A stretch of DNA of 45,917 nucleotides from an uncultured Mollicutes bacterium (GTDB taxonomy: Bacteria; Bacillota_I; Bacilli_A; Acholeplasmatales; Anaeroplasmataceae). Positions within the stretch are counted from its first letter, which is position 1. Each line of letters opens with the position of its first letter. The notes beneath the pieces were generated by a model. It did no database searches. It was not told the DNA's origin and worked only from the letters and a program-made list of their open reading frames with translations. This document shows positions 1-45,917 of the stretch, in pieces. The stretch lies in NCBI GenBank assembly GCA_947177025.1, contig CAMWSQ010000001.1:1-45917 (forward strand), written 5' to 3'. The translations under genes were made by a program, and so were the position numbers.

Positions 1-56
1 AAATCAAATATCACAGTGTGCATGCTTTCAACCTTTTTTCTTTTTACGTAAATATA

Positions 57-66
57 CCCCCCCCCC
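57..66. repeat. Homopolymeric C10 tract (G10 on the minus strand)
   Basis: Ten consecutive C residues read directly at 57..66 in an otherwise AT-rich intergenic region. It lies between a minus-strand promoter (171..199) and an ATG at position 23 that reads off the left edge. Confidence 0.9.
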
Positions 67-170
67 AGTATAATTACGCTTTAAAAATAATTAGCCACAA
101 AAGCTAAAGTTTTAAAGACTCTGAGAAGAGGCATGTTGAATGATTTAATTTTTTCTTATTTTATAGTTCT

Positions 171-199
171 ATTATACCACTCCTTGGTAGCGTTTTCAA
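171..199 (-). promoter_or_regulatory. SigA-type promoter reading toward the left window edge
   Basis: Minus strand reads TTGAAA (199..194), a 17-nt spacer, then TATAAT (176..171). A possible gene start (ATGCACACTGTG...) lies at position 23 and is preceded by AAAAGG. Confidence 0.45.
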
Positions 200-310
200 T
201 TCTATTCACAAATTTAAGCTTTCTCAGAAGAAAGAGAGTCCCCATTACCAGCAACATTAGCTGGTAATGAGAGCTAAAAAGGAGAAAGCTTAAAAAGAAA
301 TAAGCTCTTT

Positions 311-1810
311 TTATTGTCTGTCATACTTTTCGACATAGCCTTTAATTTTAGTGGCCAGTCGATCTGACAATTCATTTTTAAGAATTCGATAGCTCCAGTT
401 CTTTGTAGAAACTGTTGATGGTAAATTCATTCTTGAAGATTCATCTTGAACTAAAAAATCCTGCATAGGTATAATACATGTATTTGCCTTAGATGCAAAG
501 GCAAGCTCTACTACAGTTTCTGTTACTGCTTCATAGCTACTATCGTTGACCTCAACACCTAGTAATTTGCATTCTTCTTTCAAATCAGATAGATATACAT
601 CTAATTCATTTGGTTTTAAATCTAGAATATATTGATATAGTGGCATATTATCATGTGTACCAGTATATACAATAAAATTTTTCTTATAATTAGATGGCTT
701 ATGCTCGTTGTCTTTATTTCCATCAAAAGCAAATTCCAGTATCTTCATTCCTGGATATGTCGTTTGTTGTAATAATGTACGAACATCATCATTAATGAAG
801 CCTAAGTCCTCTGCAACAATTCGCAAATTCTTTTTATCCTCAAATAAGCTAATCTTAGGTCCATCTAGCCATTCACCAATTCTAGCATTCTTCATACCAT
901 AAGGAATCGCATAGAATTGTGCAAATCCTCTAAAATGATCTATACGCAAAATATCAAATAATTCAAATGCTTTTTGAATACGATTATTCCACCAAGCATA
1001 TTTTGTGTTCTTCATATACTGCCAATCATATACTGGATTTCCCCAAAGCTGTCCATCTTCTGTAAAGCAATCAGGTGGACATCCTGCAACAAGCTTTGGT
1101 TGCTTATCTTCAGTTAAAACGAACAATTCAGGATGCTTCCAAACCTCTACACTATCGTAAGCTACATATAATGGCATATCTCCCATAATGTCTATATTCT
1201 TATTCTTAGCATATTGATGAAGCTCATTCCATTCATCTAAAAACTCAAATTGAGTCCATACCCAAAATAAATAATCTTCTTTATATTGATTTATAATTTC
1301 ATTCTCTAATTCTAAGGAATAGGATTGATATTTTTTATCCCAAAGATTCCAAGGCTGATACTCATGCATTGCCTTAATTGTCATAAATAAAGCGAAATCC
1401 TTATACTCGCCTTTTTTTTCAAATTCTAAAAACCGATCATCATTCTTGTTGAATTTTTCAAAAGCATACCGTAGCACTTCAGTTTTTTCTGTAAATAATA
1501 AACTATAATTTACCTTACCAACAAAATCACTAAATTTTCGAGTTTCATAATCCTTCTTCTTTAGTAATCCTTTTTTATGTAAAATATCAAAATCAATCAT
1601 GTAATAATTCAAAGCTGTTGAAGAAACAGATTGATATGGAGAATCTCCATAATTTGTTGGAACGAGTGGTAAAACCTGCCATATTTTTAAACCCGCTTTT
1701 TCCATCCAATCGACAAATTCATAAGCAGTCGCTCCTAATGTGCCGACTCCGTGAGGAGATGGAAGGGAAGTGATATGTAGCAGAATGCCTGCATTTCGTT
1801 TAAAATCCAT
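311..1810 (-). CDS. malQ: 4-alpha-glucanotransferase (amylomaltase, GH77)
   Basis: N-terminus MDFKRNAGILLHITSLPSPHGVGTLG and the LRIDHFRGF catalytic-region motif are typical of MalQ. Length is 499 aa. A strong RBS AAAGGAGGAG lies upstream. Confidence 0.9.
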   Translation of the reverse strand: MDFKRNAGILLHITSLPSPHGVGTLGATAYEFVDWMEKAGLKIWQVLPLVPTNYGDSPYQSVSSTALNYYMIDFDILHKKGLLKKKDYETRKFSDFVGKVNYSLLFTEKTEVLRYAFEKFNKNDDRFLEFEKKGEYKDFALFMTIKAMHEYQPWNLWDKKYQSYSLELENEIINQYKEDYLFWVWTQFEFLDEWNELHQYAKNKNIDIMGDMPLYVAYDSVEVWKHPELFVLTEDKQPKLVAGCPPDCFTEDGQLWGNPVYDWQYMKNTKYAWWNNRIQKAFELFDILRIDHFRGFAQFYAIPYGMKNARIGEWLDGPKISLFEDKKNLRIVAEDLGFINDDVRTLLQQTTYPGMKILEFAFDGNKDNEHKPSNYKKNFIVYTGTHDNMPLYQYILDLKPNELDVYLSDLKEECKLLGVEVNDSSYEAVTETVVELAFASKANTCIIPMQDFLVQDESSRMNLPSTVSTKNWSYRILKNELSDRLATKIKGYVEKYDRQ

Positions 1811-1857
1811 AGCTACTCCTCCTTTTTATATGTAATTTTATCGCATACTATATATTT

Positions 1858-1886
1858 ATTGTAAAGCGTTTTCTTGATATATGCAA
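1858..1886 (-). promoter_or_regulatory. malQ promoter overlapped by repeated AAGCGTTTT operator-like motifs
   Basis: Minus strand reads TTGCAT (1886..1881), 17 nt, then TACAAT (1863..1858). TGTAAAGCGTTTTC (1860..1873) and TGCAAGCGTTTTTT (1882..1895) overlap the -10 and -35 boxes. Both resemble LacI/CcpA-type half sites. Confidence 0.5.
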
Positions 1887-1966
1887 GCGTTTTTTCTTTG
1901 AAATCGAAACTTTTCAAAAATAAAGATATTTTTTCGAAAAAATTTCGATACAATTACGAAAAAGAA

Positions 1967-1995
1967 TTGATATTTCAATATAATTGGGATATAAT
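1967..1995 (+). promoter_or_regulatory. Promoter of the LacI-family regulator gene
   Basis: TTGATA (1967..1972), a 17-nt spacer, TATAAT (1990..1995), then RBS AAAGAGGT and ATG at 2016. Confidence 0.6.
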
Positions 1996-2015
1996 CAAGT
2001 AAAAGAGGTATTCAT

Positions 2016-3017
2016 ATGAAAATAAAAGACATCGCAAAAGAACTTCATTTATCTGTTTCAACAGTATCAAAAGCCTTAAATGGCGCGTTTGATGTCTCAA
2101 AGGAAACAAAACAGATGGTTTTGGCTTACGCAAAGGAGCACGGATATAAATCAAGAGATGAACGATTGACTGCAAAAACACTACGAAGACTATGTTTTAT
2201 TTTTGATAACGTCAATTCAACGAATCAATCAAGTATTATTATGTCTCTAGGACTAGCCTTTTCATACTATGCAAGAAAAAATAATTTTGAAGTAATCCAA
2301 ACTCCTATAGAAAGCATTACTTCTTCCTATAATGACTTTATGAAGGAAAACAATTTTGATGGTGCTTTTATTGCGGGATTAAATTATAAGAGCCCTCTTC
2401 TTATGGAATTGAAGAATGCAGCTTACCCTACTGTGCTTTATGACAACATAATGCTTGGAGATATGATTGCAACGATTCATAACGAAAATATAAATACAAT
2501 TGCCAAAGTAATTGAATTGTTAAAGCAGCAAGGTCATACAAAAATTGGTTTTATTCACGGAGATAAAAACTCTTTTGTAAGCAATGAGCGATTTGCTGGA
2601 TATATTATTGGTCAAGTAATGAATGACATGGAGTATCACCCAGAATATGTATATTTTGGAGAATTTACAGAACAATCAGGTCTTGAGGCAGCATCTTATT
2701 TTATGCACACAGATATTACCGCTATTGTTTGTGCAAGTGATTTGATTGCGATTGGATTAATTCGTGGTTTAGAAGCAAATGGCATTAAAGTGCCTGAGGA
2801 TATTTCTGTTACAGGATATGATGATTTAGATATTTCAAAATATGTTAAGCCAGCACTAACTACAATTCGACAAGACTTAGATTTAATAGGTGAAAAAGCA
2901 TTTGTTCTTTTAACAAATATTTTAATGAATCGTTCTAGTCAAAGAATTGTCATCAGTGGTGAACTAATGGTTCGGGATTCAATAGCACCAATGAAACCTA
3001 GAAACAAAAAACAATAG
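2016..3017 (+). CDS. LacI-family transcriptional regulator; likely maltodextrin regulator given its divergence from malQ
   Basis: N-terminal HTH MKIKDIAKELHLSVSTVSKALNG, followed by a periplasmic-binding-protein-like sugar-binding body (GYDD near the C-terminus). Confidence 0.9.
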   Translation: MKIKDIAKELHLSVSTVSKALNGAFDVSKETKQMVLAYAKEHGYKSRDERLTAKTLRRLCFIFDNVNSTNQSSIIMSLGLAFSYYARKNNFEVIQTPIESITSSYNDFMKENNFDGAFIAGLNYKSPLLMELKNAAYPTVLYDNIMLGDMIATIHNENINTIAKVIELLKQQGHTKIGFIHGDKNSFVSNERFAGYIIGQVMNDMEYHPEYVYFGEFTEQSGLEAASYFMHTDITAIVCASDLIAIGLIRGLEANGIKVPEDISVTGYDDLDISKYVKPALTTIRQDLDLIGEKAFVLLTNILMNRSSQRIVISGELMVRDSIAPMKPRNKKQ

Positions 3018-3045
3018 ATCGAGTATAAACCTCGATCTTTTTTTA
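3016..3045. terminator. Bidirectional intrinsic terminator between the convergent LacI gene and glmM
   Basis: Stem AGATCGAG (3016..3023) pairs with CTCGATCT (3031..3038) around a 7-nt loop, followed by a T-run. Confidence 0.7.
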
Positions 3046-3060
3046 TACGTAAATGTAAAG

Positions 3061-4377
3061 CTATATTTTGCTATTTTGCTGTCCCGAGGAATCTAGGGAA
3101 CGAATCATTTGAATGATTTTATCTTTGTAATGATTGACAAGTTCTTTCGTTTTTGCCATTACACTTACTCGTATACAATCCTCTGTGCCAGACGGTCTAA
3201 CAATAATTTTACAATCTTGATGTAGTTCTTCTTTTATATCCTCTATCTGATTTTGTAATGGAAGCCCCATTACTTTTTCTTTATTCTCTACAATGACATT
3301 TTGAAGAACATCTGGATAAAGCTGTATATCCTTTATCCAATCTTCTATTGATGTTTTAGTTTCCTCTAAAACACGTATCAATTCTAATGCAACTAGAATC
3401 CCATCTCCTGTAGAAGATAAATGAGATAATATAATATGGCCGCTATTTTCTCCACCCAATAATAAATCATTGGTATGAATTGCATCAGCAATATTTTTAT
3501 CTCCTACCCTAGTTTCTATAACCTCTATTCCTTTTTGTTTTAAGCTTTGAATAATGCCTAAATTGCTCATAATTGTGAGCGCGATTTTATGATTCTTCAA
3601 CACCTTATTTTTTTCATAATGACAAGCAAGTAAATAAATAATACAATCTCCATCGACTACATTTCCTGATTTATCTACACAGAGAATGCGATCTCCATCT
3701 CCATCAAATGCAATTCCTAAATCGCATTTTTCTGTTACTACAGTCTGAGATAAGGCTTCTAAATGGGTCGACCCACAATTCTTATTTATGTTGTATCCAT
3801 CTGGTTCATTTCCGATAAGAATGCAATGATTGCTAACCAAAGGAAAAATCAAAGATGCTGTTTGATAGGTTGCACCATTCGCACAATCTACGGCAATCTT
3901 TAAATCTGTAGGTGTAATTGCTGTAAAAAGCTTTTTATGGTATTCCTTTAAATAATGCTCTGTATAATTCAAATTGCCGATTTCTCCAAAATAAGAAATG
4001 GGTTGGTCTATCAATTTCTCGATTGCTTCTTCCTCCTGTAAGGATAGCTTTTGTCCCTGATTGATAATTTTAATTCCATTATACTGATAAGGATTATGAG
4101 AAGCTGTAATCATAATTCCAATTGTTTTTTTGATTTTAGATAAATAAATAATTCCTGGTGTAGTAATCACACCCACATAATCTACATGTATTCCAACAGA
4201 CAGACACCCTGCAATAATTGCTGAGGCTAGCATATCCTTAGATGCGCGTGTATCTGTACCTAAAATAACTCTTGTATTATTCAATGAATATAATGCTTTT
4301 CCAATTTTAACGCATTCTTCAACTGTAATACTTTGATTGGGTATTCCTCTTATTCCATCTGTTCCAAAATACTTCAT
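3061..4377 (-). CDS. glmM: Phosphoglucosamine mutase
   Basis: MKYFGTDGIRG start, phosphoserine-loop TASHNP, metal-site DGDGDR and sugar-loop GENSGH. The gene overlaps the end of glmU by 4 nt. Confidence 0.8.
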   Translation of the reverse strand: MKYFGTDGIRGIPNQSITVEECVKIGKALYSLNNTRVILGTDTRASKDMLASAIIAGCLSVGIHVDYVGVITTPGIIYLSKIKKTIGIMITASHNPYQYNGIKIINQGQKLSLQEEEAIEKLIDQPISYFGEIGNLNYTEHYLKEYHKKLFTAITPTDLKIAVDCANGATYQTASLIFPLVSNHCILIGNEPDGYNINKNCGSTHLEALSQTVVTEKCDLGIAFDGDGDRILCVDKSGNVVDGDCIIYLLACHYEKNKVLKNHKIALTIMSNLGIIQSLKQKGIEVIETRVGDKNIADAIHTNDLLLGGENSGHIILSHLSSTGDGILVALELIRVLEETKTSIEDWIKDIQLYPDVLQNVIVENKEKVMGLPLQNQIEDIKEELHQDCKIIVRPSGTEDCIRVSVMAKTKELVNHYKDKIIQMIRSLDSSGQQNSKI

Positions 4378-5741
4378 TCCTCATCAACCCTTTTGTAATG
4401 AAATTTATTTGCATACTCGGATTTGGTAATTTGCTTAGCTCTTGCGATAGCAAAATCACCAACTGCAAGATCTTTTGTTATTGTAGAACCAGCAGCAATA
4501 TAGCTGTTGCTTGCAATTTCTATTGGAGCAATCAAATTAGAATTGCATCCAATAAAAACATTGCTGCCAATTTTAGTTTTATGCTTATTCACTCCATCAT
4601 AATTAACTGTCACTATGCCACAGCCGAAGTTCACTCCGCTTCCACATTCTGTATCTCCTATATAGGCAAGATGACTAGCATAGGTTTTAAAGCCTGTTGT
4701 TGTATTCTTTATTTCCACAAAATTTCCTATGCGATTATTCTCTCCTATATTAGAGTCATTTCTAATATGTGCAAATGGGCCAATCGTACTATTCTTATGA
4801 ATTGTGGATTTCTCAATTACACTATGCGCAACAACAACATCCTCATAAATAATAGAATCTACAATTTCTGTGTTTGGTCCTACAGTTACTCCAGAATATA
4901 GAACACTTTTTCCTGTAATCACTGAACCAACTCGAACAAAAACTTCTCCCACAAACTCAACGTTAGGACCTATAGTAACAGAATCTATATTTTCAAAACG
5001 AACTCCTGCCTGAATATGCTTATTTATAATTCGAACTTGGTATTCTTTTTCTAATCGAATTAATGTAGGCAGATCATTAATTCCTTGAGCTTGAAAAACA
5101 TCTTCAATTTCATAACTACCCACATTGAATTTGTTGGAAATAAGTTCGACTAAATCTGTTAAATAAAATTCATGCTGTGCATTATCATTTTGAATCAAAG
5201 AGATGTATTCTTTTAAAATTCTTGTTCGTATACACATCACTCCACAATATACTTCTTGAATTTTCTTTTCTTCTTCACTCGCATCCTTTTCTTCTACAAT
5301 ACGAATAATTCTATTTTTTTCTCTTACTACTCTACCATATCCCTTTGGCAAAGAAACTCGAATTGTACCGATAGTAAGAACATTTTTATTTTCTCTATGA
5401 AGACTCATCATTTCATTAATTGTTTTTGTTTCTAAAAAGGGCACATCCCCTGGAATGATTAATGTATCTCCTTCATCATTTGAAATAGATTGTAGGGCTG
5501 TTTTGACAGCATCTGCAGTCCCTAATGGTTTTTCTTGAATGACTGAACCTATTCCATCTGGCAAGTGAAATTGATTATGATGGTTACCTAATACACAGAT
5601 AATCTGATTGATATTTGTTTTTTGAATTGCCTCAAGAATATAGTTTATCATTGGCTTTCCTAAAATAGGTACTGCACATTTAGCAGTTTTTGAATGCATT
5701 CTACTTCCTTTACCACCAGCTAATATTATTCCATAATTCAC
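4374..5741 (-). CDS. glmU: Bifunctional UDP-GlcNAc pyrophosphorylase / GlcN-1-P acetyltransferase
   Basis: N-terminal ILAGGKGSRM nucleotidyltransferase loop plus a C-terminal left-handed beta-helix hexapeptide region. The start codon is GTG (reverse complement of cac at 5739..5741), with a GAGGGGA RBS upstream. Confidence 0.9.
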   Translation of the reverse strand: MNYGIILAGGKGSRMHSKTAKCAVPILGKPMINYILEAIQKTNINQIICVLGNHHNQFHLPDGIGSVIQEKPLGTADAVKTALQSISNDEGDTLIIPGDVPFLETKTINEMMSLHRENKNVLTIGTIRVSLPKGYGRVVREKNRIIRIVEEKDASEEEKKIQEVYCGVMCIRTRILKEYISLIQNDNAQHEFYLTDLVELISNKFNVGSYEIEDVFQAQGINDLPTLIRLEKEYQVRIINKHIQAGVRFENIDSVTIGPNVEFVGEVFVRVGSVITGKSVLYSGVTVGPNTEIVDSIIYEDVVVAHSVIEKSTIHKNSTIGPFAHIRNDSNIGENNRIGNFVEIKNTTTGFKTYASHLAYIGDTECGSGVNFGCGIVTVNYDGVNKHKTKIGSNVFIGCNSNLIAPIEIASNSYIAAGSTITKDLAVGDFAIARAKQITKSEYANKFHYKRVDEE

Positions 5742-5834
5742 AAATATCCCCTCATACTATTAAATGCTTTCTAATAAAAACATAGAACGTTTCTATTATT
5801 TTTAGTTTTACTCTACCATTATCAATCAAAAGAA

Positions 5835-5869
5835 AAAAGCTATGATTTCTTTAAAATATCATAGCTTTT
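5835..5869 (-). terminator. Intrinsic terminator after the giant lipoprotein gene
   Basis: 12-bp stem AAAAGCTATGAT / ATCATAGCTTTT, followed on the minus strand by TTTTTTCTTTTG. Confidence 0.65.
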
Positions 5870-5889
5870 CTTATTAATTTTAGAACAAT

Positions 5890-8800
5890 TTAGGCATCAT
5901 ATTTTAATGAACCATAACCATAAATTTCTAAACTTTCAATTGTAATATATTTGTTACTTCCTTTTGTACATGTACCTTCAATCTTAATATATACATCACC
6001 AGCGATATATGCCTCTGAAGAAGTTATCGTATGCTCAACTGACGTTTTGTTTGATCCATTTGTCTGTGGTGAACCAAATTGTGTCCAATTGATTCCGTCT
6101 GTAGAATAATATACAGTAATGTTTGAAGTTCCCTTGTCCTCAACTGTAAAGGCGATATCAATCTTACTTAAATTTGTTACCTTAAACTTAGAAACAAGGA
6201 TTGTTGGAGAATCATTTTTTACTGTCGTACTACCGCTTGCAGAGCCTGTGTTCGCATTAGTATATGTGAATTCTTTATCAGCAAATGTTTTGCTTGAACT
6301 ACTCCAAATACTTCTTTCTTCAGCAACAGAATTTAATTCTTCTAATGCAGCTTGTAATTTCGCATAATTGCTAACTTGTGATTTTTCTGCTGTTGTTAAA
6401 CCGTCATAAGCATCTTGTGCTGCATATATTGCATCAGAAGCATTAACATCAATTGTTGCTGGAATTGCATCAATTAATAATTTTACATAAGTAACACGGA
6501 TATTAGATATTGTATCTGTATCATCAATTAATAACTTTTGTTCCTCAGTAAGTTCATTATAAGCCTCTACTACAGCTTGACAAGAAGCAATGTCTGTTAA
6601 ATCCACTTCATTTATCAATGTTGTCACATGATCAATAGCTTCTAAGTTAGCATATGCTGCCTCAGCATCAAATAGCTTTTGTCTATTCGTAATCTTAGCT
6701 TTGTCTGTTGTAGATAGAGCATTGTACTCATTTCTTGCTGCTGTGATTGCTGCTCTTGATTCTAATGTAACATCACCGATTGCATCAATCTTAGCAATAC
6801 ATGAATCAATTGCATATGTAGCAAATGCTGCTTCTGCAGCAGTTAGTGTACTTAAGTTGCTAACCTTTACAGAACTATCTGTCTTAGTAAGTGTGTTATA
6901 TGCTGCTCTTGCAGAGGATATTGCACTACCGCTATTTGCATCCACTGTACCGATTGCATTAATCAATCCTTCAACATAAGTAACACCTGCTGCTAAATAA
7001 TTTGAATATGCAGTTGTTACCTTAGCATAAGATGCGCTTACTCTAGTCTTTAATTCAGGACTTAAATTCTTATATGCTTCTTTTGCAGCATTAATTGCAT
7101 TTAAGCATGCATCAGTATATGTAATACTTGCTGGAATTGCATTAACTTTTGCTTCAAATTGAGCAATCATTTGTTGATTTAATTCTTCTGAATTATATTC
7201 TTCAAATGAAATAGAGTTAATTGTTAAATCCTTGAATGTACCCATTGTAACTGCTTTAGCATCTCCTGGTTGGAAGTTAACAGGTTGAACCATATATGTT
7301 CCTGCTGTTAATACAACTGAACCATTGCCCTCTAGCATAGCAACACCTGCTTCATTACAAAGTACAGCATCTTCATTACAATTTAATGTTACTGTTGCTG
7401 CTCTATCTAGACTAAATGCATAAACCTTCTTATTCATTTTTCCTGGAGTAAGAGAACTTGGATATGTTGTAATGTTGTTTACTGTTGTTCCAGAAGGTAA
7501 CAATGAAATATCACTCATAGTTATATCTGTCATTGCTACTGGATGATCCTTAGAAACACCCACCTTAGAAGCAATTGCTTTTCTAGCAAGAGTAACATCT
7601 GTTTGCAATACATAATCTCCTGTAGGAATATAGGATTGTGCAGGATTTGTATCAAATGAACTATAATTAATACCTGCAGAACTGAATTGACAGTTATTTG
7701 AAACTGTTTGAGACTTATCAGTTACAACTGTAGCTAAAGAACCCTTATTGGATAAGTAACTTGCAACAGAATCCTTGTAGCTCTTAATTGCGCCACTTTC
7801 AACTGCAGTTGGGCTCTTACACATATAGAACATATTATATTCTGAGAAAATATAAGAGTTAGCACGTGTATTCATCGCATAATCGGTTTGACCAATAAAT
7901 GCGTTGTTATACATATGAATATTTGCATTACGAGCAAGAGGTCCTCTGGCCTTACATAAATACCATAAGTTATGATGGTAAGTTAAATTAAATTGTAAAG
8001 ATGAGTCAGAAGAACCAACTAAATTTGTCTTATGGCAACCCTCAAAATAGTTATAGCTTACTGTTAAATATTGACCTCTCTTGAAGTCACAAGAACCATC
8101 ACCCTCAGATTTATCACTTTCAGCAGGGCTAGTAATACTAGGACCATAGAATTCATTATTATGAATCCAACATCTTTCTACACTTGCTGTAAGAATTGAA
8201 TTTGTATTTGCAGATGCTTGAACACCTTCCATACCAATAGCATCTTCTGGTGTATTGATGAAGGTTAAATTTCTAACCTCGAAGCTCTTACCTAAATCTG
8301 GAGCAGAGCTTTCAGCCATATAATGGAATCCCCATCCATCAATAACAGCATCTTCTCCTACACCTTCTAAAGTAACATCTTTACCTGATTTCATACGAGC
8401 CATATGTCCATTATCGCCTACTGTTCCACCATGGCCTGTAGAATCATAAATTGTTAAACCATCAATCTTTGGAGTGGCAGATGCATTAAATGTTCCCTTC
8501 TTATATAAACCTGTATTAGATACACAACCAACAAATCTTACTACTAGTGGAATATCATTCTCTGCTAACAAGCGGATAATACCTTGGTTAGTATTTGGTG
8601 TACCACCATTGCTTGTTGCTCCACCACCTGTATCTTGACCTACAGAGTTCAAAATGTTACCAATACCTCTAACAGTAACACCCTTATAGGATAATTCTAT
8701 TGTATTCTTGTTTTCATCAGTTACCCAAAGAACGATAGCGTTCTTCTTTAATGAACCATCATCATTATAAGCACCAACACCATCTGTATAATTAAAGTGT

Positions 8801-11463
8801 GCAAAACCAGAACGGTCATAAGCACCTACATTAAATGTAGCTGTTGATGGATTAGCACTTGTAGTTCCAACAGGAAGGATAGTTGCTTCATATGAGCCTG
8901 GAACAACACCAAGTATATCTGCACGCATATTTCCATTAACTTCTCTAAAGTAAACGCTCTTTTCATTAAGTACTCTAACAATACCGCTTGAATTCTTTAA
9001 TGAAATAGAATATCCAGTTGCACCTGATACCTTTTTAAAGGAAATAAATGCTGCTTCATTTAATCCGGCTGCTTCTATAATTTCAACAGAACCCTTTTGT
9101 CCTACTAATCCTTGACCACCTTCAACATAGTCAGAAGCTTCTGGATCCTTTTCCCATTTTACATAAATAGTTGTATCTTTAGTAAATGGAGTTGAGAAAT
9201 CAAATTCATTAGAATATGAACTATCTGCATACCAACCAGCAAAGATATAATTTGGTCTTTGTGGTGTATCAGGTTCATCTATTGTTTCACCGCGATAAAC
9301 TTCGATATCTTCTATTTCAGCACCTACAAAGTTAATAATTAATGGTTTTTCAGCCCATTTTGCATGTAAAGTATAATTCTTTGTAACTGGTTGACTGAAA
9401 TCATGCTTTGTAATATAGTCAACATCGTCATACCAACCCTTAAAGATATAGCCATCTCTTACTGGTTCATCAGGAGCTGCAACCTTTTGTCCTTCATTTA
9501 CTTGTTTATCTGGAATATTGCTACCACCCTGTGAATTGTATTGAATTGTAAATACAGGTAGGCTTGGATCTACAGGTTTTTCTTCCCACTTTGCATATAA
9601 TGTAATTTCATCTACAATCTTAGTTGTAAAATCAAAAGCCGTAGTAGAAGTAAGATCTGTAAACCAACCTTTAAAGATATAGCCATCTCTTACTGGATCT
9701 GTAGGCTCAGTCAATGCTTGCCACTTATTCACAATAACATCTTGAACCGCTGAACCATTTCTAGCATCCAAATGTACTTCCACTTCTACTGGAACATTGT
9801 ATTCCATTAAAGTAAATACATTAATTTTTACGGAAGCATTAGTTGTGATTGTATATGTACCAGCAGGTAATCCATCCATAGATATTGTCTTTGATACTTG
9901 GTAGTTAATTTCCCAAGTGGCAAGTACAGTATCTGCTTGTTTCAATTGCACTGTTACAACTTTAGTAGTTCCAGAAGCACCAGAGCCTGTTAAAGTAAAT
10001 CCATTGCTTATTGTACCATTTACAGTAAATGTAACGCTTTTACCTTGTGTATTTAAAATTGCAGCCTCTGTCTTTACACCAGCTTCAACTGCAAATTGAC
10101 CTATAGTCAATTCCTTATCTGTCTTACTATTAGAATCAAGATTTGATTGTGCAAGAGTATGGAAAGAACCGAATGGGAATTTAAGTGTTTTATCTTCTAC
10201 ATCAGAAGATGTCTTTGCTTCCCACTTTGCATAAAGCGTAATGCTTGATGTTATTACAGTATCAAAATCCCATTCCTTTGTAAAATCTTTATCTTCATAC
10301 CAACCAACAAATGTATGGTTTGCTTTTACTGGATCTGGGTTAGGTTTTATAACTTTTCCACCTACTGAAACAGTCTGTGTAGATAATGAAGTTCCACTAA
10401 ACGTTACAGTGCATTCTGTTGCTTCCCATTTCGCATGAAGTGTTGCATTTCCACTGATTGTTGCACCTGGTGTTGCAGATGTTGTATATGAAGCATCTAA
10501 ATACCAACCAACAAAATGCCAGCCTTCTACATCCTTTACAGAAGGAAGTGGATTAGGCAATGCCGTTCTTCCATTTAATTTTGTAGGTGTTGAACCATGA
10601 CCATGCATATTAAATGAAATAGTATACGTGTTTGGTCCTGGTGGAGTAACTTGCTTTTCCTCCCACTTTGCATATAATGTTGTATTCGCAGTAAGTGTTG
10701 CTCCTGCTACTGCCTCAGTTCCTGTATCAAATGTTGGTGTTGTAAACCAACCAATAAAATGCCAGCCTTCTACATCTGCTACTGGTGGTAATGTTGCAGG
10801 TAATGCTGTTGCTTCTGCTACATCCTCTGGCTTTTCTCCATGTTCACTAACATAAGTAATTGAATATTTCTCTGTTGGTGTAGGCGGAGTTTTCTTTGCT
10901 TCCCACTTTGCATATAGTGTTATATTCGCAGTAAGTGTTGAGCCTGCTTCTGCAGCTGTTGCAAATGTATCTTCTAAATACCAACCAACAAAGTGCCAAC
11001 CTTCTACATCTGCTACTGGTGGTAATGTTGCAGGTAATGCTGTTGCTTCTGCTACATCCTCTGGCTTTTCTCCATGTTCACTAACATAAGTAATTGAATA
11101 TTTCTCTGTTGGTGTTGGTGGAGTAGGTTTATCTTCTTCCCACTTTGCATATAAAGTCACATTACCTGTTACTACATCTAGACTAAAAAGCCATTCTGCA
11201 GTACAAGTAGTATCCTTATACCAACCCTTAAATATATATCCCTCTCTAGTTGGGTCTGTAGGCTTAGTTACCTTACTACCCTTATGAATGGTTTGAGATG
11301 GGACTTGAGAGCCATTCCTTGAATCGAAGGTAACTACATATTCTGCTACTTGATCTGTTTTGTCATCGTCTTTTTTGTCATTACCACCTGTAGAACAAGC
11401 TGCCAAACCGACAACAGCAACTAGGCAAACTAGCAAAATAATTACCTTTCTTCCTAATTTCAT
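5890..11463 (-). CDS. 1857-aa cell-surface lipoprotein with Flg_new repeats, a PL1 pectate-lyase-like beta-helix, helical repeats and a C-terminal beta-sandwich
   Basis: Signal peptide with lipobox LAAC (Cys23). Eight repeats end in (L/I)(Y/H)(A/V)KW(E/A), with GYIFKGWY- or WHFVGWY-type cores. The PL1 signature reads CWIHNNEF ... TVSYNYFEGCHKTNLVGSSDS ... TYHHNLW ... ARGPLAR ... IHMYNNAF, at roughly 7850..8700. Confidence 0.85.
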   Translation of the reverse strand: MKLGRKVIILLVCLVAVVGLAACSTGGNDKKDDDKTDQVAEYVVTFDSRNGSQVPSQTIHKGSKVTKPTDPTREGYIFKGWYKDTTCTAEWLFSLDVVTGNVTLYAKWEEDKPTPPTPTEKYSITYVSEHGEKPEDVAEATALPATLPPVADVEGWHFVGWYLEDTFATAAEAGSTLTANITLYAKWEAKKTPPTPTEKYSITYVSEHGEKPEDVAEATALPATLPPVADVEGWHFIGWFTTPTFDTGTEAVAGATLTANTTLYAKWEEKQVTPPGPNTYTISFNMHGHGSTPTKLNGRTALPNPLPSVKDVEGWHFVGWYLDASYTTSATPGATISGNATLHAKWEATECTVTFSGTSLSTQTVSVGGKVIKPNPDPVKANHTFVGWYEDKDFTKEWDFDTVITSSITLYAKWEAKTSSDVEDKTLKFPFGSFHTLAQSNLDSNSKTDKELTIGQFAVEAGVKTEAAILNTQGKSVTFTVNGTISNGFTLTGSGASGTTKVVTVQLKQADTVLATWEINYQVSKTISMDGLPAGTYTITTNASVKINVFTLMEYNVPVEVEVHLDARNGSAVQDVIVNKWQALTEPTDPVRDGYIFKGWFTDLTSTTAFDFTTKIVDEITLYAKWEEKPVDPSLPVFTIQYNSQGGSNIPDKQVNEGQKVAAPDEPVRDGYIFKGWYDDVDYITKHDFSQPVTKNYTLHAKWAEKPLIINFVGAEIEDIEVYRGETIDEPDTPQRPNYIFAGWYADSSYSNEFDFSTPFTKDTTIYVKWEKDPEASDYVEGGQGLVGQKGSVEIIEAAGLNEAAFISFKKVSGATGYSISLKNSSGIVRVLNEKSVYFREVNGNMRADILGVVPGSYEATILPVGTTSANPSTATFNVGAYDRSGFAHFNYTDGVGAYNDDGSLKKNAIVLWVTDENKNTIELSYKGVTVRGIGNILNSVGQDTGGGATSNGGTPNTNQGIIRLLAENDIPLVVRFVGCVSNTGLYKKGTFNASATPKIDGLTIYDSTGHGGTVGDNGHMARMKSGKDVTLEGVGEDAVIDGWGFHYMAESSAPDLGKSFEVRNLTFINTPEDAIGMEGVQASANTNSILTASVERCWIHNNEFYGPSITSPAESDKSEGDGSCDFKRGQYLTVSYNYFEGCHKTNLVGSSDSSLQFNLTYHHNLWYLCKARGPLARNANIHMYNNAFIGQTDYAMNTRANSYIFSEYNMFYMCKSPTAVESGAIKSYKDSVASYLSNKGSLATVVTDKSQTVSNNCQFSSAGINYSSFDTNPAQSYIPTGDYVLQTDVTLARKAIASKVGVSKDHPVAMTDITMSDISLLPSGTTVNNITTYPSSLTPGKMNKKVYAFSLDRAATVTLNCNEDAVLCNEAGVAMLEGNGSVVLTAGTYMVQPVNFQPGDAKAVTMGTFKDLTINSISFEEYNSEELNQQMIAQFEAKVNAIPASITYTDACLNAINAAKEAYKNLSPELKTRVSASYAKVTTAYSNYLAAGVTYVEGLINAIGTVDANSGSAISSARAAYNTLTKTDSSVKVSNLSTLTAAEAAFATYAIDSCIAKIDAIGDVTLESRAAITAARNEYNALSTTDKAKITNRQKLFDAEAAYANLEAIDHVTTLINEVDLTDIASCQAVVEAYNELTEEQKLLIDDTDTISNIRVTYVKLLIDAIPATIDVNASDAIYAAQDAYDGLTTAEKSQVSNYAKLQAALEELNSVAEERSIWSSSSKTFADKEFTYTNANTGSASGSTTVKNDSPTILVSKFKVTNLSKIDIAFTVEDKGTSNITVYYSTDGINWTQFGSPQTNGSNKTSVEHTITSSEAYIAGDVYIKIEGTCTKGSNKYITIESLEIYGYGSLKYDA
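10657..11124 (-). repeat. In-frame tandem duplication of a 234-bp (78-aa) Flg_new repeat unit
   Basis: 10766..10881 and 11000..11115 are identical over 116 nt at an offset of exactly 234 bp. The encoded units TPPTPTEKYSITYVSEHGEKPEDVAEATALPATLPPVADVEGWHF(V/I)GW are near-identical. Confidence 0.85.
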
Positions 11464-11632
11464 TTGAGTTCCCTCACTTTCTTTTTTATCTATAAAATAA
11501 TGGTCCCTATTTTATAAGAACAGCGTTTCTTATAATAGCTTCCTTATTTTCTATTTTATGATTGATTCACAATATAAATATAAATTTTTAATCAATAATA
11601 CAAATTCATTGCAATATTTAATTAATGTGAAA

Positions 11633-11657
11633 TATAGGGTGCACTAGGCACCCTATA
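11633..11657 (-). terminator. Hairpin terminator 12 nt after the 43-aa ORF
   Basis: Perfect 10-bp stem TATAGGGTGC / GCACCCTATA with a 5-nt loop. The trailing U-tract on the minus strand is short (TTTCACATT). Confidence 0.55.
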
Positions 11658-11669
11658 AATCTTAATTTT

Positions 11670-11801
11670 TTATTTTCCCCAACGAACTGCGTTAGGACTT
11701 GGAGCAGGAAGGCTTCCTCCTGGAATATCTACACTTACAGAACAAATATCTTCAATTTGTACTTTTTCTTCTTCTAAAATTGGTTTTTCATATTTTTTCA
11801 T
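11670..11801 (-). CDS. Unannotated 43-aa ORF; candidate RRE-recognised (RiPP-type) precursor peptide
   Basis: Hand translation gives MKKYEKPILEEEKVQIEDICSVSVDIPGGSLPAPSPNAVRWGK. An RBS AAGGAGA lies 10 nt upstream of the ATG, immediately after the stop of the 560-aa gene, and a hairpin follows. Residues Y4-x-x-P7-x-L9 match the YxxPxL leader motif of lasso-type precursors. Confidence 0.5.
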   Translation of the reverse strand: MKKYEKPILEEEKVQIEDICSVSVDIPGGSLPAPSPNAVRWGK

Positions 11802-11819
11802 TTTTAAAAATCTCCTTTA

Positions 11820-13502
11820 TTAAGCTTGAGCTCCAAGAACTGTATAAACTGTAGTGAATCCTTCTACCCACTCACCATTTGCATCTTCTCTTGAATAAGC
11901 TGTAGCAGTTATTTCTTTGCCTACATATTGTTCAGCAAGATTAGCACCATCATTTGATACAGCAACAACAGCTACATAATAGAAAGTATTGTTTTTTACA
12001 CCAAATGTATAAGTTTCACCATTTACTTCAGCTGAATAAATTTCACCTTTAGATGTAAGAGAGTCAGTAAGTGTGAATAATTCTGTAATGTCAAATCCAT
12101 CACCTAAGCCTTCACCAGTTAAAACAACTTTCATATTTTCTTTCATTGAATTCCAATAATCAGCCTTTATATTTTCAACAATGAATACATATCTAACTAA
12201 TTCAGTTCCCTCATCGTTATATCCAGTTGATTGATTAAACATAACACTTGGCTCTGGATCAGCTACAAAGCTAATATGATGAATCCATAAAGAACCCTCA
12301 GTTGAACCGAAATAATAATCACCTGCAGCAGGAATATTAATTTCTGCTAAAGCTGGATTCTCTCCATCAAATTTATCAGTTGTTGAAAGATCTAATTCAT
12401 TAGGACCCAAAACAGAAACAACTACGCTCTTACCACTACTTCCACTTCTTACCCAAAGAGCAAGTTTTCCTGAATTAGAAGCATGTAAAATCATTCCGTT
12501 CTTTGATTCAGATACACTTAATGATCCACCTGTTTTAATTGCGTTTTCTGAAGATCCTAAATCACCACAAGCCTTTGCAGAAGCAGCAAATGATGTACTT
12601 CCACCTAACATTGAATAACTAGTTCCTTCAAGATGAACATTTCCAGTTGCACGTGAACCAAATACAGCAGCGCCCTTATTCATTAAACCAAAGTCAAGTG
12701 TATTTGCATCAGCAATTACACCAGCTGCCCATGGAGTCCACTTAACATATAAATCAGTATTCTCATTAACTACTGCAGATAAACTAGCCTCAGTAGATAA
12801 TTCTGCATCGCTATAAACACCTGCAAAATCATATCCCCATTTTGTAGGAACATATGAAGGAGCTGATCCTTTTGCTACTTCTTCAACTGTTAAAACACTC
12901 TCGCCATCATGGAAAGTTACATTTACTAATTCTGCTGTAGCTTCAAATTCACCTGTAGTTAAAACAATAGAGAAACTAACCATTTTTACTTCTGTATTAG
13001 ATTTTCCTGATGCTTCTTCAAATGCTGTAAATACTAAATAACCATCAGTGATATCGTCTGCAGTAAATGTTACTGAATCGCCACTTACGCTACTTGCTAT
13101 CTTCTTGTTAGCATCTGCATTTAAGTATAGGCATCTAGTAGATTGATTTCCTTGAGCAACTAGAGTTGCTGTTCCTGCAGAACCAGCTGGAACAGGGAAG
13201 GAAATAACTCCACCTGCAACACCAGTAGTCTTAGTATAAACATCTAAGTATCCAGCAGCACCCTTAGTTGCTTTACCACCCATAGCACCAAGAGTAACGC
13301 CTCCAGTTAAGACATCTCCTGTAGCATAATTCTTTGTTGCTGAAGTTGCACTATAATCCCACGTTGCAGTATCATTTGTGTTTGTCGTGGTTGTTACTTT
13401 ATAAGTACCAAATTCTTCTTCAGCAGCACTTACTTTTACCATTGCCACTGTGAATGCAAATAATGCTACAAAGGCAAATAGTAAACCTTTAATTTTTTTC
13501 AT
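11820..13502 (-). CDS. Secreted protein of unknown function with one Flg_new-type repeat
   Basis: Sec signal peptide MKKIKGLLFAFVALFAFTVAMVKVSA/AEE. There is one WGYDFAGVY...DLYVKW repeat and no recognisable catalytic motif or anchor. Confidence 0.8.
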   Translation of the reverse strand: MKKIKGLLFAFVALFAFTVAMVKVSAAEEEFGTYKVTTTTNTNDTATWDYSATSATKNYATGDVLTGGVTLGAMGGKATKGAAGYLDVYTKTTGVAGGVISFPVPAGSAGTATLVAQGNQSTRCLYLNADANKKIASSVSGDSVTFTADDITDGYLVFTAFEEASGKSNTEVKMVSFSIVLTTGEFEATAELVNVTFHDGESVLTVEEVAKGSAPSYVPTKWGYDFAGVYSDAELSTEASLSAVVNENTDLYVKWTPWAAGVIADANTLDFGLMNKGAAVFGSRATGNVHLEGTSYSMLGGSTSFAASAKACGDLGSSENAIKTGGSLSVSESKNGMILHASNSGKLALWVRSGSSGKSVVVSVLGPNELDLSTTDKFDGENPALAEINIPAAGDYYFGSTEGSLWIHHISFVADPEPSVMFNQSTGYNDEGTELVRYVFIVENIKADYWNSMKENMKVVLTGEGLGDGFDITELFTLTDSLTSKGEIYSAEVNGETYTFGVKNNTFYYVAVVAVSNDGANLAEQYVGKEITATAYSREDANGEWVEGFTTVYTVLGAQA

Positions 13503-13570
13503 ATTTTTTTCGTTCTCCTTTATAAATTTTTTTTGTAAAAAAGCCTGTAAACGTTTTCTTTACAAGGTTT

Positions 13571-13599
13571 ATTGTACCACCCATATATTTATTTGTCAA
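13571..13599 (-). promoter_or_regulatory. Promoter of the 560-aa gene and small-ORF unit
   Basis: Minus strand reads TTGACA (13599..13594), 17 nt, then TACAAT (13576..13571). Confidence 0.6.
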
Positions 13600-13642
13600 G
13601 AAAAACGCTTACTTTCATTTGCTTTTTATTAAAAAAAATAAA

Positions 13643-13687
13643 AAAACTGTAAAAATATCACCAAAAATGGGAATTTTTTACAGTTTT
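13643..13687 (-). terminator. Terminator closing the five-gene RRE/kinase operon
   Basis: 13-bp AT-rich stem AAAACTGTAAAAA / TTTTTACAGTTTT with a 19-nt loop, followed on the minus strand by a long T-rich run. Confidence 0.5.
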
Positions 13688-13718
13688 AATATTATATATT
13701 AAACTTAAAAAGCTTATT

Positions 13719-14813
13719 TTACTTTATTCCTAACTTCTTATAGAGTTCTTTTTCTTCTTCTGAAATCTTATTTTTTTTGGAAAATAACAACCGAAATAGT
13801 TTACCTGTTTGTGTGAATAGCAGATAAAAAATTCGATGGATTAAACACAACGGATAGGTGAACCAATGCTTTCCTAAATGAGGGTATTTGGCAATACGAT
13901 AGCTTTTATCTGTTAAGAATGTTCCTCCTAGAATGGCTTTGAATTTATAGTTTTTCATTCCAAAGCCTTTTTCTTGAATATCATTTTCTTCCCCAAATCC
14001 ATGAATGCCAGATTTTAATAAGTAATCAACAAAGAATTGAATATCTTCTTTTGGAAAATTATCTAACTCTTCTTCAGTCAAAAAATAAATTGTGTTTAAG
14101 ATGTTATAATATAGCTTTGTATATCCAACTTGTCCAATGATGGAGTGAAGCAAATTCAAATCCATATTCCATTTTTTAAGCATATAATAAAAATCTAATA
14201 TATATCTTAAACCTGCACCTCGCACTAAATGATTTGCAAAATGGTGAAGACAAAATACAAAATGATTTTCATTTGTAAATTCATAAAGATATTCTTCCTT
14301 TTTCACTGCAAGAGAAAAAGGTTTCTTGAAATACTCTAATGTTCGGTAGTGATCAAATAAAGAATAATGCACCTCTACTATATGCCCATCTCTTTCAAAT
14401 TCAATATGATGCTGTGCTTCATAGCCTAAAATCTTATATCCACTTTGAAGCATAATCTCTTTTGCCTCATTAAGTTTATCCGTATTTACTAAAACATCAA
14501 TATCTCCACGTGTTCTAAGAGAAGAATCGGGATATAGTTCGTGAAGAACACTTCCTTTGAAATACAAATGTTTGATTTCTGCCGCATTCAGCTTTTCGGT
14601 AAGCTCCTTTTGCATACGAATAAATGATTCCTGCATGATAGATGCCGAAATATAAAAGGGTCTGTATTCTTTTTTTTGATATACAATATATAAAAATGGT
14701 GTTAGAGCTTGTTCCTTTGCTTTAGAAATAATTTCGGATTCTAAAGTAGGATCCATTTCTAAAGTTTCTTCTTTAAAATATGCCTTTAGCATATCTATAA
14801 TCGGATGCTGCAT
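13719..14813 (-). CDS. Nucleotidyltransferase of the NTP_transf_5 (PF14907-like) type
   Basis: The motif HLYFKGSVLHELYPDSSLRTRGDIDVLV matches the hG[GS]...DxD pol-beta-type NTase core as it appears in the family that co-occurs with PqqD and HprK-like genes. The start lies 1 nt after the ABC gene stop. Confidence 0.7.
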   Translation of the reverse strand: MQHPIIDMLKAYFKEETLEMDPTLESEIISKAKEQALTPFLYIVYQKKEYRPFYISASIMQESFIRMQKELTEKLNAAEIKHLYFKGSVLHELYPDSSLRTRGDIDVLVNTDKLNEAKEIMLQSGYKILGYEAQHHIEFERDGHIVEVHYSLFDHYRTLEYFKKPFSLAVKKEEYLYEFTNENHFVFCLHHFANHLVRGAGLRYILDFYYMLKKWNMDLNLLHSIIGQVGYTKLYYNILNTIYFLTEEELDNFPKEDIQFFVDYLLKSGIHGFGEENDIQEKGFGMKNYKFKAILGGTFLTDKSYRIAKYPHLGKHWFTYPLCLIHRIFYLLFTQTGKLFRLLFSKKNKISEEEKELYKKLGIK

Positions 14814-14814
14814 A

Positions 14815-16398
14815 CTACACCCCCTTAAATGGAATGACTCTTTGACGTTCCATTTCCTTACTTCTATGAGAAATGAAAATAATTGTCTTATCTAGCTTCT
14901 GTAATCTTTCCATAATTTCTTCTTCATTCTTTTGGTCTAATGCACTAGAAAACTCATCCAACAACAGTACTGGACGATCCCGTAATAACGCAATTGCTAT
15001 CCAAATACGTTGAATCTGCCCTAAGGATAATCCGCCACCTCGTTCTTTTAACACTGTATCTAGACCATCTTGCATTTCTAATAACTCATCATAAATGTTC
15101 GTAAGCCTTAAAGCTTCTATTGCTTCTTCCTTCGTTTTACCTGTTAGAATATAAATATTTTCAGCAATTGTTCCGCTAAATAAAATGTTTTCCTGTGGTA
15201 CATAGCTAAACAAGGATGGAGATATAGGATACTTCTCTCCTTTATATTTAAGATAAATTTCTCCTTCATCTGGCTTTAAAAAACCCATCATCAGCATAAA
15301 CACTGTGGTTTTTCCAATTCCTGATGGTCCCTGAAATAAAACAATCTCATTCTTTTTAATTTCAAAGGAAAAATCCTTGATTACAGGCTGCTCCTTATAT
15401 GCAAAGGAAACATGTTCAAATACAATAGAATCAAAATCCTCTACTTCTTCTGTTTCTTCTAGCTTTTCTAATTGATATACATGATTGACTCTTTTCTTAG
15501 AAGCCATTGCTAAATTATGCTGATTCCAAAGAGATGAAAAAGATAATAATGGATTTTGAATATTACTAAGTAACTGAACTAATGCAATCATACTACCATA
15601 GGTTAATGCTTGAATGCTAATGGTATATGCACCATAGCATAAAGTGAATAAATAAATGATATTGCTAAAACCAAATAATCCACTATTTGCCATAAACAAA
15701 ATACGATTTCGTTTTCTCTTTGTTTCAATTTGGTTTTCATTTAATCCATCGAAATGGTGGTTTGAAAATTCTGCTGCATCATAGGCTTGGATTAGCTTCA
15801 TTTGTGCAATGGATTCAATAATATACCCATTAAATTTTCCTTCACTTTCTAAAACTCTGTGATGATGTGGACGAATCCATTTTGAATATAGTTTGGCAAA
15901 AATAAGACCCAAAATACCACAGGCAAGAATTAAGATAAGGAAACGATAATCAATGTAAATCACAATTCCAATTGCTATAATCAATCTTGCTGCCTGTCTA
16001 ATAAAATTAGGAATTGTATCCAATTCATACCGTATTAAATTTTGAATATCCGCTGTAAACAACTGTTCAATTTCAGCAGTATGATAGGTTGCAACCTCTG
16101 CGTACTTGCTTTCAAATATACGATAAAATAAAGCTTCCTTTATTTCTTTTTCTCGTTTTATAGAAAAGTGATAATAACACGCATTTTCAATAAGATATAA
16201 AATAATATCCATAAAAATAGCAATAGAAACCCATAAGATATTCCAAAATAATGGCTTCAAATCAGGATTGGTTGTTTTAGATGCCTCTACCGCAAAATCT
16301 ACTAGCCTACTTGTAAGAATAGGAACTGCCAATAAAAAGCATGAATAAAAGAAAGCAATGACAGATAAGATGGCACTATATTTTTTATTTAATTTCAT
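14815..16398 (-). CDS. ABC exporter, fused permease and ATPase
   Basis: Six-TM N-terminal half. Walker A GPSGIGKTT, signature LSLGQIQR, Walker B LLLDEFSSALD. The likely start is ATG at 16398 (MKLNKKYS), forming an ATGA overlap with the peptidase stop; the supplied track starts at 16413. Confidence 0.9.
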   Translation of the reverse strand: MKLNKKYSAILSVIAFFYSCFLLAVPILTSRLVDFAVEASKTTNPDLKPLFWNILWVSIAIFMDIILYLIENACYYHFSIKREKEIKEALFYRIFESKYAEVATYHTAEIEQLFTADIQNLIRYELDTIPNFIRQAARLIIAIGIVIYIDYRFLILILACGILGLIFAKLYSKWIRPHHHRVLESEGKFNGYIIESIAQMKLIQAYDAAEFSNHHFDGLNENQIETKRKRNRILFMANSGLFGFSNIIYLFTLCYGAYTISIQALTYGSMIALVQLLSNIQNPLLSFSSLWNQHNLAMASKKRVNHVYQLEKLEETEEVEDFDSIVFEHVSFAYKEQPVIKDFSFEIKKNEIVLFQGPSGIGKTTVFMLMMGFLKPDEGEIYLKYKGEKYPISPSLFSYVPQENILFSGTIAENIYILTGKTKEEAIEALRLTNIYDELLEMQDGLDTVLKERGGGLSLGQIQRIWIAIALLRDRPVLLLDEFSSALDQKNEEEIMERLQKLDKTIIFISHRSKEMERQRVIPFKGV

Positions 16399-16811
16399 AG
16401 TAATTTCCCACAAAATCTTCGAAATAATTTAAAGCGCACAAAAAAACGATATGTACGATACCTTATTCCCTTTAAAAGATATTGCTTATCCTTTCCTTGT
16501 TTTTTATATGCAATGACTTTGCCAATCAGTTGAGCTCCCTCTATATTTGGCTCTTCTATAGTCTGATGATCTCCTACAAAGGTGTATGTATTATCCTTGA
16601 TTCTTCTTACTCGATGCAAAACAAATTGACCATTTTGTCTGCGATATAATAAGATATCTCCTATACGAATAGAAACAATTTTGGATAATTCCACAACATC
16701 ATTTGAATGAAGCATAGGCTGCATACTTGTCCCCTGTACTGGAAATGTAAAGGTCTGATTGTTTTCAAATGCCTCTAAAATCAAAGGATAAAAATCCTCC
16801 ACTCTAATCAT
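16395..16811 (-). CDS. Small soluble S24/S26-family peptidase with a Sec11/SipW-like Ser/His arrangement
   Basis: GTSMQPML matches the GxSMxP nucleophile box, FVLHRV matches the vHRv box and FVGDHQ resembles the GDN box. There is no N-terminal TM segment. The start is ATG at 16811 or GTG at 16823, and both overlap the PqqD stop. Confidence 0.65.
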   Translation of the reverse strand: MIRVEDFYPLILEAFENNQTFTFPVQGTSMQPMLHSNDVVELSKIVSIRIGDILLYRRQNGQFVLHRVRRIKDNTYTFVGDHQTIEEPNIEGAQLIGKVIAYKKQGKDKQYLLKGIRYRTYRFFVRFKLFRRFCGKLL

Positions 16812-17070
16812 TATACATGCCACGTTTCTTTAATTCTTCAATAAATTCTAGGATATCATTTAAAACAACATCATAAGCAACATCATATTCTGTAACCATA
16901 GCCTTAGCTATTTCTGAAGAAGTCTTATTATTCTTAAGTTGCTCATAAATATATGCTCCTGTTTCAGAAACATTATACACCTTACTAAAATCTACTCCAC
17001 CATCCAAAAGAGGAATAATCATATATTCTTTTCCTACGTGCTTTAAAATAAAATTTTCATTTAAAGGCAT
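16804..17070 (-). CDS. PqqD-family RiPP recognition element (RRE) protein
   Basis: 88 aa, with the pattern ...YNVSETGAYIYEQLKNNKTSSEIAKAMVTEYDVAYDVVLNDILEFIEELKKRGM, typical of stand-alone PqqD peptide chaperones. The start overlaps the kinase stop by 10 nt. Confidence 0.8.
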   Translation of the reverse strand: MPLNENFILKHVGKEYMIIPLLDGGVDFSKVYNVSETGAYIYEQLKNNKTSSEIAKAMVTEYDVAYDVVLNDILEFIEELKKRGMYND

Positions 17071-17879
17071 AAATCCATCTCCAATCTTGTTTTTAATGTA
17101 GTAACAGCATCAGGATTCATATTGCACCCATATGAATAAATTGGTAGTTCTAAAATTTGATCAACCATTTTATTCCATACATCAACTGAATTCTTTTTGG
17201 GTGGTTCAATTTGTCCTAATAACAATCGCATTGCTTCTCTCACTCCAACTTTAGAAACTTGATTTTCTTTTTCTTGTTTTAAAAAGACAATGCATGTTAA
17301 TGGAGCTGTAATATTTTGGTGAATTTGATGCTTTCCACTCCAAGGATTAGAGTAAAGCATCAATTGACCATCTTCTAAAACAATAATATTTTTATCATCA
17401 TTTAATGAAACTGCATCTGTATAGGTTCTCCAAAGTCTAGCATGCGTACTTTTTCCTGTGCCACTCTTTGCACTAAATAAAATACCTTTAGAATGATAAA
17501 CAACGGAAGCGCCATGAATAAATATTGCATTTTGTTTTTGATTTAAAATATATAATAAAGCATATTGACTCAATAAATATTCTGTAACAAAATCCTTTTG
17601 AATCAAATATAAATCTATTCTTTTTTTGTTATATACAATTCCACCAATAATTCGATCATTACTTTTTTGAAGCTGGATTGTTTTATCATCTATTTCGTAT
17701 ATATCATAGAATTCTGTATGGCGTGTTGGTTCTCCTGTAGGCAAACTAAGCTCTTCAAAATGACTGTGAATCTCATATTCTCCAATCTCATTTGTCTGAT
17801 AGGTTTCAATATTATGAAATTGTTCCTCAAATTTAAAATCAATGTTGATATTAATATGAGCAATTTGAATCGTTAACAT
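17061..17879 (-). CDS. HprK-related (HPr kinase C-terminal domain-like) kinase
   Basis: IHGASVVYHSKGILFSAKSGTGKSTHARLW contains the HprK-type P-loop. This resembles the kinases found in paeninodin-type lasso clusters. Confidence 0.7.
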   Translation of the reverse strand: MLTIQIAHININIDFKFEEQFHNIETYQTNEIGEYEIHSHFEELSLPTGEPTRHTEFYDIYEIDDKTIQLQKSNDRIIGGIVYNKKRIDLYLIQKDFVTEYLLSQYALLYILNQKQNAIFIHGASVVYHSKGILFSAKSGTGKSTHARLWRTYTDAVSLNDDKNIIVLEDGQLMLYSNPWSGKHQIHQNITAPLTCIVFLKQEKENQVSKVGVREAMRLLLGQIEPPKKNSVDVWNKMVDQILELPIYSYGCNMNPDAVTTLKTRLEMDLCL

Positions 17880-17899
17880 ACCATCACCAGCCTTCTATT

Positions 17900-17928
17900 A
17901 TTATACATTGTTTTTAGAATTTAATCAA
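17900..17928 (-). promoter_or_regulatory. Promoter of the five-gene operon
   Basis: Minus strand reads TTGATT (17928..17923), 17 nt, then TATAAT (17905..17900), about 20 nt upstream of the kinase ATG. Confidence 0.6.
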
Positions 17929-18048
17929 TTCTTCTATAGGTATCTTTTTTATTCCTATATTATTCATCCATAAAAATCTTTATGGTTTTTTAAAATTGCC
18001 AAATTTATTTTTGAAAAATCAAATGTAATAAAACTGTAAAGAGACAAT

Positions 18049-18086
18049 AAATACAGCAAAAGAAAGGGACTAGCTGTAGCCAGTCC
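18049..18086 (-). terminator. Terminator after the Fic gene
   Basis: Stem GGACTGGC / GCTAGTCC (7 of 8 bp) with a TACA loop, followed by CTTTCTTTTGCTG on the minus strand. Confidence 0.6.
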
Positions 18087-18125
18087 GCATCTATTAAATT
18101 CTACTTTTCTTGAAAATAGCACTTC

Positions 18126-19361
18126 TTAGTTTAATTCATACTTAATCATGTTTTCATTTAAAATGAAGATTTTTTCTTTTCTAGAATTCAATTTGGATGT
18201 TAATATCTTTAAGTTCAAAAAGTTATTTAATATTTTAAGTGCGCCTTGTTTAGTAATATTCAGATTACAAAATTCTATGAAGCCTTTATAATTGAACCAA
18301 CCTTTTTTCTTATTTACTATTATTCTTTTTAAATAATGTGCTTCAGTACTAGTAATAGATTCTCCACTCAATGCCAAAGTTTCTCGAATCGCTGTAACAT
18401 TTTTATAAATTAAGTAATATTGATTAGAAAGCTTACATAAATATATCAAAAAATATGTTAAATCATTATGAGAATTTCTGGTATCATCTATTGCTTTATA
18501 ATAATTATTTTTATCATCATTAATTGCTTCACTAATATAGGCGGGTAATATTGCAACTTTTTCCATTAATATACTAATCCATAACGAAACCATTCTAGCA
18601 GTTCTACCATTAAAATCCATATAAGGATGAATATATAAAATATAATAATGAGCGATAAATGGTAATAACATAAACTGCATTGGGTTATCATTTAAATGAT
18701 TATTTACATAATCAAATAAGGAGTTCATACATTCATCAATTTTATCAACATCGCAACCATCATGCCCACCGATTACAACCATTGCTTCTCTATAGTATCC
18801 TTTTAATTCATCTTCTTTTTTTAAAGAATTATAGCTTAAAAGTTTATATAACTTCAATAAATTTTCCTTATCAAACTTTGGTTTGGAAGAAATGAATTTA
18901 TACCCCTGAAACATATTAAAAATAATTTGTTCGTTGGTATCTTTTACTTTTTCAGACTCCATTATTTCTAATATCTTTTTTCTGGTAGTATTAACACCTT
19001 CTATTTCTAAACTACCCTCCAATTCAGAAGAAAGTCTCGACAATATCATTTCATTATAGTTTTCTGATACTATTGTACTATTCTTAATTTGTAAATCATT
19101 TAAAAAGAAATCAGTATAATCTCTTACTGAATATAATAATTCTAACGCTTGATAATAAAATATTTTTTTAGAATTAAATGACTTCAAGGGCAAATCACAT
19201 TTATACTCTGACAAATAATCCTCTTTAAATCTCAAATACTCATTTAACTCTGAATTGGTTAAAAGAAAATCATATTTCTTATTCATTCTTATATCTTCGT
19301 TAGTATAATAATGATTGCCACCTAATGCTGAAAGAATAATATCTTCGTATTTTGAACCCAT
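18126..19361 (-). CDS. Fic/DOC-family protein
   Basis: Fic motif HPYMDFNGRTAR and an N-terminal inhibitory-type motif SLEIEG ([ST]xxxE[GN]). The promoter at 19384..19412 places the start at ATG 19361 (MGSKYED) or 19373, not at the track start of 19442. Confidence 0.85.
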   Translation of the reverse strand: MGSKYEDIILSALGGNHYYTNEDIRMNKKYDFLLTNSELNEYLRFKEDYLSEYKCDLPLKSFNSKKIFYYQALELLYSVRDYTDFFLNDLQIKNSTIVSENYNEMILSRLSSELEGSLEIEGVNTTRKKILEIMESEKVKDTNEQIIFNMFQGYKFISSKPKFDKENLLKLYKLLSYNSLKKEDELKGYYREAMVVIGGHDGCDVDKIDECMNSLFDYVNNHLNDNPMQFMLLPFIAHYYILYIHPYMDFNGRTARMVSLWISILMEKVAILPAYISEAINDDKNNYYKAIDDTRNSHNDLTYFLIYLCKLSNQYYLIYKNVTAIRETLALSGESITSTEAHYLKRIIVNKKKGWFNYKGFIEFCNLNITKQGALKILNNFLNLKILTSKLNSRKEKIFILNENMIKYELN

Positions 19362-19383
19362 ACTATCATCCATCCTTTGATTC

Positions 19384-19412
19384 ATTATAAACCTAATCGT
19401 AAACCTTGTCAA
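19384..19412 (-). promoter_or_regulatory. Fic promoter with flanking GGTTTACGAT direct repeats
   Basis: Minus strand reads TTGACA (19412..19407), 17 nt, then TATAAT (19389..19384). GGTTTACGAT occurs once inside the spacer (forward atcgtaaacc 19394..19403) and once upstream (19431..19440). Confidence 0.65.
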
Positions 19413-19460
19413 GGAATTGTTGTAAACTTTATCGTAAACCAATTATAACCTGCAAAATTA

Positions 19461-19498
19461 AATAAACAAAAAATTGTCACAACGCATTGCGACAATTT
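19461..19498 (-). terminator. Terminator after the lipoprotein/MscS unit
   Basis: Imperfect hairpin AAATTGTCGCAATGCGTTGTGACAATTT, followed by TTTTTTGTTTATTT on the minus strand. Confidence 0.55.
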
Positions 19499-19505
19499 AA
19501 ATATT

Positions 19506-20453
19506 TCAGTCTTGAAATTCTTTATAGGTTTCTTTTTCTGCATCATCTAATTCTTTTATTGAATAGTTTCCATACTCAAGTTGAATTAAAATAGAAAACT
19601 TAGGATTTTGAATTTGCACATTATCAGTCAAATAACTTTCTATATATTGATCTTTTAATAGCTTAGAAATTACTTCATCAGCAGTCATTTCAATTTGAAC
19701 AGGTAATAACGTATCGCAACTGATTTCCACATCAAAATCAATCCTTTCACCTAAACTTAAATTTCCAATTAAATCTTGAGTTGGAATATGGAATTGAAGT
19801 GTAAAAGTATTCTTTGTTGTTTTTATAATTGAAATCTGATATGTTTCAATTAAGTTTTCTATGTCTGGAATTAGATCAATCGGATTATAATATTTCATCA
19901 GTTCAATTGATGCCTGAATCATAGATTTGTATTGGTTTGAAAAATCTTCTATGCTGACTTTGTTTTTCACAACAACACGTGTATCTCCCGTCTGAACATC
20001 TCCCTTTAAATAAGCAAATTGATCATCATTCACAAACTCTAGTGAAAAATGATTCAGTGTCTTAAAAGAAAGACTTGGAGAATCTGTATTGGTATTTCCA
20101 GACAAATTAAAAGTTCCATTCATTCTATAACTTTTCAAATTAGCCTGTGCTTTGACTTCTAAATCATAATTTAAATCAATCGTTGAGGTTTCATCCTTGG
20201 TTATAATTACTTTTCCACCGATTGCAGATGACAAAGCAATTGATACTCCAGTATAATTTGAATCTGGCTGAGCTTGATGTAGTTTTTGAAAAACCTCTTT
20301 TACTTCTTCAATATCTTCTGTCTTATTTATTTTATATGTAATTTCCTCGTTAGCCTCATTCAATATTGTAATTTCTGCAGGTGCTTCTTTTGATGCACAA
20401 CCAGCAAATAGAACACTTATTAGAATGAGAAAGATAAAGCTTATTTTTTTCAT
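19506..20453 (-). CDS. Lipoprotein of unknown function
   Basis: Signal peptide MKKISFIFLILISVLFAGC with lipobox LFAGC. No catalytic motifs were recognised. Confidence 0.8.
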   Translation of the reverse strand: MKKISFIFLILISVLFAGCASKEAPAEITILNEANEEITYKINKTEDIEEVKEVFQKLHQAQPDSNYTGVSIALSSAIGGKVIITKDETSTIDLNYDLEVKAQANLKSYRMNGTFNLSGNTNTDSPSLSFKTLNHFSLEFVNDDQFAYLKGDVQTGDTRVVVKNKVSIEDFSNQYKSMIQASIELMKYYNPIDLIPDIENLIETYQISIIKTTKNTFTLQFHIPTQDLIGNLSLGERIDFDVEISCDTLLPVQIEMTADEVISKLLKDQYIESYLTDNVQIQNPKFSILIQLEYGNYSIKELDDAEKETYKEFQD

Positions 20454-20455
20454 AC

Positions 20456-21304
20456 TTATTCCTTTGTTTTAATAGCAACTTCCAATTGATTAAATGGTAT
20501 TTCAATTCCATTTTCATCAAATGCTTTTTTAATTTCAACTAATAAATAATTGTTTATTGTCCAATAATCTCCATTATTACACCAAACACGGATATTTAAA
20601 TCTACACTAGAACTAGAATATTCTCTAATGCCTACAAACGGAGCTGGGTCTGTAAAGATTAAGGCATTTTGTTTACAAACATTTTGAATAACTTCTGTAG
20701 CCTTATTCAAATCAGCACTATAGGCTATAGACATTACAACCTCTACTCTTCTTGTATCCTTTGTTGATGTATTCACAATAACGTTGTTTGCTAGGGTGCC
20801 ATTAGGAACATGCACAACCTTGTTATCTGCAGTCACTAAAACCGTATAGAACATATGTATATCCTCTACTGTTCCTGTCTCTCCATTTGTTGTTATTTTA
20901 TCTCCAATGCGGAAAGGTCTCATTAAAATAATGATAATACCTCCAGCAAAATTAGATAAAGACCCTTGCAATGCTAAACCTACGGATACTCCAGCAGAAG
21001 CAATCAACGCTGTAATAGATGCAGTTTCTATGCCGATATATCCGATGAAACAAATTAAGCATACAACCTTAATTACAATTCGGATAACTTGTGTTCCTAC
21101 TCTTGATAAAGTTTCATCTGCTTGTTTTTTTTGAAGTCTTTTATATAATTTTTTAGTCAAGATATTCGTGATTTTAAAAACAATAAATAATAGAATTAAT
21201 CCAATAATCAATCGAATCCCTGTTGTGGTACACCAATTCAAAATCGTATTCCATAAGGCATTCCAATCAATATTTGTTTCTCCTTCTAAAAAAGACAAAA
21301 ACAT
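20456..21304 (-). CDS. Small-conductance mechanosensitive channel (MscS family)
   Basis: Three TM helices followed by PFRIGDKITTNGETGTVEDI...VHVPNGTLANNVIVN, the MscS beta-domain signature. Confidence 0.9.
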   Translation of the reverse strand: MFLSFLEGETNIDWNALWNTILNWCTTTGIRLIIGLILLFIVFKITNILTKKLYKRLQKKQADETLSRVGTQVIRIVIKVVCLICFIGYIGIETASITALIASAGVSVGLALQGSLSNFAGGIIIILMRPFRIGDKITTNGETGTVEDIHMFYTVLVTADNKVVHVPNGTLANNVIVNTSTKDTRRVEVVMSIAYSADLNKATEVIQNVCKQNALIFTDPAPFVGIREYSSSSVDLNIRVWCNNGDYWTINNYLLVEIKKAFDENGIEIPFNQLEVAIKTKE

Positions 21305-21462
21305 AATTTCTACTTCCTTTACTATAATTTCACATAATACTTCTGTTTTTCATAGACAATTTTAAAGTATACTAAAAGTGTCAAAAAAGACAGAAAGGAG
21401 CCATAACATATAGTTTAGACAACAACCAATTTACTCTCCCCTTTTTATAAATGTTGTCAACT

Positions 21463-21480
21463 GCTCTAGGAAACTAGAGC
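21463..21480. terminator. GAAA-tetraloop hairpin abutting the serS stop; orientation ambiguous
   Basis: GCTCTAG-GAAA-CTAGAGC. The T-run (TTTTTATTTT) is on the plus-strand side, whereas serS is on the minus strand. Confidence 0.4.
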
Positions 21481-21483
21481 TTT

Positions 21484-22770
21484 TTATTTTACTGGAATGA
21501 GTTTCTTCTTGCCGCCCATATAAGGCTGTAATGCCTTAGGTACATTTACGCTGCCGTCTGCATTATAATTATTTTCTAATACTGCAATTAACCCACGAGG
21601 TGTAGCAAGTACAGTGTTATTTAAAGTATGAACTAAATAAGTTCCGTTATCATTCTTTGTACGAATACCAAGACGTCTTGCTTGGGCATCACCTAATGTA
21701 GAACAAGATCCAACCTCGAAATATTTTTGCTGTCTTGGACTCCAAGCCTCAACATCACAGGATTTTACCTTTAAATCTGCCAAATCTCCTGTACAGCATT
21801 CTAATGTACGAACAGGAACATCTAGACTTCTAAAGAATTCAACAGTATAGCTCCACATTTTGTGATACCATTCCATACTTTCTTCTGGCTTACATAAAAC
21901 AATCATTTCTTGTTTTTCAAATTGATGCACACGATAGATTCCTCTTTCCTCAATACCATGAGCTCCAACCTCTTTTCTAAAGCATGGAGAATAGGAAGTT
22001 AAAGTAATAGGCAATTCTGCTTCCTTAACAATTTGACCTTTAAAACGACCAATCATAGAATGCTCTGATGTACCAATCAAATATAAGTCTTCTCCTTCAA
22101 TTTTGTACATCATATTTTCCATTTCAGCAAAGCTCATTACACCCTTTACAACATCAGAACGAATCATAAATGGGGGAATACAATATGTGAATCCTTTATC
22201 AATCATAAAATCTCTAGCATAGCTTAGCATTGCAGAATGAAGTCTAGCAATATCTCCAACAAGATAATAAAATCCATTTCCACTGGTTCTGCCTGATGCA
22301 TCCTTATCTAATCCATTAAATCTAGAAATGATATCTGCATGATAAGGAATCTCATAGTCAGGAACTACAGGATCTCCAAATTTTTCAATTTCAACATTTT
22401 CAGAATCATCTTTTCCAACAGGAACACTAGAATCTACAATTTGAGGTATGACTAACATAATCTCATTTAATTTGCCTTGTAGTTCCTCCAATAATGGATC
22501 GATTTCAGCAATTCTTTTATTATTGTTAGAAACTGTTTCCTTAATGGCATTCGCCTTATCTATTTCCTTATTTTTCATAAGAAAACCAATTTGCTTACTA
22601 AGTTCATTTCTAGAAGCTCTTAAGGTTTCTCCTTCTAGCTTTAAGCTACGAATTTGCTTGTCCAATGCAATGACTTCATCTACAAGCGGAAGCTTTGCCT
22701 CTTGAAATTTCTTTTTAATGTTCTCCTTTACAAGCTCTGGATTTTCTCTAATAAATTTAATATCTAACAT
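21484..22770 (-). CDS. serS: Seryl-tRNA synthetase
   Basis: MLDIKFIRENPELVKENIKKK coiled-coil arm plus class II core motifs (FRKE, TLNNT/GSGLA-type region). 428 aa. Confidence 0.95.
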   Translation of the reverse strand: MLDIKFIRENPELVKENIKKKFQEAKLPLVDEVIALDKQIRSLKLEGETLRASRNELSKQIGFLMKNKEIDKANAIKETVSNNNKRIAEIDPLLEELQGKLNEIMLVIPQIVDSSVPVGKDDSENVEIEKFGDPVVPDYEIPYHADIISRFNGLDKDASGRTSGNGFYYLVGDIARLHSAMLSYARDFMIDKGFTYCIPPFMIRSDVVKGVMSFAEMENMMYKIEGEDLYLIGTSEHSMIGRFKGQIVKEAELPITLTSYSPCFRKEVGAHGIEERGIYRVHQFEKQEMIVLCKPEESMEWYHKMWSYTVEFFRSLDVPVRTLECCTGDLADLKVKSCDVEAWSPRQQKYFEVGSCSTLGDAQARRLGIRTKNDNGTYLVHTLNNTVLATPRGLIAVLENNYNADGSVNVPKALQPYMGGKKKLIPVK

Positions 22771-23009
22771 ATTCCTTCTCCTTTTTTCTTTAAAAATAAA
22801 AATCCTTAAGTTAAAAATAACCTAAGGACGATTGTTCACCGTGGTGCCACCTTAATTCTAGTATAACACTAGCACTTAAATTCTTTAACGCAGAAATACG
22901 ATTCTTATCCAAGGTAGATTCGCTTTATAATCGGTTAACTAGTTTTCACCCAACACTAGCTCTCTTATATAACCTAATCATAACCTACTTGTCCTCTTCA
23001 TCTAAGATT
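22771..23009 (-). promoter_or_regulatory. T-box riboswitch leader of serS; serine specifier UCU proposed
   Basis: The minus strand contains the AGAGA box, GGTGAAA, and the T-box sequence AATTAAGGTGGCACCACGG (22839..22858). A terminator TCCTTAGG...CTTAAGGA plus TTTTTATTTTT follows. GAA-UCU-A at 22916..22918 fits a Ser specifier followed by a purine. Confidence 0.85.
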
Positions 23010-23015
23010 AATGCA

Positions 23016-23044
23016 ATTATAACATTATAACCATTAATTTTCAA
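23016..23044 (-). promoter_or_regulatory. Promoter driving the serS T-box leader
   Basis: Minus strand reads TTGAAA (23044..23039), 17 nt, then TATAAT (23021..23016). Confidence 0.55.
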
Positions 23045-23048
23045 TAAA

Positions 23049-23300
23049 TTATTGAACAATTATTTCTTCTGGTGTTACTTGTTCTACAACTTCGTTTGCA
23101 CGAATTTCGCTTCTAATCCAAAAAAACGAAATACATCCTCCAGCAATAAATATGACAAATACAATAATAAACGTTACATACCATAGTTGCCATGCAGAAT
23201 AAGACCATATTCCATATACCAATGAAGCTAATGCTGTATAAATCACCGATAAACAAATATTAAAATAATAATCTTTTATGTATTGTAGTACCATTTTCAT
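23049..23300 (-). CDS. Small two-TM membrane protein, hypothetical
   Basis: ORF with two hydrophobic helices. The RBS is weak and no motifs were recognised. Confidence 0.4.
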   Translation of the reverse strand: MKMVLQYIKDYYFNICLSVIYTALASLVYGIWSYSAWQLWYVTFIIVFVIFIAGGCISFFWIRSEIRANEVVEQVTPEEIIVQ

Positions 23301-23385
23301 CACCTATACCATTATATCACAATTCTTACATTAGCCAAATGTTTTTTATTGGAAAATACATTATTTTCTTTAGTATATACTCTAT

Positions 23386-24960
23386 TTAAAATTTTCTCCT
23401 CGAAAAAATCCCAGAGAAAATAGATTTTAAAACACCTCTACGACAAGAAAAATATTTCTTTCCGGCCAAGTATAAATCTTCAACCTTTGTTTCCTTTATC
23501 TTAGAAGAATCTATTGCATAAATATTTTGTGATAAAACAGCCATATCTGCTACCTTACCTACTTCTAGACTCCCTCTTTTATCTTCATCAAATGTTGCAT
23601 AATATCCATTATAAGTACACATTCTTAATGCATCTTGAATAGAAATTCTTTCTTCTGGAATATCGTGATGAACTGCCTTATCCATCCAAACAATAGGATT
23701 TGGGCTTGTGCATGGAGCATCAGATCCAAAAGCAACCTTGATTCCTCTATCCATAAAACTCTTGATTGGATTTAATTGATTTAAACGAGCTTCTCCCATA
23801 ATAGATTCCAAGTATTCATTGGGTTCTTGTTTCCAGCTAATAAAAGCACTTTGCATTAAAAGCTGTATATTGTATTTTTCACAAATTGCCATACCCGCCT
23901 TTGTAGGTAAGCAGGCATGAATAATCCCATGTCTATGATTTTCTCTAGGAAAATCCTCTAAAGCTGCCTGTAAGGCTCTCGTTGCCTGATCAAAGGCTTT
24001 ATCTCCAATTGCATGCATTTCAATTTGGAGTCCTAAGCGATTGGCTCTTTTACAAAACTCAATCACCTTTTCATCTGAATAATAAAGTACACCATCTCCA
24101 CCTTCTAAATCTACATAAGGCTCATTTAAGGAGGCATCATGTGAGCCAAAGCAACCATCTAGTGCACATTCAAAGCATCCACCAACACGAGGAAGCTTCC
24201 TTTTTGTTGCCACCTTCACATTCATAGATTGTGGAAAAACACGAAGCTGAAATCCATTCTTTAAGGATTTTGCAAAAATCTTTTCAAAGGTAATGTCAAG
24301 GTTAGCAACAAATCCAACACCACTCACACTATGAATCATGCCAATTCCTTGTTTGGCATGAAAATCAACACAATTCTGCATATTTTTAAATAGTTCTAAA
24401 ATCGATAAAGATCCCGTAATATAATCAGAAACAGCGAAGAAAGCTTCTTGATTCATTTCTCCTGTATCTGGATGATACCCTCTTAATTTACTTAATTTTT
24501 TATTTAACTTATGTAAAAGCTTAGAATTCACAATACATGCATGTCCATCATATTTCACTACCATAAGCTCCTTATTTGGACATACTTGATCCAATTCTTC
24601 TCTGCTAACCAATCGGTGTTCTACAACAGAATATGGAGAAGCTCCAAAGCATATTAACACCTTATTTTTAGATTGCTTTACAAAATCTGCAATCATTTGC
24701 AAAATCTCAACATTTGATTCTGCCTCCATCACATTCAATCCGGCATTAAATGTAGATAAGGATGCAAAATGCTGGTGAGTATCCACAAATGCAGGAATAA
24801 GTGCCTTATCTCCCAATTCAATCCTCTCTATATTTTGATATTGCTCAGGCAATGAATTTCCTACATATTCAATATATCCATTATGTTCAACCAAGTATCG
24901 AAATACATCATTATTTTTATTAACTGTTAAAATATTACCAACAAAGCATTTCATTTTCAT
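23386..24960 (-). CDS. Metal-dependent amidohydrolase (Amidohydro_3 / YtcJ-like)
   Basis: FVDTHQHF HxH metal motif, a later HAIGD motif and a C-terminal GSDAP motif. 524 aa. Confidence 0.85.
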   Translation of the reverse strand: MKMKCFVGNILTVNKNNDVFRYLVEHNGYIEYVGNSLPEQYQNIERIELGDKALIPAFVDTHQHFASLSTFNAGLNVMEAESNVEILQMIADFVKQSKNKVLICFGASPYSVVEHRLVSREELDQVCPNKELMVVKYDGHACIVNSKLLHKLNKKLSKLRGYHPDTGEMNQEAFFAVSDYITGSLSILELFKNMQNCVDFHAKQGIGMIHSVSGVGFVANLDITFEKIFAKSLKNGFQLRVFPQSMNVKVATKRKLPRVGGCFECALDGCFGSHDASLNEPYVDLEGGDGVLYYSDEKVIEFCKRANRLGLQIEMHAIGDKAFDQATRALQAALEDFPRENHRHGIIHACLPTKAGMAICEKYNIQLLMQSAFISWKQEPNEYLESIMGEARLNQLNPIKSFMDRGIKVAFGSDAPCTSPNPIVWMDKAVHHDIPEERISIQDALRMCTYNGYYATFDEDKRGSLEVGKVADMAVLSQNIYAIDSSKIKETKVEDLYLAGKKYFSCRRGVLKSIFSGIFSRRKF

Positions 24961-25016
24961 CGCTCCTTTTGTTTATTTTAATATAAATCTGTTCACTTTT
25001 CAATGATTATTTGGCA

Positions 25017-25030
25017 AATTTGAACAAATT
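25017..25030. promoter_or_regulatory. 14-bp inverted repeat AATTTGAACAAATT, a candidate operator shared with 33143..33178
   Basis: TTTG-AA-CAAA core with flanking A/T symmetry. It lies about 60 nt upstream of a TATAAT (25075..25080) that has a poor -35 box. Confidence 0.35.
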
Positions 25031-25113
25031 CGAGATTTTGAGGGGCGAATGTAGTAAAATGGTGTATTTTGGTGTATAATTTATAATGATCAAATTAGAC
25101 AAGGAGAAAATAT

Positions 25114-27801
25114 ATGACTAGAAATGAATTTGACATTCTACATTATATTTATAAAAACGGCAAAAAAAGCTATAGAGATATCAGCAAAGCAACAGAGGTA
25201 TCCATTGGAACTGTTTCTAAGGTGATGAAACAACTTTTAGAAAAACAATATATATTCAATGATGAAATCACTTCATTAGGTATGCAGGCATTAGAAGCCT
25301 ATCGTGTTCATAATGCAATCATTTTAGCAGCAGGTCCCTCCTCAAGATTTGTACCCTTATCCCTAGAACAGCCAAAGGGATTGTTCAAGGTAAGAGGAGA
25401 GATATTGATTGAAAGACAAATCCAGCAGCTTCAAGATGCCGGAATTGAGAATATCTATCTTGTTTTAGGATATAAAAAGGAAGCCTTCTTCTATTTGAAG
25501 GATAAATATAATGTTCATTTTATTATCAATACAGAATACAACAAAAAGAATAACATTGAATCCTTATACATTGCAAAGGACAAGCTAGGATCAAGCTATA
25601 TTTGTTCTTCCGATGATTATTTCACCATAAATCCATTTCAAAAATATGAATATCAAACCTTCTATGCATCTATCTATACTCCTCAAAAAACAAAGGAAAT
25701 GTATGTGGATGTAAATACGAAAGATGAAATTATAGTTATGGCAAAGGGGAGACCCTCAGGAAATATTTTATTAGGTCACTCTTATTGGAATGAGAATTTT
25801 TCTAAAGCCTTTACTTCTCTTATGGAAAAATATCATGATACTGGAGAATATGATAGTGCCTTTTGGGAAAAGCTTGTTGCAGACCATTTATCCGTTCTTC
25901 CTAAAATGGAAATCAAAAGATATCCAGAGGATACAATTTTTGAATTTGATTTTGTTGAAGAACTACGCGCCTTTGATAACAAATACGTCAATCACACCGA
26001 AAGTAAAATCATGGCAAACATTTGTTTGGCTCTAAAATGTAATGAAGCAGATATTTTTAATTTCAAGCCTGTGTATGAAGGTCTTACAAATACTTCCTTC
26101 ATCTTTACAGTTAAAAATATTCAATATGTGTATCGTCAGCCTGGAGAAGGAACTGGAGCGGTTATTAATCGGAAGCATGAAAAAATAGCATTAGAAGTCG
26201 CAAAGGAAAATCATTTTGATCCAACCTTCCTTTATATGGATGAAAACGAAGGATGGAAAATATCCTATTATATTCCTTCTTTCAGAGAACCAGATTATGC
26301 AAATCCAGAAGATTCTAAGATTGTAATTCAAACCTTGCAACGACTTCATAAAATTCAAGTCAAAGAAATTGATTGGACATTTGAGCCTGTTACTGAAGCA
26401 CTGAAGCTAGAAACTGCTTTGAAAGAAAAAACAACAATTGCAATGTCTGACTTTGATGAATTAAAGGAACGCATTTTAAAGCTATATGAAAAGACAAAGG
26501 GAGACGGAATTGAAAAATGCTTCTGTCATGGAGATACATACAAGCACAATTGGATGATTACTCCTACTTCTACTATACTCATTGATTGGGAATACGCAGG
26601 TTTAGGTGATCCAGGTATTGACGTTGGATATTATATTGTAGACGCAATGTATTCCTTTGAAGAGGCAGACCAATTTATTCGCGCTTATTGTAAAGACACA
26701 TATTCTGATGCATTACGCTTCCATTATCTTGCTTACACAGCTATTATTGCCTATTATTGGTTTGTTTGGGCGCTCTATAGAGAATCCTTTGGAGCTATCA
26801 TAGGAGAATCTCTTTACAATTGGTATACTATGGCAAAAACATATTCCTTATATTTAGAAAAGGAATATGCAATTCAAAGTAAACTATTAAATCGCTACGA
26901 ATTTGAAGTATTAAAATACATTGAAGAAAATTCAAACGTCCCTTATGATTCACGATCCATCTCAAATAGTCTTCTTTTCTCATGGGACAAGGTCAAAGGA
27001 ATTCTAGCAGAGGGTTTAGAAAAAGGAATCCTTAAAAACAATTCTTCTACTCTCTCTATTACCGAAAAAGGAAAAGCCCTATTAGAACCCTATCAGGTTG
27101 AACGTGCTGTCATTATGGCAGCAGGCTTTGGTTCAAGAATGGTGCCAATTACTCTAGAACGACCAAAGCCATTAGTTAAAGTCAATGGAATCAGAATCAT
27201 TGACACTCTATTAGACGCTTTAATTTCAAAAGGAATCAAGGAAATCTATATTGTTACAGGATATAAAAAAGAAATGTTTGGTGAGCTTTTAGAAAAATAT
27301 CCATTCCTTCAATTGATTGAAAATGACGATTATAACATTACCAATAACATTTCTTCTATTATGAAGGCATTGCCTCACATAGACAATTGTTATATCTGTG
27401 AAGCAGATTTCTTAGTATCTAATCCAAACATTATCTCAAAATATCATTATTGCTCAAATTATTTGGGAGCCTATGTACGCGAAACAGATGATTGGTGTTT
27501 TAGAAGTGAAAATCAATATGCAGTGGATTATAAAAAAGAAAATACCAACTGCTATCAAGCCTTTGGTATTTCTTATTGGAATGCAGAGGATTCCAAAAAG
27601 CTAAGAAGCTATCTTCCTCAAATCTATAAAACAAAAAAAGGAAAACAAGAATTTTGGGAATCCTGTATTTTCAATTATTATAAGAATGATTTCAAAGTGG
27701 AAATTAATATCTGTTCTAAATTCGATATTGTAGAAATTGATAATTTTAGTGAACTCGTAGAAATTGATCCATCCTATAAATCCTACACAAATAAACAATA
27801 A
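25114..27801 (+). CDS. Triple fusion of wHTH-LicC-like nucleotidyltransferase, LicA-like choline/aminoalcohol kinase, and a second wHTH-LicC-like nucleotidyltransferase
   Basis: aa 1-60 form an HTH, then ILAAGPSSRF...PKGLF. The kinase part carries CHGDTYKHNWM (Brenner motif) and LIDWEYAGLGDPGIDVGYY (choline-kinase motif). A second HTH is followed by IMAAGFGSRMVPITLERPKPLVKVNG. Confidence 0.85.
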   Translation: MTRNEFDILHYIYKNGKKSYRDISKATEVSIGTVSKVMKQLLEKQYIFNDEITSLGMQALEAYRVHNAIILAAGPSSRFVPLSLEQPKGLFKVRGEILIERQIQQLQDAGIENIYLVLGYKKEAFFYLKDKYNVHFIINTEYNKKNNIESLYIAKDKLGSSYICSSDDYFTINPFQKYEYQTFYASIYTPQKTKEMYVDVNTKDEIIVMAKGRPSGNILLGHSYWNENFSKAFTSLMEKYHDTGEYDSAFWEKLVADHLSVLPKMEIKRYPEDTIFEFDFVEELRAFDNKYVNHTESKIMANICLALKCNEADIFNFKPVYEGLTNTSFIFTVKNIQYVYRQPGEGTGAVINRKHEKIALEVAKENHFDPTFLYMDENEGWKISYYIPSFREPDYANPEDSKIVIQTLQRLHKIQVKEIDWTFEPVTEALKLETALKEKTTIAMSDFDELKERILKLYEKTKGDGIEKCFCHGDTYKHNWMITPTSTILIDWEYAGLGDPGIDVGYYIVDAMYSFEEADQFIRAYCKDTYSDALRFHYLAYTAIIAYYWFVWALYRESFGAIIGESLYNWYTMAKTYSLYLEKEYAIQSKLLNRYEFEVLKYIEENSNVPYDSRSISNSLLFSWDKVKGILAEGLEKGILKNNSSTLSITEKGKALLEPYQVERAVIMAAGFGSRMVPITLERPKPLVKVNGIRIIDTLLDALISKGIKEIYIVTGYKKEMFGELLEKYPFLQLIENDDYNITNNISSIMKALPHIDNCYICEADFLVSNPNIISKYHYCSNYLGAYVRETDDWCFRSENQYAVDYKKENTNCYQAFGISYWNAEDSKKLRSYLPQIYKTKKGKQEFWESCIFNYYKNDFKVEINICSKFDIVEIDNFSELVEIDPSYKSYTNKQ

Positions 27802-27826
27802 AAAAAGGCGATACTCGCCTTTTTTA
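27802..27826. terminator. Bidirectional terminator between convergent genes
   Basis: AAAAAAAGGCG-ATACT-CGCCTTTTTTAT, with an A-run and a T-run flanking a GC stem. Confidence 0.7.
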
Positions 27827-28720
27827 TTTAATTCTTTCATAAATCTTTTTTGCGAAAACAATGTCGTGTAAAGCAATTCCGATGTTATAGGCTATAATGC
27901 GTTCCTCATCGTTTTCTCTTCCCTTACAAGCATAATTCACAACATCACAAACTTCATTAAAGGATTTGAATTGGTGAAAGTATTTAAATCCTTCAATATG
28001 TCCATAATCATCACCAAAAATTTTATCAAATGTTAAATCACAGCCTTGAAAGCCTCTAGTATGAATTGGAACAAGTAATACACCCTTTTTGTAAACAGCT
28101 GCATCTGCAAAATCTTTGTCTGCAAAGGTTACAGCAGAAACAATTACATCTGAATCCTTTGCCATCTCAACATAATCATCAAAAATTTTCCATGTAATAT
28201 TGGAATTTCCTGAAAATTCATCTACAATGGATTGTCCTACCTGATTGAAATTTAAAATACGAATTTCAATCTTTTTATCTTCTTCTAATGTTTCTAGATA
28301 CATACGAAGTGTAGCCTTTCCAATAACACCTAATCCTAAAAAAGAAATGGTTTGATAATTCTTTTTAGCAAATAAATGAATAGAATGTACCGCAACAGCT
28401 GCAGTTCTCCACGTTGTAATAAAATCAGCATCGATAATGGCTTGTAAATTCCCCGTTTTTAAATCGTATAAAGAAAGTTTACTGTCAAGTACAGGTACTC
28501 GTTCGGGATATCTAGTAACAATCTTTACGCCTGCAACACCTTCCGTTTCAACAACACAAGGCATAACATTATAAAAGATTCTTCCTTCATCCATCTTCAT
28601 ACTTATTTTTTCTGGCAAAAGCATACTTTTTTTATTCTTTATTGTTTCTGAAGCCCAATTTAACATTTCTTTACAAGAAATATTTAAATCCAAAATTTGT
28701 TCATTTGAAATAAGTTTCAT
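27824..28720 (-). CDS. Ornithine cyclodeaminase / mu-crystallin family NAD(P)-dependent enzyme
   Basis: The family pattern ...ITTWRTAAVAVHSIHLFAKKNYQTISFLGLGVIGKA... contains the Rossmann GxGxxG region. It is the last gene of the importer operon. Confidence 0.7.
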   Translation of the reverse strand: MKLISNEQILDLNISCKEMLNWASETIKNKKSMLLPEKISMKMDEGRIFYNVMPCVVETEGVAGVKIVTRYPERVPVLDSKLSLYDLKTGNLQAIIDADFITTWRTAAVAVHSIHLFAKKNYQTISFLGLGVIGKATLRMYLETLEEDKKIEIRILNFNQVGQSIVDEFSGNSNITWKIFDDYVEMAKDSDVIVSAVTFADKDFADAAVYKKGVLLVPIHTRGFQGCDLTFDKIFGDDYGHIEGFKYFHQFKSFNEVCDVVNYACKGRENDEERIIAYNIGIALHDIVFAKKIYERIK

Positions 28721-28743
28721 ATGAATCTCTCCTTTTGTATTTA

Positions 28744-31314
28744 TTAAAATTTGTCATGATCCTTATAGTCTTTATAAGAATCATCTAAAGCAACCAATTC
28801 ACTGAAGTTATCAATTTCAACAATGTCTGGTTTATAGCATTCACGAATTGTAATCTTGAAATCCTTCTTATATACTTTTAAAGGTGCGTTGTCCCAGAAA
28901 TTTTCTTTTCCTGCTCGAGAATGATATAGCTTCTTTATATCTTCACTAAGCTTTTTACCATCTGCTTCATTCCAGTAAGAAATACCTATCATTTGATAAC
29001 AATTCTCTCCACCTTGCTGATAGTGATCAATATAAATTCCCTTTTTAAATAAACACCAGTCTTCTGTCTCACTTACTTTAATTCCTAAATAATTTGTATT
29101 ATATTGATACTTTTGAATAAGATCCTTATTTTTAACTAAAAGATCTGCCTCACAAATATAACAACGTTCCATATAGTCTAAAGCCTTCATTGCAGAAGAA
29201 ATATTGTTTGTTACATTATATTCCTCATTATCTACAAACTTTACAAAAGGATATTTTTCTAACAGCTGATCGAATTGTTCCTTCTTATATCCACGAACAA
29301 TTAATACATTAGTTATACCTTTTTCCACAAGTGCATCTAATAGAGTATCAATGATTCTTGTTCCATTGACCTTTACCAAAGGCTTAGGAATATCCAAAGT
29401 TACAGGAGCCATTCTAGAGCCAAAACCTGCAGCTAAAATAATAGCTTTACGTACACGATATGGTTCTAACACCAACAAGCCCTTTTCTGTAATACTCATA
29501 TCTCCTTTTACATCAACCTGAACATATCCAAGCTCTGTACAGAAATTCAATTCACGATTGATTGTTCCTAAAGAAATGGTTAGCATATCTGATAACTCTC
29601 TTTGAGTATATTTCCCTTTTCCATGCTTTTCTAAAAATGTTAATATTGAAAATTGATACTTATTTAATTCCATAAATTCTATTCCTTTTCTTCTTTCTTT
29701 TCTTGTTACAAAAATATAAGTTAAAATTGCAGTACATCCTTTAAATACTAAATTGATTAAAATGATAATAAAAGAAACAACTGCTTGCATCTCATAGTTT
29801 CCTGTTCTCTCATAAGTAGTAATAAGCACTGCCAAAGGCTGTGTCTTATATGTGCTTAGGAACGCAACTGCAGAAATGGTAATCATAGAATTCAAAAAGA
29901 AATATGAAAACATTTCAATTATCGTTCCTATAGAGGAAGGAATTAGCACCTTGAAAAACACTCTAAATCGATTCAGTCCTAAAGTGTTTCCTACAATTTC
30001 ATAATCCTTATTGATTTTAGACAAACAATTCTTTGCCATAATAAACGGTGAGCCCAAGAAATGCGCAACATTTACTGCAACAATGATAGCAACGGTTCCA
30101 TAAAAGAACCCGTTGGTTCCTTGGAATATAAATATATATCCAATACCTAAAACAATTCCTGGAATTGCAATAGAGGCCATCGCCAAGAAATTTAATATTT
30201 TTCCAAGAATTCCTTCTTCTATACGAGACGTAAAATATGCTGCAGTATAAGCAAAAGCTGTACCAACAACTCCTGTTGCAATTGCAATTAAAATCGAGTT
30301 GCTAATATATTTTCCTAACCCAACACCATGAACTGCATCAAATACATTGGCAAGATTCTTCATTGAAAATTGAATGTTGTTTGGATACCCCTTCATAAAC
30401 GCTAACGAAACAAAGGACGCCTGTGGGATAAGCAAAAAGAAAACAACCAAAGAAATAAAAACAATTGTAATGATATTGAATGCTTTTGATGCTGGAAGCA
30501 AAGCATTTTTACTCTCTCCTCCGTTGTCCTCCTTTAAGAAAATATCTAAAATAAAGGAAACAACCGCAGGAATTAAAAGTATTAAACCAACTAATGCTGC
30601 TCGTCCATATTTAAAATTTGTCATTGCCTGTTCATAAAGATACATAGGTAATGTCTTAATTCTACCTGCAACCTCCATTGGTATACCATAATCTGAAAAG
30701 ATTAAAGTAAAACTTGCGAGGAAGGCTATAATTAAAGGTTTAAATAAATATGGAAGTGTGATTTTAAAGAAGGTACTAAACTTTCGTATTCCTAAAATAT
30801 TTGCAGCATCATATGATTCCTTATTCTCATAGCGTAATGCATCATAGAGAACCAAAAAGGTTGGCGGAAAGCTTACAACAATGGAGCCTAGAATTAAACC
30901 TGAATATCCCAACAAATCTTTATTAAAGCCAAACATTTGGTCAAAAAAACCATTAGTTCCAGAACATACACGTATACCAAGTCCAATGGATAGCGTTGGA
31001 ACTAGCATAGGTATAGTTAAAAGAATATTAAAGATTTTTTTATGTTTCAAAGTGGAAAAATTTAAAAAGTAAGCAGTCACCAATGCTAATATTGTGGTAA
31101 GTAAACTACTCACAAGAGTGTAAACAAATGAATTCTTGACAGCCTCATGAAAACCAGGATCCTGAAATACATAGGAAGTGTCTGCTCCTACTATATTAAA
31201 CAACAAAAAGAATAAGGGAAGTATACAAAATAGGAGAATACATCCCATATAAATGCATCGTGTTATATTATAGGATTTTATCGTAATTCTTTTACTTCTT
31301 ATCGTGAATTCCAT
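28744..31314 (-). CDS. 12-TM ABC importer permease (Fbp/PhnUV/Pot class) fused in frame to a wHTH-LicC-like nucleotidyltransferase
   Basis: Permease body to about aa 552. The sequence then reads ...RKGIEF-MELNKYQFSILTFLEKHG (HTH) and ILAAGFGSRMAPVTLDIPKPLVKVNG. There is no stop at the junction (ATG at 29673). The C-terminal module is a clear paralog of the C-terminal module of 25114..27801. The start is uncertain (31314 or 31329). Confidence 0.85.
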   Translation of the reverse strand: MEFTIRSKRITIKSYNITRCIYMGCILLFCILPLFFLLFNIVGADTSYVFQDPGFHEAVKNSFVYTLVSSLLTTILALVTAYFLNFSTLKHKKIFNILLTIPMLVPTLSIGLGIRVCSGTNGFFDQMFGFNKDLLGYSGLILGSIVVSFPPTFLVLYDALRYENKESYDAANILGIRKFSTFFKITLPYLFKPLIIAFLASFTLIFSDYGIPMEVAGRIKTLPMYLYEQAMTNFKYGRAALVGLILLIPAVVSFILDIFLKEDNGGESKNALLPASKAFNIITIVFISLVVFFLLIPQASFVSLAFMKGYPNNIQFSMKNLANVFDAVHGVGLGKYISNSILIAIATGVVGTAFAYTAAYFTSRIEEGILGKILNFLAMASIAIPGIVLGIGYIFIFQGTNGFFYGTVAIIVAVNVAHFLGSPFIMAKNCLSKINKDYEIVGNTLGLNRFRVFFKVLIPSSIGTIIEMFSYFFLNSMITISAVAFLSTYKTQPLAVLITTYERTGNYEMQAVVSFIIILINLVFKGCTAILTYIFVTRKERRKGIEFMELNKYQFSILTFLEKHGKGKYTQRELSDMLTISLGTINRELNFCTELGYVQVDVKGDMSITEKGLLVLEPYRVRKAIILAAGFGSRMAPVTLDIPKPLVKVNGTRIIDTLLDALVEKGITNVLIVRGYKKEQFDQLLEKYPFVKFVDNEEYNVTNNISSAMKALDYMERCYICEADLLVKNKDLIQKYQYNTNYLGIKVSETEDWCLFKKGIYIDHYQQGGENCYQMIGISYWNEADGKKLSEDIKKLYHSRAGKENFWDNAPLKVYKKDFKITIRECYKPDIVEIDNFSELVALDDSYKDYKDHDKF

Positions 31315-32086
31315 GGATACTATCCTCAATTGATTTTATTTTTTCATCCAATTGCTCAACGATAAAGCTTTGAATGAATGGAGAAGCTGGATTATGATAA
31401 ATATTAGATGGTGTATCCAATTGAACAATATGATTATCATCAATTACCATAATACGATCAGATAAGCTAAAAGCTTCCTCTTGATCATGTGTAACATAAA
31501 TCATAGTTATTCCATACTTTTCTTGTATCTTCTTTAATTCCTTACGTAATGCCAGCTTAATATTCGCATCTAACGCAGACATCGGTTCATCAAACAAAAT
31601 AATGTCTGGATTTAAAACCAATGTACGAGCAATAGCAACTCTCTGCTGTTGTCCACCTGATAATTGTCTTGGCTTTTTATGGACATGCTCCTGTAGTCCT
31701 ACAATTTCAATAATTTCATTTACACGATTTTCGATTTCTTCTTTTGAGACCTTTTTAACCTTTAAAGCATAGGCAATATTATCATACACCGTCATATTCG
31801 GAAACAAAGCATAATTTTGGAATACAATTCCCATGTTTCTTTCTCTTGGTGTTTTATGCGTAATATCTTCACCCTGCTTAAAGATTGTTCCATATGTAGG
31901 TTCTTCTATGCCAATTAAAATACGTAGAAGTGTTGTTTTTCCACATCCTGAGGAACCCAAAAGGGAGAGAAACTCTCCCTTATATACTTGGAAATAAATG
32001 TTTTCTAAAACGATTCTATTTCCATATTTTTTTCCTATGTTTTCGATAGTTAAAATTGCTTCTTTTTCCATAATTATAGTTTCCAT
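31292..32086 (-). CDS. ABC transporter ATP-binding protein (PotA/FbpC-like)
   Basis: Walker A GSSGCGKTT, signature LSGGQQQR, Walker B ILFDEPMSALD. An alternative start exists at 32071. Confidence 0.9.
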   Translation of the reverse strand: METIIMEKEAILTIENIGKKYGNRIVLENIYFQVYKGEFLSLLGSSGCGKTTLLRILIGIEEPTYGTIFKQGEDITHKTPRERNMGIVFQNYALFPNMTVYDNIAYALKVKKVSKEEIENRVNEIIEIVGLQEHVHKKPRQLSGGQQQRVAIARTLVLNPDIILFDEPMSALDANIKLALRKELKKIQEKYGITMIYVTHDQEEAFSLSDRIMVIDDNHIVQLDTPSNIYHNPASPFIQSFIVEQLDEKIKSIEDSIHGIHDKK

Positions 32087-33066
32087 TTATCTAAAAGATT
32101 TTGTTTATAACTTGGATCAAATAATCCCTTCATATCTATTGCAGGAACATCTGTTGGATAAAGTGGATCTACTGGCTTTTGATTTATATAAATTGGATCT
32201 GGACAGAACTTTTCAAGTTGGTCTTGATTCATTTCATTATAAATATATTCCCAAACCTCACGAACAGCTGGTCTAGTTTCATGACCATTAATCATAGCCA
32301 TAACATATAAATTGGAAGGTGCTCCATAGTCTAGGAAAGTGTAATCTAAATCTGCATTATTCTTCTTATATTCCACACATTGCCATAGCATTGCTAAACC
32401 AATAGCAATCTCTCCACGATCAGTAGCCTTAATAGGTGCAGAGCCTGAAGATGTATATTCTTTAATGTTTTTATCTAGCTTACTAAAATATTCTAAAGCC
32501 TTCTCTTCTCCTAAAACAGATACAACACCATTATAAAATAGATATCCTGTTCCAGAAGATTTAGGATTTGGCATAGTGATTAAATCCTTATATTTAGGAT
32601 CTAATAAATCCTCATATGTTTGAGGCACAGGAAGAGAATGGTCTTCTAATACCTTTTTGTTAATTACAAATGCTCCATAAGTCATAACTGCTGGTGCGTA
32701 TTTTGTATGTCCATAGCTTTTAGCTGCTGGAGTAAACTTATTGAAATCATACTCCTTTAAATCTGCAAAGAAATTTGGGTTTTCAGATAATAAAAGCTCC
32801 ATATTATTTGCTTCTAATTCTAATACAATATCACAATCTGTATTTGTTTTTTCACCTTGAAGCTTAGAAACTAATGCTCCTGTTCCTGAATACTGAATAA
32901 TGATATTGTAATCTGGAAACTTCTCATCAAGCTTTGCTTGCATATATTCAATTCTTTCTTCTTCAGAGGTTGCATAAAGTAAAACCGTTTCTTTAGAAGG
33001 TCCACAGCTAGTAAATAGCATAGTAACACAAGTAGTTAATAAACCTAATAACAAAAATTTTTTCAT
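32074..33066 (-). CDS. ABC importer substrate-binding lipoprotein (Fbp/PhnS/PotD-like fold)
   Basis: Lipoprotein signal ...MLFTSC plus a type-2 periplasmic-binding-protein pattern. RBS AAGGAGA upstream. Confidence 0.85.
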   Translation of the reverse strand: MKKFLLLGLLTTCVTMLFTSCGPSKETVLLYATSEEERIEYMQAKLDEKFPDYNIIIQYSGTGALVSKLQGEKTNTDCDIVLELEANNMELLLSENPNFFADLKEYDFNKFTPAAKSYGHTKYAPAVMTYGAFVINKKVLEDHSLPVPQTYEDLLDPKYKDLITMPNPKSSGTGYLFYNGVVSVLGEEKALEYFSKLDKNIKEYTSSGSAPIKATDRGEIAIGLAMLWQCVEYKKNNADLDYTFLDYGAPSNLYVMAMINGHETRPAVREVWEYIYNEMNQDQLEKFCPDPIYINQKPVDPLYPTDVPAIDMKGLFDPSYKQNLLDKWKL

Positions 33067-33100
33067 AATTATTTCTCCTTACATTTTATTGTACTTCACA

Positions 33101-33129
33101 AGTATACAACACATTTGTTCTATTTTCAA
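33101..33129 (-). promoter_or_regulatory. Promoter of the importer operon
   Basis: Minus strand reads TTGAAA (33129..33124), 17 nt, then TATACT (33106..33101). Confidence 0.5.
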
Positions 33130-33142
33130 CATTTTTTTGTTT

Positions 33143-33178
33143 TTTTTGAACAAAAATGATAAGATTTTTGAACAAAAA
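33143..33178. promoter_or_regulatory. Two copies of TTTTTGAACAAAAA spaced 22 bp apart; candidate operator pair
   Basis: Identical 14-mers at 33143..33156 and 33165..33178, each an inverted repeat TTTTTG-AA-CAAAAA. They sit just upstream of the -35 box of the importer promoter. Confidence 0.35.
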
Positions 33179-33182
33179 AAGA

Positions 33183-33205
33183 AATTCCATTAGTAGTATG
33201 GAATT
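33183..33205 (-). terminator. Terminator after the glycopolymer/LicD operon
   Basis: Stem AATTCCAT / ATGGAATT with a 7-nt loop, followed by TTCTTTTTTTG on the minus strand. Confidence 0.55.
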
Positions 33206-33217
33206 CTTCTTGTTGAT

Positions 33218-34045
33218 TTATTCACTTAGATCTTCTTTACTATATGCTTCTAATCCGTGATTTTTTTGTTCCTCAACGGGAGGGAGCGTCATATACTCTC
33301 CATAAAATTTCGTTAAAATGGCATCATAATTTTTAGGAATATTATATTCCTTGCCCTCAAACCAACCCTTAGCTACAACAAAATCTTCTTTCTCATAAAC
33401 ATATTTGTCAGGATTTTGATATGGACTATCAAAATATCCAATGTATTTTGTATACTTCTTATTTGTTTCTGATAGAAGCTTATGATACTTTTTGATGACC
33501 TTAGGTATACTACAAAAGCTCAATAGGAATTTATGCCATACTACAATATGGAATTTAATAAATCTTTTGACCAAAGAACCATCTAAAGCTTTTAAAGAAA
33601 AATTACAGAAATAAAATTTCTTTCTTCTTTTAGAAATTCGTTTTAAATTTCGTTTTACTTCTTCTTGTGTATCTCCAAAAGCATCTAATGGAAAAATATC
33701 AATGAATAATCCTGTAGACTTTTCTTTGGCTCCTGTTTCATTGATTAGAACACTTGTATCTACTACCTTTGCAAAATCTAAACGGAAGTTTGGATTACTT
33801 TCGGTATCTACAAAATCATACTTCTTTTCAGCTTGAATTGCTTCTTTAAAGGCATCATAGTCTTCTCTTAAAATCCATAAATCAATATCATCATCCCAAG
33901 GAATATATCCCTTATGGCGTATAGCTCCTATAAGTGTTCCATAGGCCAAATAATATGTTAAATTCTTTCTTGTGCAAAGTTCATCGATGTAATCCAACAT
34001 TTGAATTTGCTTAGCACGAATTTCTTCCTGTGTTAATTTTTTCAT
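33218..34045 (-). CDS. licD: LicD-family phosphotransferase (phosphocholine-type substituent transferase)
   Basis: YYLAYGTLIGAIRHKGYIPWDDDIDLWI is the LicD signature. Confidence 0.85.
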   Translation of the reverse strand: MKKLTQEEIRAKQIQMLDYIDELCTRKNLTYYLAYGTLIGAIRHKGYIPWDDDIDLWILREDYDAFKEAIQAEKKYDFVDTESNPNFRLDFAKVVDTSVLINETGAKEKSTGLFIDIFPLDAFGDTQEEVKRNLKRISKRRKKFYFCNFSLKALDGSLVKRFIKFHIVVWHKFLLSFCSIPKVIKKYHKLLSETNKKYTKYIGYFDSPYQNPDKYVYEKEDFVVAKGWFEGKEYNIPKNYDAILTKFYGEYMTLPPVEEQKNHGLEAYSKEDLSE

Positions 34046-34060
34046 TTCTATACTTCCCCT

Positions 34061-35179
34061 TTAAAACTCCCATTGTCTATCTTCTCCATCACCATATCGT
34101 GTAGAATATAGTATATTGTTTTTCGTATCTATAGTAAAAATATCCATACTATAGCCCAATTGTTTCTCCTCAAGTAATCCAGATTTTCGAGTTGCTATTA
34201 CATTCACTTGATTTACTTTACTTGATTTATCTCTATGTAAATGTCCTTGAATAATTCCAACAACAATACCAGGTTGTTGCTGCGTATAATCTACATCTAA
34301 CTGAACTGCAAAATCTCCTGTTCCACTACTCTTAGGTGTATTATAAGATTCTGCCTTTTGAAATGCATCTAAAATTCCCCAAAATACATCCTCATTATAT
34401 ACTGTTCCATCTGTAAATCCTGTTGCAGAGGTTAAGTGTTGTAGGATGACAACTTTCCATTCTCCAGAATCTGTTTTATCAGAAAAATTTAAAGCCTGTT
34501 TGGCGAAGAATTCTAGCTGTTTTTGTTGATACCCATAACACCATTGTCCTGGATAACGAATCTTTTTTCCGTCCAAAATGTAAGGGACATCGATAGAATT
34601 TAAATAAATAATGCGTACCTTTTGCGGTTCAATATCTGTAAAGGAATATAATGCACTGTCATTGCCTGTTGCTTTACTGTTATTATAAAGTTCTGTCAAT
34701 TCTGCATCTGTAAGTTCAGCATTTACCTTTGCTTCATTTTTGTTTTCAATTCTTCCTCTTAAACTATTATCATCGTGGTTCCCCTTTAATACATGCAAAG
34801 GAAAATCAAATGCACGAAAGGAAGAAATCATCTTAGGAATACTTCTTTTCAATGCGGAACGATTATAAGAATTTGCAATATTATCTCCGCCAAGATAAGC
34901 TGCTGAAATTGGATAGGTTTTATGAATCAAGTTTAAATCCTCGACAAGTTTTGCAGTAGAGGAATTATAATATATTGTATCCTCATAATGTAAATCTGGA
35001 ATGAATCCAAAGGACACACAATCTTCTGTATATATAGCTTCCAATCGCTGTTCTACATTTAATAGCATTTCCTCGGTGTCATATTCAATGACAGGAATTT
35101 CATTAGAAACAGCTTTACTACAAGAAGCACTCGTCACTCCCAAAATAATTAAAACTATACATAGCATTATTTTTTTCAT
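34061..35179 (-). CDS. Calcineurin-like metallophosphoesterase lipoprotein
   Basis: The likely start MKKIMLCIVLIILGVTSASC (ATG at 35179) lies 2 nt after the upstream LicD stop. Motifs seen are DLH, GGDN, LKGNHDD and GHLH. Confidence 0.75.
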   Translation of the reverse strand: MKKIMLCIVLIILGVTSASCSKAVSNEIPVIEYDTEEMLLNVEQRLEAIYTEDCVSFGFIPDLHYEDTIYYNSSTAKLVEDLNLIHKTYPISAAYLGGDNIANSYNRSALKRSIPKMISSFRAFDFPLHVLKGNHDDNSLRGRIENKNEAKVNAELTDAELTELYNNSKATGNDSALYSFTDIEPQKVRIIYLNSIDVPYILDGKKIRYPGQWCYGYQQKQLEFFAKQALNFSDKTDSGEWKVVILQHLTSATGFTDGTVYNEDVFWGILDAFQKAESYNTPKSSGTGDFAVQLDVDYTQQQPGIVVGIIQGHLHRDKSSKVNQVNVIATRKSGLLEEKQLGYSMDIFTIDTKNNILYSTRYGDGEDRQWEF

Positions 35180-35180
35180 A

Positions 35181-35975
35181 TTAAAATACATCCTCATATG
35201 GTCCAAAATCAATGTCTTCTATATGATGTGGTACCTGAAGTTCTTTAGGTGGAAGCTGCATATAATCATCATAGCTTTTGCGTAACATTTCATCATAACC
35301 CTTTGGAATATAGAATTGATATTTACCAAAATCCCATAATAATCTTTCATCAAAGCTTTCCCTATGAAAAATATTACGACTGAATGTACTAAAGGAACCA
35401 ATATATCCAACCAAATCACGATCTTTTACCTTTTGAATTGCTTTATCTCTCATTTTTCTTAGCCGCTTATAGCTAATCATTTTCGTAAAAGCATACTTCA
35501 TATTTTTAGAATTTTCATAAGACCCTTTGTAAAAGGTTAACTTATTCACGCGATTCATAGCATTATGAAGTTTATGAAGCTGTTTCGAATCGTTTGGTAA
35601 ATAATCTAGAATAAACAAATCAATAAATAAACCCTTATGTATATTCATATTTCGAGTTGTACTCTCATTGTAAAGAGTATTATTTAAACGAATCTTCGCA
35701 TAAGTAAAATAAACATCTTCCACGTCATCAAATGCTTGAAGATATAACTCACTAGGAGATTCCTTCTTCCAAAGTTCTCTTAGTTTGTTGTATTCATCAC
35801 GAAACATATAAATATCTATATCATCATCCCAAGGAATGACATCATGATGACGAACAGCTCCTAATAAGGATCCATATGCCAAATAATATTTCAATCCCTG
35901 TTGTTCACAATACTCATGAAAAACATTCAAAATATATTTTAATGCATTTTGTACTTTTAAAAGTTTTTCTTCCAT
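35181..35975 (-). CDS. licD: Second LicD-family phosphotransferase
   Basis: YYLAYGSLLGAVRHHDVIPWDDDIDIYM. Confidence 0.85.
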   Translation of the reverse strand: MEEKLLKVQNALKYILNVFHEYCEQQGLKYYLAYGSLLGAVRHHDVIPWDDDIDIYMFRDEYNKLRELWKKESPSELYLQAFDDVEDVYFTYAKIRLNNTLYNESTTRNMNIHKGLFIDLFILDYLPNDSKQLHKLHNAMNRVNKLTFYKGSYENSKNMKYAFTKMISYKRLRKMRDKAIQKVKDRDLVGYIGSFSTFSRNIFHRESFDERLLWDFGKYQFYIPKGYDEMLRKSYDDYMQLPPKELQVPHHIEDIDFGPYEDVF

Positions 35976-35984
35976 ACCTTTTCC

Positions 35985-37454
35985 TCACTGTTCTATATTT
36001 TCTTCTAGTCTTTTTCTTTTAAATAGATTTGCTAGAATTGCCTTTGTATCTTTCCGTAAAATTGTATATGCTAATGCTGCTGCAACACCCAAATAGATTA
36101 CCAATCCAATCACAAATTCAATGACTAGACGTGCTGCCACGTGCAAGTCTCCCAAAGCATGGAAATAATTTAAAACAAACAATGCTGCAAACATAATTAT
36201 TCCACTAAATAGGAATGGAATGGTTTTGCATAAAAACATCCATACTGGAATTTCTTTTCGAACAGAAATAAACTGGATTAAAACTGACGTTAGTTCTGCT
36301 GCAATTGTTCCAATAATAGCCCCATTAATTCCCATAAATGGAATCAACGCAAAGTCAATTATGGCATTAATAATCATACTCATCAAAAAGGAAATTACAT
36401 ACATTTTGTCCTTTTTGCTTGGCAAAATATATTGTGTTCGAATAATATTTCCAAAGGATACAATCAATATAATTGGTGTTAAACATTTCATAACAAAGGA
36501 ACAATCCATAAACTCTTTCCCATAATACAACAGAATAAAATCATCAGCTACACCCAAAATTCCAAAGACACATCCAAAGGCCAAAAAGCCAATTCCTATA
36601 AACGAATAAGAAATAAACTTCACGAGCTTTTCCTTGTCCTTCTTTTCAAATAAATATGACATTCTTGGTAGCATAACAGTTCCAACAGTTGTTAAAATTG
36701 TATTCACTATCTTGATTAACTTTTCTCCATAATCATAAATTCCTACTTCTGCCTTCTCACAAAATATACCAAGAATTGTTTTGTCCAAAACAGAATATAT
36801 TCCTGTACTTAAGGTATATATACTTAAGATTAAAACAGGCTTTAAATGCTTTCCTATAAGCTTCCAATCCGGCTTGACAAACTTTATTCTTTTAATTGCA
36901 GAAGGAATGATTACCATTGTTCCTAATAAATAAGAACCACACATAATTGCCGTATAGATTGGTAAATCATTTGCTGTTTTCACTAATGTAAAGATTAATA
37001 CTAACTCTAACACCTTAATCAAGGTGTTCTTTAATACAATACTCTTAAAATCTTCAAGACCATAAAACAACCATGTAATATCAAATAACGCCGATAAAAC
37101 ATATAAAACATGTATATATCCAACAGATGTATTCAAAACAGTAAAGCATAATACCAAATATGCTCCTAACGCTATTGCAGAGGATATACAATGCAAAAAG
37201 AACAAATTCCAAAAGGTTTTTCTAAGCTCTAGTTCGTTATCCTTAACCATAGAAATCGAACGAGTACCATAGTTAGATATTCCTAGCATTGCAAGCATCA
37301 CAAAATAAAATGCGATAGAATTTACATAAGAATAGATTCCCAAATTCTCTTTTCCTAACACACGAGTAAGATAAGGAGAAATAACAAATGGAATTACAAG
37401 AATCAAAAATTGATATAGAAATTGATAAACTAAATTCTTTTTTATACTTTTCAT
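35985..37454 (-). CDS. wzx: Wzx-type oligosaccharide flippase (MOP superfamily)
   Basis: 489 aa with about 14 TM helices and a polysaccharide-biosynthesis-protein N-terminal pattern. The start forms an ATGA overlap with the upstream gene. Confidence 0.8.
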   Translation of the reverse strand: MKSIKKNLVYQFLYQFLILVIPFVISPYLTRVLGKENLGIYSYVNSIAFYFVMLAMLGISNYGTRSISMVKDNELELRKTFWNLFFLHCISSAIALGAYLVLCFTVLNTSVGYIHVLYVLSALFDITWLFYGLEDFKSIVLKNTLIKVLELVLIFTLVKTANDLPIYTAIMCGSYLLGTMVIIPSAIKRIKFVKPDWKLIGKHLKPVLILSIYTLSTGIYSVLDKTILGIFCEKAEVGIYDYGEKLIKIVNTILTTVGTVMLPRMSYLFEKKDKEKLVKFISYSFIGIGFLAFGCVFGILGVADDFILLYYGKEFMDCSFVMKCLTPIILIVSFGNIIRTQYILPSKKDKMYVISFLMSMIINAIIDFALIPFMGINGAIIGTIAAELTSVLIQFISVRKEIPVWMFLCKTIPFLFSGIIMFAALFVLNYFHALGDLHVAARLVIEFVIGLVIYLGVAAALAYTILRKDTKAILANLFKRKRLEENIEQ

Positions 37455-38344
37455 ACATTTACATCCTTTATCAATTTCATATAATATGTATTTGGATTAT
37501 CCTCTAGCATTAACTCCTTATAATTTAATTTATGGCAAAAGGACTGTTGTTTTATAAATTCAAATTCCTCTGGATGAAATTCTTTATTCATATAGCTAAT
37601 TAAAATATGAGCATCAATTGAGGACTTAAATGGTATGCTTTCCCATTCTGTTGGATATTTTTCCAATACCATTTTAAAGAATAGATGTACAAGGAAATAC
37701 TCACAAAGATGCTTATTCTTTTTCCAATATAGATATAAAAGCTTTTGAACTTCCCCTAGAATCGGATTGTTTGGCTTAGCATAAATCAACCAGCTATCCA
37801 TCACTAGGGCATAGTCTTTACGTTCTAAATGATTATAATAGAACAAATTTGAATCTATAAGATACTCAGGAAAAACATCTGTAAAATATGTTGTTGCATC
37901 AATCCAAATTCCTCCGTGCTCATATAAAAGATTCACACGTAGGATATCTGAAAAATGAGCATGGGTAATTTGCCCCTTCTCCCACTTTTCTAAAATAAAT
38001 TCCGGAATAGATGTAAATTCTCTTAAATTCTCATTTGTCAAAAGATGAATTTCCCAATCTGCAAACTTTTCATAAATAGAGTCAATTGCCTTTTGAACAA
38101 TCAAAGGAGCATTCTCTACGCCCTGAAACCAGCATACCCAAACTTTTTTAACAGGAGCCTTGGGTTCTGTAATATGATATTCTATTTTTTTTGCATATTT
38201 CTTTCTCAGCTTGTTATATATCATTTGACGATAAGCAACAACCATTTGAAGATGATCTAATTTTAGAAGCTTTCCTAAAAAAAGACTTTTCGCTTTATAA
38301 TAAAAGTTACCATCACGCAAAGATTTGAAAATCTTATATTTCAT
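37451..38344 (-). CDS. Caps_synth / Och1-like glycosyltransferase
   Basis: FSDILRVNLLYEHGGIWIDAT motif. The start at 38344 is preceded by the RBS GGGAGGG. Confidence 0.75.
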   Translation of the reverse strand: MKYKIFKSLRDGNFYYKAKSLFLGKLLKLDHLQMVVAYRQMIYNKLRKKYAKKIEYHITEPKAPVKKVWVCWFQGVENAPLIVQKAIDSIYEKFADWEIHLLTNENLREFTSIPEFILEKWEKGQITHAHFSDILRVNLLYEHGGIWIDATTYFTDVFPEYLIDSNLFYYNHLERKDYALVMDSWLIYAKPNNPILGEVQKLLYLYWKKNKHLCEYFLVHLFFKMVLEKYPTEWESIPFKSSIDAHILISYMNKEFHPEEFEFIKQQSFCHKLNYKELMLEDNPNTYYMKLIKDVNV

Positions 38345-39542
38345 TTCGAACCCTCCCTTTATCATATATCCAAATAAAAGATAGGAAAATTATTCCTAGT
38401 ACTCCTGCGGAAGAGGTTAAAATAGCTGATCCCACAGAATGAATGATAAAATATGTTAATATCGTAATGGCAATAATCTTACAAGACTTGTCATGACATT
38501 TTAAGCACTTTGTAATAAAGAACACAAATATACCAAACATTAAAGCTGTTCCAAAGAAACCAAATTGACCAATAATCATTGGATAATAGGTGTCATTCAA
38601 AAATTGATAATCCTCTGGATTCATACCATAAAGAGATGTAAATCCATACTGCTCGTATAATGGAGAATAGGAGGATGCAGCAACAGATGACCCATAGGTT
38701 CCAAAACCACTACCAAATGGCAAGTAATGCGTTGCCGTAATAAATCCATGCTTAAACAATATATATCTTGGAGCATTTACATTTGTTAGATAAGTTACAA
38801 TCTGATATCTAGAAATCCATATACAAAGGGATAAAAGAATCGCTAAAATCAATAAGACCTTAAGCTTGTCCTTATACTTAATCATTGCTCTAACTCCTAA
38901 AAAAACAAACGGAATCAGCATAGATGGTCCCTTTAGTGTGATTAATAAAATAAAACATATCATCAGAGAATAAATTCTTCTCTGCTTCTTCTTTTTCAAT
39001 TTCAAGAACAAAATAATGTAAATACAAAGAACAAAAACAGTAAACTCATGGGCATATTCAAAGACAAAATTAAATCCATAAATGCCAAATCTTTTTTGTC
39101 CTCGCATTCCAAAATTAAAGAATATATTTGCTATAGATAAAATAAACATCACAACAGTTAATATTTTACAAAGCTTCACAGAGGAATCAAACATTTTATT
39201 TACCGTTTCATATTGAAACAAACATTTTGTACATGCAATAAAAACAAATAGCTTGGAAAAACTCAATATATCTAAAACAATATCAAATGCTTTGCGATCT
39301 ATTTTACTTGTCAAATTCGACAGTACACCTATAGCTACAAGAATTAGCCAACCCAAAAATACCATGCCATCTTCTCTAGGTATCTTGGTTTTTTTAAATA
39401 ATAAAGAAACGAAGGTAACCACAATAAAACCCAAAGTGAGTACTTCGTCAAAGTATTTCACCATAGGAAGCTTGTTTTCTAAAATGATAGATGCAGTTAA
39501 TAAAATCATAATTAACATTGCAAAAACTTGTTTTAACTTCAT
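38334..39542 (-). CDS. wzy: Wzy-type repeat-unit polymerase / O-antigen-ligase-family membrane protein
   Basis: 402 aa, polytopic, with a large loop carrying YLPFGSGFGTYGS. RBS GGAGGGG upstream. Confidence 0.7.
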   Translation of the reverse strand: MKLKQVFAMLIMILLTASIILENKLPMVKYFDEVLTLGFIVVTFVSLLFKKTKIPREDGMVFLGWLILVAIGVLSNLTSKIDRKAFDIVLDILSFSKLFVFIACTKCLFQYETVNKMFDSSVKLCKILTVVMFILSIANIFFNFGMRGQKRFGIYGFNFVFEYAHEFTVFVLCIYIILFLKLKKKKQRRIYSLMICFILLITLKGPSMLIPFVFLGVRAMIKYKDKLKVLLILAILLSLCIWISRYQIVTYLTNVNAPRYILFKHGFITATHYLPFGSGFGTYGSSVAASSYSPLYEQYGFTSLYGMNPEDYQFLNDTYYPMIIGQFGFFGTALMFGIFVFFITKCLKCHDKSCKIIAITILTYFIIHSVGSAILTSSAGVLGIIFLSFIWIYDKGRVRNEI

Positions 39543-39562
39543 TGTGTCCCCTCCTTTTTACT

Positions 39563-40759
39563 TTATTTTTGATGACTTTCAATTGCTTGAGTATATAACT
39601 CTAACAATTGAGTATAATAATCCTCCATACGAATAAATGTTTTATTCAAACAATTTTGAAGCATTTCTTCATAAGTAGAACTATGGTATAGCTCTATAAT
39701 TTTATTTTTTAAATCTTCTACATTTTCAGATTCAAATAACAAACCCGTTTTCCCATCATCGATTAATTCAGGAATTCCGCCCATTGTAGAACCTATAACA
39801 GGAGTTCCCAAAGAAATAGATTCCAAAATTGAAATTGGGCAATTCTCATACCACACAGATGGGTATACAGTAAAGCGCGCTTCTTGAATCAATTGAATTA
39901 ATGCTTCACCAGATTGAAATCCAACATAGGTAATATTGCTCTTGGTTGGAAGCTCATCTACTAATGGTCCAGTTCCCGCAATAATCAAATGAATATCCTC
40001 TGGAAGTGCTTGAATCAAAACATCTAAGCCTTTCTCCTTGCTAATTCTTCCATGATACAATATGTAATCCTTTTTAGGGGTAATCGTTTTACATTCAAAT
40101 GCTTTACCTAGTGGATTGCAAATATGTAAGCATTTCTCCTTGGCATATCCACCCTCTATAAATTTTTGTCTCAAGAAATCACTTGGAGAGATAAAATAAG
40201 AGATGTAATCATAAACTCTTGTCCTATGCGTTCTTACAGATTCCTTATAAGCAAGATAACTTTTCAATTTAGAATTTTTTAAGCATTTGTGATGAAGACA
40301 GTGCTTGAAATTTCCATCCAAGCATTCTGTACATTTCTTGCCTTCAAACAAACGATAGAACATATGATTTCCACATAATAATTGTGGATCATGTACTGTC
40401 ATAATTACAGGTATATTTTTTTCCTTACATGCATCTACAATAGAGGAAGTTAAATCGTATGTTATATTATTCATATGGACAAGATCTGGCTGATACAGCT
40501 TAAGAAGCTTTCTCATTTTTCTTTTTGCAGATTTAGAATAAATCAAAGAAAAGGGGTTAAATATTTTTTTATCCTTGTATCCCTTCACAAGAATATTCCA
40601 TGAATTTCCCGCTGTATTTCTTTTATCCTTTAAACCAAAGTATTGTACCTCGTGTCCTTCTTCAACTAATTTAGCCCCTACAGAAAACATATAAATTTCT
40701 GCACCACCGACAGGGTATAAGTATTTATCTACCATTAATATTTTCAATGCAATCACCAA
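39563..40759 (-). CDS. GT4-family glycosyltransferase
   Basis: KILMVDKYLYPVGGAE N-terminus and the C-terminal E-x7-E region (PSVWYENCPISILESISLGTPVI). The start is a non-ATG codon (TTG or GTG around 40747..40759). Confidence 0.85.
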   Translation of the reverse strand: MVIALKILMVDKYLYPVGGAEIYMFSVGAKLVEEGHEVQYFGLKDKRNTAGNSWNILVKGYKDKKIFNPFSLIYSKSAKRKMRKLLKLYQPDLVHMNNITYDLTSSIVDACKEKNIPVIMTVHDPQLLCGNHMFYRLFEGKKCTECLDGNFKHCLHHKCLKNSKLKSYLAYKESVRTHRTRVYDYISYFISPSDFLRQKFIEGGYAKEKCLHICNPLGKAFECKTITPKKDYILYHGRISKEKGLDVLIQALPEDIHLIIAGTGPLVDELPTKSNITYVGFQSGEALIQLIQEARFTVYPSVWYENCPISILESISLGTPVIGSTMGGIPELIDDGKTGLLFESENVEDLKNKIIELYHSSTYEEMLQNCLNKTFIRMEDYYTQLLELYTQAIESHQK

Positions 40760-40762
40760 CTT

Positions 40763-41776
40763 TTATTTTTGCATATTTTTTCGTGCTATTTTAATTCTTT
40801 GCTTCGGATACCATGAAGCATGCAAATATCCCATAACGGGAATCAATATCCATTTTGGCGTTAATTTGCAAATCAAGGTCATAAGCTTCTTTTTCTTTTT
40901 ACGATCATCCTTACGCAAAGGTTCATCCTTCCAAAGAGAGATTTGTTTATACATTAAATATTCCTTTGTAAAGATATGTTTATCCTTGAAGTTCCACGGA
41001 CGTGTTCCTGTCATAAAGGTTGGCGTGAAATGTACAACAATTGGATTTGTAGTTGCTTCAAGATATTCCTCATAGGATAAGCAATGCGTTGGTTTCCGTA
41101 ATCGCATTAGACGTTTATAGGAAAAATCAAAGAAAATTCGTTGAGCATTATAAATCGGTTTAAGCTCATAAATCTTATTTTGTTTTCCCAACACACCATT
41201 TAAAGGAGCTTGATCCATATAGGTCAAATCACCCTTGCGTTCGGATATAAATGCTGTGAATTGTTCTTCCACATTTTCTTCACGCCATTTTTTTAGATCA
41301 ATAACCAGAAAACCATTATTAACATACACAGTTCCTGGAGCACAGCCAATCTCTATTCGATACAAATCAGAACGACAATCATCGACTCCTGCTACAAGAC
41401 AATCTCCAAGATCCATTTCATAAACTTCCCGTAAGGATCCGCGAATGATCATATCACAATCCACATATATTACACGCTCAACAGATTCAGGTAAAATAGA
41501 AGCCAAATACAAACGGAAAAATGTACCAATATTCCAACGTCCAACATAAATATTCGTATTTGCTAGTTTTTCTAAATCCACCTTATCCACAAATGATAAT
41601 TCGCGATGATATTGTTTTGCTGTATCTAACAATCTATTTTTGTTTATATCAGAAATATTGTTATTAATGATATAAATATGAATTGTATCTACATGCTTAT
41701 TGTTTTCTAATAGTGATGTCAGAGATATTCCACATATTTCAGAATAAACATCACTGCTTGAATAAACAATGTTCAT
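40763..41776 (-). CDS. GT8-family glycosyltransferase
   Basis: RVIYVDCDMII DxD motif plus GT8-style NNGFLVIDL. The ATG at 41776 is preceded by GGAAAGGAG. Confidence 0.85.
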   Translation of the reverse strand: MNIVYSSSDVYSEICGISLTSLLENNKHVDTIHIYIINNNISDINKNRLLDTAKQYHRELSFVDKVDLEKLANTNIYVGRWNIGTFFRLYLASILPESVERVIYVDCDMIIRGSLREVYEMDLGDCLVAGVDDCRSDLYRIEIGCAPGTVYVNNGFLVIDLKKWREENVEEQFTAFISERKGDLTYMDQAPLNGVLGKQNKIYELKPIYNAQRIFFDFSYKRLMRLRKPTHCLSYEEYLEATTNPIVVHFTPTFMTGTRPWNFKDKHIFTKEYLMYKQISLWKDEPLRKDDRKKKKKLMTLICKLTPKWILIPVMGYLHASWYPKQRIKIARKNMQK

Positions 41777-41796
41777 AACAATACTCCTTTCCACTT

Positions 41797-42378
41797 TTAT
41801 TCTTTAAGAAAAGCTTCGTAGTTGTTTAAAAATTCCTTTAAAGAAGGTAATGTTTTATCCTTGTCAGAAACAATCAAATTTGCTTTAGAACCAATTAAAT
41901 CATATGGCCATTCAATTCCCATATCTGGGTCATCAAATCGAATACCTCCATCATATTCTCCATAAAACTTTTCTGCACATTTATAAGAAACAATAGAATC
42001 CTCGATTACAAGATATCCATGGCCAAAGCCTTCTGGAACTAATAATTCTTTTTTATTTTCTTCTGTTAAATAAAACCCTTTCCACTGCATAAATGTAGGG
42101 GAACTTTTTCTTAAGTCTATAATGACATCATAAACTGCTCCCTTAACACAACGAACAAGCTTTGCCTGTTGTTTAACAGATTGAAAGTGCATTGCACGAA
42201 TTACACCTTTTTTAGAAATTGTATAAAAGACTTCCTTTAAATCATGATTTATGCCGTTCTGAGCAAAAACCTCTTGAGAATAATCCTTTAGAAAACCTCC
42301 ACGAATATCCTCAGAAAAGAATGGATCAATCAAGTAGGCATCCTTTAACTCTAATTTTTGAAAATTCCATTTTTGCAT
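41797..42378 (-). CDS. RmlC-like cupin sugar-nucleotide 3,5-epimerase
   Basis: DIRGGFLKDY...RAMHFQ...KLVRCVKGAVYDVIIDLR...GFGHGY. The start forms a TAATG overlap with the upstream gene. Confidence 0.8.
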   Translation of the reverse strand: MQKWNFQKLELKDAYLIDPFFSEDIRGGFLKDYSQEVFAQNGINHDLKEVFYTISKKGVIRAMHFQSVKQQAKLVRCVKGAVYDVIIDLRKSSPTFMQWKGFYLTEENKKELLVPEGFGHGYLVIEDSIVSYKCAEKFYGEYDGGIRFDDPDMGIEWPYDLIGSKANLIVSDKDKTLPSLKEFLNNYEAFLKE

Positions 42379-43289
42379 TACTCTATCTCCTTTAGCCAAG
42401 CTATTGTTCTCTTTGTTCCTTCGGCAAAGCTGATGCTTGCCTTAAAATGACAATCCTCTTCTAATTCCTTTGTGCTAAAGGTATCTAACGGAACATTTAC
42501 GCCCGTAAAAGGAACATTCCCAAAAATTGGTGGATTGTCCTTTGCATTTTCCTCACACATTTCACAAATGAATTCACGCAATGGTCTTGCATGGCCACTT
42601 CCAATCATATAGCCTTTATTTGCTTTTCCATATTTTGCAATCAAATAAAAGGCTTTTGCTACATCATCAATATAAATGAAATCATAGTTTTGTGTTCCAG
42701 CAGTAAATTCAAGTTTTTCGTGATGAATAATCTTTCTTAATGTTGTATTAATAAAGCGTGGAGATTTTTCGCCAACACCATAAGCATTTGTTATATATGT
42801 CCAAACCAAATCGATTCCTAGACTATTGGCAATAGGCTTGCACAATTCATGTGCCAACACCTTACCAACACCATAAATATATGGAAGCCCTGGCTGACTT
42901 CCTTGAGCATACATAACCTCATGAACCTCATATTCCATAATAGATCCAGCACAAACAAACTTTTTAACACCAAGCTCTGCAGCCGTTCTCAAACAATCTA
43001 CAGTCCATAAAGCATTTTGTGTTTGAACCTTTTCATCCATTCTTAAAGGTCCTGCAGAGCCAAGCCAAGCAAAATGAACAAATACATCGTATTGGCCCTC
43101 TTTTACCTTTTCCTTTAACTTTTGAATTTCTGCAATTGATAATTTCAATTTTGTAAGCAAAGGATTGTCAGGCAATTTCTGATCATCAAATGCGACATCC
43201 AGTGCCAAAGTTGGTATATGATTCTTTAATAGTTCAGAAACAAATGCACTTCCAACAAATCCATTTGCTCCAGTAACAATTACTTTCAT
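42378..43289 (-). CDS. SDR-family NAD(P)-dependent sugar-nucleotide reductase/epimerase
   Basis: MKVIVTGANGFVGS Rossmann motif and YxxxK (YGVGK). The start forms an ATGA overlap with the rfbG stop. Confidence 0.8.
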   Translation of the reverse strand: MKVIVTGANGFVGSAFVSELLKNHIPTLALDVAFDDQKLPDNPLLTKLKLSIAEIQKLKEKVKEGQYDVFVHFAWLGSAGPLRMDEKVQTQNALWTVDCLRTAAELGVKKFVCAGSIMEYEVHEVMYAQGSQPGLPYIYGVGKVLAHELCKPIANSLGIDLVWTYITNAYGVGEKSPRFINTTLRKIIHHEKLEFTAGTQNYDFIYIDDVAKAFYLIAKYGKANKGYMIGSGHARPLREFICEMCEENAKDNPPIFGNVPFTGVNVPLDTFSTKELEEDCHFKASISFAEGTKRTIAWLKEIE

Positions 43290-44353
43290 AAGCATATTCC
43301 TTTCATAAATTGATCAATTTCTAAATCCATTTCTGCAGGAATTGCTTTAGGATTCTGTAAATACACTTTTGTAAATTGAACGATTTTTTCAACAGCATCC
43401 TCAATGTGCCATCTAGGCTGCCAGTCAAAAACATCCTTGATTTTTTGATTATCTAGCTTTAAAAAGCTTGCCTCATGAGGACCGCCATCATATTGATTAA
43501 TCCAGTTGGCTTGAGCTCCCCATATTTTACAGAAATGATCCACCAATTCTCCCGTTGTTACACAATCACAATCATCAGGACCTATATTGTAATATCCCTC
43601 ATATTTCTTATTCTCATATTGTTTTTGACAAATATCCAAATAAATATATAATGGTTCCAAAACATGCTGATATGGCCGAATGGAATGTGGATTTCTTACT
43701 ATAATACTCTTCTTTTGTTCCACTGCACGAATGCAATCTGGGATAATACGGTCAGCAGAAAAATCACCACCGCCGATTACGTTTCCCGCTCTTGCCGTCG
43801 ATACAGAAACAGGCATCTCATTGAAAAAAGATTTCTTATAGCTGTGGGTTACCAACTCACTACAAGATTTAGAATTACTATATGGATCATATCCATCAAG
43901 TGGTTCATTCTCTTTAAAAGGGTGATCTGGTGCGTCATCATTTAAATATACCTTATCTGTTGTAACATTTAAAAAGCTTTTCACAGATGGAGTTAATCTT
44001 ACACATTCACACACATTTACTGTTCCCATCACATTTACATCATATGTATATACAGGATGTACATAGGATTCTCGAACCAATGGTTGAGCAGCCAAGTGAA
44101 TGACAATCTCAGGTTGAAACTGTTCAAAAACAGATTTTAGTTTTTCAAAATCACGAACATCACCAATAATAGATTTCATTTGATTTTCAATCTTAGATAA
44201 AGAAAATAAATTTGGTGTTGTATTGCTTTCTAATGCATACCCACACACAATTGCTTGAGCCTTTAATAAAACCTTACATAGCCATGTTCCCTTAAAGCCT
44301 GTATGTCCTGTTATCAATACTCTTTTTCCTTTATAAAATGACAAATCCAGCAT
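43286..44353 (-). CDS. rfbG: CDP-glucose 4,6-dehydratase
   Basis: FYKGKRVLITGHTGFKGTWL and YSNSK (YxxxK), typical of RfbG. Confidence 0.9.
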   Translation of the reverse strand: MLDLSFYKGKRVLITGHTGFKGTWLCKVLLKAQAIVCGYALESNTTPNLFSLSKIENQMKSIIGDVRDFEKLKSVFEQFQPEIVIHLAAQPLVRESYVHPVYTYDVNVMGTVNVCECVRLTPSVKSFLNVTTDKVYLNDDAPDHPFKENEPLDGYDPYSNSKSCSELVTHSYKKSFFNEMPVSVSTARAGNVIGGGDFSADRIIPDCIRAVEQKKSIIVRNPHSIRPYQHVLEPLYIYLDICQKQYENKKYEGYYNIGPDDCDCVTTGELVDHFCKIWGAQANWINQYDGGPHEASFLKLDNQKIKDVFDWQPRWHIEDAVEKIVQFTKVYLQNPKAIPAEMDLEIDQFMKGICL

Positions 44354-44356
44354 ATT

Positions 44357-45133
44357 CTACTCCTCCCATACTTTCCAAGGAGCATGTCCTGAATTCCAAA
44401 GCTTTTCCAATTTTTCTTTTTCTCTTAATGTATCCATGCATTGCCAATATCCTTTATGGATGTATGCATTTAATTGATGCTGTTCTGCCAAATCCTTTAA
44501 TGGAACAACCTCAAATGGTGTATCATCATCAGAAATCATATCAAAAATTTGAGGCTGAAGTATCATAAAGCCAATATTGATCATATCTCCATCTAAATCA
44601 GACTTTTCTCTAAACGCATTTACACTTCCATCTGGAGCAAAATCGATTACCCCTTTGGATTGACCAAAATTATAAACAGACATCGTTGCAAGCTTTCCTG
44701 ACTTTTTGTGGCATTCAATTAACTGATGAATATCGATATCTCCAACAGCGTCGCCATAGGTAAGCAAGAATGGTTCGTTGCCAACATATTTCTGAATCTT
44801 CTTTACCCGTCCACCAGTTTGTGTATTTAAGCCAGTATCCACAATTGTAACCTTCCATGCATCATTGGAGCGCTTGTGTACTATACGTTCGTTTTTTTCA
44901 AAATCAAACGTAACGTCATTGTTATATAAATAATAATTTGAAAAGTATTCTTTAATAACTCTTTGTTTATAGCCTGCACAAATGATGAAATCATTAAATC
45001 CTTGTGCAGCATAAATTTTCATTATATGAACCAAAATTGGCAATTCTCCAATTTCAATCATAGGCTTTGGTTTAAGATGTGATTCTTCACTTATTCTTGT
45101 CCCTAAACCGCCTGCTAAAATAACAACCTTCAT
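44357..45133 (-). CDS. rfbF: Glucose-1-phosphate cytidylyltransferase
   Basis: MKVVILAGGLGTRISEESHLKPKPMIEIG..PIL.HIMKIY is the RfbF signature. Confidence 0.9.
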   Translation of the reverse strand: MKVVILAGGLGTRISEESHLKPKPMIEIGELPILVHIMKIYAAQGFNDFIICAGYKQRVIKEYFSNYYLYNNDVTFDFEKNERIVHKRSNDAWKVTIVDTGLNTQTGGRVKKIQKYVGNEPFLLTYGDAVGDIDIHQLIECHKKSGKLATMSVYNFGQSKGVIDFAPDGSVNAFREKSDLDGDMINIGFMILQPQIFDMISDDDTPFEVVPLKDLAEQHQLNAYIHKGYWQCMDTLREKEKLEKLWNSGHAPWKVWEE

Positions 45134-45134
45134 T

Positions 45135-45827
45135 CTATTCAGCCCCTTTACTAAACAATACTGCTGGAATTGTTTTTAAAACCATCCAAACATCAAACCA
45201 AAAACCTCTTTTGCGAAGATATTTTACATCCATTTGCATTTGCTCTTCAAAGGTGGTGTTACTTCTACCACTGCATTGCCAAATACAAGTCAATCCCTGT
45301 GGCACAAGCGTTTTTAGATATGCATACTGCTTAAATTCTTCATGATTTTGCATTTTCTCATATTCATTTTTTGTACATGGACGTGGCCCTACAATACTCA
45401 TCGTTCCATTCAAAATGTTAAATAGCTGTGGTAATTCATCTAATGAGGTTTTTCTTAAAATCTTACCAAACTTTGTAATTCTTGGATCATTATGCATCTT
45501 AAAAATAATTCCGCCTTCAACCTCATTTTGAGACTCCAAGTTTACCAATTCTGCCTCGGCACCCACACACATTGTTCTAAACTTATAAAACGTAAATGGC
45601 TTTCCGCCTTTTCCAATTCTTTGAGATTTGTAGATAACAGGTCCTTTAGAGGTGCATTTCACTAAAATAGCAATAATTAACAATAACCATGAAAAAAGAA
45701 TTATCACCAAAAGTGCCCCTACAAAATCAATACATCTTTTAAAGAAAGAGTAAATAGGCTTATGCTTTAATACAAAATCACAGCCTCTGAATGTACATTC
45801 TTTATCTTTTTTTCTCATTTGCATCAC
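45135..45827 (-). CDS. Undecaprenyl-phosphate sugar phosphotransferase (bacterial sugar transferase, priming enzyme)
   Basis: One TM helix followed by KGPVIYKSQRIGKGGKPFTFYKFRTM...DELPQLFNILNGTMSIVGPRP. Confidence 0.85.
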   Translation of the reverse strand: MMQMRKKDKECTFRGCDFVLKHKPIYSFFKRCIDFVGALLVIILFSWLLLIIAILVKCTSKGPVIYKSQRIGKGGKPFTFYKFRTMCVGAEAELVNLESQNEVEGGIIFKMHNDPRITKFGKILRKTSLDELPQLFNILNGTMSIVGPRPCTKNEYEKMQNHEEFKQYAYLKTLVPQGLTCIWQCSGRSNTTFEEQMQMDVKYLRKRGFWFDVWMVLKTIPAVLFSKGAE

Positions 45828-45917
45828 AACTCCTAATCAAAATTTTTTAAATTTTAATTATTTGTTTCTCAACATCTAAAAACAGAATTTAAAATAAATT
45901 TAGACTGTGTTCTACTT

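Follow-up and report, generated by a model that had tools for sequence, protein, structure and literature searches.

The question raised by positions 11670-11801 of the window (the whole stretch of DNA that was analysed, 45,917 nt long) is whether a 43-codon open reading frame (ORF), which carries a leader of the lasso type in front of a core that could not form a lasso, is a true gene, and if so, into what its product is made and by which enzymes.

The 43-codon gene and its family

Re-reading of the sequence returned exactly the ORF and the translation given in the original prediction, MKKYEKPILEEEKVQIEDICSVSVDIPGGSLPAPSPNAVRWGK, together with the local features that it had described: an AAGGAGA ribosome-binding site right after the stop codon of a 560-aa gene (TAA at 11822-11820, with an 18-nt gap to the peptide ATG), a Y4-x-x-P7-x-L9 motif, and four serines in the tail (S21, S23, S31, and S35). 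The peptide consists of a conserved leader (residues 1 to ~20) and a variable core or tail that ends in RWGK. The homologue search that had been proposed as a check gave a positive outcome, in that a protein search with the 43-aa peptide found six more clusters of 68-87% identity, and family members were located beside enzyme cassettes in other genomes. The reading frame is kept in the orthologues of 76-87% identity and also in the 68%-identical relative P0007. Comparison of the orthologues indicated that the first 23 residues are nearly constant, whereas the C-terminal tail differs in both sequence and length, and synonymous substitutions were observed among the leader codons. When the whole 46-kb window was searched with the leader profile, this ORF was the single match (E = 5e-11). 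The kept frame, the synonymous leader changes and the single profile match therefore indicate that the ORF is not a chance frame. Its shortness, the AT-richness of the genome and the lack of a curated family match could be taken to indicate an accidental ORF in an intergenic region, but the orthologues, the substitution pattern, the profile match, the ribosome-binding site and a family of 2488 clusters leave this explanation scarcely credible. Therefore, the 43-codon ORF is a real and conserved gene.

Pfam and NCBIfam scans of the peptide and seven family members assigned no family, and the sole match was a sub-threshold one (E = 0.016) of the leader N-terminus of one family member to lasso_cyano. 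A sequence search of the PDB with the 43-aa peptide gave nothing meaningful, and inspection of the small ORFs that flank the kinase gene or follow the nucleotidyltransferase gene of the window showed none that was precursor-like.

Family members were found by a motif scan of kinase loci, and a profile was then built from the matches. The members follow the pattern M-x(2-4)-Y-x2-P-x-[L/M/I]-x4-[F/V/I]-x2-E-D-[V/I]-[I/C]-x2-S, after which come 8-25 variable residues, and many of the cores are only 8-13 residues long. In an alignment of 24 diverse members, Y4 and S23 (window numbering) are invariant at a Tyr-to-Ser spacing of 19, E17 and D18 are conserved in at least 90%, and Ser23 is the only invariant hydroxyl residue; in 8 of 35 family peptides, the sequence beyond it is devoid of Ser, Thr and Tyr. 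A database-wide profile search retrieved 2488 related protein clusters, none of which is named. One unusual member comes from Kandleria vitulina DSM 20405 (L057 6234-6587), where a 117-aa protein, 67 bp from the ABC gene of a cassette, joins the family leader (..YIEIVRFDAEDVIATSG..) to a 93-residue 'core'; the system may thus also process small proteins, as does the published family of related systems discussed below (35-200 aa).

The peptide gene lies 1918 bp from the last gene of the enzyme cassette, and the interval contains, 3′ of the nucleotidyltransferase gene, an AU-rich terminator-like hairpin with a U-run and, farther on, a sigma-70-type promoter (Table 1). On this hairpin and promoter, the prediction that the secreted-protein gene and the peptide gene form a transcription unit separate from the cassette was confirmed, in agreement with the original description of a gene 1.9 kb from the RRE operon, behind a terminator and with its own promoter. 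The 560-aa secreted-protein gene is predicted to be co-transcribed with the peptide gene, and its homologue is found directly upstream of the peptide gene in three other loci (L001, L003, and L008). The perfect 10-bp hairpin reported 12 nt past the peptide stop was also recovered; its U-tract (minus strand) is weak, its stem recurs 3′ of the orthologues in those three loci, and it is probably a terminator or a stabiliser. Immediately downstream of it, a gene for an 1857-aa lipoprotein (5890-11463, minus) was observed, which combines eight Listeria-Bacteroides repeats with a pectate-lyase domain and, at the C-terminus, an F5/8-type-C-like region; large lipoproteins homologous to this protein come after the peptide in L001, L003, and L008.

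Table 1. Positions of the putative precursor gene, its signals, the enzyme genes, and comparable peptides and tethered copies in other loci.
Feature	Position	Strand	Remarks
Putative precursor peptide gene (lppA-like)	11670..11801	minus	ATG start, 43 aa
Shine-Dalgarno AAGGAGA	11817-11811	minus	read from sequence; ATG ~10 nt further on
Y4-E-K-P7 codons (candidate RRE-binding YxxP motif)	11781..11792	minus	L9 codon at 11777-11775
Junction motif codons E17-D18-I-C-S-V-S23	11733..11753	minus	Ser23 codon 11735-11733
Perfect 10-bp hairpin, 5-nt loop	11633-11657	minus	starts 12 nt past peptide stop; -18.5 kcal/mol, z = -6.2
560-aa protein with Sec signal	11820..13502	minus	weak match to Listeria-Bacteroides repeat; 18-nt gap to peptide
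Predicted sigma-70-type promoter, TTGACA-17-TGgTACAAT	13599-13571	minus	11/12 matches and extended -10 (TG)
AU-rich 13-bp hairpin with U-run, terminator-like	13637-13693	minus	3′ of nucleotidyltransferase gene; -22 kcal/mol, z = -5.8
lppN-like nucleotidyltransferase (NTP_transf_5)	13719..14813	minus	PF14907, E = 2.8e-32
lppD-like MsbA-type ABC exporter	14815..16413	minus	ABC_membrane and ABC_tran; without peptidase domain
lppS-like archaeal/SipW-type signal peptidase I (S24/S26)	16395..16823	minus	TIGR02228, 1.9e-9; PF00717, 2.5e-9
lppB-like discrete PqqD-type RRE	16804..17070	minus	PF05402, 1.5e-13
lppK-like HprK-related (ScmC-type) P-loop kinase	17061..17879	minus	ScmC and HprK-related model matches, weak
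Large signal-peptide ORFs next upstream of peptide genes	window 11820-13502	minus	also L048, L029, L024, L070, L010, L043, L060, L073, L082, L088, L090, L092, L096, L097, L099
Tethered core copies	L048 9188-9694; L024 5380-5919; L029 9123-9605; L047 229-798; L060 8985-9695; L090 8207-8710; L092 8186-8683; L003 6599-6820

The enzyme cassette and its association with the peptide family

Five enzyme genes in the order K-B-S-D-N are located on the same strand as the peptide gene (Table 1), and their catalytic motifs are present. The homologues of the kinase all match PF27840, and SGTGKST and NDDK are invariant in the kinase alignment. The RRE residues Asp72, Phe76, and Tyr62 align with D70, F74, and Y60 of LppB, the RRE of the published linear polyphosphorylated peptide (LPP) system; in a PDB comparison, its nearest structures were the lasso RREs TfuB1 and TbiB1, both weak matches, and the published LppB structure was absent. 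The peptidase has the catalytic residues Ser33 (GTSMQP), His70 (VLHRV), and Asp85 (VGDHQ), which align with S29, H68, and D93 of the LPP peptidase LppS, and it carries no N-terminal membrane anchor as read from the sequence. This enzyme, which did not figure in the original prediction, is by analogy with LppS the probable leader peptidase. Neither an Asn-synthetase-like lasso cyclase nor a transglutaminase-like B2 protease was found among the ORFs of the 46-kb window, so that the absence of a cyclase noted originally extends to the protease as well.

Other genes of the surroundings were recorded. The kinase gene is preceded on its own strand, at a distance of 247 bp, by a Fic/DOC-family gene (438 aa, 18126-19442, minus); relatives of this Fic protein were not found in the other 80 kinase loci. 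Two unusual fusion proteins (25114-27801, plus, and 28744-31329, minus) each contain winged-helix and nucleotidyltransferase domains, to which one adds a choline/aminoglycoside-kinase-like domain and the other an ABC permease. At ~16 kb from the cassette, a polysaccharide/capsule-type locus (33218-45827, minus) encodes LicD-like proteins, Caps_synth, GT8 and GT4 glycosyltransferases, a Wzx-type flippase, a polymerase-like membrane protein, sugar-nucleotide enzymes and an initiating transferase.

The association between the peptide family and the cassette was examined in a scan with the kinase alignment over one genome per species, which found at least 598 relatives, and 80 loci were kept. A family peptide is present in 26 of the 44 loci that combine the kinase, PqqD and S24 genes, versus 1 of the 39 kinase loci without S24 (Fisher p = 1.1e-8). 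Nearly all family peptides (35 of 36) are on the strand of the kinase gene, with a median distance of 238 bp to a cassette gene and a usual place just upstream of the kinase gene, an arrangement seen in many distant Bacillota; one locus (L052) has six in tandem. In L001, L003, and L008, the order is that of the window, i.e. kinase, PqqD, S24 peptidase, ABC exporter, NTP_transf_5, secreted protein of 533-560 aa, and peptide. The co-occurrence, strand and distance data thus identify the window peptide as a displaced member of a family that is normally inside the cassette, and they support the link to the kinase/PqqD/nucleotidyltransferase cassette that had originally been an inference. Reciprocally, eight peptides were drawn from the database-wide profile search and their neighbourhoods were examined: a full cassette lies within 3 kb in four, a kinase remnant beside the peptide in one, and neither a cassette nor a kinase remnant within 8 kb in three.

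A truncated kinase ORF (..FTAKSGTGKSTH..) was also seen right after a peptide-lipoprotein pair that is otherwise without a cassette (L092 8701-9012, L093 6733-7200), which looks like a decayed cluster that has retained its precursor. The remnant in L093 is adjoined by a Fic gene, as is the window kinase.

Relation to known systems and proposed maturation

The LPP system was described in May 2026 (Popov et al., Nat Commun 2026; PMC13381572) with the reference cluster lppA-K-B-S-D-N of Paenibacillus alginolyticus DSM5050, and the family was defined on ~126 Bacillales clusters (PMC13381572). The RRE LppB binds the leader of LppA via Y-16 and P-13, as established by a crystal structure and mutants; LppK places up to four phosphates on core Ser3 of LppA, which S3A abolishes; and LppS, which has a Ser-His-Asp triad, cuts after F-E-T and requires LppB (PMC13381572). 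The precursors have the consensus YxxPxVLxHQxIxFETxxS and the operational motif Px9Fx[T/A] (PMC13381572). The window cassette matches this cluster type in its five enzymes and in their order, i.e. an HprK-like kinase, a discrete PqqD RRE, a SipW-like Ser-His-Asp peptidase, an MsbA-type exporter and NTP_transf_5, and a cyclase is found neither in the window nor in the LPP clusters. The peptidase triad and the Asp of the RRE that binds the leader Tyr are kept in the window proteins. Both kinds of precursor begin with YxxPx[V/L], in which Y4 and P7 of the window peptide are the counterparts of Y-16 and P-13 of LppA, and both have a conserved Ser just past the junction and a C-terminus that is hypervariable. 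Nearby (33-45.9 kb of the window) is a capsule/polysaccharide locus, and the published clusters are often embedded in such loci.

The two systems also differ. The leader of the window family reads P-x6-[F/V/I]-x2-E-D-[V/I]-[I/C]-x2-S and that of LPP P-x9-F-x-[T/A]-x2-S, with Tyr-to-Ser spacings of 19 and 18, respectively; at the published motif Px9Fx[T/A] the window peptide has P-x6-V-Q-I. Neither the window peptide nor its family was matched (E > 1) by a profile of 11 published LPP precursors, and the reverse search with the window family against the published LPP precursors failed too; the family profile aligned with them only in two short pieces, namely M-k-k-Y-x-x-P and a hydrophobic-x-F-E-x that lies three residues earlier. 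In pairwise comparison, the window peptidase is 26% identical to LppS versus 36-39% to the cluster-9 enzymes, and the window RRE is 27% identical over 48 aa to LppB versus 29% to the cluster-9 RRE. Cluster 9 of the published similarity network, in which LPP is cluster 1, comes from Ruminococcus and CAG:56 and was tabulated as 'RRE others' with the precursors not determined, and the text makes no mention of Clostridia, lipoproteins, or secreted or surface proteins (PMC13381572). While lppA precedes K in LPP, the window precursor gene is downstream of the cassette, in its own predicted unit and behind a secreted-protein gene; the host here is not one of the Bacillales but an Anaeroplasmataceae-like gut bacterium, placed in or near that family by the names that the kinase homologues carry, and the chemistry proposed for it is a prediction from the genes. 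A literature search on ScmC and PqqD, NTP_transf_5, PF14907 or EDVITTS-like motifs found nothing relevant. By its genes, their order and the logic of its precursor, we assign the window locus to the LPP type, a kind of system already published, of which it is predicted to be a divergent branch with precursors previously unidentified.

The leader raises the alternative of a lasso precursor, with the genes for its cyclase and B2 protease at another place in the genome. The locus indeed has a YxxPxL leader and a PqqD-type, B1-like RRE, the nearest solved RRE structures are those of lasso B1 proteins, and one family member weakly matches the lasso_cyano N-terminus. Paeninodin-type lasso clusters likewise carry kinase and nucleotidyltransferase genes: in the paeninodin/pseudomycoidin systems (PadeK, PsmK, PsmN), a YxxPxL-type leader is bound by a PqqD-like B1 protein, an HprK-like kinase phosphorylates a precursor Ser in a leader-dependent manner, and NTP_transf_5 adds further groups. 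Unlike those systems, the window has neither the macrolactam cyclase nor the B2 cysteine protease, and its core is unable to form a lasso. As the original prediction had it, the penultimate leader Thr is absent and Asp or Glu is missing at core positions 7-9: no placement of the cut gives Gly, Ala, Ser or Cys at core position 1 with Asp or Glu at 7-9, and D25, the sole acidic residue past the junction, would be at position 7 only with a core start at Ile19. Moreover, many family cores of 8-13 residues are too short for a lasso, and the family goes with the SipW-like peptidase rather than with lasso genes. The proposed acceptor Ser is near the junction, versus C-terminal in the paeninodin/pseudomycoidin type, and the proposed leader removal by a serine signal-peptidase homologue is likewise different. 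A lasso product is therefore extremely improbable, and comparative genomics together with the LPP precedent for the same enzymes supports the reading of the original prediction, a non-lasso precursor for a PqqD-type RRE.

Likeness to two other systems was partial. With the SipW-type signal peptidase I of Bacillus subtilis (substrates TasA and TapA), the window peptidase has the fold and the catalytic triad in common, but it lacks the N-terminal anchor, and its proposed substrate is an RRE-bound cytoplasmic leader rather than a Sec signal peptide. To the SynChlorMet cassette there are weak matches of the kinase to ScmC (TIGR04249) and of the RRE to ScmD (TIGR04248), but the scores are far under the cut-offs, the window has no radical-SAM enzymes, and the precursor is of another type.

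We consider it very probable that the ORF encodes an LppA-like precursor, which the cassette at 13719-17879 would turn into a linear, phosphorylated RiPP in a leader-dependent manner. The LPP system is the analogy from which we take the binding of the leader, the transfer of phosphate to the conserved Ser and the help of the RRE in cleavage. A transcript started at the promoter in front of the gene for the 560-aa secreted protein would be translated into the peptide, whose Y4-x-x-P7-x-L9 leader motif would be bound by the PqqD-type RRE. The HprK-like kinase would phosphorylate Ser23, probably several times, and the SipW-like peptidase, to which the RRE would present the substrate, would cut between I16 and S21, so that Ser23 would stay in the product. 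The nucleotidyltransferase may elaborate the phosphate, and the ABC transporter would export a product of roughly (C)SV-pS-VDIPGGSLPAPSPNAVRWGK.

By analogy with LppA, Ser23 is the best candidate phospho-acceptor, rather than the Pro/Ser-rich tail at large, since it is the sole invariant hydroxyl, is the last Ser, Thr or Tyr in 8 of 35 peptides, and is the counterpart of LppA Ser3. Estimates of the cut site differ with the guide used, i.e. after I16 by alignment of the hydrophobic-x-F-E-T, after C20 by alignment of the Ser, and after I19 by the distance from Tyr to the scissile bond in LppA. The scheme is uncertain as to where exactly the peptide is cut, what the nucleotidyltransferase contributes and what biological function is served. 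A cut right after the invariant Ser, as the small-x-small rule of signal peptidases would place it, was downgraded, as it would leave eight peptides without a phosphorylatable residue and the LppA Ser is core residue 3.

The short, variable and often acidic tails and the six tandem copies in one locus resemble signalling peptides or bacteriocins, which could indicate a bacteriocin- or pheromone-like peptide that is secreted unmodified after leader removal by the peptidase and export by the ABC transporter only, the kinase and nucleotidyltransferase acting elsewhere; the lack of a visible effect of lppN deletion in the published system (PMC13381572) would agree. We regard this as highly improbable, since no gene accompanies the family peptides more constantly than that of the kinase, unphosphorylated LppA is a poor substrate of LppS (PMC13381572), and the invariant Ser at the junction is best explained as an acceptor. 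Against the phosphopeptide reading itself count the location of the peptide gene away from the cassette, the blindness of the LPP profile to the family, the other motif in place of Px9Fx[T/A], the identities of only 26-27% to LppS and LppB, and the three of eight sampled peptides that are cassette-free within 8 kb.

Secreted and tethered proteins beside the peptides

The pairing of the window peptide with a secreted protein recurs in the family. Of 46 family peptides, 23 are preceded on their own strand by an ORF of at least 400 aa that ends no more than 150 bp away. A signal-like N-terminus is present in 20 of these 23 ORFs, versus a background of 3.8% in the same loci, and the peptide genes start 10-60 bp past the large signal-peptide ORFs. 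The upstream proteins are diverse (Listeria-Bacteroides repeats, LRR_5, Glug), and within groups they share only the C-terminal 120-300 residues, in which a Pfam scan found no domain. BLASTP of the 560-aa protein against the peptide-adjacent secreted proteins of L006 and L012 detected no similarity.

On the other side of the peptide, in 8 of 30 loci, the gene that comes next specifies a lipoprotein or a protein anchored in the membrane, the C-terminus of which copies the peptide core (Table 1). These tethered proteins consist to 80-90% of a low-complexity linker that is acidic and rich in Thr and Pro. One peptide, for example, ends ..DSFHIIEEGPIKLPFIPADQS and its tethered protein ..DDFHIVTEAPIELPFIPAG (..GELPFVPAE against ..IELPFVPAF). 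In a permutation test, the observed similarity was reached in 15 of 5000 permutations. In the close relative L003, a 73-aa lipoprotein ends ..INWGPLT and the peptide ..VRWGK, and no tethered core-copying protein was found in the window.

The peptide could accordingly be viewed as a partner (ligand, regulator or anchor-competitor) of the co-transcribed secreted or surface protein, with the cassette only maturing and exporting it or being dispensable. The recurrent pairing with signal-bearing ORFs, the sharing of C-terminal domains alone within groups, the membrane-tethered copies of the C-terminal motif, and the three of eight sampled peptides with neither a cassette nor a kinase remnant within 8 kb speak for this view. 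It is compatible with the phosphopeptide reading, but an RRE-binding leader would be senseless without an RRE pathway, the window has no tethered mimic, and homology among the secreted proteins does not extend over all loci; as an explanation in its own right we consider it improbable. A tentative combination, itself rather unlikely, is, for this branch of the family, a three-part surface module of a large secreted protein with a conserved C-terminal domain, an exported phosphopeptide and often a tethered copy of its core, rather than a free-standing natural product.

These findings suggest that the LPP-type enzyme set serves a far larger and unannotated precursor family of ~2500 protein clusters with a distinct leader-core junction, which ranges over gut and rumen Clostridia and Anaeroplasmataceae and for which annotators may use the recognisable signature Y-x2-P-x-[LM]-x4-hydrophobic-x2-E-D-[VI]-[IC]-x2-S. 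The pairing with secreted proteins together with the tethered copies suggests a functional tie to surface proteins, and thereby gives a lead on function that the published LPP work did not supply. If the three-part module were true, the peptide would be a soluble, phosphorylated analogue of the tethered ligand, and could control the attachment or release of surface proteins or signal between cells.

Follow-up and report, generated by a model that had tools for sequence, protein, structure and literature searches.

Lasso peptide clusters of the paeninodin/pseudomycoidin type in Firmicutes encode an HprK-fold kinase (PadeK/PsmK), a B1 PqqD protein, PsmN and an ABC exporter together with an Asn-synthetase-like cyclase and a transglutaminase-like B2 protease. 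A His-Lys-Asp-Asp motif is essential in the kinases PadeK/ThcoK (PMC9266682), and PsmN, the sole characterised NTP_transf_5 protein, is needed for the addition of hexose, not of a nucleotide, to the phosphate (PMC6993621). The SynChlorMet (SCM) system is composed of ScmC, the PqqD-like ScmD and two radical SAM/SPASM proteins (NCBIfam TIGR04249/TIGR04248). The locus described here lies in a 45,917-nt stretch of DNA from an uncultured Mollicutes bacterium, referred to as the window. With a probability of roughly 0.6, its five-gene cassette serves to mature and export an uncharacterised family of leader-guided ribosomal peptides, the substrate in the window being a 43-aa peptide (Table 1).

Table 1 Features of the cassette and of the downstream secreted-protein/precursor unit
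Feature	Position	Strand	Basis
GC-rich hairpin terminator closing the secreted-protein/precursor unit	11633..11657	.	10-bp stem, 5 GC pairs, read directly
Precursor peptide gene, 43 aa, proposed leader MKKYEKPILEEEKVQIEDICSVS, proposed core VDIPGGSLPAPSPNAVRWGK	11670..11801	-	leader HMM, homologous family
Secreted protein, 560 aa, signal peptide MKKIKGLLFAFVALFAFTVAMVKVSA, InlB B-repeat	11820..13502	-	sequence and predicted model
Promoter-like site TTGACA-17-TG-TACAAT before the secreted-protein/precursor pair	13571..13599	-	11/12 match, extended -10 TG
AT-rich hairpin and U-run	13643..13687	-	-19.3 kcal/mol, z = -6.6
NTP_transf_5 nucleotidyltransferase-fold protein, 364 aa, Pfam family of PsmN	13719..14813	-	PF14907 2.8e-32
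ABC exporter half-transporter, 527 aa from ATG 16398	14815..16413	-	ABC_membrane 1.6e-31, ABC_tran 2.4e-23
Soluble Sec11/SipW/archaeal-type Ser-His(-Asp) peptidase, proposed leader peptidase	16395..16823	-	PF00717
Stand-alone PqqD-type leader-recognition protein (RRE), 88 aa	16804..17070	-	PF05402 1.5e-13
ScmC-family HprK-fold P-loop kinase-like protein, 272 aa	17061..17879	-	precomputed PF27840 ScmC and predicted fold
Candidate sigma-70-type promoter of the cassette, TTGATT-17-TATAAT	17900..17928	-	10/12 positions match, read directly

All five ORFs are present on the minus strand between 17879 and 13719, in the 5'->3' order ScmC kinase-like protein, PqqD, S24 peptidase, ABC exporter and NTP_transf_5. 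An earlier reading of the DNA from its letters alone, hereafter the sequence-only reading, had described five coupled genes, and base-by-base inspection bears out each junction that it gave: a 10-nt overlap of the ScmC stop and the PqqD ATG (17061-17070), an 8-nt overlap of the PqqD stop with the S24 ATG at 16811, an ATGA overlap of the S24 stop with the ABC ATG at 16398, and a single nucleotide between the ABC stop (14815) and the NTP_transf_5 ATG (14813). Given these tight overlaps, the five genes are a real operon. The promoter sequence that it had named is likewise present, and a promoter function is plausible; it is graded no higher because promoter-like sites, taken together, show no enrichment in this AT-rich DNA (29 found, 34 expected). 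The hairpin that it had called a terminator has a U-run 3' of the stem, none of 200 shuffles folds as well, and it is probably a terminator or attenuator of the cassette. Its family assignments stand: profile searches agreed with PqqD, Peptidase_S24, the ABC exporter and NTP_transf_5, and the fold and the precomputed PF27840 'ScmC' assignment agree with an HprK-like kinase, for which the local Pfam scan returned no match and the NCBIfam scores remain below their cut-offs.

The kinase-like protein consists of an N-terminal beta domain and a C-terminal HprK/PEPCK-like domain. Its predicted model (pLDDT 94.8) finds HPr kinase/phosphorylase as the best PDB match (Foldseek, E 6e-7 to 1e-5), followed by PEPCK. 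H122, K143, D161 and D162, which correspond to the essential motif of PadeK/ThcoK, are invariant across 79 ScmC homologues. Every NCBIfam match in the cassette falls below its curated cut-off, including the best match of the kinase-like protein, TIGR04249 (ScmC; 22 bits, cut-off 125), its weak matches to HprK_rel_A/B and that of PqqD to lasso_PqqD_Bac (37.6 bits, cut-off 80). The peptidase (138 aa if translated from ATG 16811, 142 aa if from GTG 16823) exceeds the Pfam cut-off for PF00717 (2.5e-9; 37.3 bits, cut-off 23.3) and falls below that of TIGR02228 (1.9e-9); the curated models closest to it are archaeal-type signal peptidase I and SipW. G31, S33, M34, P36, H70, R71, G84 and D85, which form GxSMxP, HR and GD boxes, are invariant in 52 homologues. 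Its sequence has no transmembrane segment and ends in a basic, amphipathic C-terminus; without a membrane anchor it is presumably cytoplasmic or peripheral. In the Pfam scan the ABC exporter is devoid of a C39 peptidase domain, so a separate leader peptidase is needed. The NTP_transf_5 protein has near-invariant K86-G87, R100 and D104-x-D106 (30 homologues). It is found in only 32 of 90 loci, in some of them truncated, and several complete cassettes are without it (L003, L009, L011, L012).

Pfam scans of the other large ORFs of the window are in accord with the sequence-only reading that Asn-synthase-like, transglutaminase, radical-SAM, YcaO, LanM and ATP-grasp enzymes are absent. Its concern that homologous cassettes might always lie beside a lasso cyclase and a B2 protease proved unfounded, as the cassette recurs as a unit in every neighbourhood examined and about 170 related loci show no recurrence of these two or of another peptide-modifying core enzyme. 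Around cassettes of this subtype no additional enzyme family was seen repeatedly, and a minority of related loci have a radical SAM enzyme (L053, L075, L082). Where a leader protease had been expected, a non-lasso peptidase is consistently found. Among Bacillota of gut and rumen, at least 599 species genomes encode relatives of the kinase-like protein (599 of the 600 pattern matches listed in a genome scan, one genome per species), and the order ScmC-PqqD-S24-ABC(-NTP5) is maintained across Acholeplasmatales, Lachnospiraceae, Oscillospiraceae and Ruminococcus. Literature and model searches retrieved neither a paper nor a curated model describing the architecture, in line with the earlier impression that it is uncharacterised. 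The system is undescribed yet very common in gut bacteria, and appears to trim and export short acidic peptides.

A link to non-peptide functions, another concern of that reading, is seen in only about 9 of 90 loci, where the cassette adjoins capsule-type CpsB/Wzz genes. The cassette might encode enzymes that act mainly on the envelope, for example in the phospho-glycosyl modification of a capsule, a teichoic-acid-like polymer or a lipid carrier, with the peptide link secondary or the peptide attached to the polymer. In L088, L073, L023 and L026 it directly adjoins CpsB-Wzz(-CpsD-like) without a local precursor, the ORF that immediately precedes it in R. flavefaciens Y1 (L080) resembles a glycosyltransferase in sequence, and the role of PsmN in hexose addition would suit such a function. 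The window itself contains a glycan/phosphocholine locus that begins at about 25 kb; over 7 kb and several unrelated genes (Fic, MscS, serS), however, separate it from the cassette. The small share of capsule-linked loci and the tight linkage of the cassette to a PqqD protein and a leader-bearing peptide family make an envelope function unlikely.

A conserved small ORF that travels with the cassette, as the sequence-only reading had envisaged, is found 2 kb downstream, outside the 13719-17879 interval which that reading covered, and has the leader/core architecture typical of RiPPs. It starts 18 nt after the stop of the 560-aa secreted-protein gene, with a ribosome-binding site AAAGGAGA read 8 nt before the ATG. 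The leader matches the leader HMM with an E of 7.6e-14, and its codons differ synonymously from those of L001 and L010. The family comprises at least 1,590 sequence clusters, is unnamed apart from 'hypothetical protein' and has no Pfam domain. Its leaders follow the pattern MKxYxxPxhEhhxhxxxDhhxxS, in which Y4, D18 and S23 are near-invariant. Among 148 distinct precursors, position -1 is Ser in 147, position -3 is Thr or Ala in 140, and position +1 is Gly in 65%; Ser at -1 fits signal-peptidase-type cleavage. The cores are hypervariable and acidic (median 13 aa, mean charge -2.9), and many have 6-10 aa. Only 6 of the 148 end in Ser, the acceptor of the lasso kinases, and 54 are free of Ser, Thr and Tyr. 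The family was detected beside the cassette in 31 of 94 sources, and about two thirds of cassette loci have no recognisable precursor within 10 kb. In many of the precursor-bearing loci the precursor gene is directly upstream of the kinase gene. Among loci fetched by the precursor, 19 of 80 also contain the kinase gene, in most cases some 1 kb further downstream, and many other contigs are too short to reveal it.

HprK-like kinase, PqqD, NTP_transf_5 and ABC exporter are the accessory set of Firmicute lasso clusters, and the leader start YxxPxh and the frequent Gly at +1 could likewise be remnants of a paeninodin-type cluster, non-functional after the loss of its cyclase and B2 protease. Such decay is highly improbable: hundreds of species share the cyclase-less architecture and retain the catalytic residues, a different peptidase consistently takes the protease position, Asn-synthase-like ORFs do not recur (only two unrelated SGGxDS ORFs across 93 loci), and many cores, at 6-10 aa, are too short for a lasso. 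When compared with lasso leaders of Firmicutes, the leader shows no statistically significant similarity (E 0.25-0.4).

The precursor gene has its cognate upstream partner in the gene of the 560-aa secreted protein, and the site preceding the pair is the strongest promoter-like match of the region. The model of the protein (pLDDT 84.9) has several beta-sandwich domains resembling carbohydrate-binding modules, the best domain match being the carbohydrate-binding domain of a putative pectate lyase (8wc1, 8x8h; TM 0.81-0.82). All organism-named members among its 18 homologues are from Anaeroplasmataceae. The linkage of the pathway to secreted proteins had not been mentioned in the earlier reading. 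A large secreted-protein gene almost always precedes the precursor gene, and related loci encode a membrane-tethered protein with a C-terminal copy of the local core; together, these observations suggest that the core is a displayed ligand motif.

SipW of B. subtilis serves as signal peptidase for TasA and TapA. Since its model is among those closest to the cassette peptidase and large signal-peptide proteins are consistently co-encoded, the peptidase could be dedicated to the latter, the small ORFs not being substrates. This is very unlikely, as the protein has no transmembrane segment to place its active site outside the membrane, its gene overlaps that of PqqD, and the precursors have a conserved T/A-x-S site whose spacing from the leader motifs is constant.

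For the preferred leader-guided pathway, the following course is proposed. The precursor gene would be co-transcribed with the gene of the secreted carbohydrate-binding-like protein. Recognition proteins bind leaders in lasso and other RiPP pathways, and PqqD would here bind the N-terminal YxxPxhEh part. The ScmC-type kinase would work on the PqqD-bound precursor, most likely by hydroxyl phosphorylation, for which the T/A-T/A-S residues at the leader end would be the only near-universal candidates. NTP_transf_5, where present, may decorate that phosphate, as PsmN is required in pseudomycoidin. The peptidase would cut after the invariant Ser, with small residues at -3 and -1, and the half-transporter would export an acidic, Gly/Pro-rich peptide of 6-25 aa, in the window a 20-mer. 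Once exported, it would probably act as a short ligand motif that matches the secreted protein encoded beside it. Because so few cores end in Ser and more than a third offer no hydroxyl, the kinase target may be other than the peptide. The sequence-only reading had proposed phosphorylation and/or nucleotidylation of the peptide; the core residues and the part of PsmN in hexose addition lend it no support. Related ScmC proteins are also found beside radical-SAM enzymes and with leaders without the Ser, which points to a generic role, not one specific to the core. Also weighing against the preferred pathway are the complete cassettes without NTP_transf_5, the loci without a recognisable precursor or beside capsule-type genes, the NCBIfam scores below cut-off and the lack of significant similarity to lasso leaders.

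It is possible, if doubtful, that the cassette only processes and exports an unmodified linear peptide, comparable to a class II bacteriocin or peptide pheromone; ScmC would then assist PqqD-guided cleavage as an ATPase or scaffold, and NTP_transf_5 would be optional. The absence of a conserved modifiable core residue would be explained, as would a ScmC-PqqD-S24-ABC chassis that radical-SAM or NTP_transf_5 proteins accompany in some loci and not in others; moreover, the membrane-tethered core copies are ordinary Sec/lipoprotein substrates that cannot be leader-modified. Against such a role stand the invariance of the full catalytic set of ScmC, the near-invariant DxD motif of NTP_transf_5, and a Ser at -1 that is kept more strictly than signal peptidases, with their 'small residue' rule, would require.

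Compared with described systems, HPr-rel-A (TIGR04352/TIGR04353), considered by model names only, resembles the cassette in combining a PqqD-family chaperone with an HprK-related kinase in the absence of a cyclase; the scores, 17.7-20.4 bits against a cut-off of 200, place the cassette outside that system. We know of no peptidase or exporter association of that system. With SCM, the cassette shares a kinase of PF27840, with ScmC as best NCBIfam match, and a PqqD homologue as partner. It differs in score, in taxa, in the lack of a radical SAM enzyme in the window and most loci, and in the addition of S24 peptidase, ABC exporter and NTP_transf_5. The peptidase has the invariant boxes of ER-type signal peptidases (Sec11, archaeal SPase I, SipW) and small residues at -3/-1 of the proposed cleavage site; in contrast to them, it is unanchored, its gene is translationally coupled to PqqD, and its proposed substrate carries a RiPP-type leader, not a Sec signal peptide. 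Paeninodin/pseudomycoidin clusters have in common with the cassette the kinase with the same motif, stand-alone PqqD, a PF14907 protein, the ABC exporter, the leader start MKxYxxPxhE and the frequent Gly at +1. Unlike them, the cassette has a Sec11/SipW-type Ser-His peptidase in place of cyclase and B2 protease, its cores span 6-25 aa, in many cases less than a lasso needs, and have no conserved C-terminal Ser, and its precursor genes sit behind secreted-protein genes. The cassette is judged to be an uncharacterised variant of leader-guided peptide pathways.

The cassette comprises five minus-strand genes for a kinase-like (ScmC) protein, a PqqD protein, an S24 peptidase, an ABC exporter and an NTP_transf_5 protein. 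A base-by-base reading of the junctions bore out the open reading frames and the tight coupling that the sequence-only reading had proposed, including the 1-nt gap between the ABC and NTP_transf_5 genes. The hairpin described there as a terminator is real as well; it is AT-rich (-19.3 kcal/mol, z = -6.6) and is followed by a U-run. The proposed promoter sequence is present, although its function as a promoter is plausible only, because promoter-like hexamers are not enriched in the AT-rich DNA here. The Fic-domain protein gene (PF02661, 2.6e-10) located immediately upstream is closed by its own terminator, and the cassette is therefore an independent unit. This gene is absent from homologous loci and appears unrelated to the cassette. 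Elsewhere in the window, an ordinary T-box leader (Rfam RF00230, 114.7 bits) is found upstream of a seryl-tRNA synthetase gene, and Pfam scans mark the right-hand part as a surface-glycan/phosphocholine locus with two LicD genes and two unusual fusion proteins.

Pfam supports four of the family assignments made from sequence, namely PqqD (1.5e-13), Peptidase_S24 (2.5e-9, above the cut-off), the ABC exporter (ABC_membrane and ABC_tran) and NTP_transf_5 (2.8e-32). The kinase-like protein has no match in the local Pfam copy. Precomputed annotations assign it to the newer PF27840 'ScmC', and its NCBIfam matches to ScmC, HprK_rel_A and HprK_rel_B are weak. Sequence searches of the PDB gave marginal matches at most (ScmC profile to HprK, E 0.3; peptidase to signal peptidase I, E 0.05; nothing for NTP_transf_5), so structure prediction was needed. 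The AlphaFold model of the kinase-like protein, computed from 79 homologues (pLDDT 94.8), matches HPr kinase/phosphorylase structures best in the PDB, with PEP carboxykinases next (Foldseek top matches 1knx, 1kkl, 1jb1 and 3tqf, E 6e-7 to 6e-5; TM-score of the catalytic domain, normalised to the target, up to 0.58). The predicted fold upholds the HprK-like assignment. H122, K143, D161 and D162 are invariant in the 79 homologues and match, by position and order only, the His-Lys-Asp-Asp motif that is essential in lasso-tailoring kinases (PMC9266682). In order, D161/D162 are the counterpart of D158/D159 in PsmK (PMC6993621).

The GxSMxP, HR and GD boxes of the peptidase family are invariant in 52 sequences and correspond to S33 in GTSMQP, H70-R71 and G84-D85 in the window. 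The best curated match is an archaeal-type signal peptidase I; the peptidase scores 37.6 bits against TIGR02228 (cut-off 51.85) and 14.5 bits against SipW NF046067 (cut-off 190). The 142-aa sequence shows no hydrophobic stretch that could span a membrane. The invariant Ser/His boxes and the archaeal signal-peptidase match make it a Sec11/SipW-type Ser-His enzyme, but one without a membrane anchor. The NTP_transf_5 protein (PF14907, 112.7 bits, cut-off 31.2) keeps the KG and DxD motifs, with D104 present in 29 and D106 in all of 30 homologues. In PsmN, the one studied PF14907 member, the D134A/D136A mutant is inactive (PMC6993621).

A conserved small ORF that travels with the cassette, a point left to be checked by the sequence-only reading, was found next to cassettes in Acholeplasmatales and Clostridia. 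In the window, it encodes a 43-aa precursor, MKKYEKPILEEEKVQIEDICSVSVDIPGGSLPAPSPNAVRWGK, starts 18 nt past the stop codon of the gene for a 560-aa secreted protein, has the ribosome-binding site AAAGGAGA and is followed by a strong terminator. This gene pair has the best promoter match of the region (TTGACA-17-TGnTACAAT). Related contigs carry homologous small ORFs in the same position, and the amino acids of their leaders are kept through synonymous codon changes. Many precursor genes detected with the leader HMM immediately precede the kinase gene, and some form tandem arrays of up to six. In one related locus with six tandem genes (L044), the cores are short and acidic, a response-regulator-like ORF (judged from sequence) is divergently transcribed and, unusually, no large secreted-protein gene is found upstream.

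A profile search of 5.8 billion proteins yielded at least 1,590 clusters of the precursor family. None of these clusters has a Pfam domain, their source names never go beyond 'hypothetical protein', and NCBIfam holds no model for the family. Across 148 distinct precursors, Y4, D18 and S23 of the leader are near-invariant. Relative to the proposed cleavage site, Ser is found at -1 in 147 precursors, Thr or Ala at -3 in 140, Thr at -2 in 108 and Gly at +1 in 96 (65%); the window precursor has Val at both -2 and +1. Such a T/A-x-S site agrees with the -3/-1 rule that holds for signal-peptidase-type enzymes. Hypervariable cores follow, with a median length of 13 aa (many <9 aa), a high content of Gly, Asp, Glu and Pro, and an average charge of -2.9. 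A conserved leader combined with a variable core is the signature of RiPP precursors, which this family bears.

One genome per GTDB species was scanned, which gave at least 600 pattern matches; 599 of the matches listed encode relatives of the kinase-like protein, so that these occur in 599 species genomes or more. The hosts belong to the gut and rumen Bacillota, among them the cultured Ruminococcus flavefaciens Y1, Kandleria vitulina DSM 20405 and Anaerostipes butyraticus. Among 90 sources, with genes called by a crude ORF method, HMMs seeded from the window's own proteins and many contigs truncated, 68 have PqqD, 55 the peptidase, 56 the exporter and 32 NTP_transf_5; the 80 genome loci are the matches most similar to the window. 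The gene order is usually the same, and the place beside PqqD is held by an S24 peptidase in 55 of the 90 loci. In a minority subtype (L053, L075 and L082), a radical SAM enzyme is added and the cores are Cys-rich. The enzyme was confirmed by Pfam in L053; clustering places the ORFs of the other two loci in the same family, and they contain CxxxCxxC. This subtype connects the family with sactipeptide/ranthipeptide-like and SCM-type systems. Leaders of four further loci (L035, L059, L068 and L087) lack the Ser. Because of these two variants, the ScmC-PqqD-S24-ABC set behaves as a reusable chassis. About two thirds of the cassette loci have no recognisable precursor within 10 kb, and in about nine loci the cassette has CpsB/Wzz capsule-type genes as neighbours but no precursor nearby. 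In L088, L073, L023 and L026, it immediately adjoins CpsB, Wzz and CpsD-like genes, and no precursor is recognisable within 10 kb. Cassettes that lack a nearby precursor may act on a non-peptide or distant substrate. In one Lachnospiraceae-like lineage, the NTP_transf_5 gene overlaps at its end with a gene for a SAM-dependent methyltransferase, which may provide an extra tailoring step.

Almost every precursor gene follows, at a distance of 7-90 nt, a gene encoding a large protein with a signal peptide, both in the window and in diverse genome loci as well as in the metagenome sample. In the precursor-centred metagenome sample, which is redundant, derived from human gut and based on a scan built on a closer precursor set, 60 of 73 non-edge cases lie behind proteins of at least 250 aa, mostly of about 1,000-1,300 aa. 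These upstream proteins are diverse and include LRR_5, InlB B-repeat, Big_2, transglutaminase-like and pullulanase-X25-like domains. The 560-aa protein of the window models as a string of beta-sandwich domains, and the best match of the model is the carbohydrate-binding domain of a pectate lyase. No single 'receptor domain' common to the upstream proteins emerged, their C-terminal domains falling into at least three or four unrelated groups; stop-codon read-through or in-frame extension into the precursor was rejected given the 7-90 nt spacers in mixed frames. In the human-gut sample, C-terminal class A of the upstream protein occurs with PFVP-type cores in 22/22 pairs and class B with LPxMG-type cores in 10/12 pairs, counts that are not independent events because the sequences are related to one another. 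The pattern suggests that the upstream protein and the precursor form cognate protein-peptide pairs. Just upstream of such pairs, human-gut loci carry a gene for a protein of about 220 aa. The only copy scanned (L090) has a weak Pfam TetR_N match, and the protein may regulate the module.

Beside the precursor, related loci encode a small lipoprotein or a protein anchored at its N-terminus. In this tether protein, the anchor is followed by a long linker, either acidic or rich in Pro, Thr and Ser, and the C-terminus repeats the local core. The core GELPFVPAE of L041 is paired with the tail ...IELPFVPAF, ...EMPDDGLEWSPLVPVK of L093 with ...ELPDDGLDWSPLVPVN, DSFHIIEEGPIKLPFIPADQS of L022 with ...DDDFHIVTEAPIELPFIPAG, and NLDEDELPWVPANE of L067 with ...EEDELPWIPA. 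The three best same-locus pairs (scores 86, 75 and 58) rank above every one of the 40 mismatched pairings (maximum 48) and of the 1,400 shuffles (maximum 39); the L041 pair, with a score of 37, is within the control range. A search of the window for the small WGPL-tailed lipoprotein of two related loci (L001 and L005) revealed no tether gene, and the window's closest relatives show only a weak W-G likeness.

Coordinates of features in the window and in related loci from other genomes and metagenomes (L numbers)
Feature	Source	Position (strand)	Remark
Cassette	window	17879-13719 (-)	five genes
Kinase-like/PqqD junction	window	17061-17070	10-nt overlap
Peptidase start ATG	window	16811	138 aa; 8-nt overlap with PqqD gene
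Alternative peptidase start GTG	window	16823	142 aa
ABC start ATG	window	16398	ATGA overlap with peptidase gene
Promoter candidate	window	17928-17900 (-)	TTGATT-17-TATAAT
Hairpin	window	13643-13687	
Fic gene terminator	window	18067-18086	GC-rich
Fic-domain protein gene	window	18126-19442 (-)	
Secreted-protein gene	window	11820-13502 (-)	560 aa
Precursor gene	window	11670-11801 (-)	43 aa
Seryl-tRNA synthetase gene	window	21484-22770	
T-box leader	window	22821-23010 (-)	
Fusion gene	window	25114-27801 (+)	895 aa; winged-helix, APH-type kinase, nucleotidyltransferase domains
Fusion gene	window	28744-31329 (-)	861 aa; ABC permease (BPD_transp_1), winged-helix, nucleotidyltransferase domain
LicD genes	window	33218-34045; 35181-35975	
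Secreted-protein/precursor pair	L005	5594-8045	
Secreted-protein/precursor pair	L063	5074-9751	
Secreted-protein/precursor pair	L101, L125, L144, L168		
~220-aa protein gene	L101	5693-6367	
~220-aa protein gene	L125	5836-6486	
~220-aa protein gene	L144	5938-6603	
~220-aa protein gene	L090	2393-3079	
Tether gene	L041	9188-9694	
Tether gene	L093	1878-2501	
Tether gene	L022	5380-5919	
Tether gene	L067	3231-3479	
Tether gene	L101	10166-10846	
Tether gene	L125	13795-14406	
Tether gene	L144	12968-13618	
Tether gene	L168	5942-6547	
Precursor array	L044	2284-3223	directly upstream of kinase gene
Radical SAM subtype gene	L053	10370-11770	just after Cys-rich precursor
Radical SAM subtype gene	L075	10903-12249	just after Cys-rich precursor
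Radical SAM subtype gene	L082	10902-12245	just after Cys-rich precursor
Cassette with capsule-type genes	L088	6263-12983	
Cassette with capsule-type genes	L073	3086-9902	
Cassette with capsule-type genes	L023	5247-11969	
Cassette with capsule-type genes	L026	9626-15556	
Methyltransferase gene	L090	14078-14896	
Methyltransferase gene	L091	10868-11686	

The simplest reading of these tails, a speculative one, sees the core as a short ligand motif that occurs free and tethered and is matched to the co-encoded secreted protein. A more specific version, which we put forward tentatively and consider less likely than not, is that the exported peptides are not antibiotics but free copies of a C-terminal docking motif, for example ELPFVPA, LPPMGI or, in the window's lineage, W-G. 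The lipoprotein or N-terminally anchored tether would display the same motif at the end of its long disordered linker, and each large secreted protein would bind the motif of the precursor encoded immediately downstream. The system would then govern the non-covalent anchoring or the release of surface glycan-binding proteins and enzymes of gut Bacillota, and the kinase and NTP_transf_5 could modulate the ligand or link it to a polymer of the envelope. If true, this would represent a new mode of surface-protein retention with a RiPP-like pathway behind it.

With operon structure, folds, conserved catalytic residues and genomic coupling to a leader-bearing peptide family established, a maturation and export route can be proposed, to which we assign a probability of roughly 60%. 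PqqD would bind the YxxPxhEh part of the leader, the kinase-like protein would act on the bound precursor, NTP_transf_5 would decorate the product, the peptidase would cut after Ser23 and the ABC protein would export the 20-mer. As the exporter has no C39 domain, the S24 protein would be the natural leader peptidase. The specific phosphorylation step is markedly less probable than the route as a whole. Lasso kinases phosphorylate a conserved C-terminal Ser (PMC9266682), and PsmN is needed for hexose addition to that phosphate (PMC6993621). The chemistry is the weak point of the model, as only 6 of the 148 cores end in Ser, 54 have no hydroxyl residue, and the window core ends in Lys. If a peptide hydroxyl were targeted, the near-universal candidates would be the T-T-S at the leader end only. 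Alternatively, the product would carry no modification and ScmC would serve a different purpose.

If the maturation and export route is correct, the cassette represents a very common, unnamed class of ribosomal peptides of human and animal gut bacteria, produced without known class-defining enzymes and with a signal-peptidase-like enzyme as cytoplasmic leader protease. The roles of ScmC proteins, and of HprK-like kinases and PF14907 proteins outside lasso clusters, become directly testable, as does the question why the peptides are tied one to one to large carbohydrate-binding or adhesin-like secreted proteins and mirrored by tethered tails. Genome mining keyed to core enzymes would overlook such clusters or tag them as incomplete lasso clusters. 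The system stands out for being widespread in gut bacteria, with no known core enzyme and an unexplained coupling to surface proteins.

The accessory genes are shared with the paeninodin/pseudomycoidin lasso clusters, whereas the cyclase and B2 protease are found in those clusters only. In agreement with the sequence-only reading, Pfam detects no cyclase, B2, radical SAM, YcaO, LanM or ATP-grasp enzyme in the large ORFs of the window. An Asn-synthetase-like macrolactam synthetase is missing from all Pfam-annotated neighbourhoods, as is Transglut_core3 (the B2 leader protease); no family of the synthetase's size recurs in the 90 loci, and the SGGxDS PP-loop motif occurs in only two unrelated ORFs of 359 and 384 aa in the related loci. 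A decayed lasso cluster, the alternative named alongside the original proposal, is rejected because no Asn-synthase-like family recurs in the loci or appears in the annotated neighbourhoods. Lasso precursors have Thr at -2, Gly at +1 and Asp or Glu at positions 7-9. The leader HMM matches published rumen lasso leaders over the first ~14 residues only (E 0.25-0.4), a match so short and weak that it is a resemblance and not homology, and PqqD reaches 37.6 bits against the lasso_PqqD cut-off of 80. The lasso-tailoring kinases PadeK, ThcoK and PsmK share the HprK/P-like fold, but the C-terminal Ser acceptor conserved in their substrates is not conserved in the cores here. SynChlorMet shares ScmC and a PqqD homologue, while its two radical SAM/SPASM proteins are missing from the window; the kinase-like protein scores 22.2 bits against the ScmC equivalog TIGR04249 (cut-off 125). 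Scores against the HPr-rel-A models are 17.7-20.4 bits for HprK_rel_A (TIGR04352, cut-off 200) and 12.8 bits for PqqD_rel_X (TIGR04353, cut-off 35). SipW/Sec11 signal peptidases share the catalytic boxes but differ in their membrane anchor and Sec substrates. Literature searches on the sequence motifs, ScmC, SynChlorMet, PF14907, HprK with RiPP, and signal peptidase with PqqD brought up no account of such a system, and neither a publication nor a curated model was found for the architecture or the precursor family. The cassette departs from paeninodin/pseudomycoidin, SynChlorMet and SipW/Sec11 in at least one tested defining feature each, and we classify it among the leader-guided ribosomal peptide pathways.
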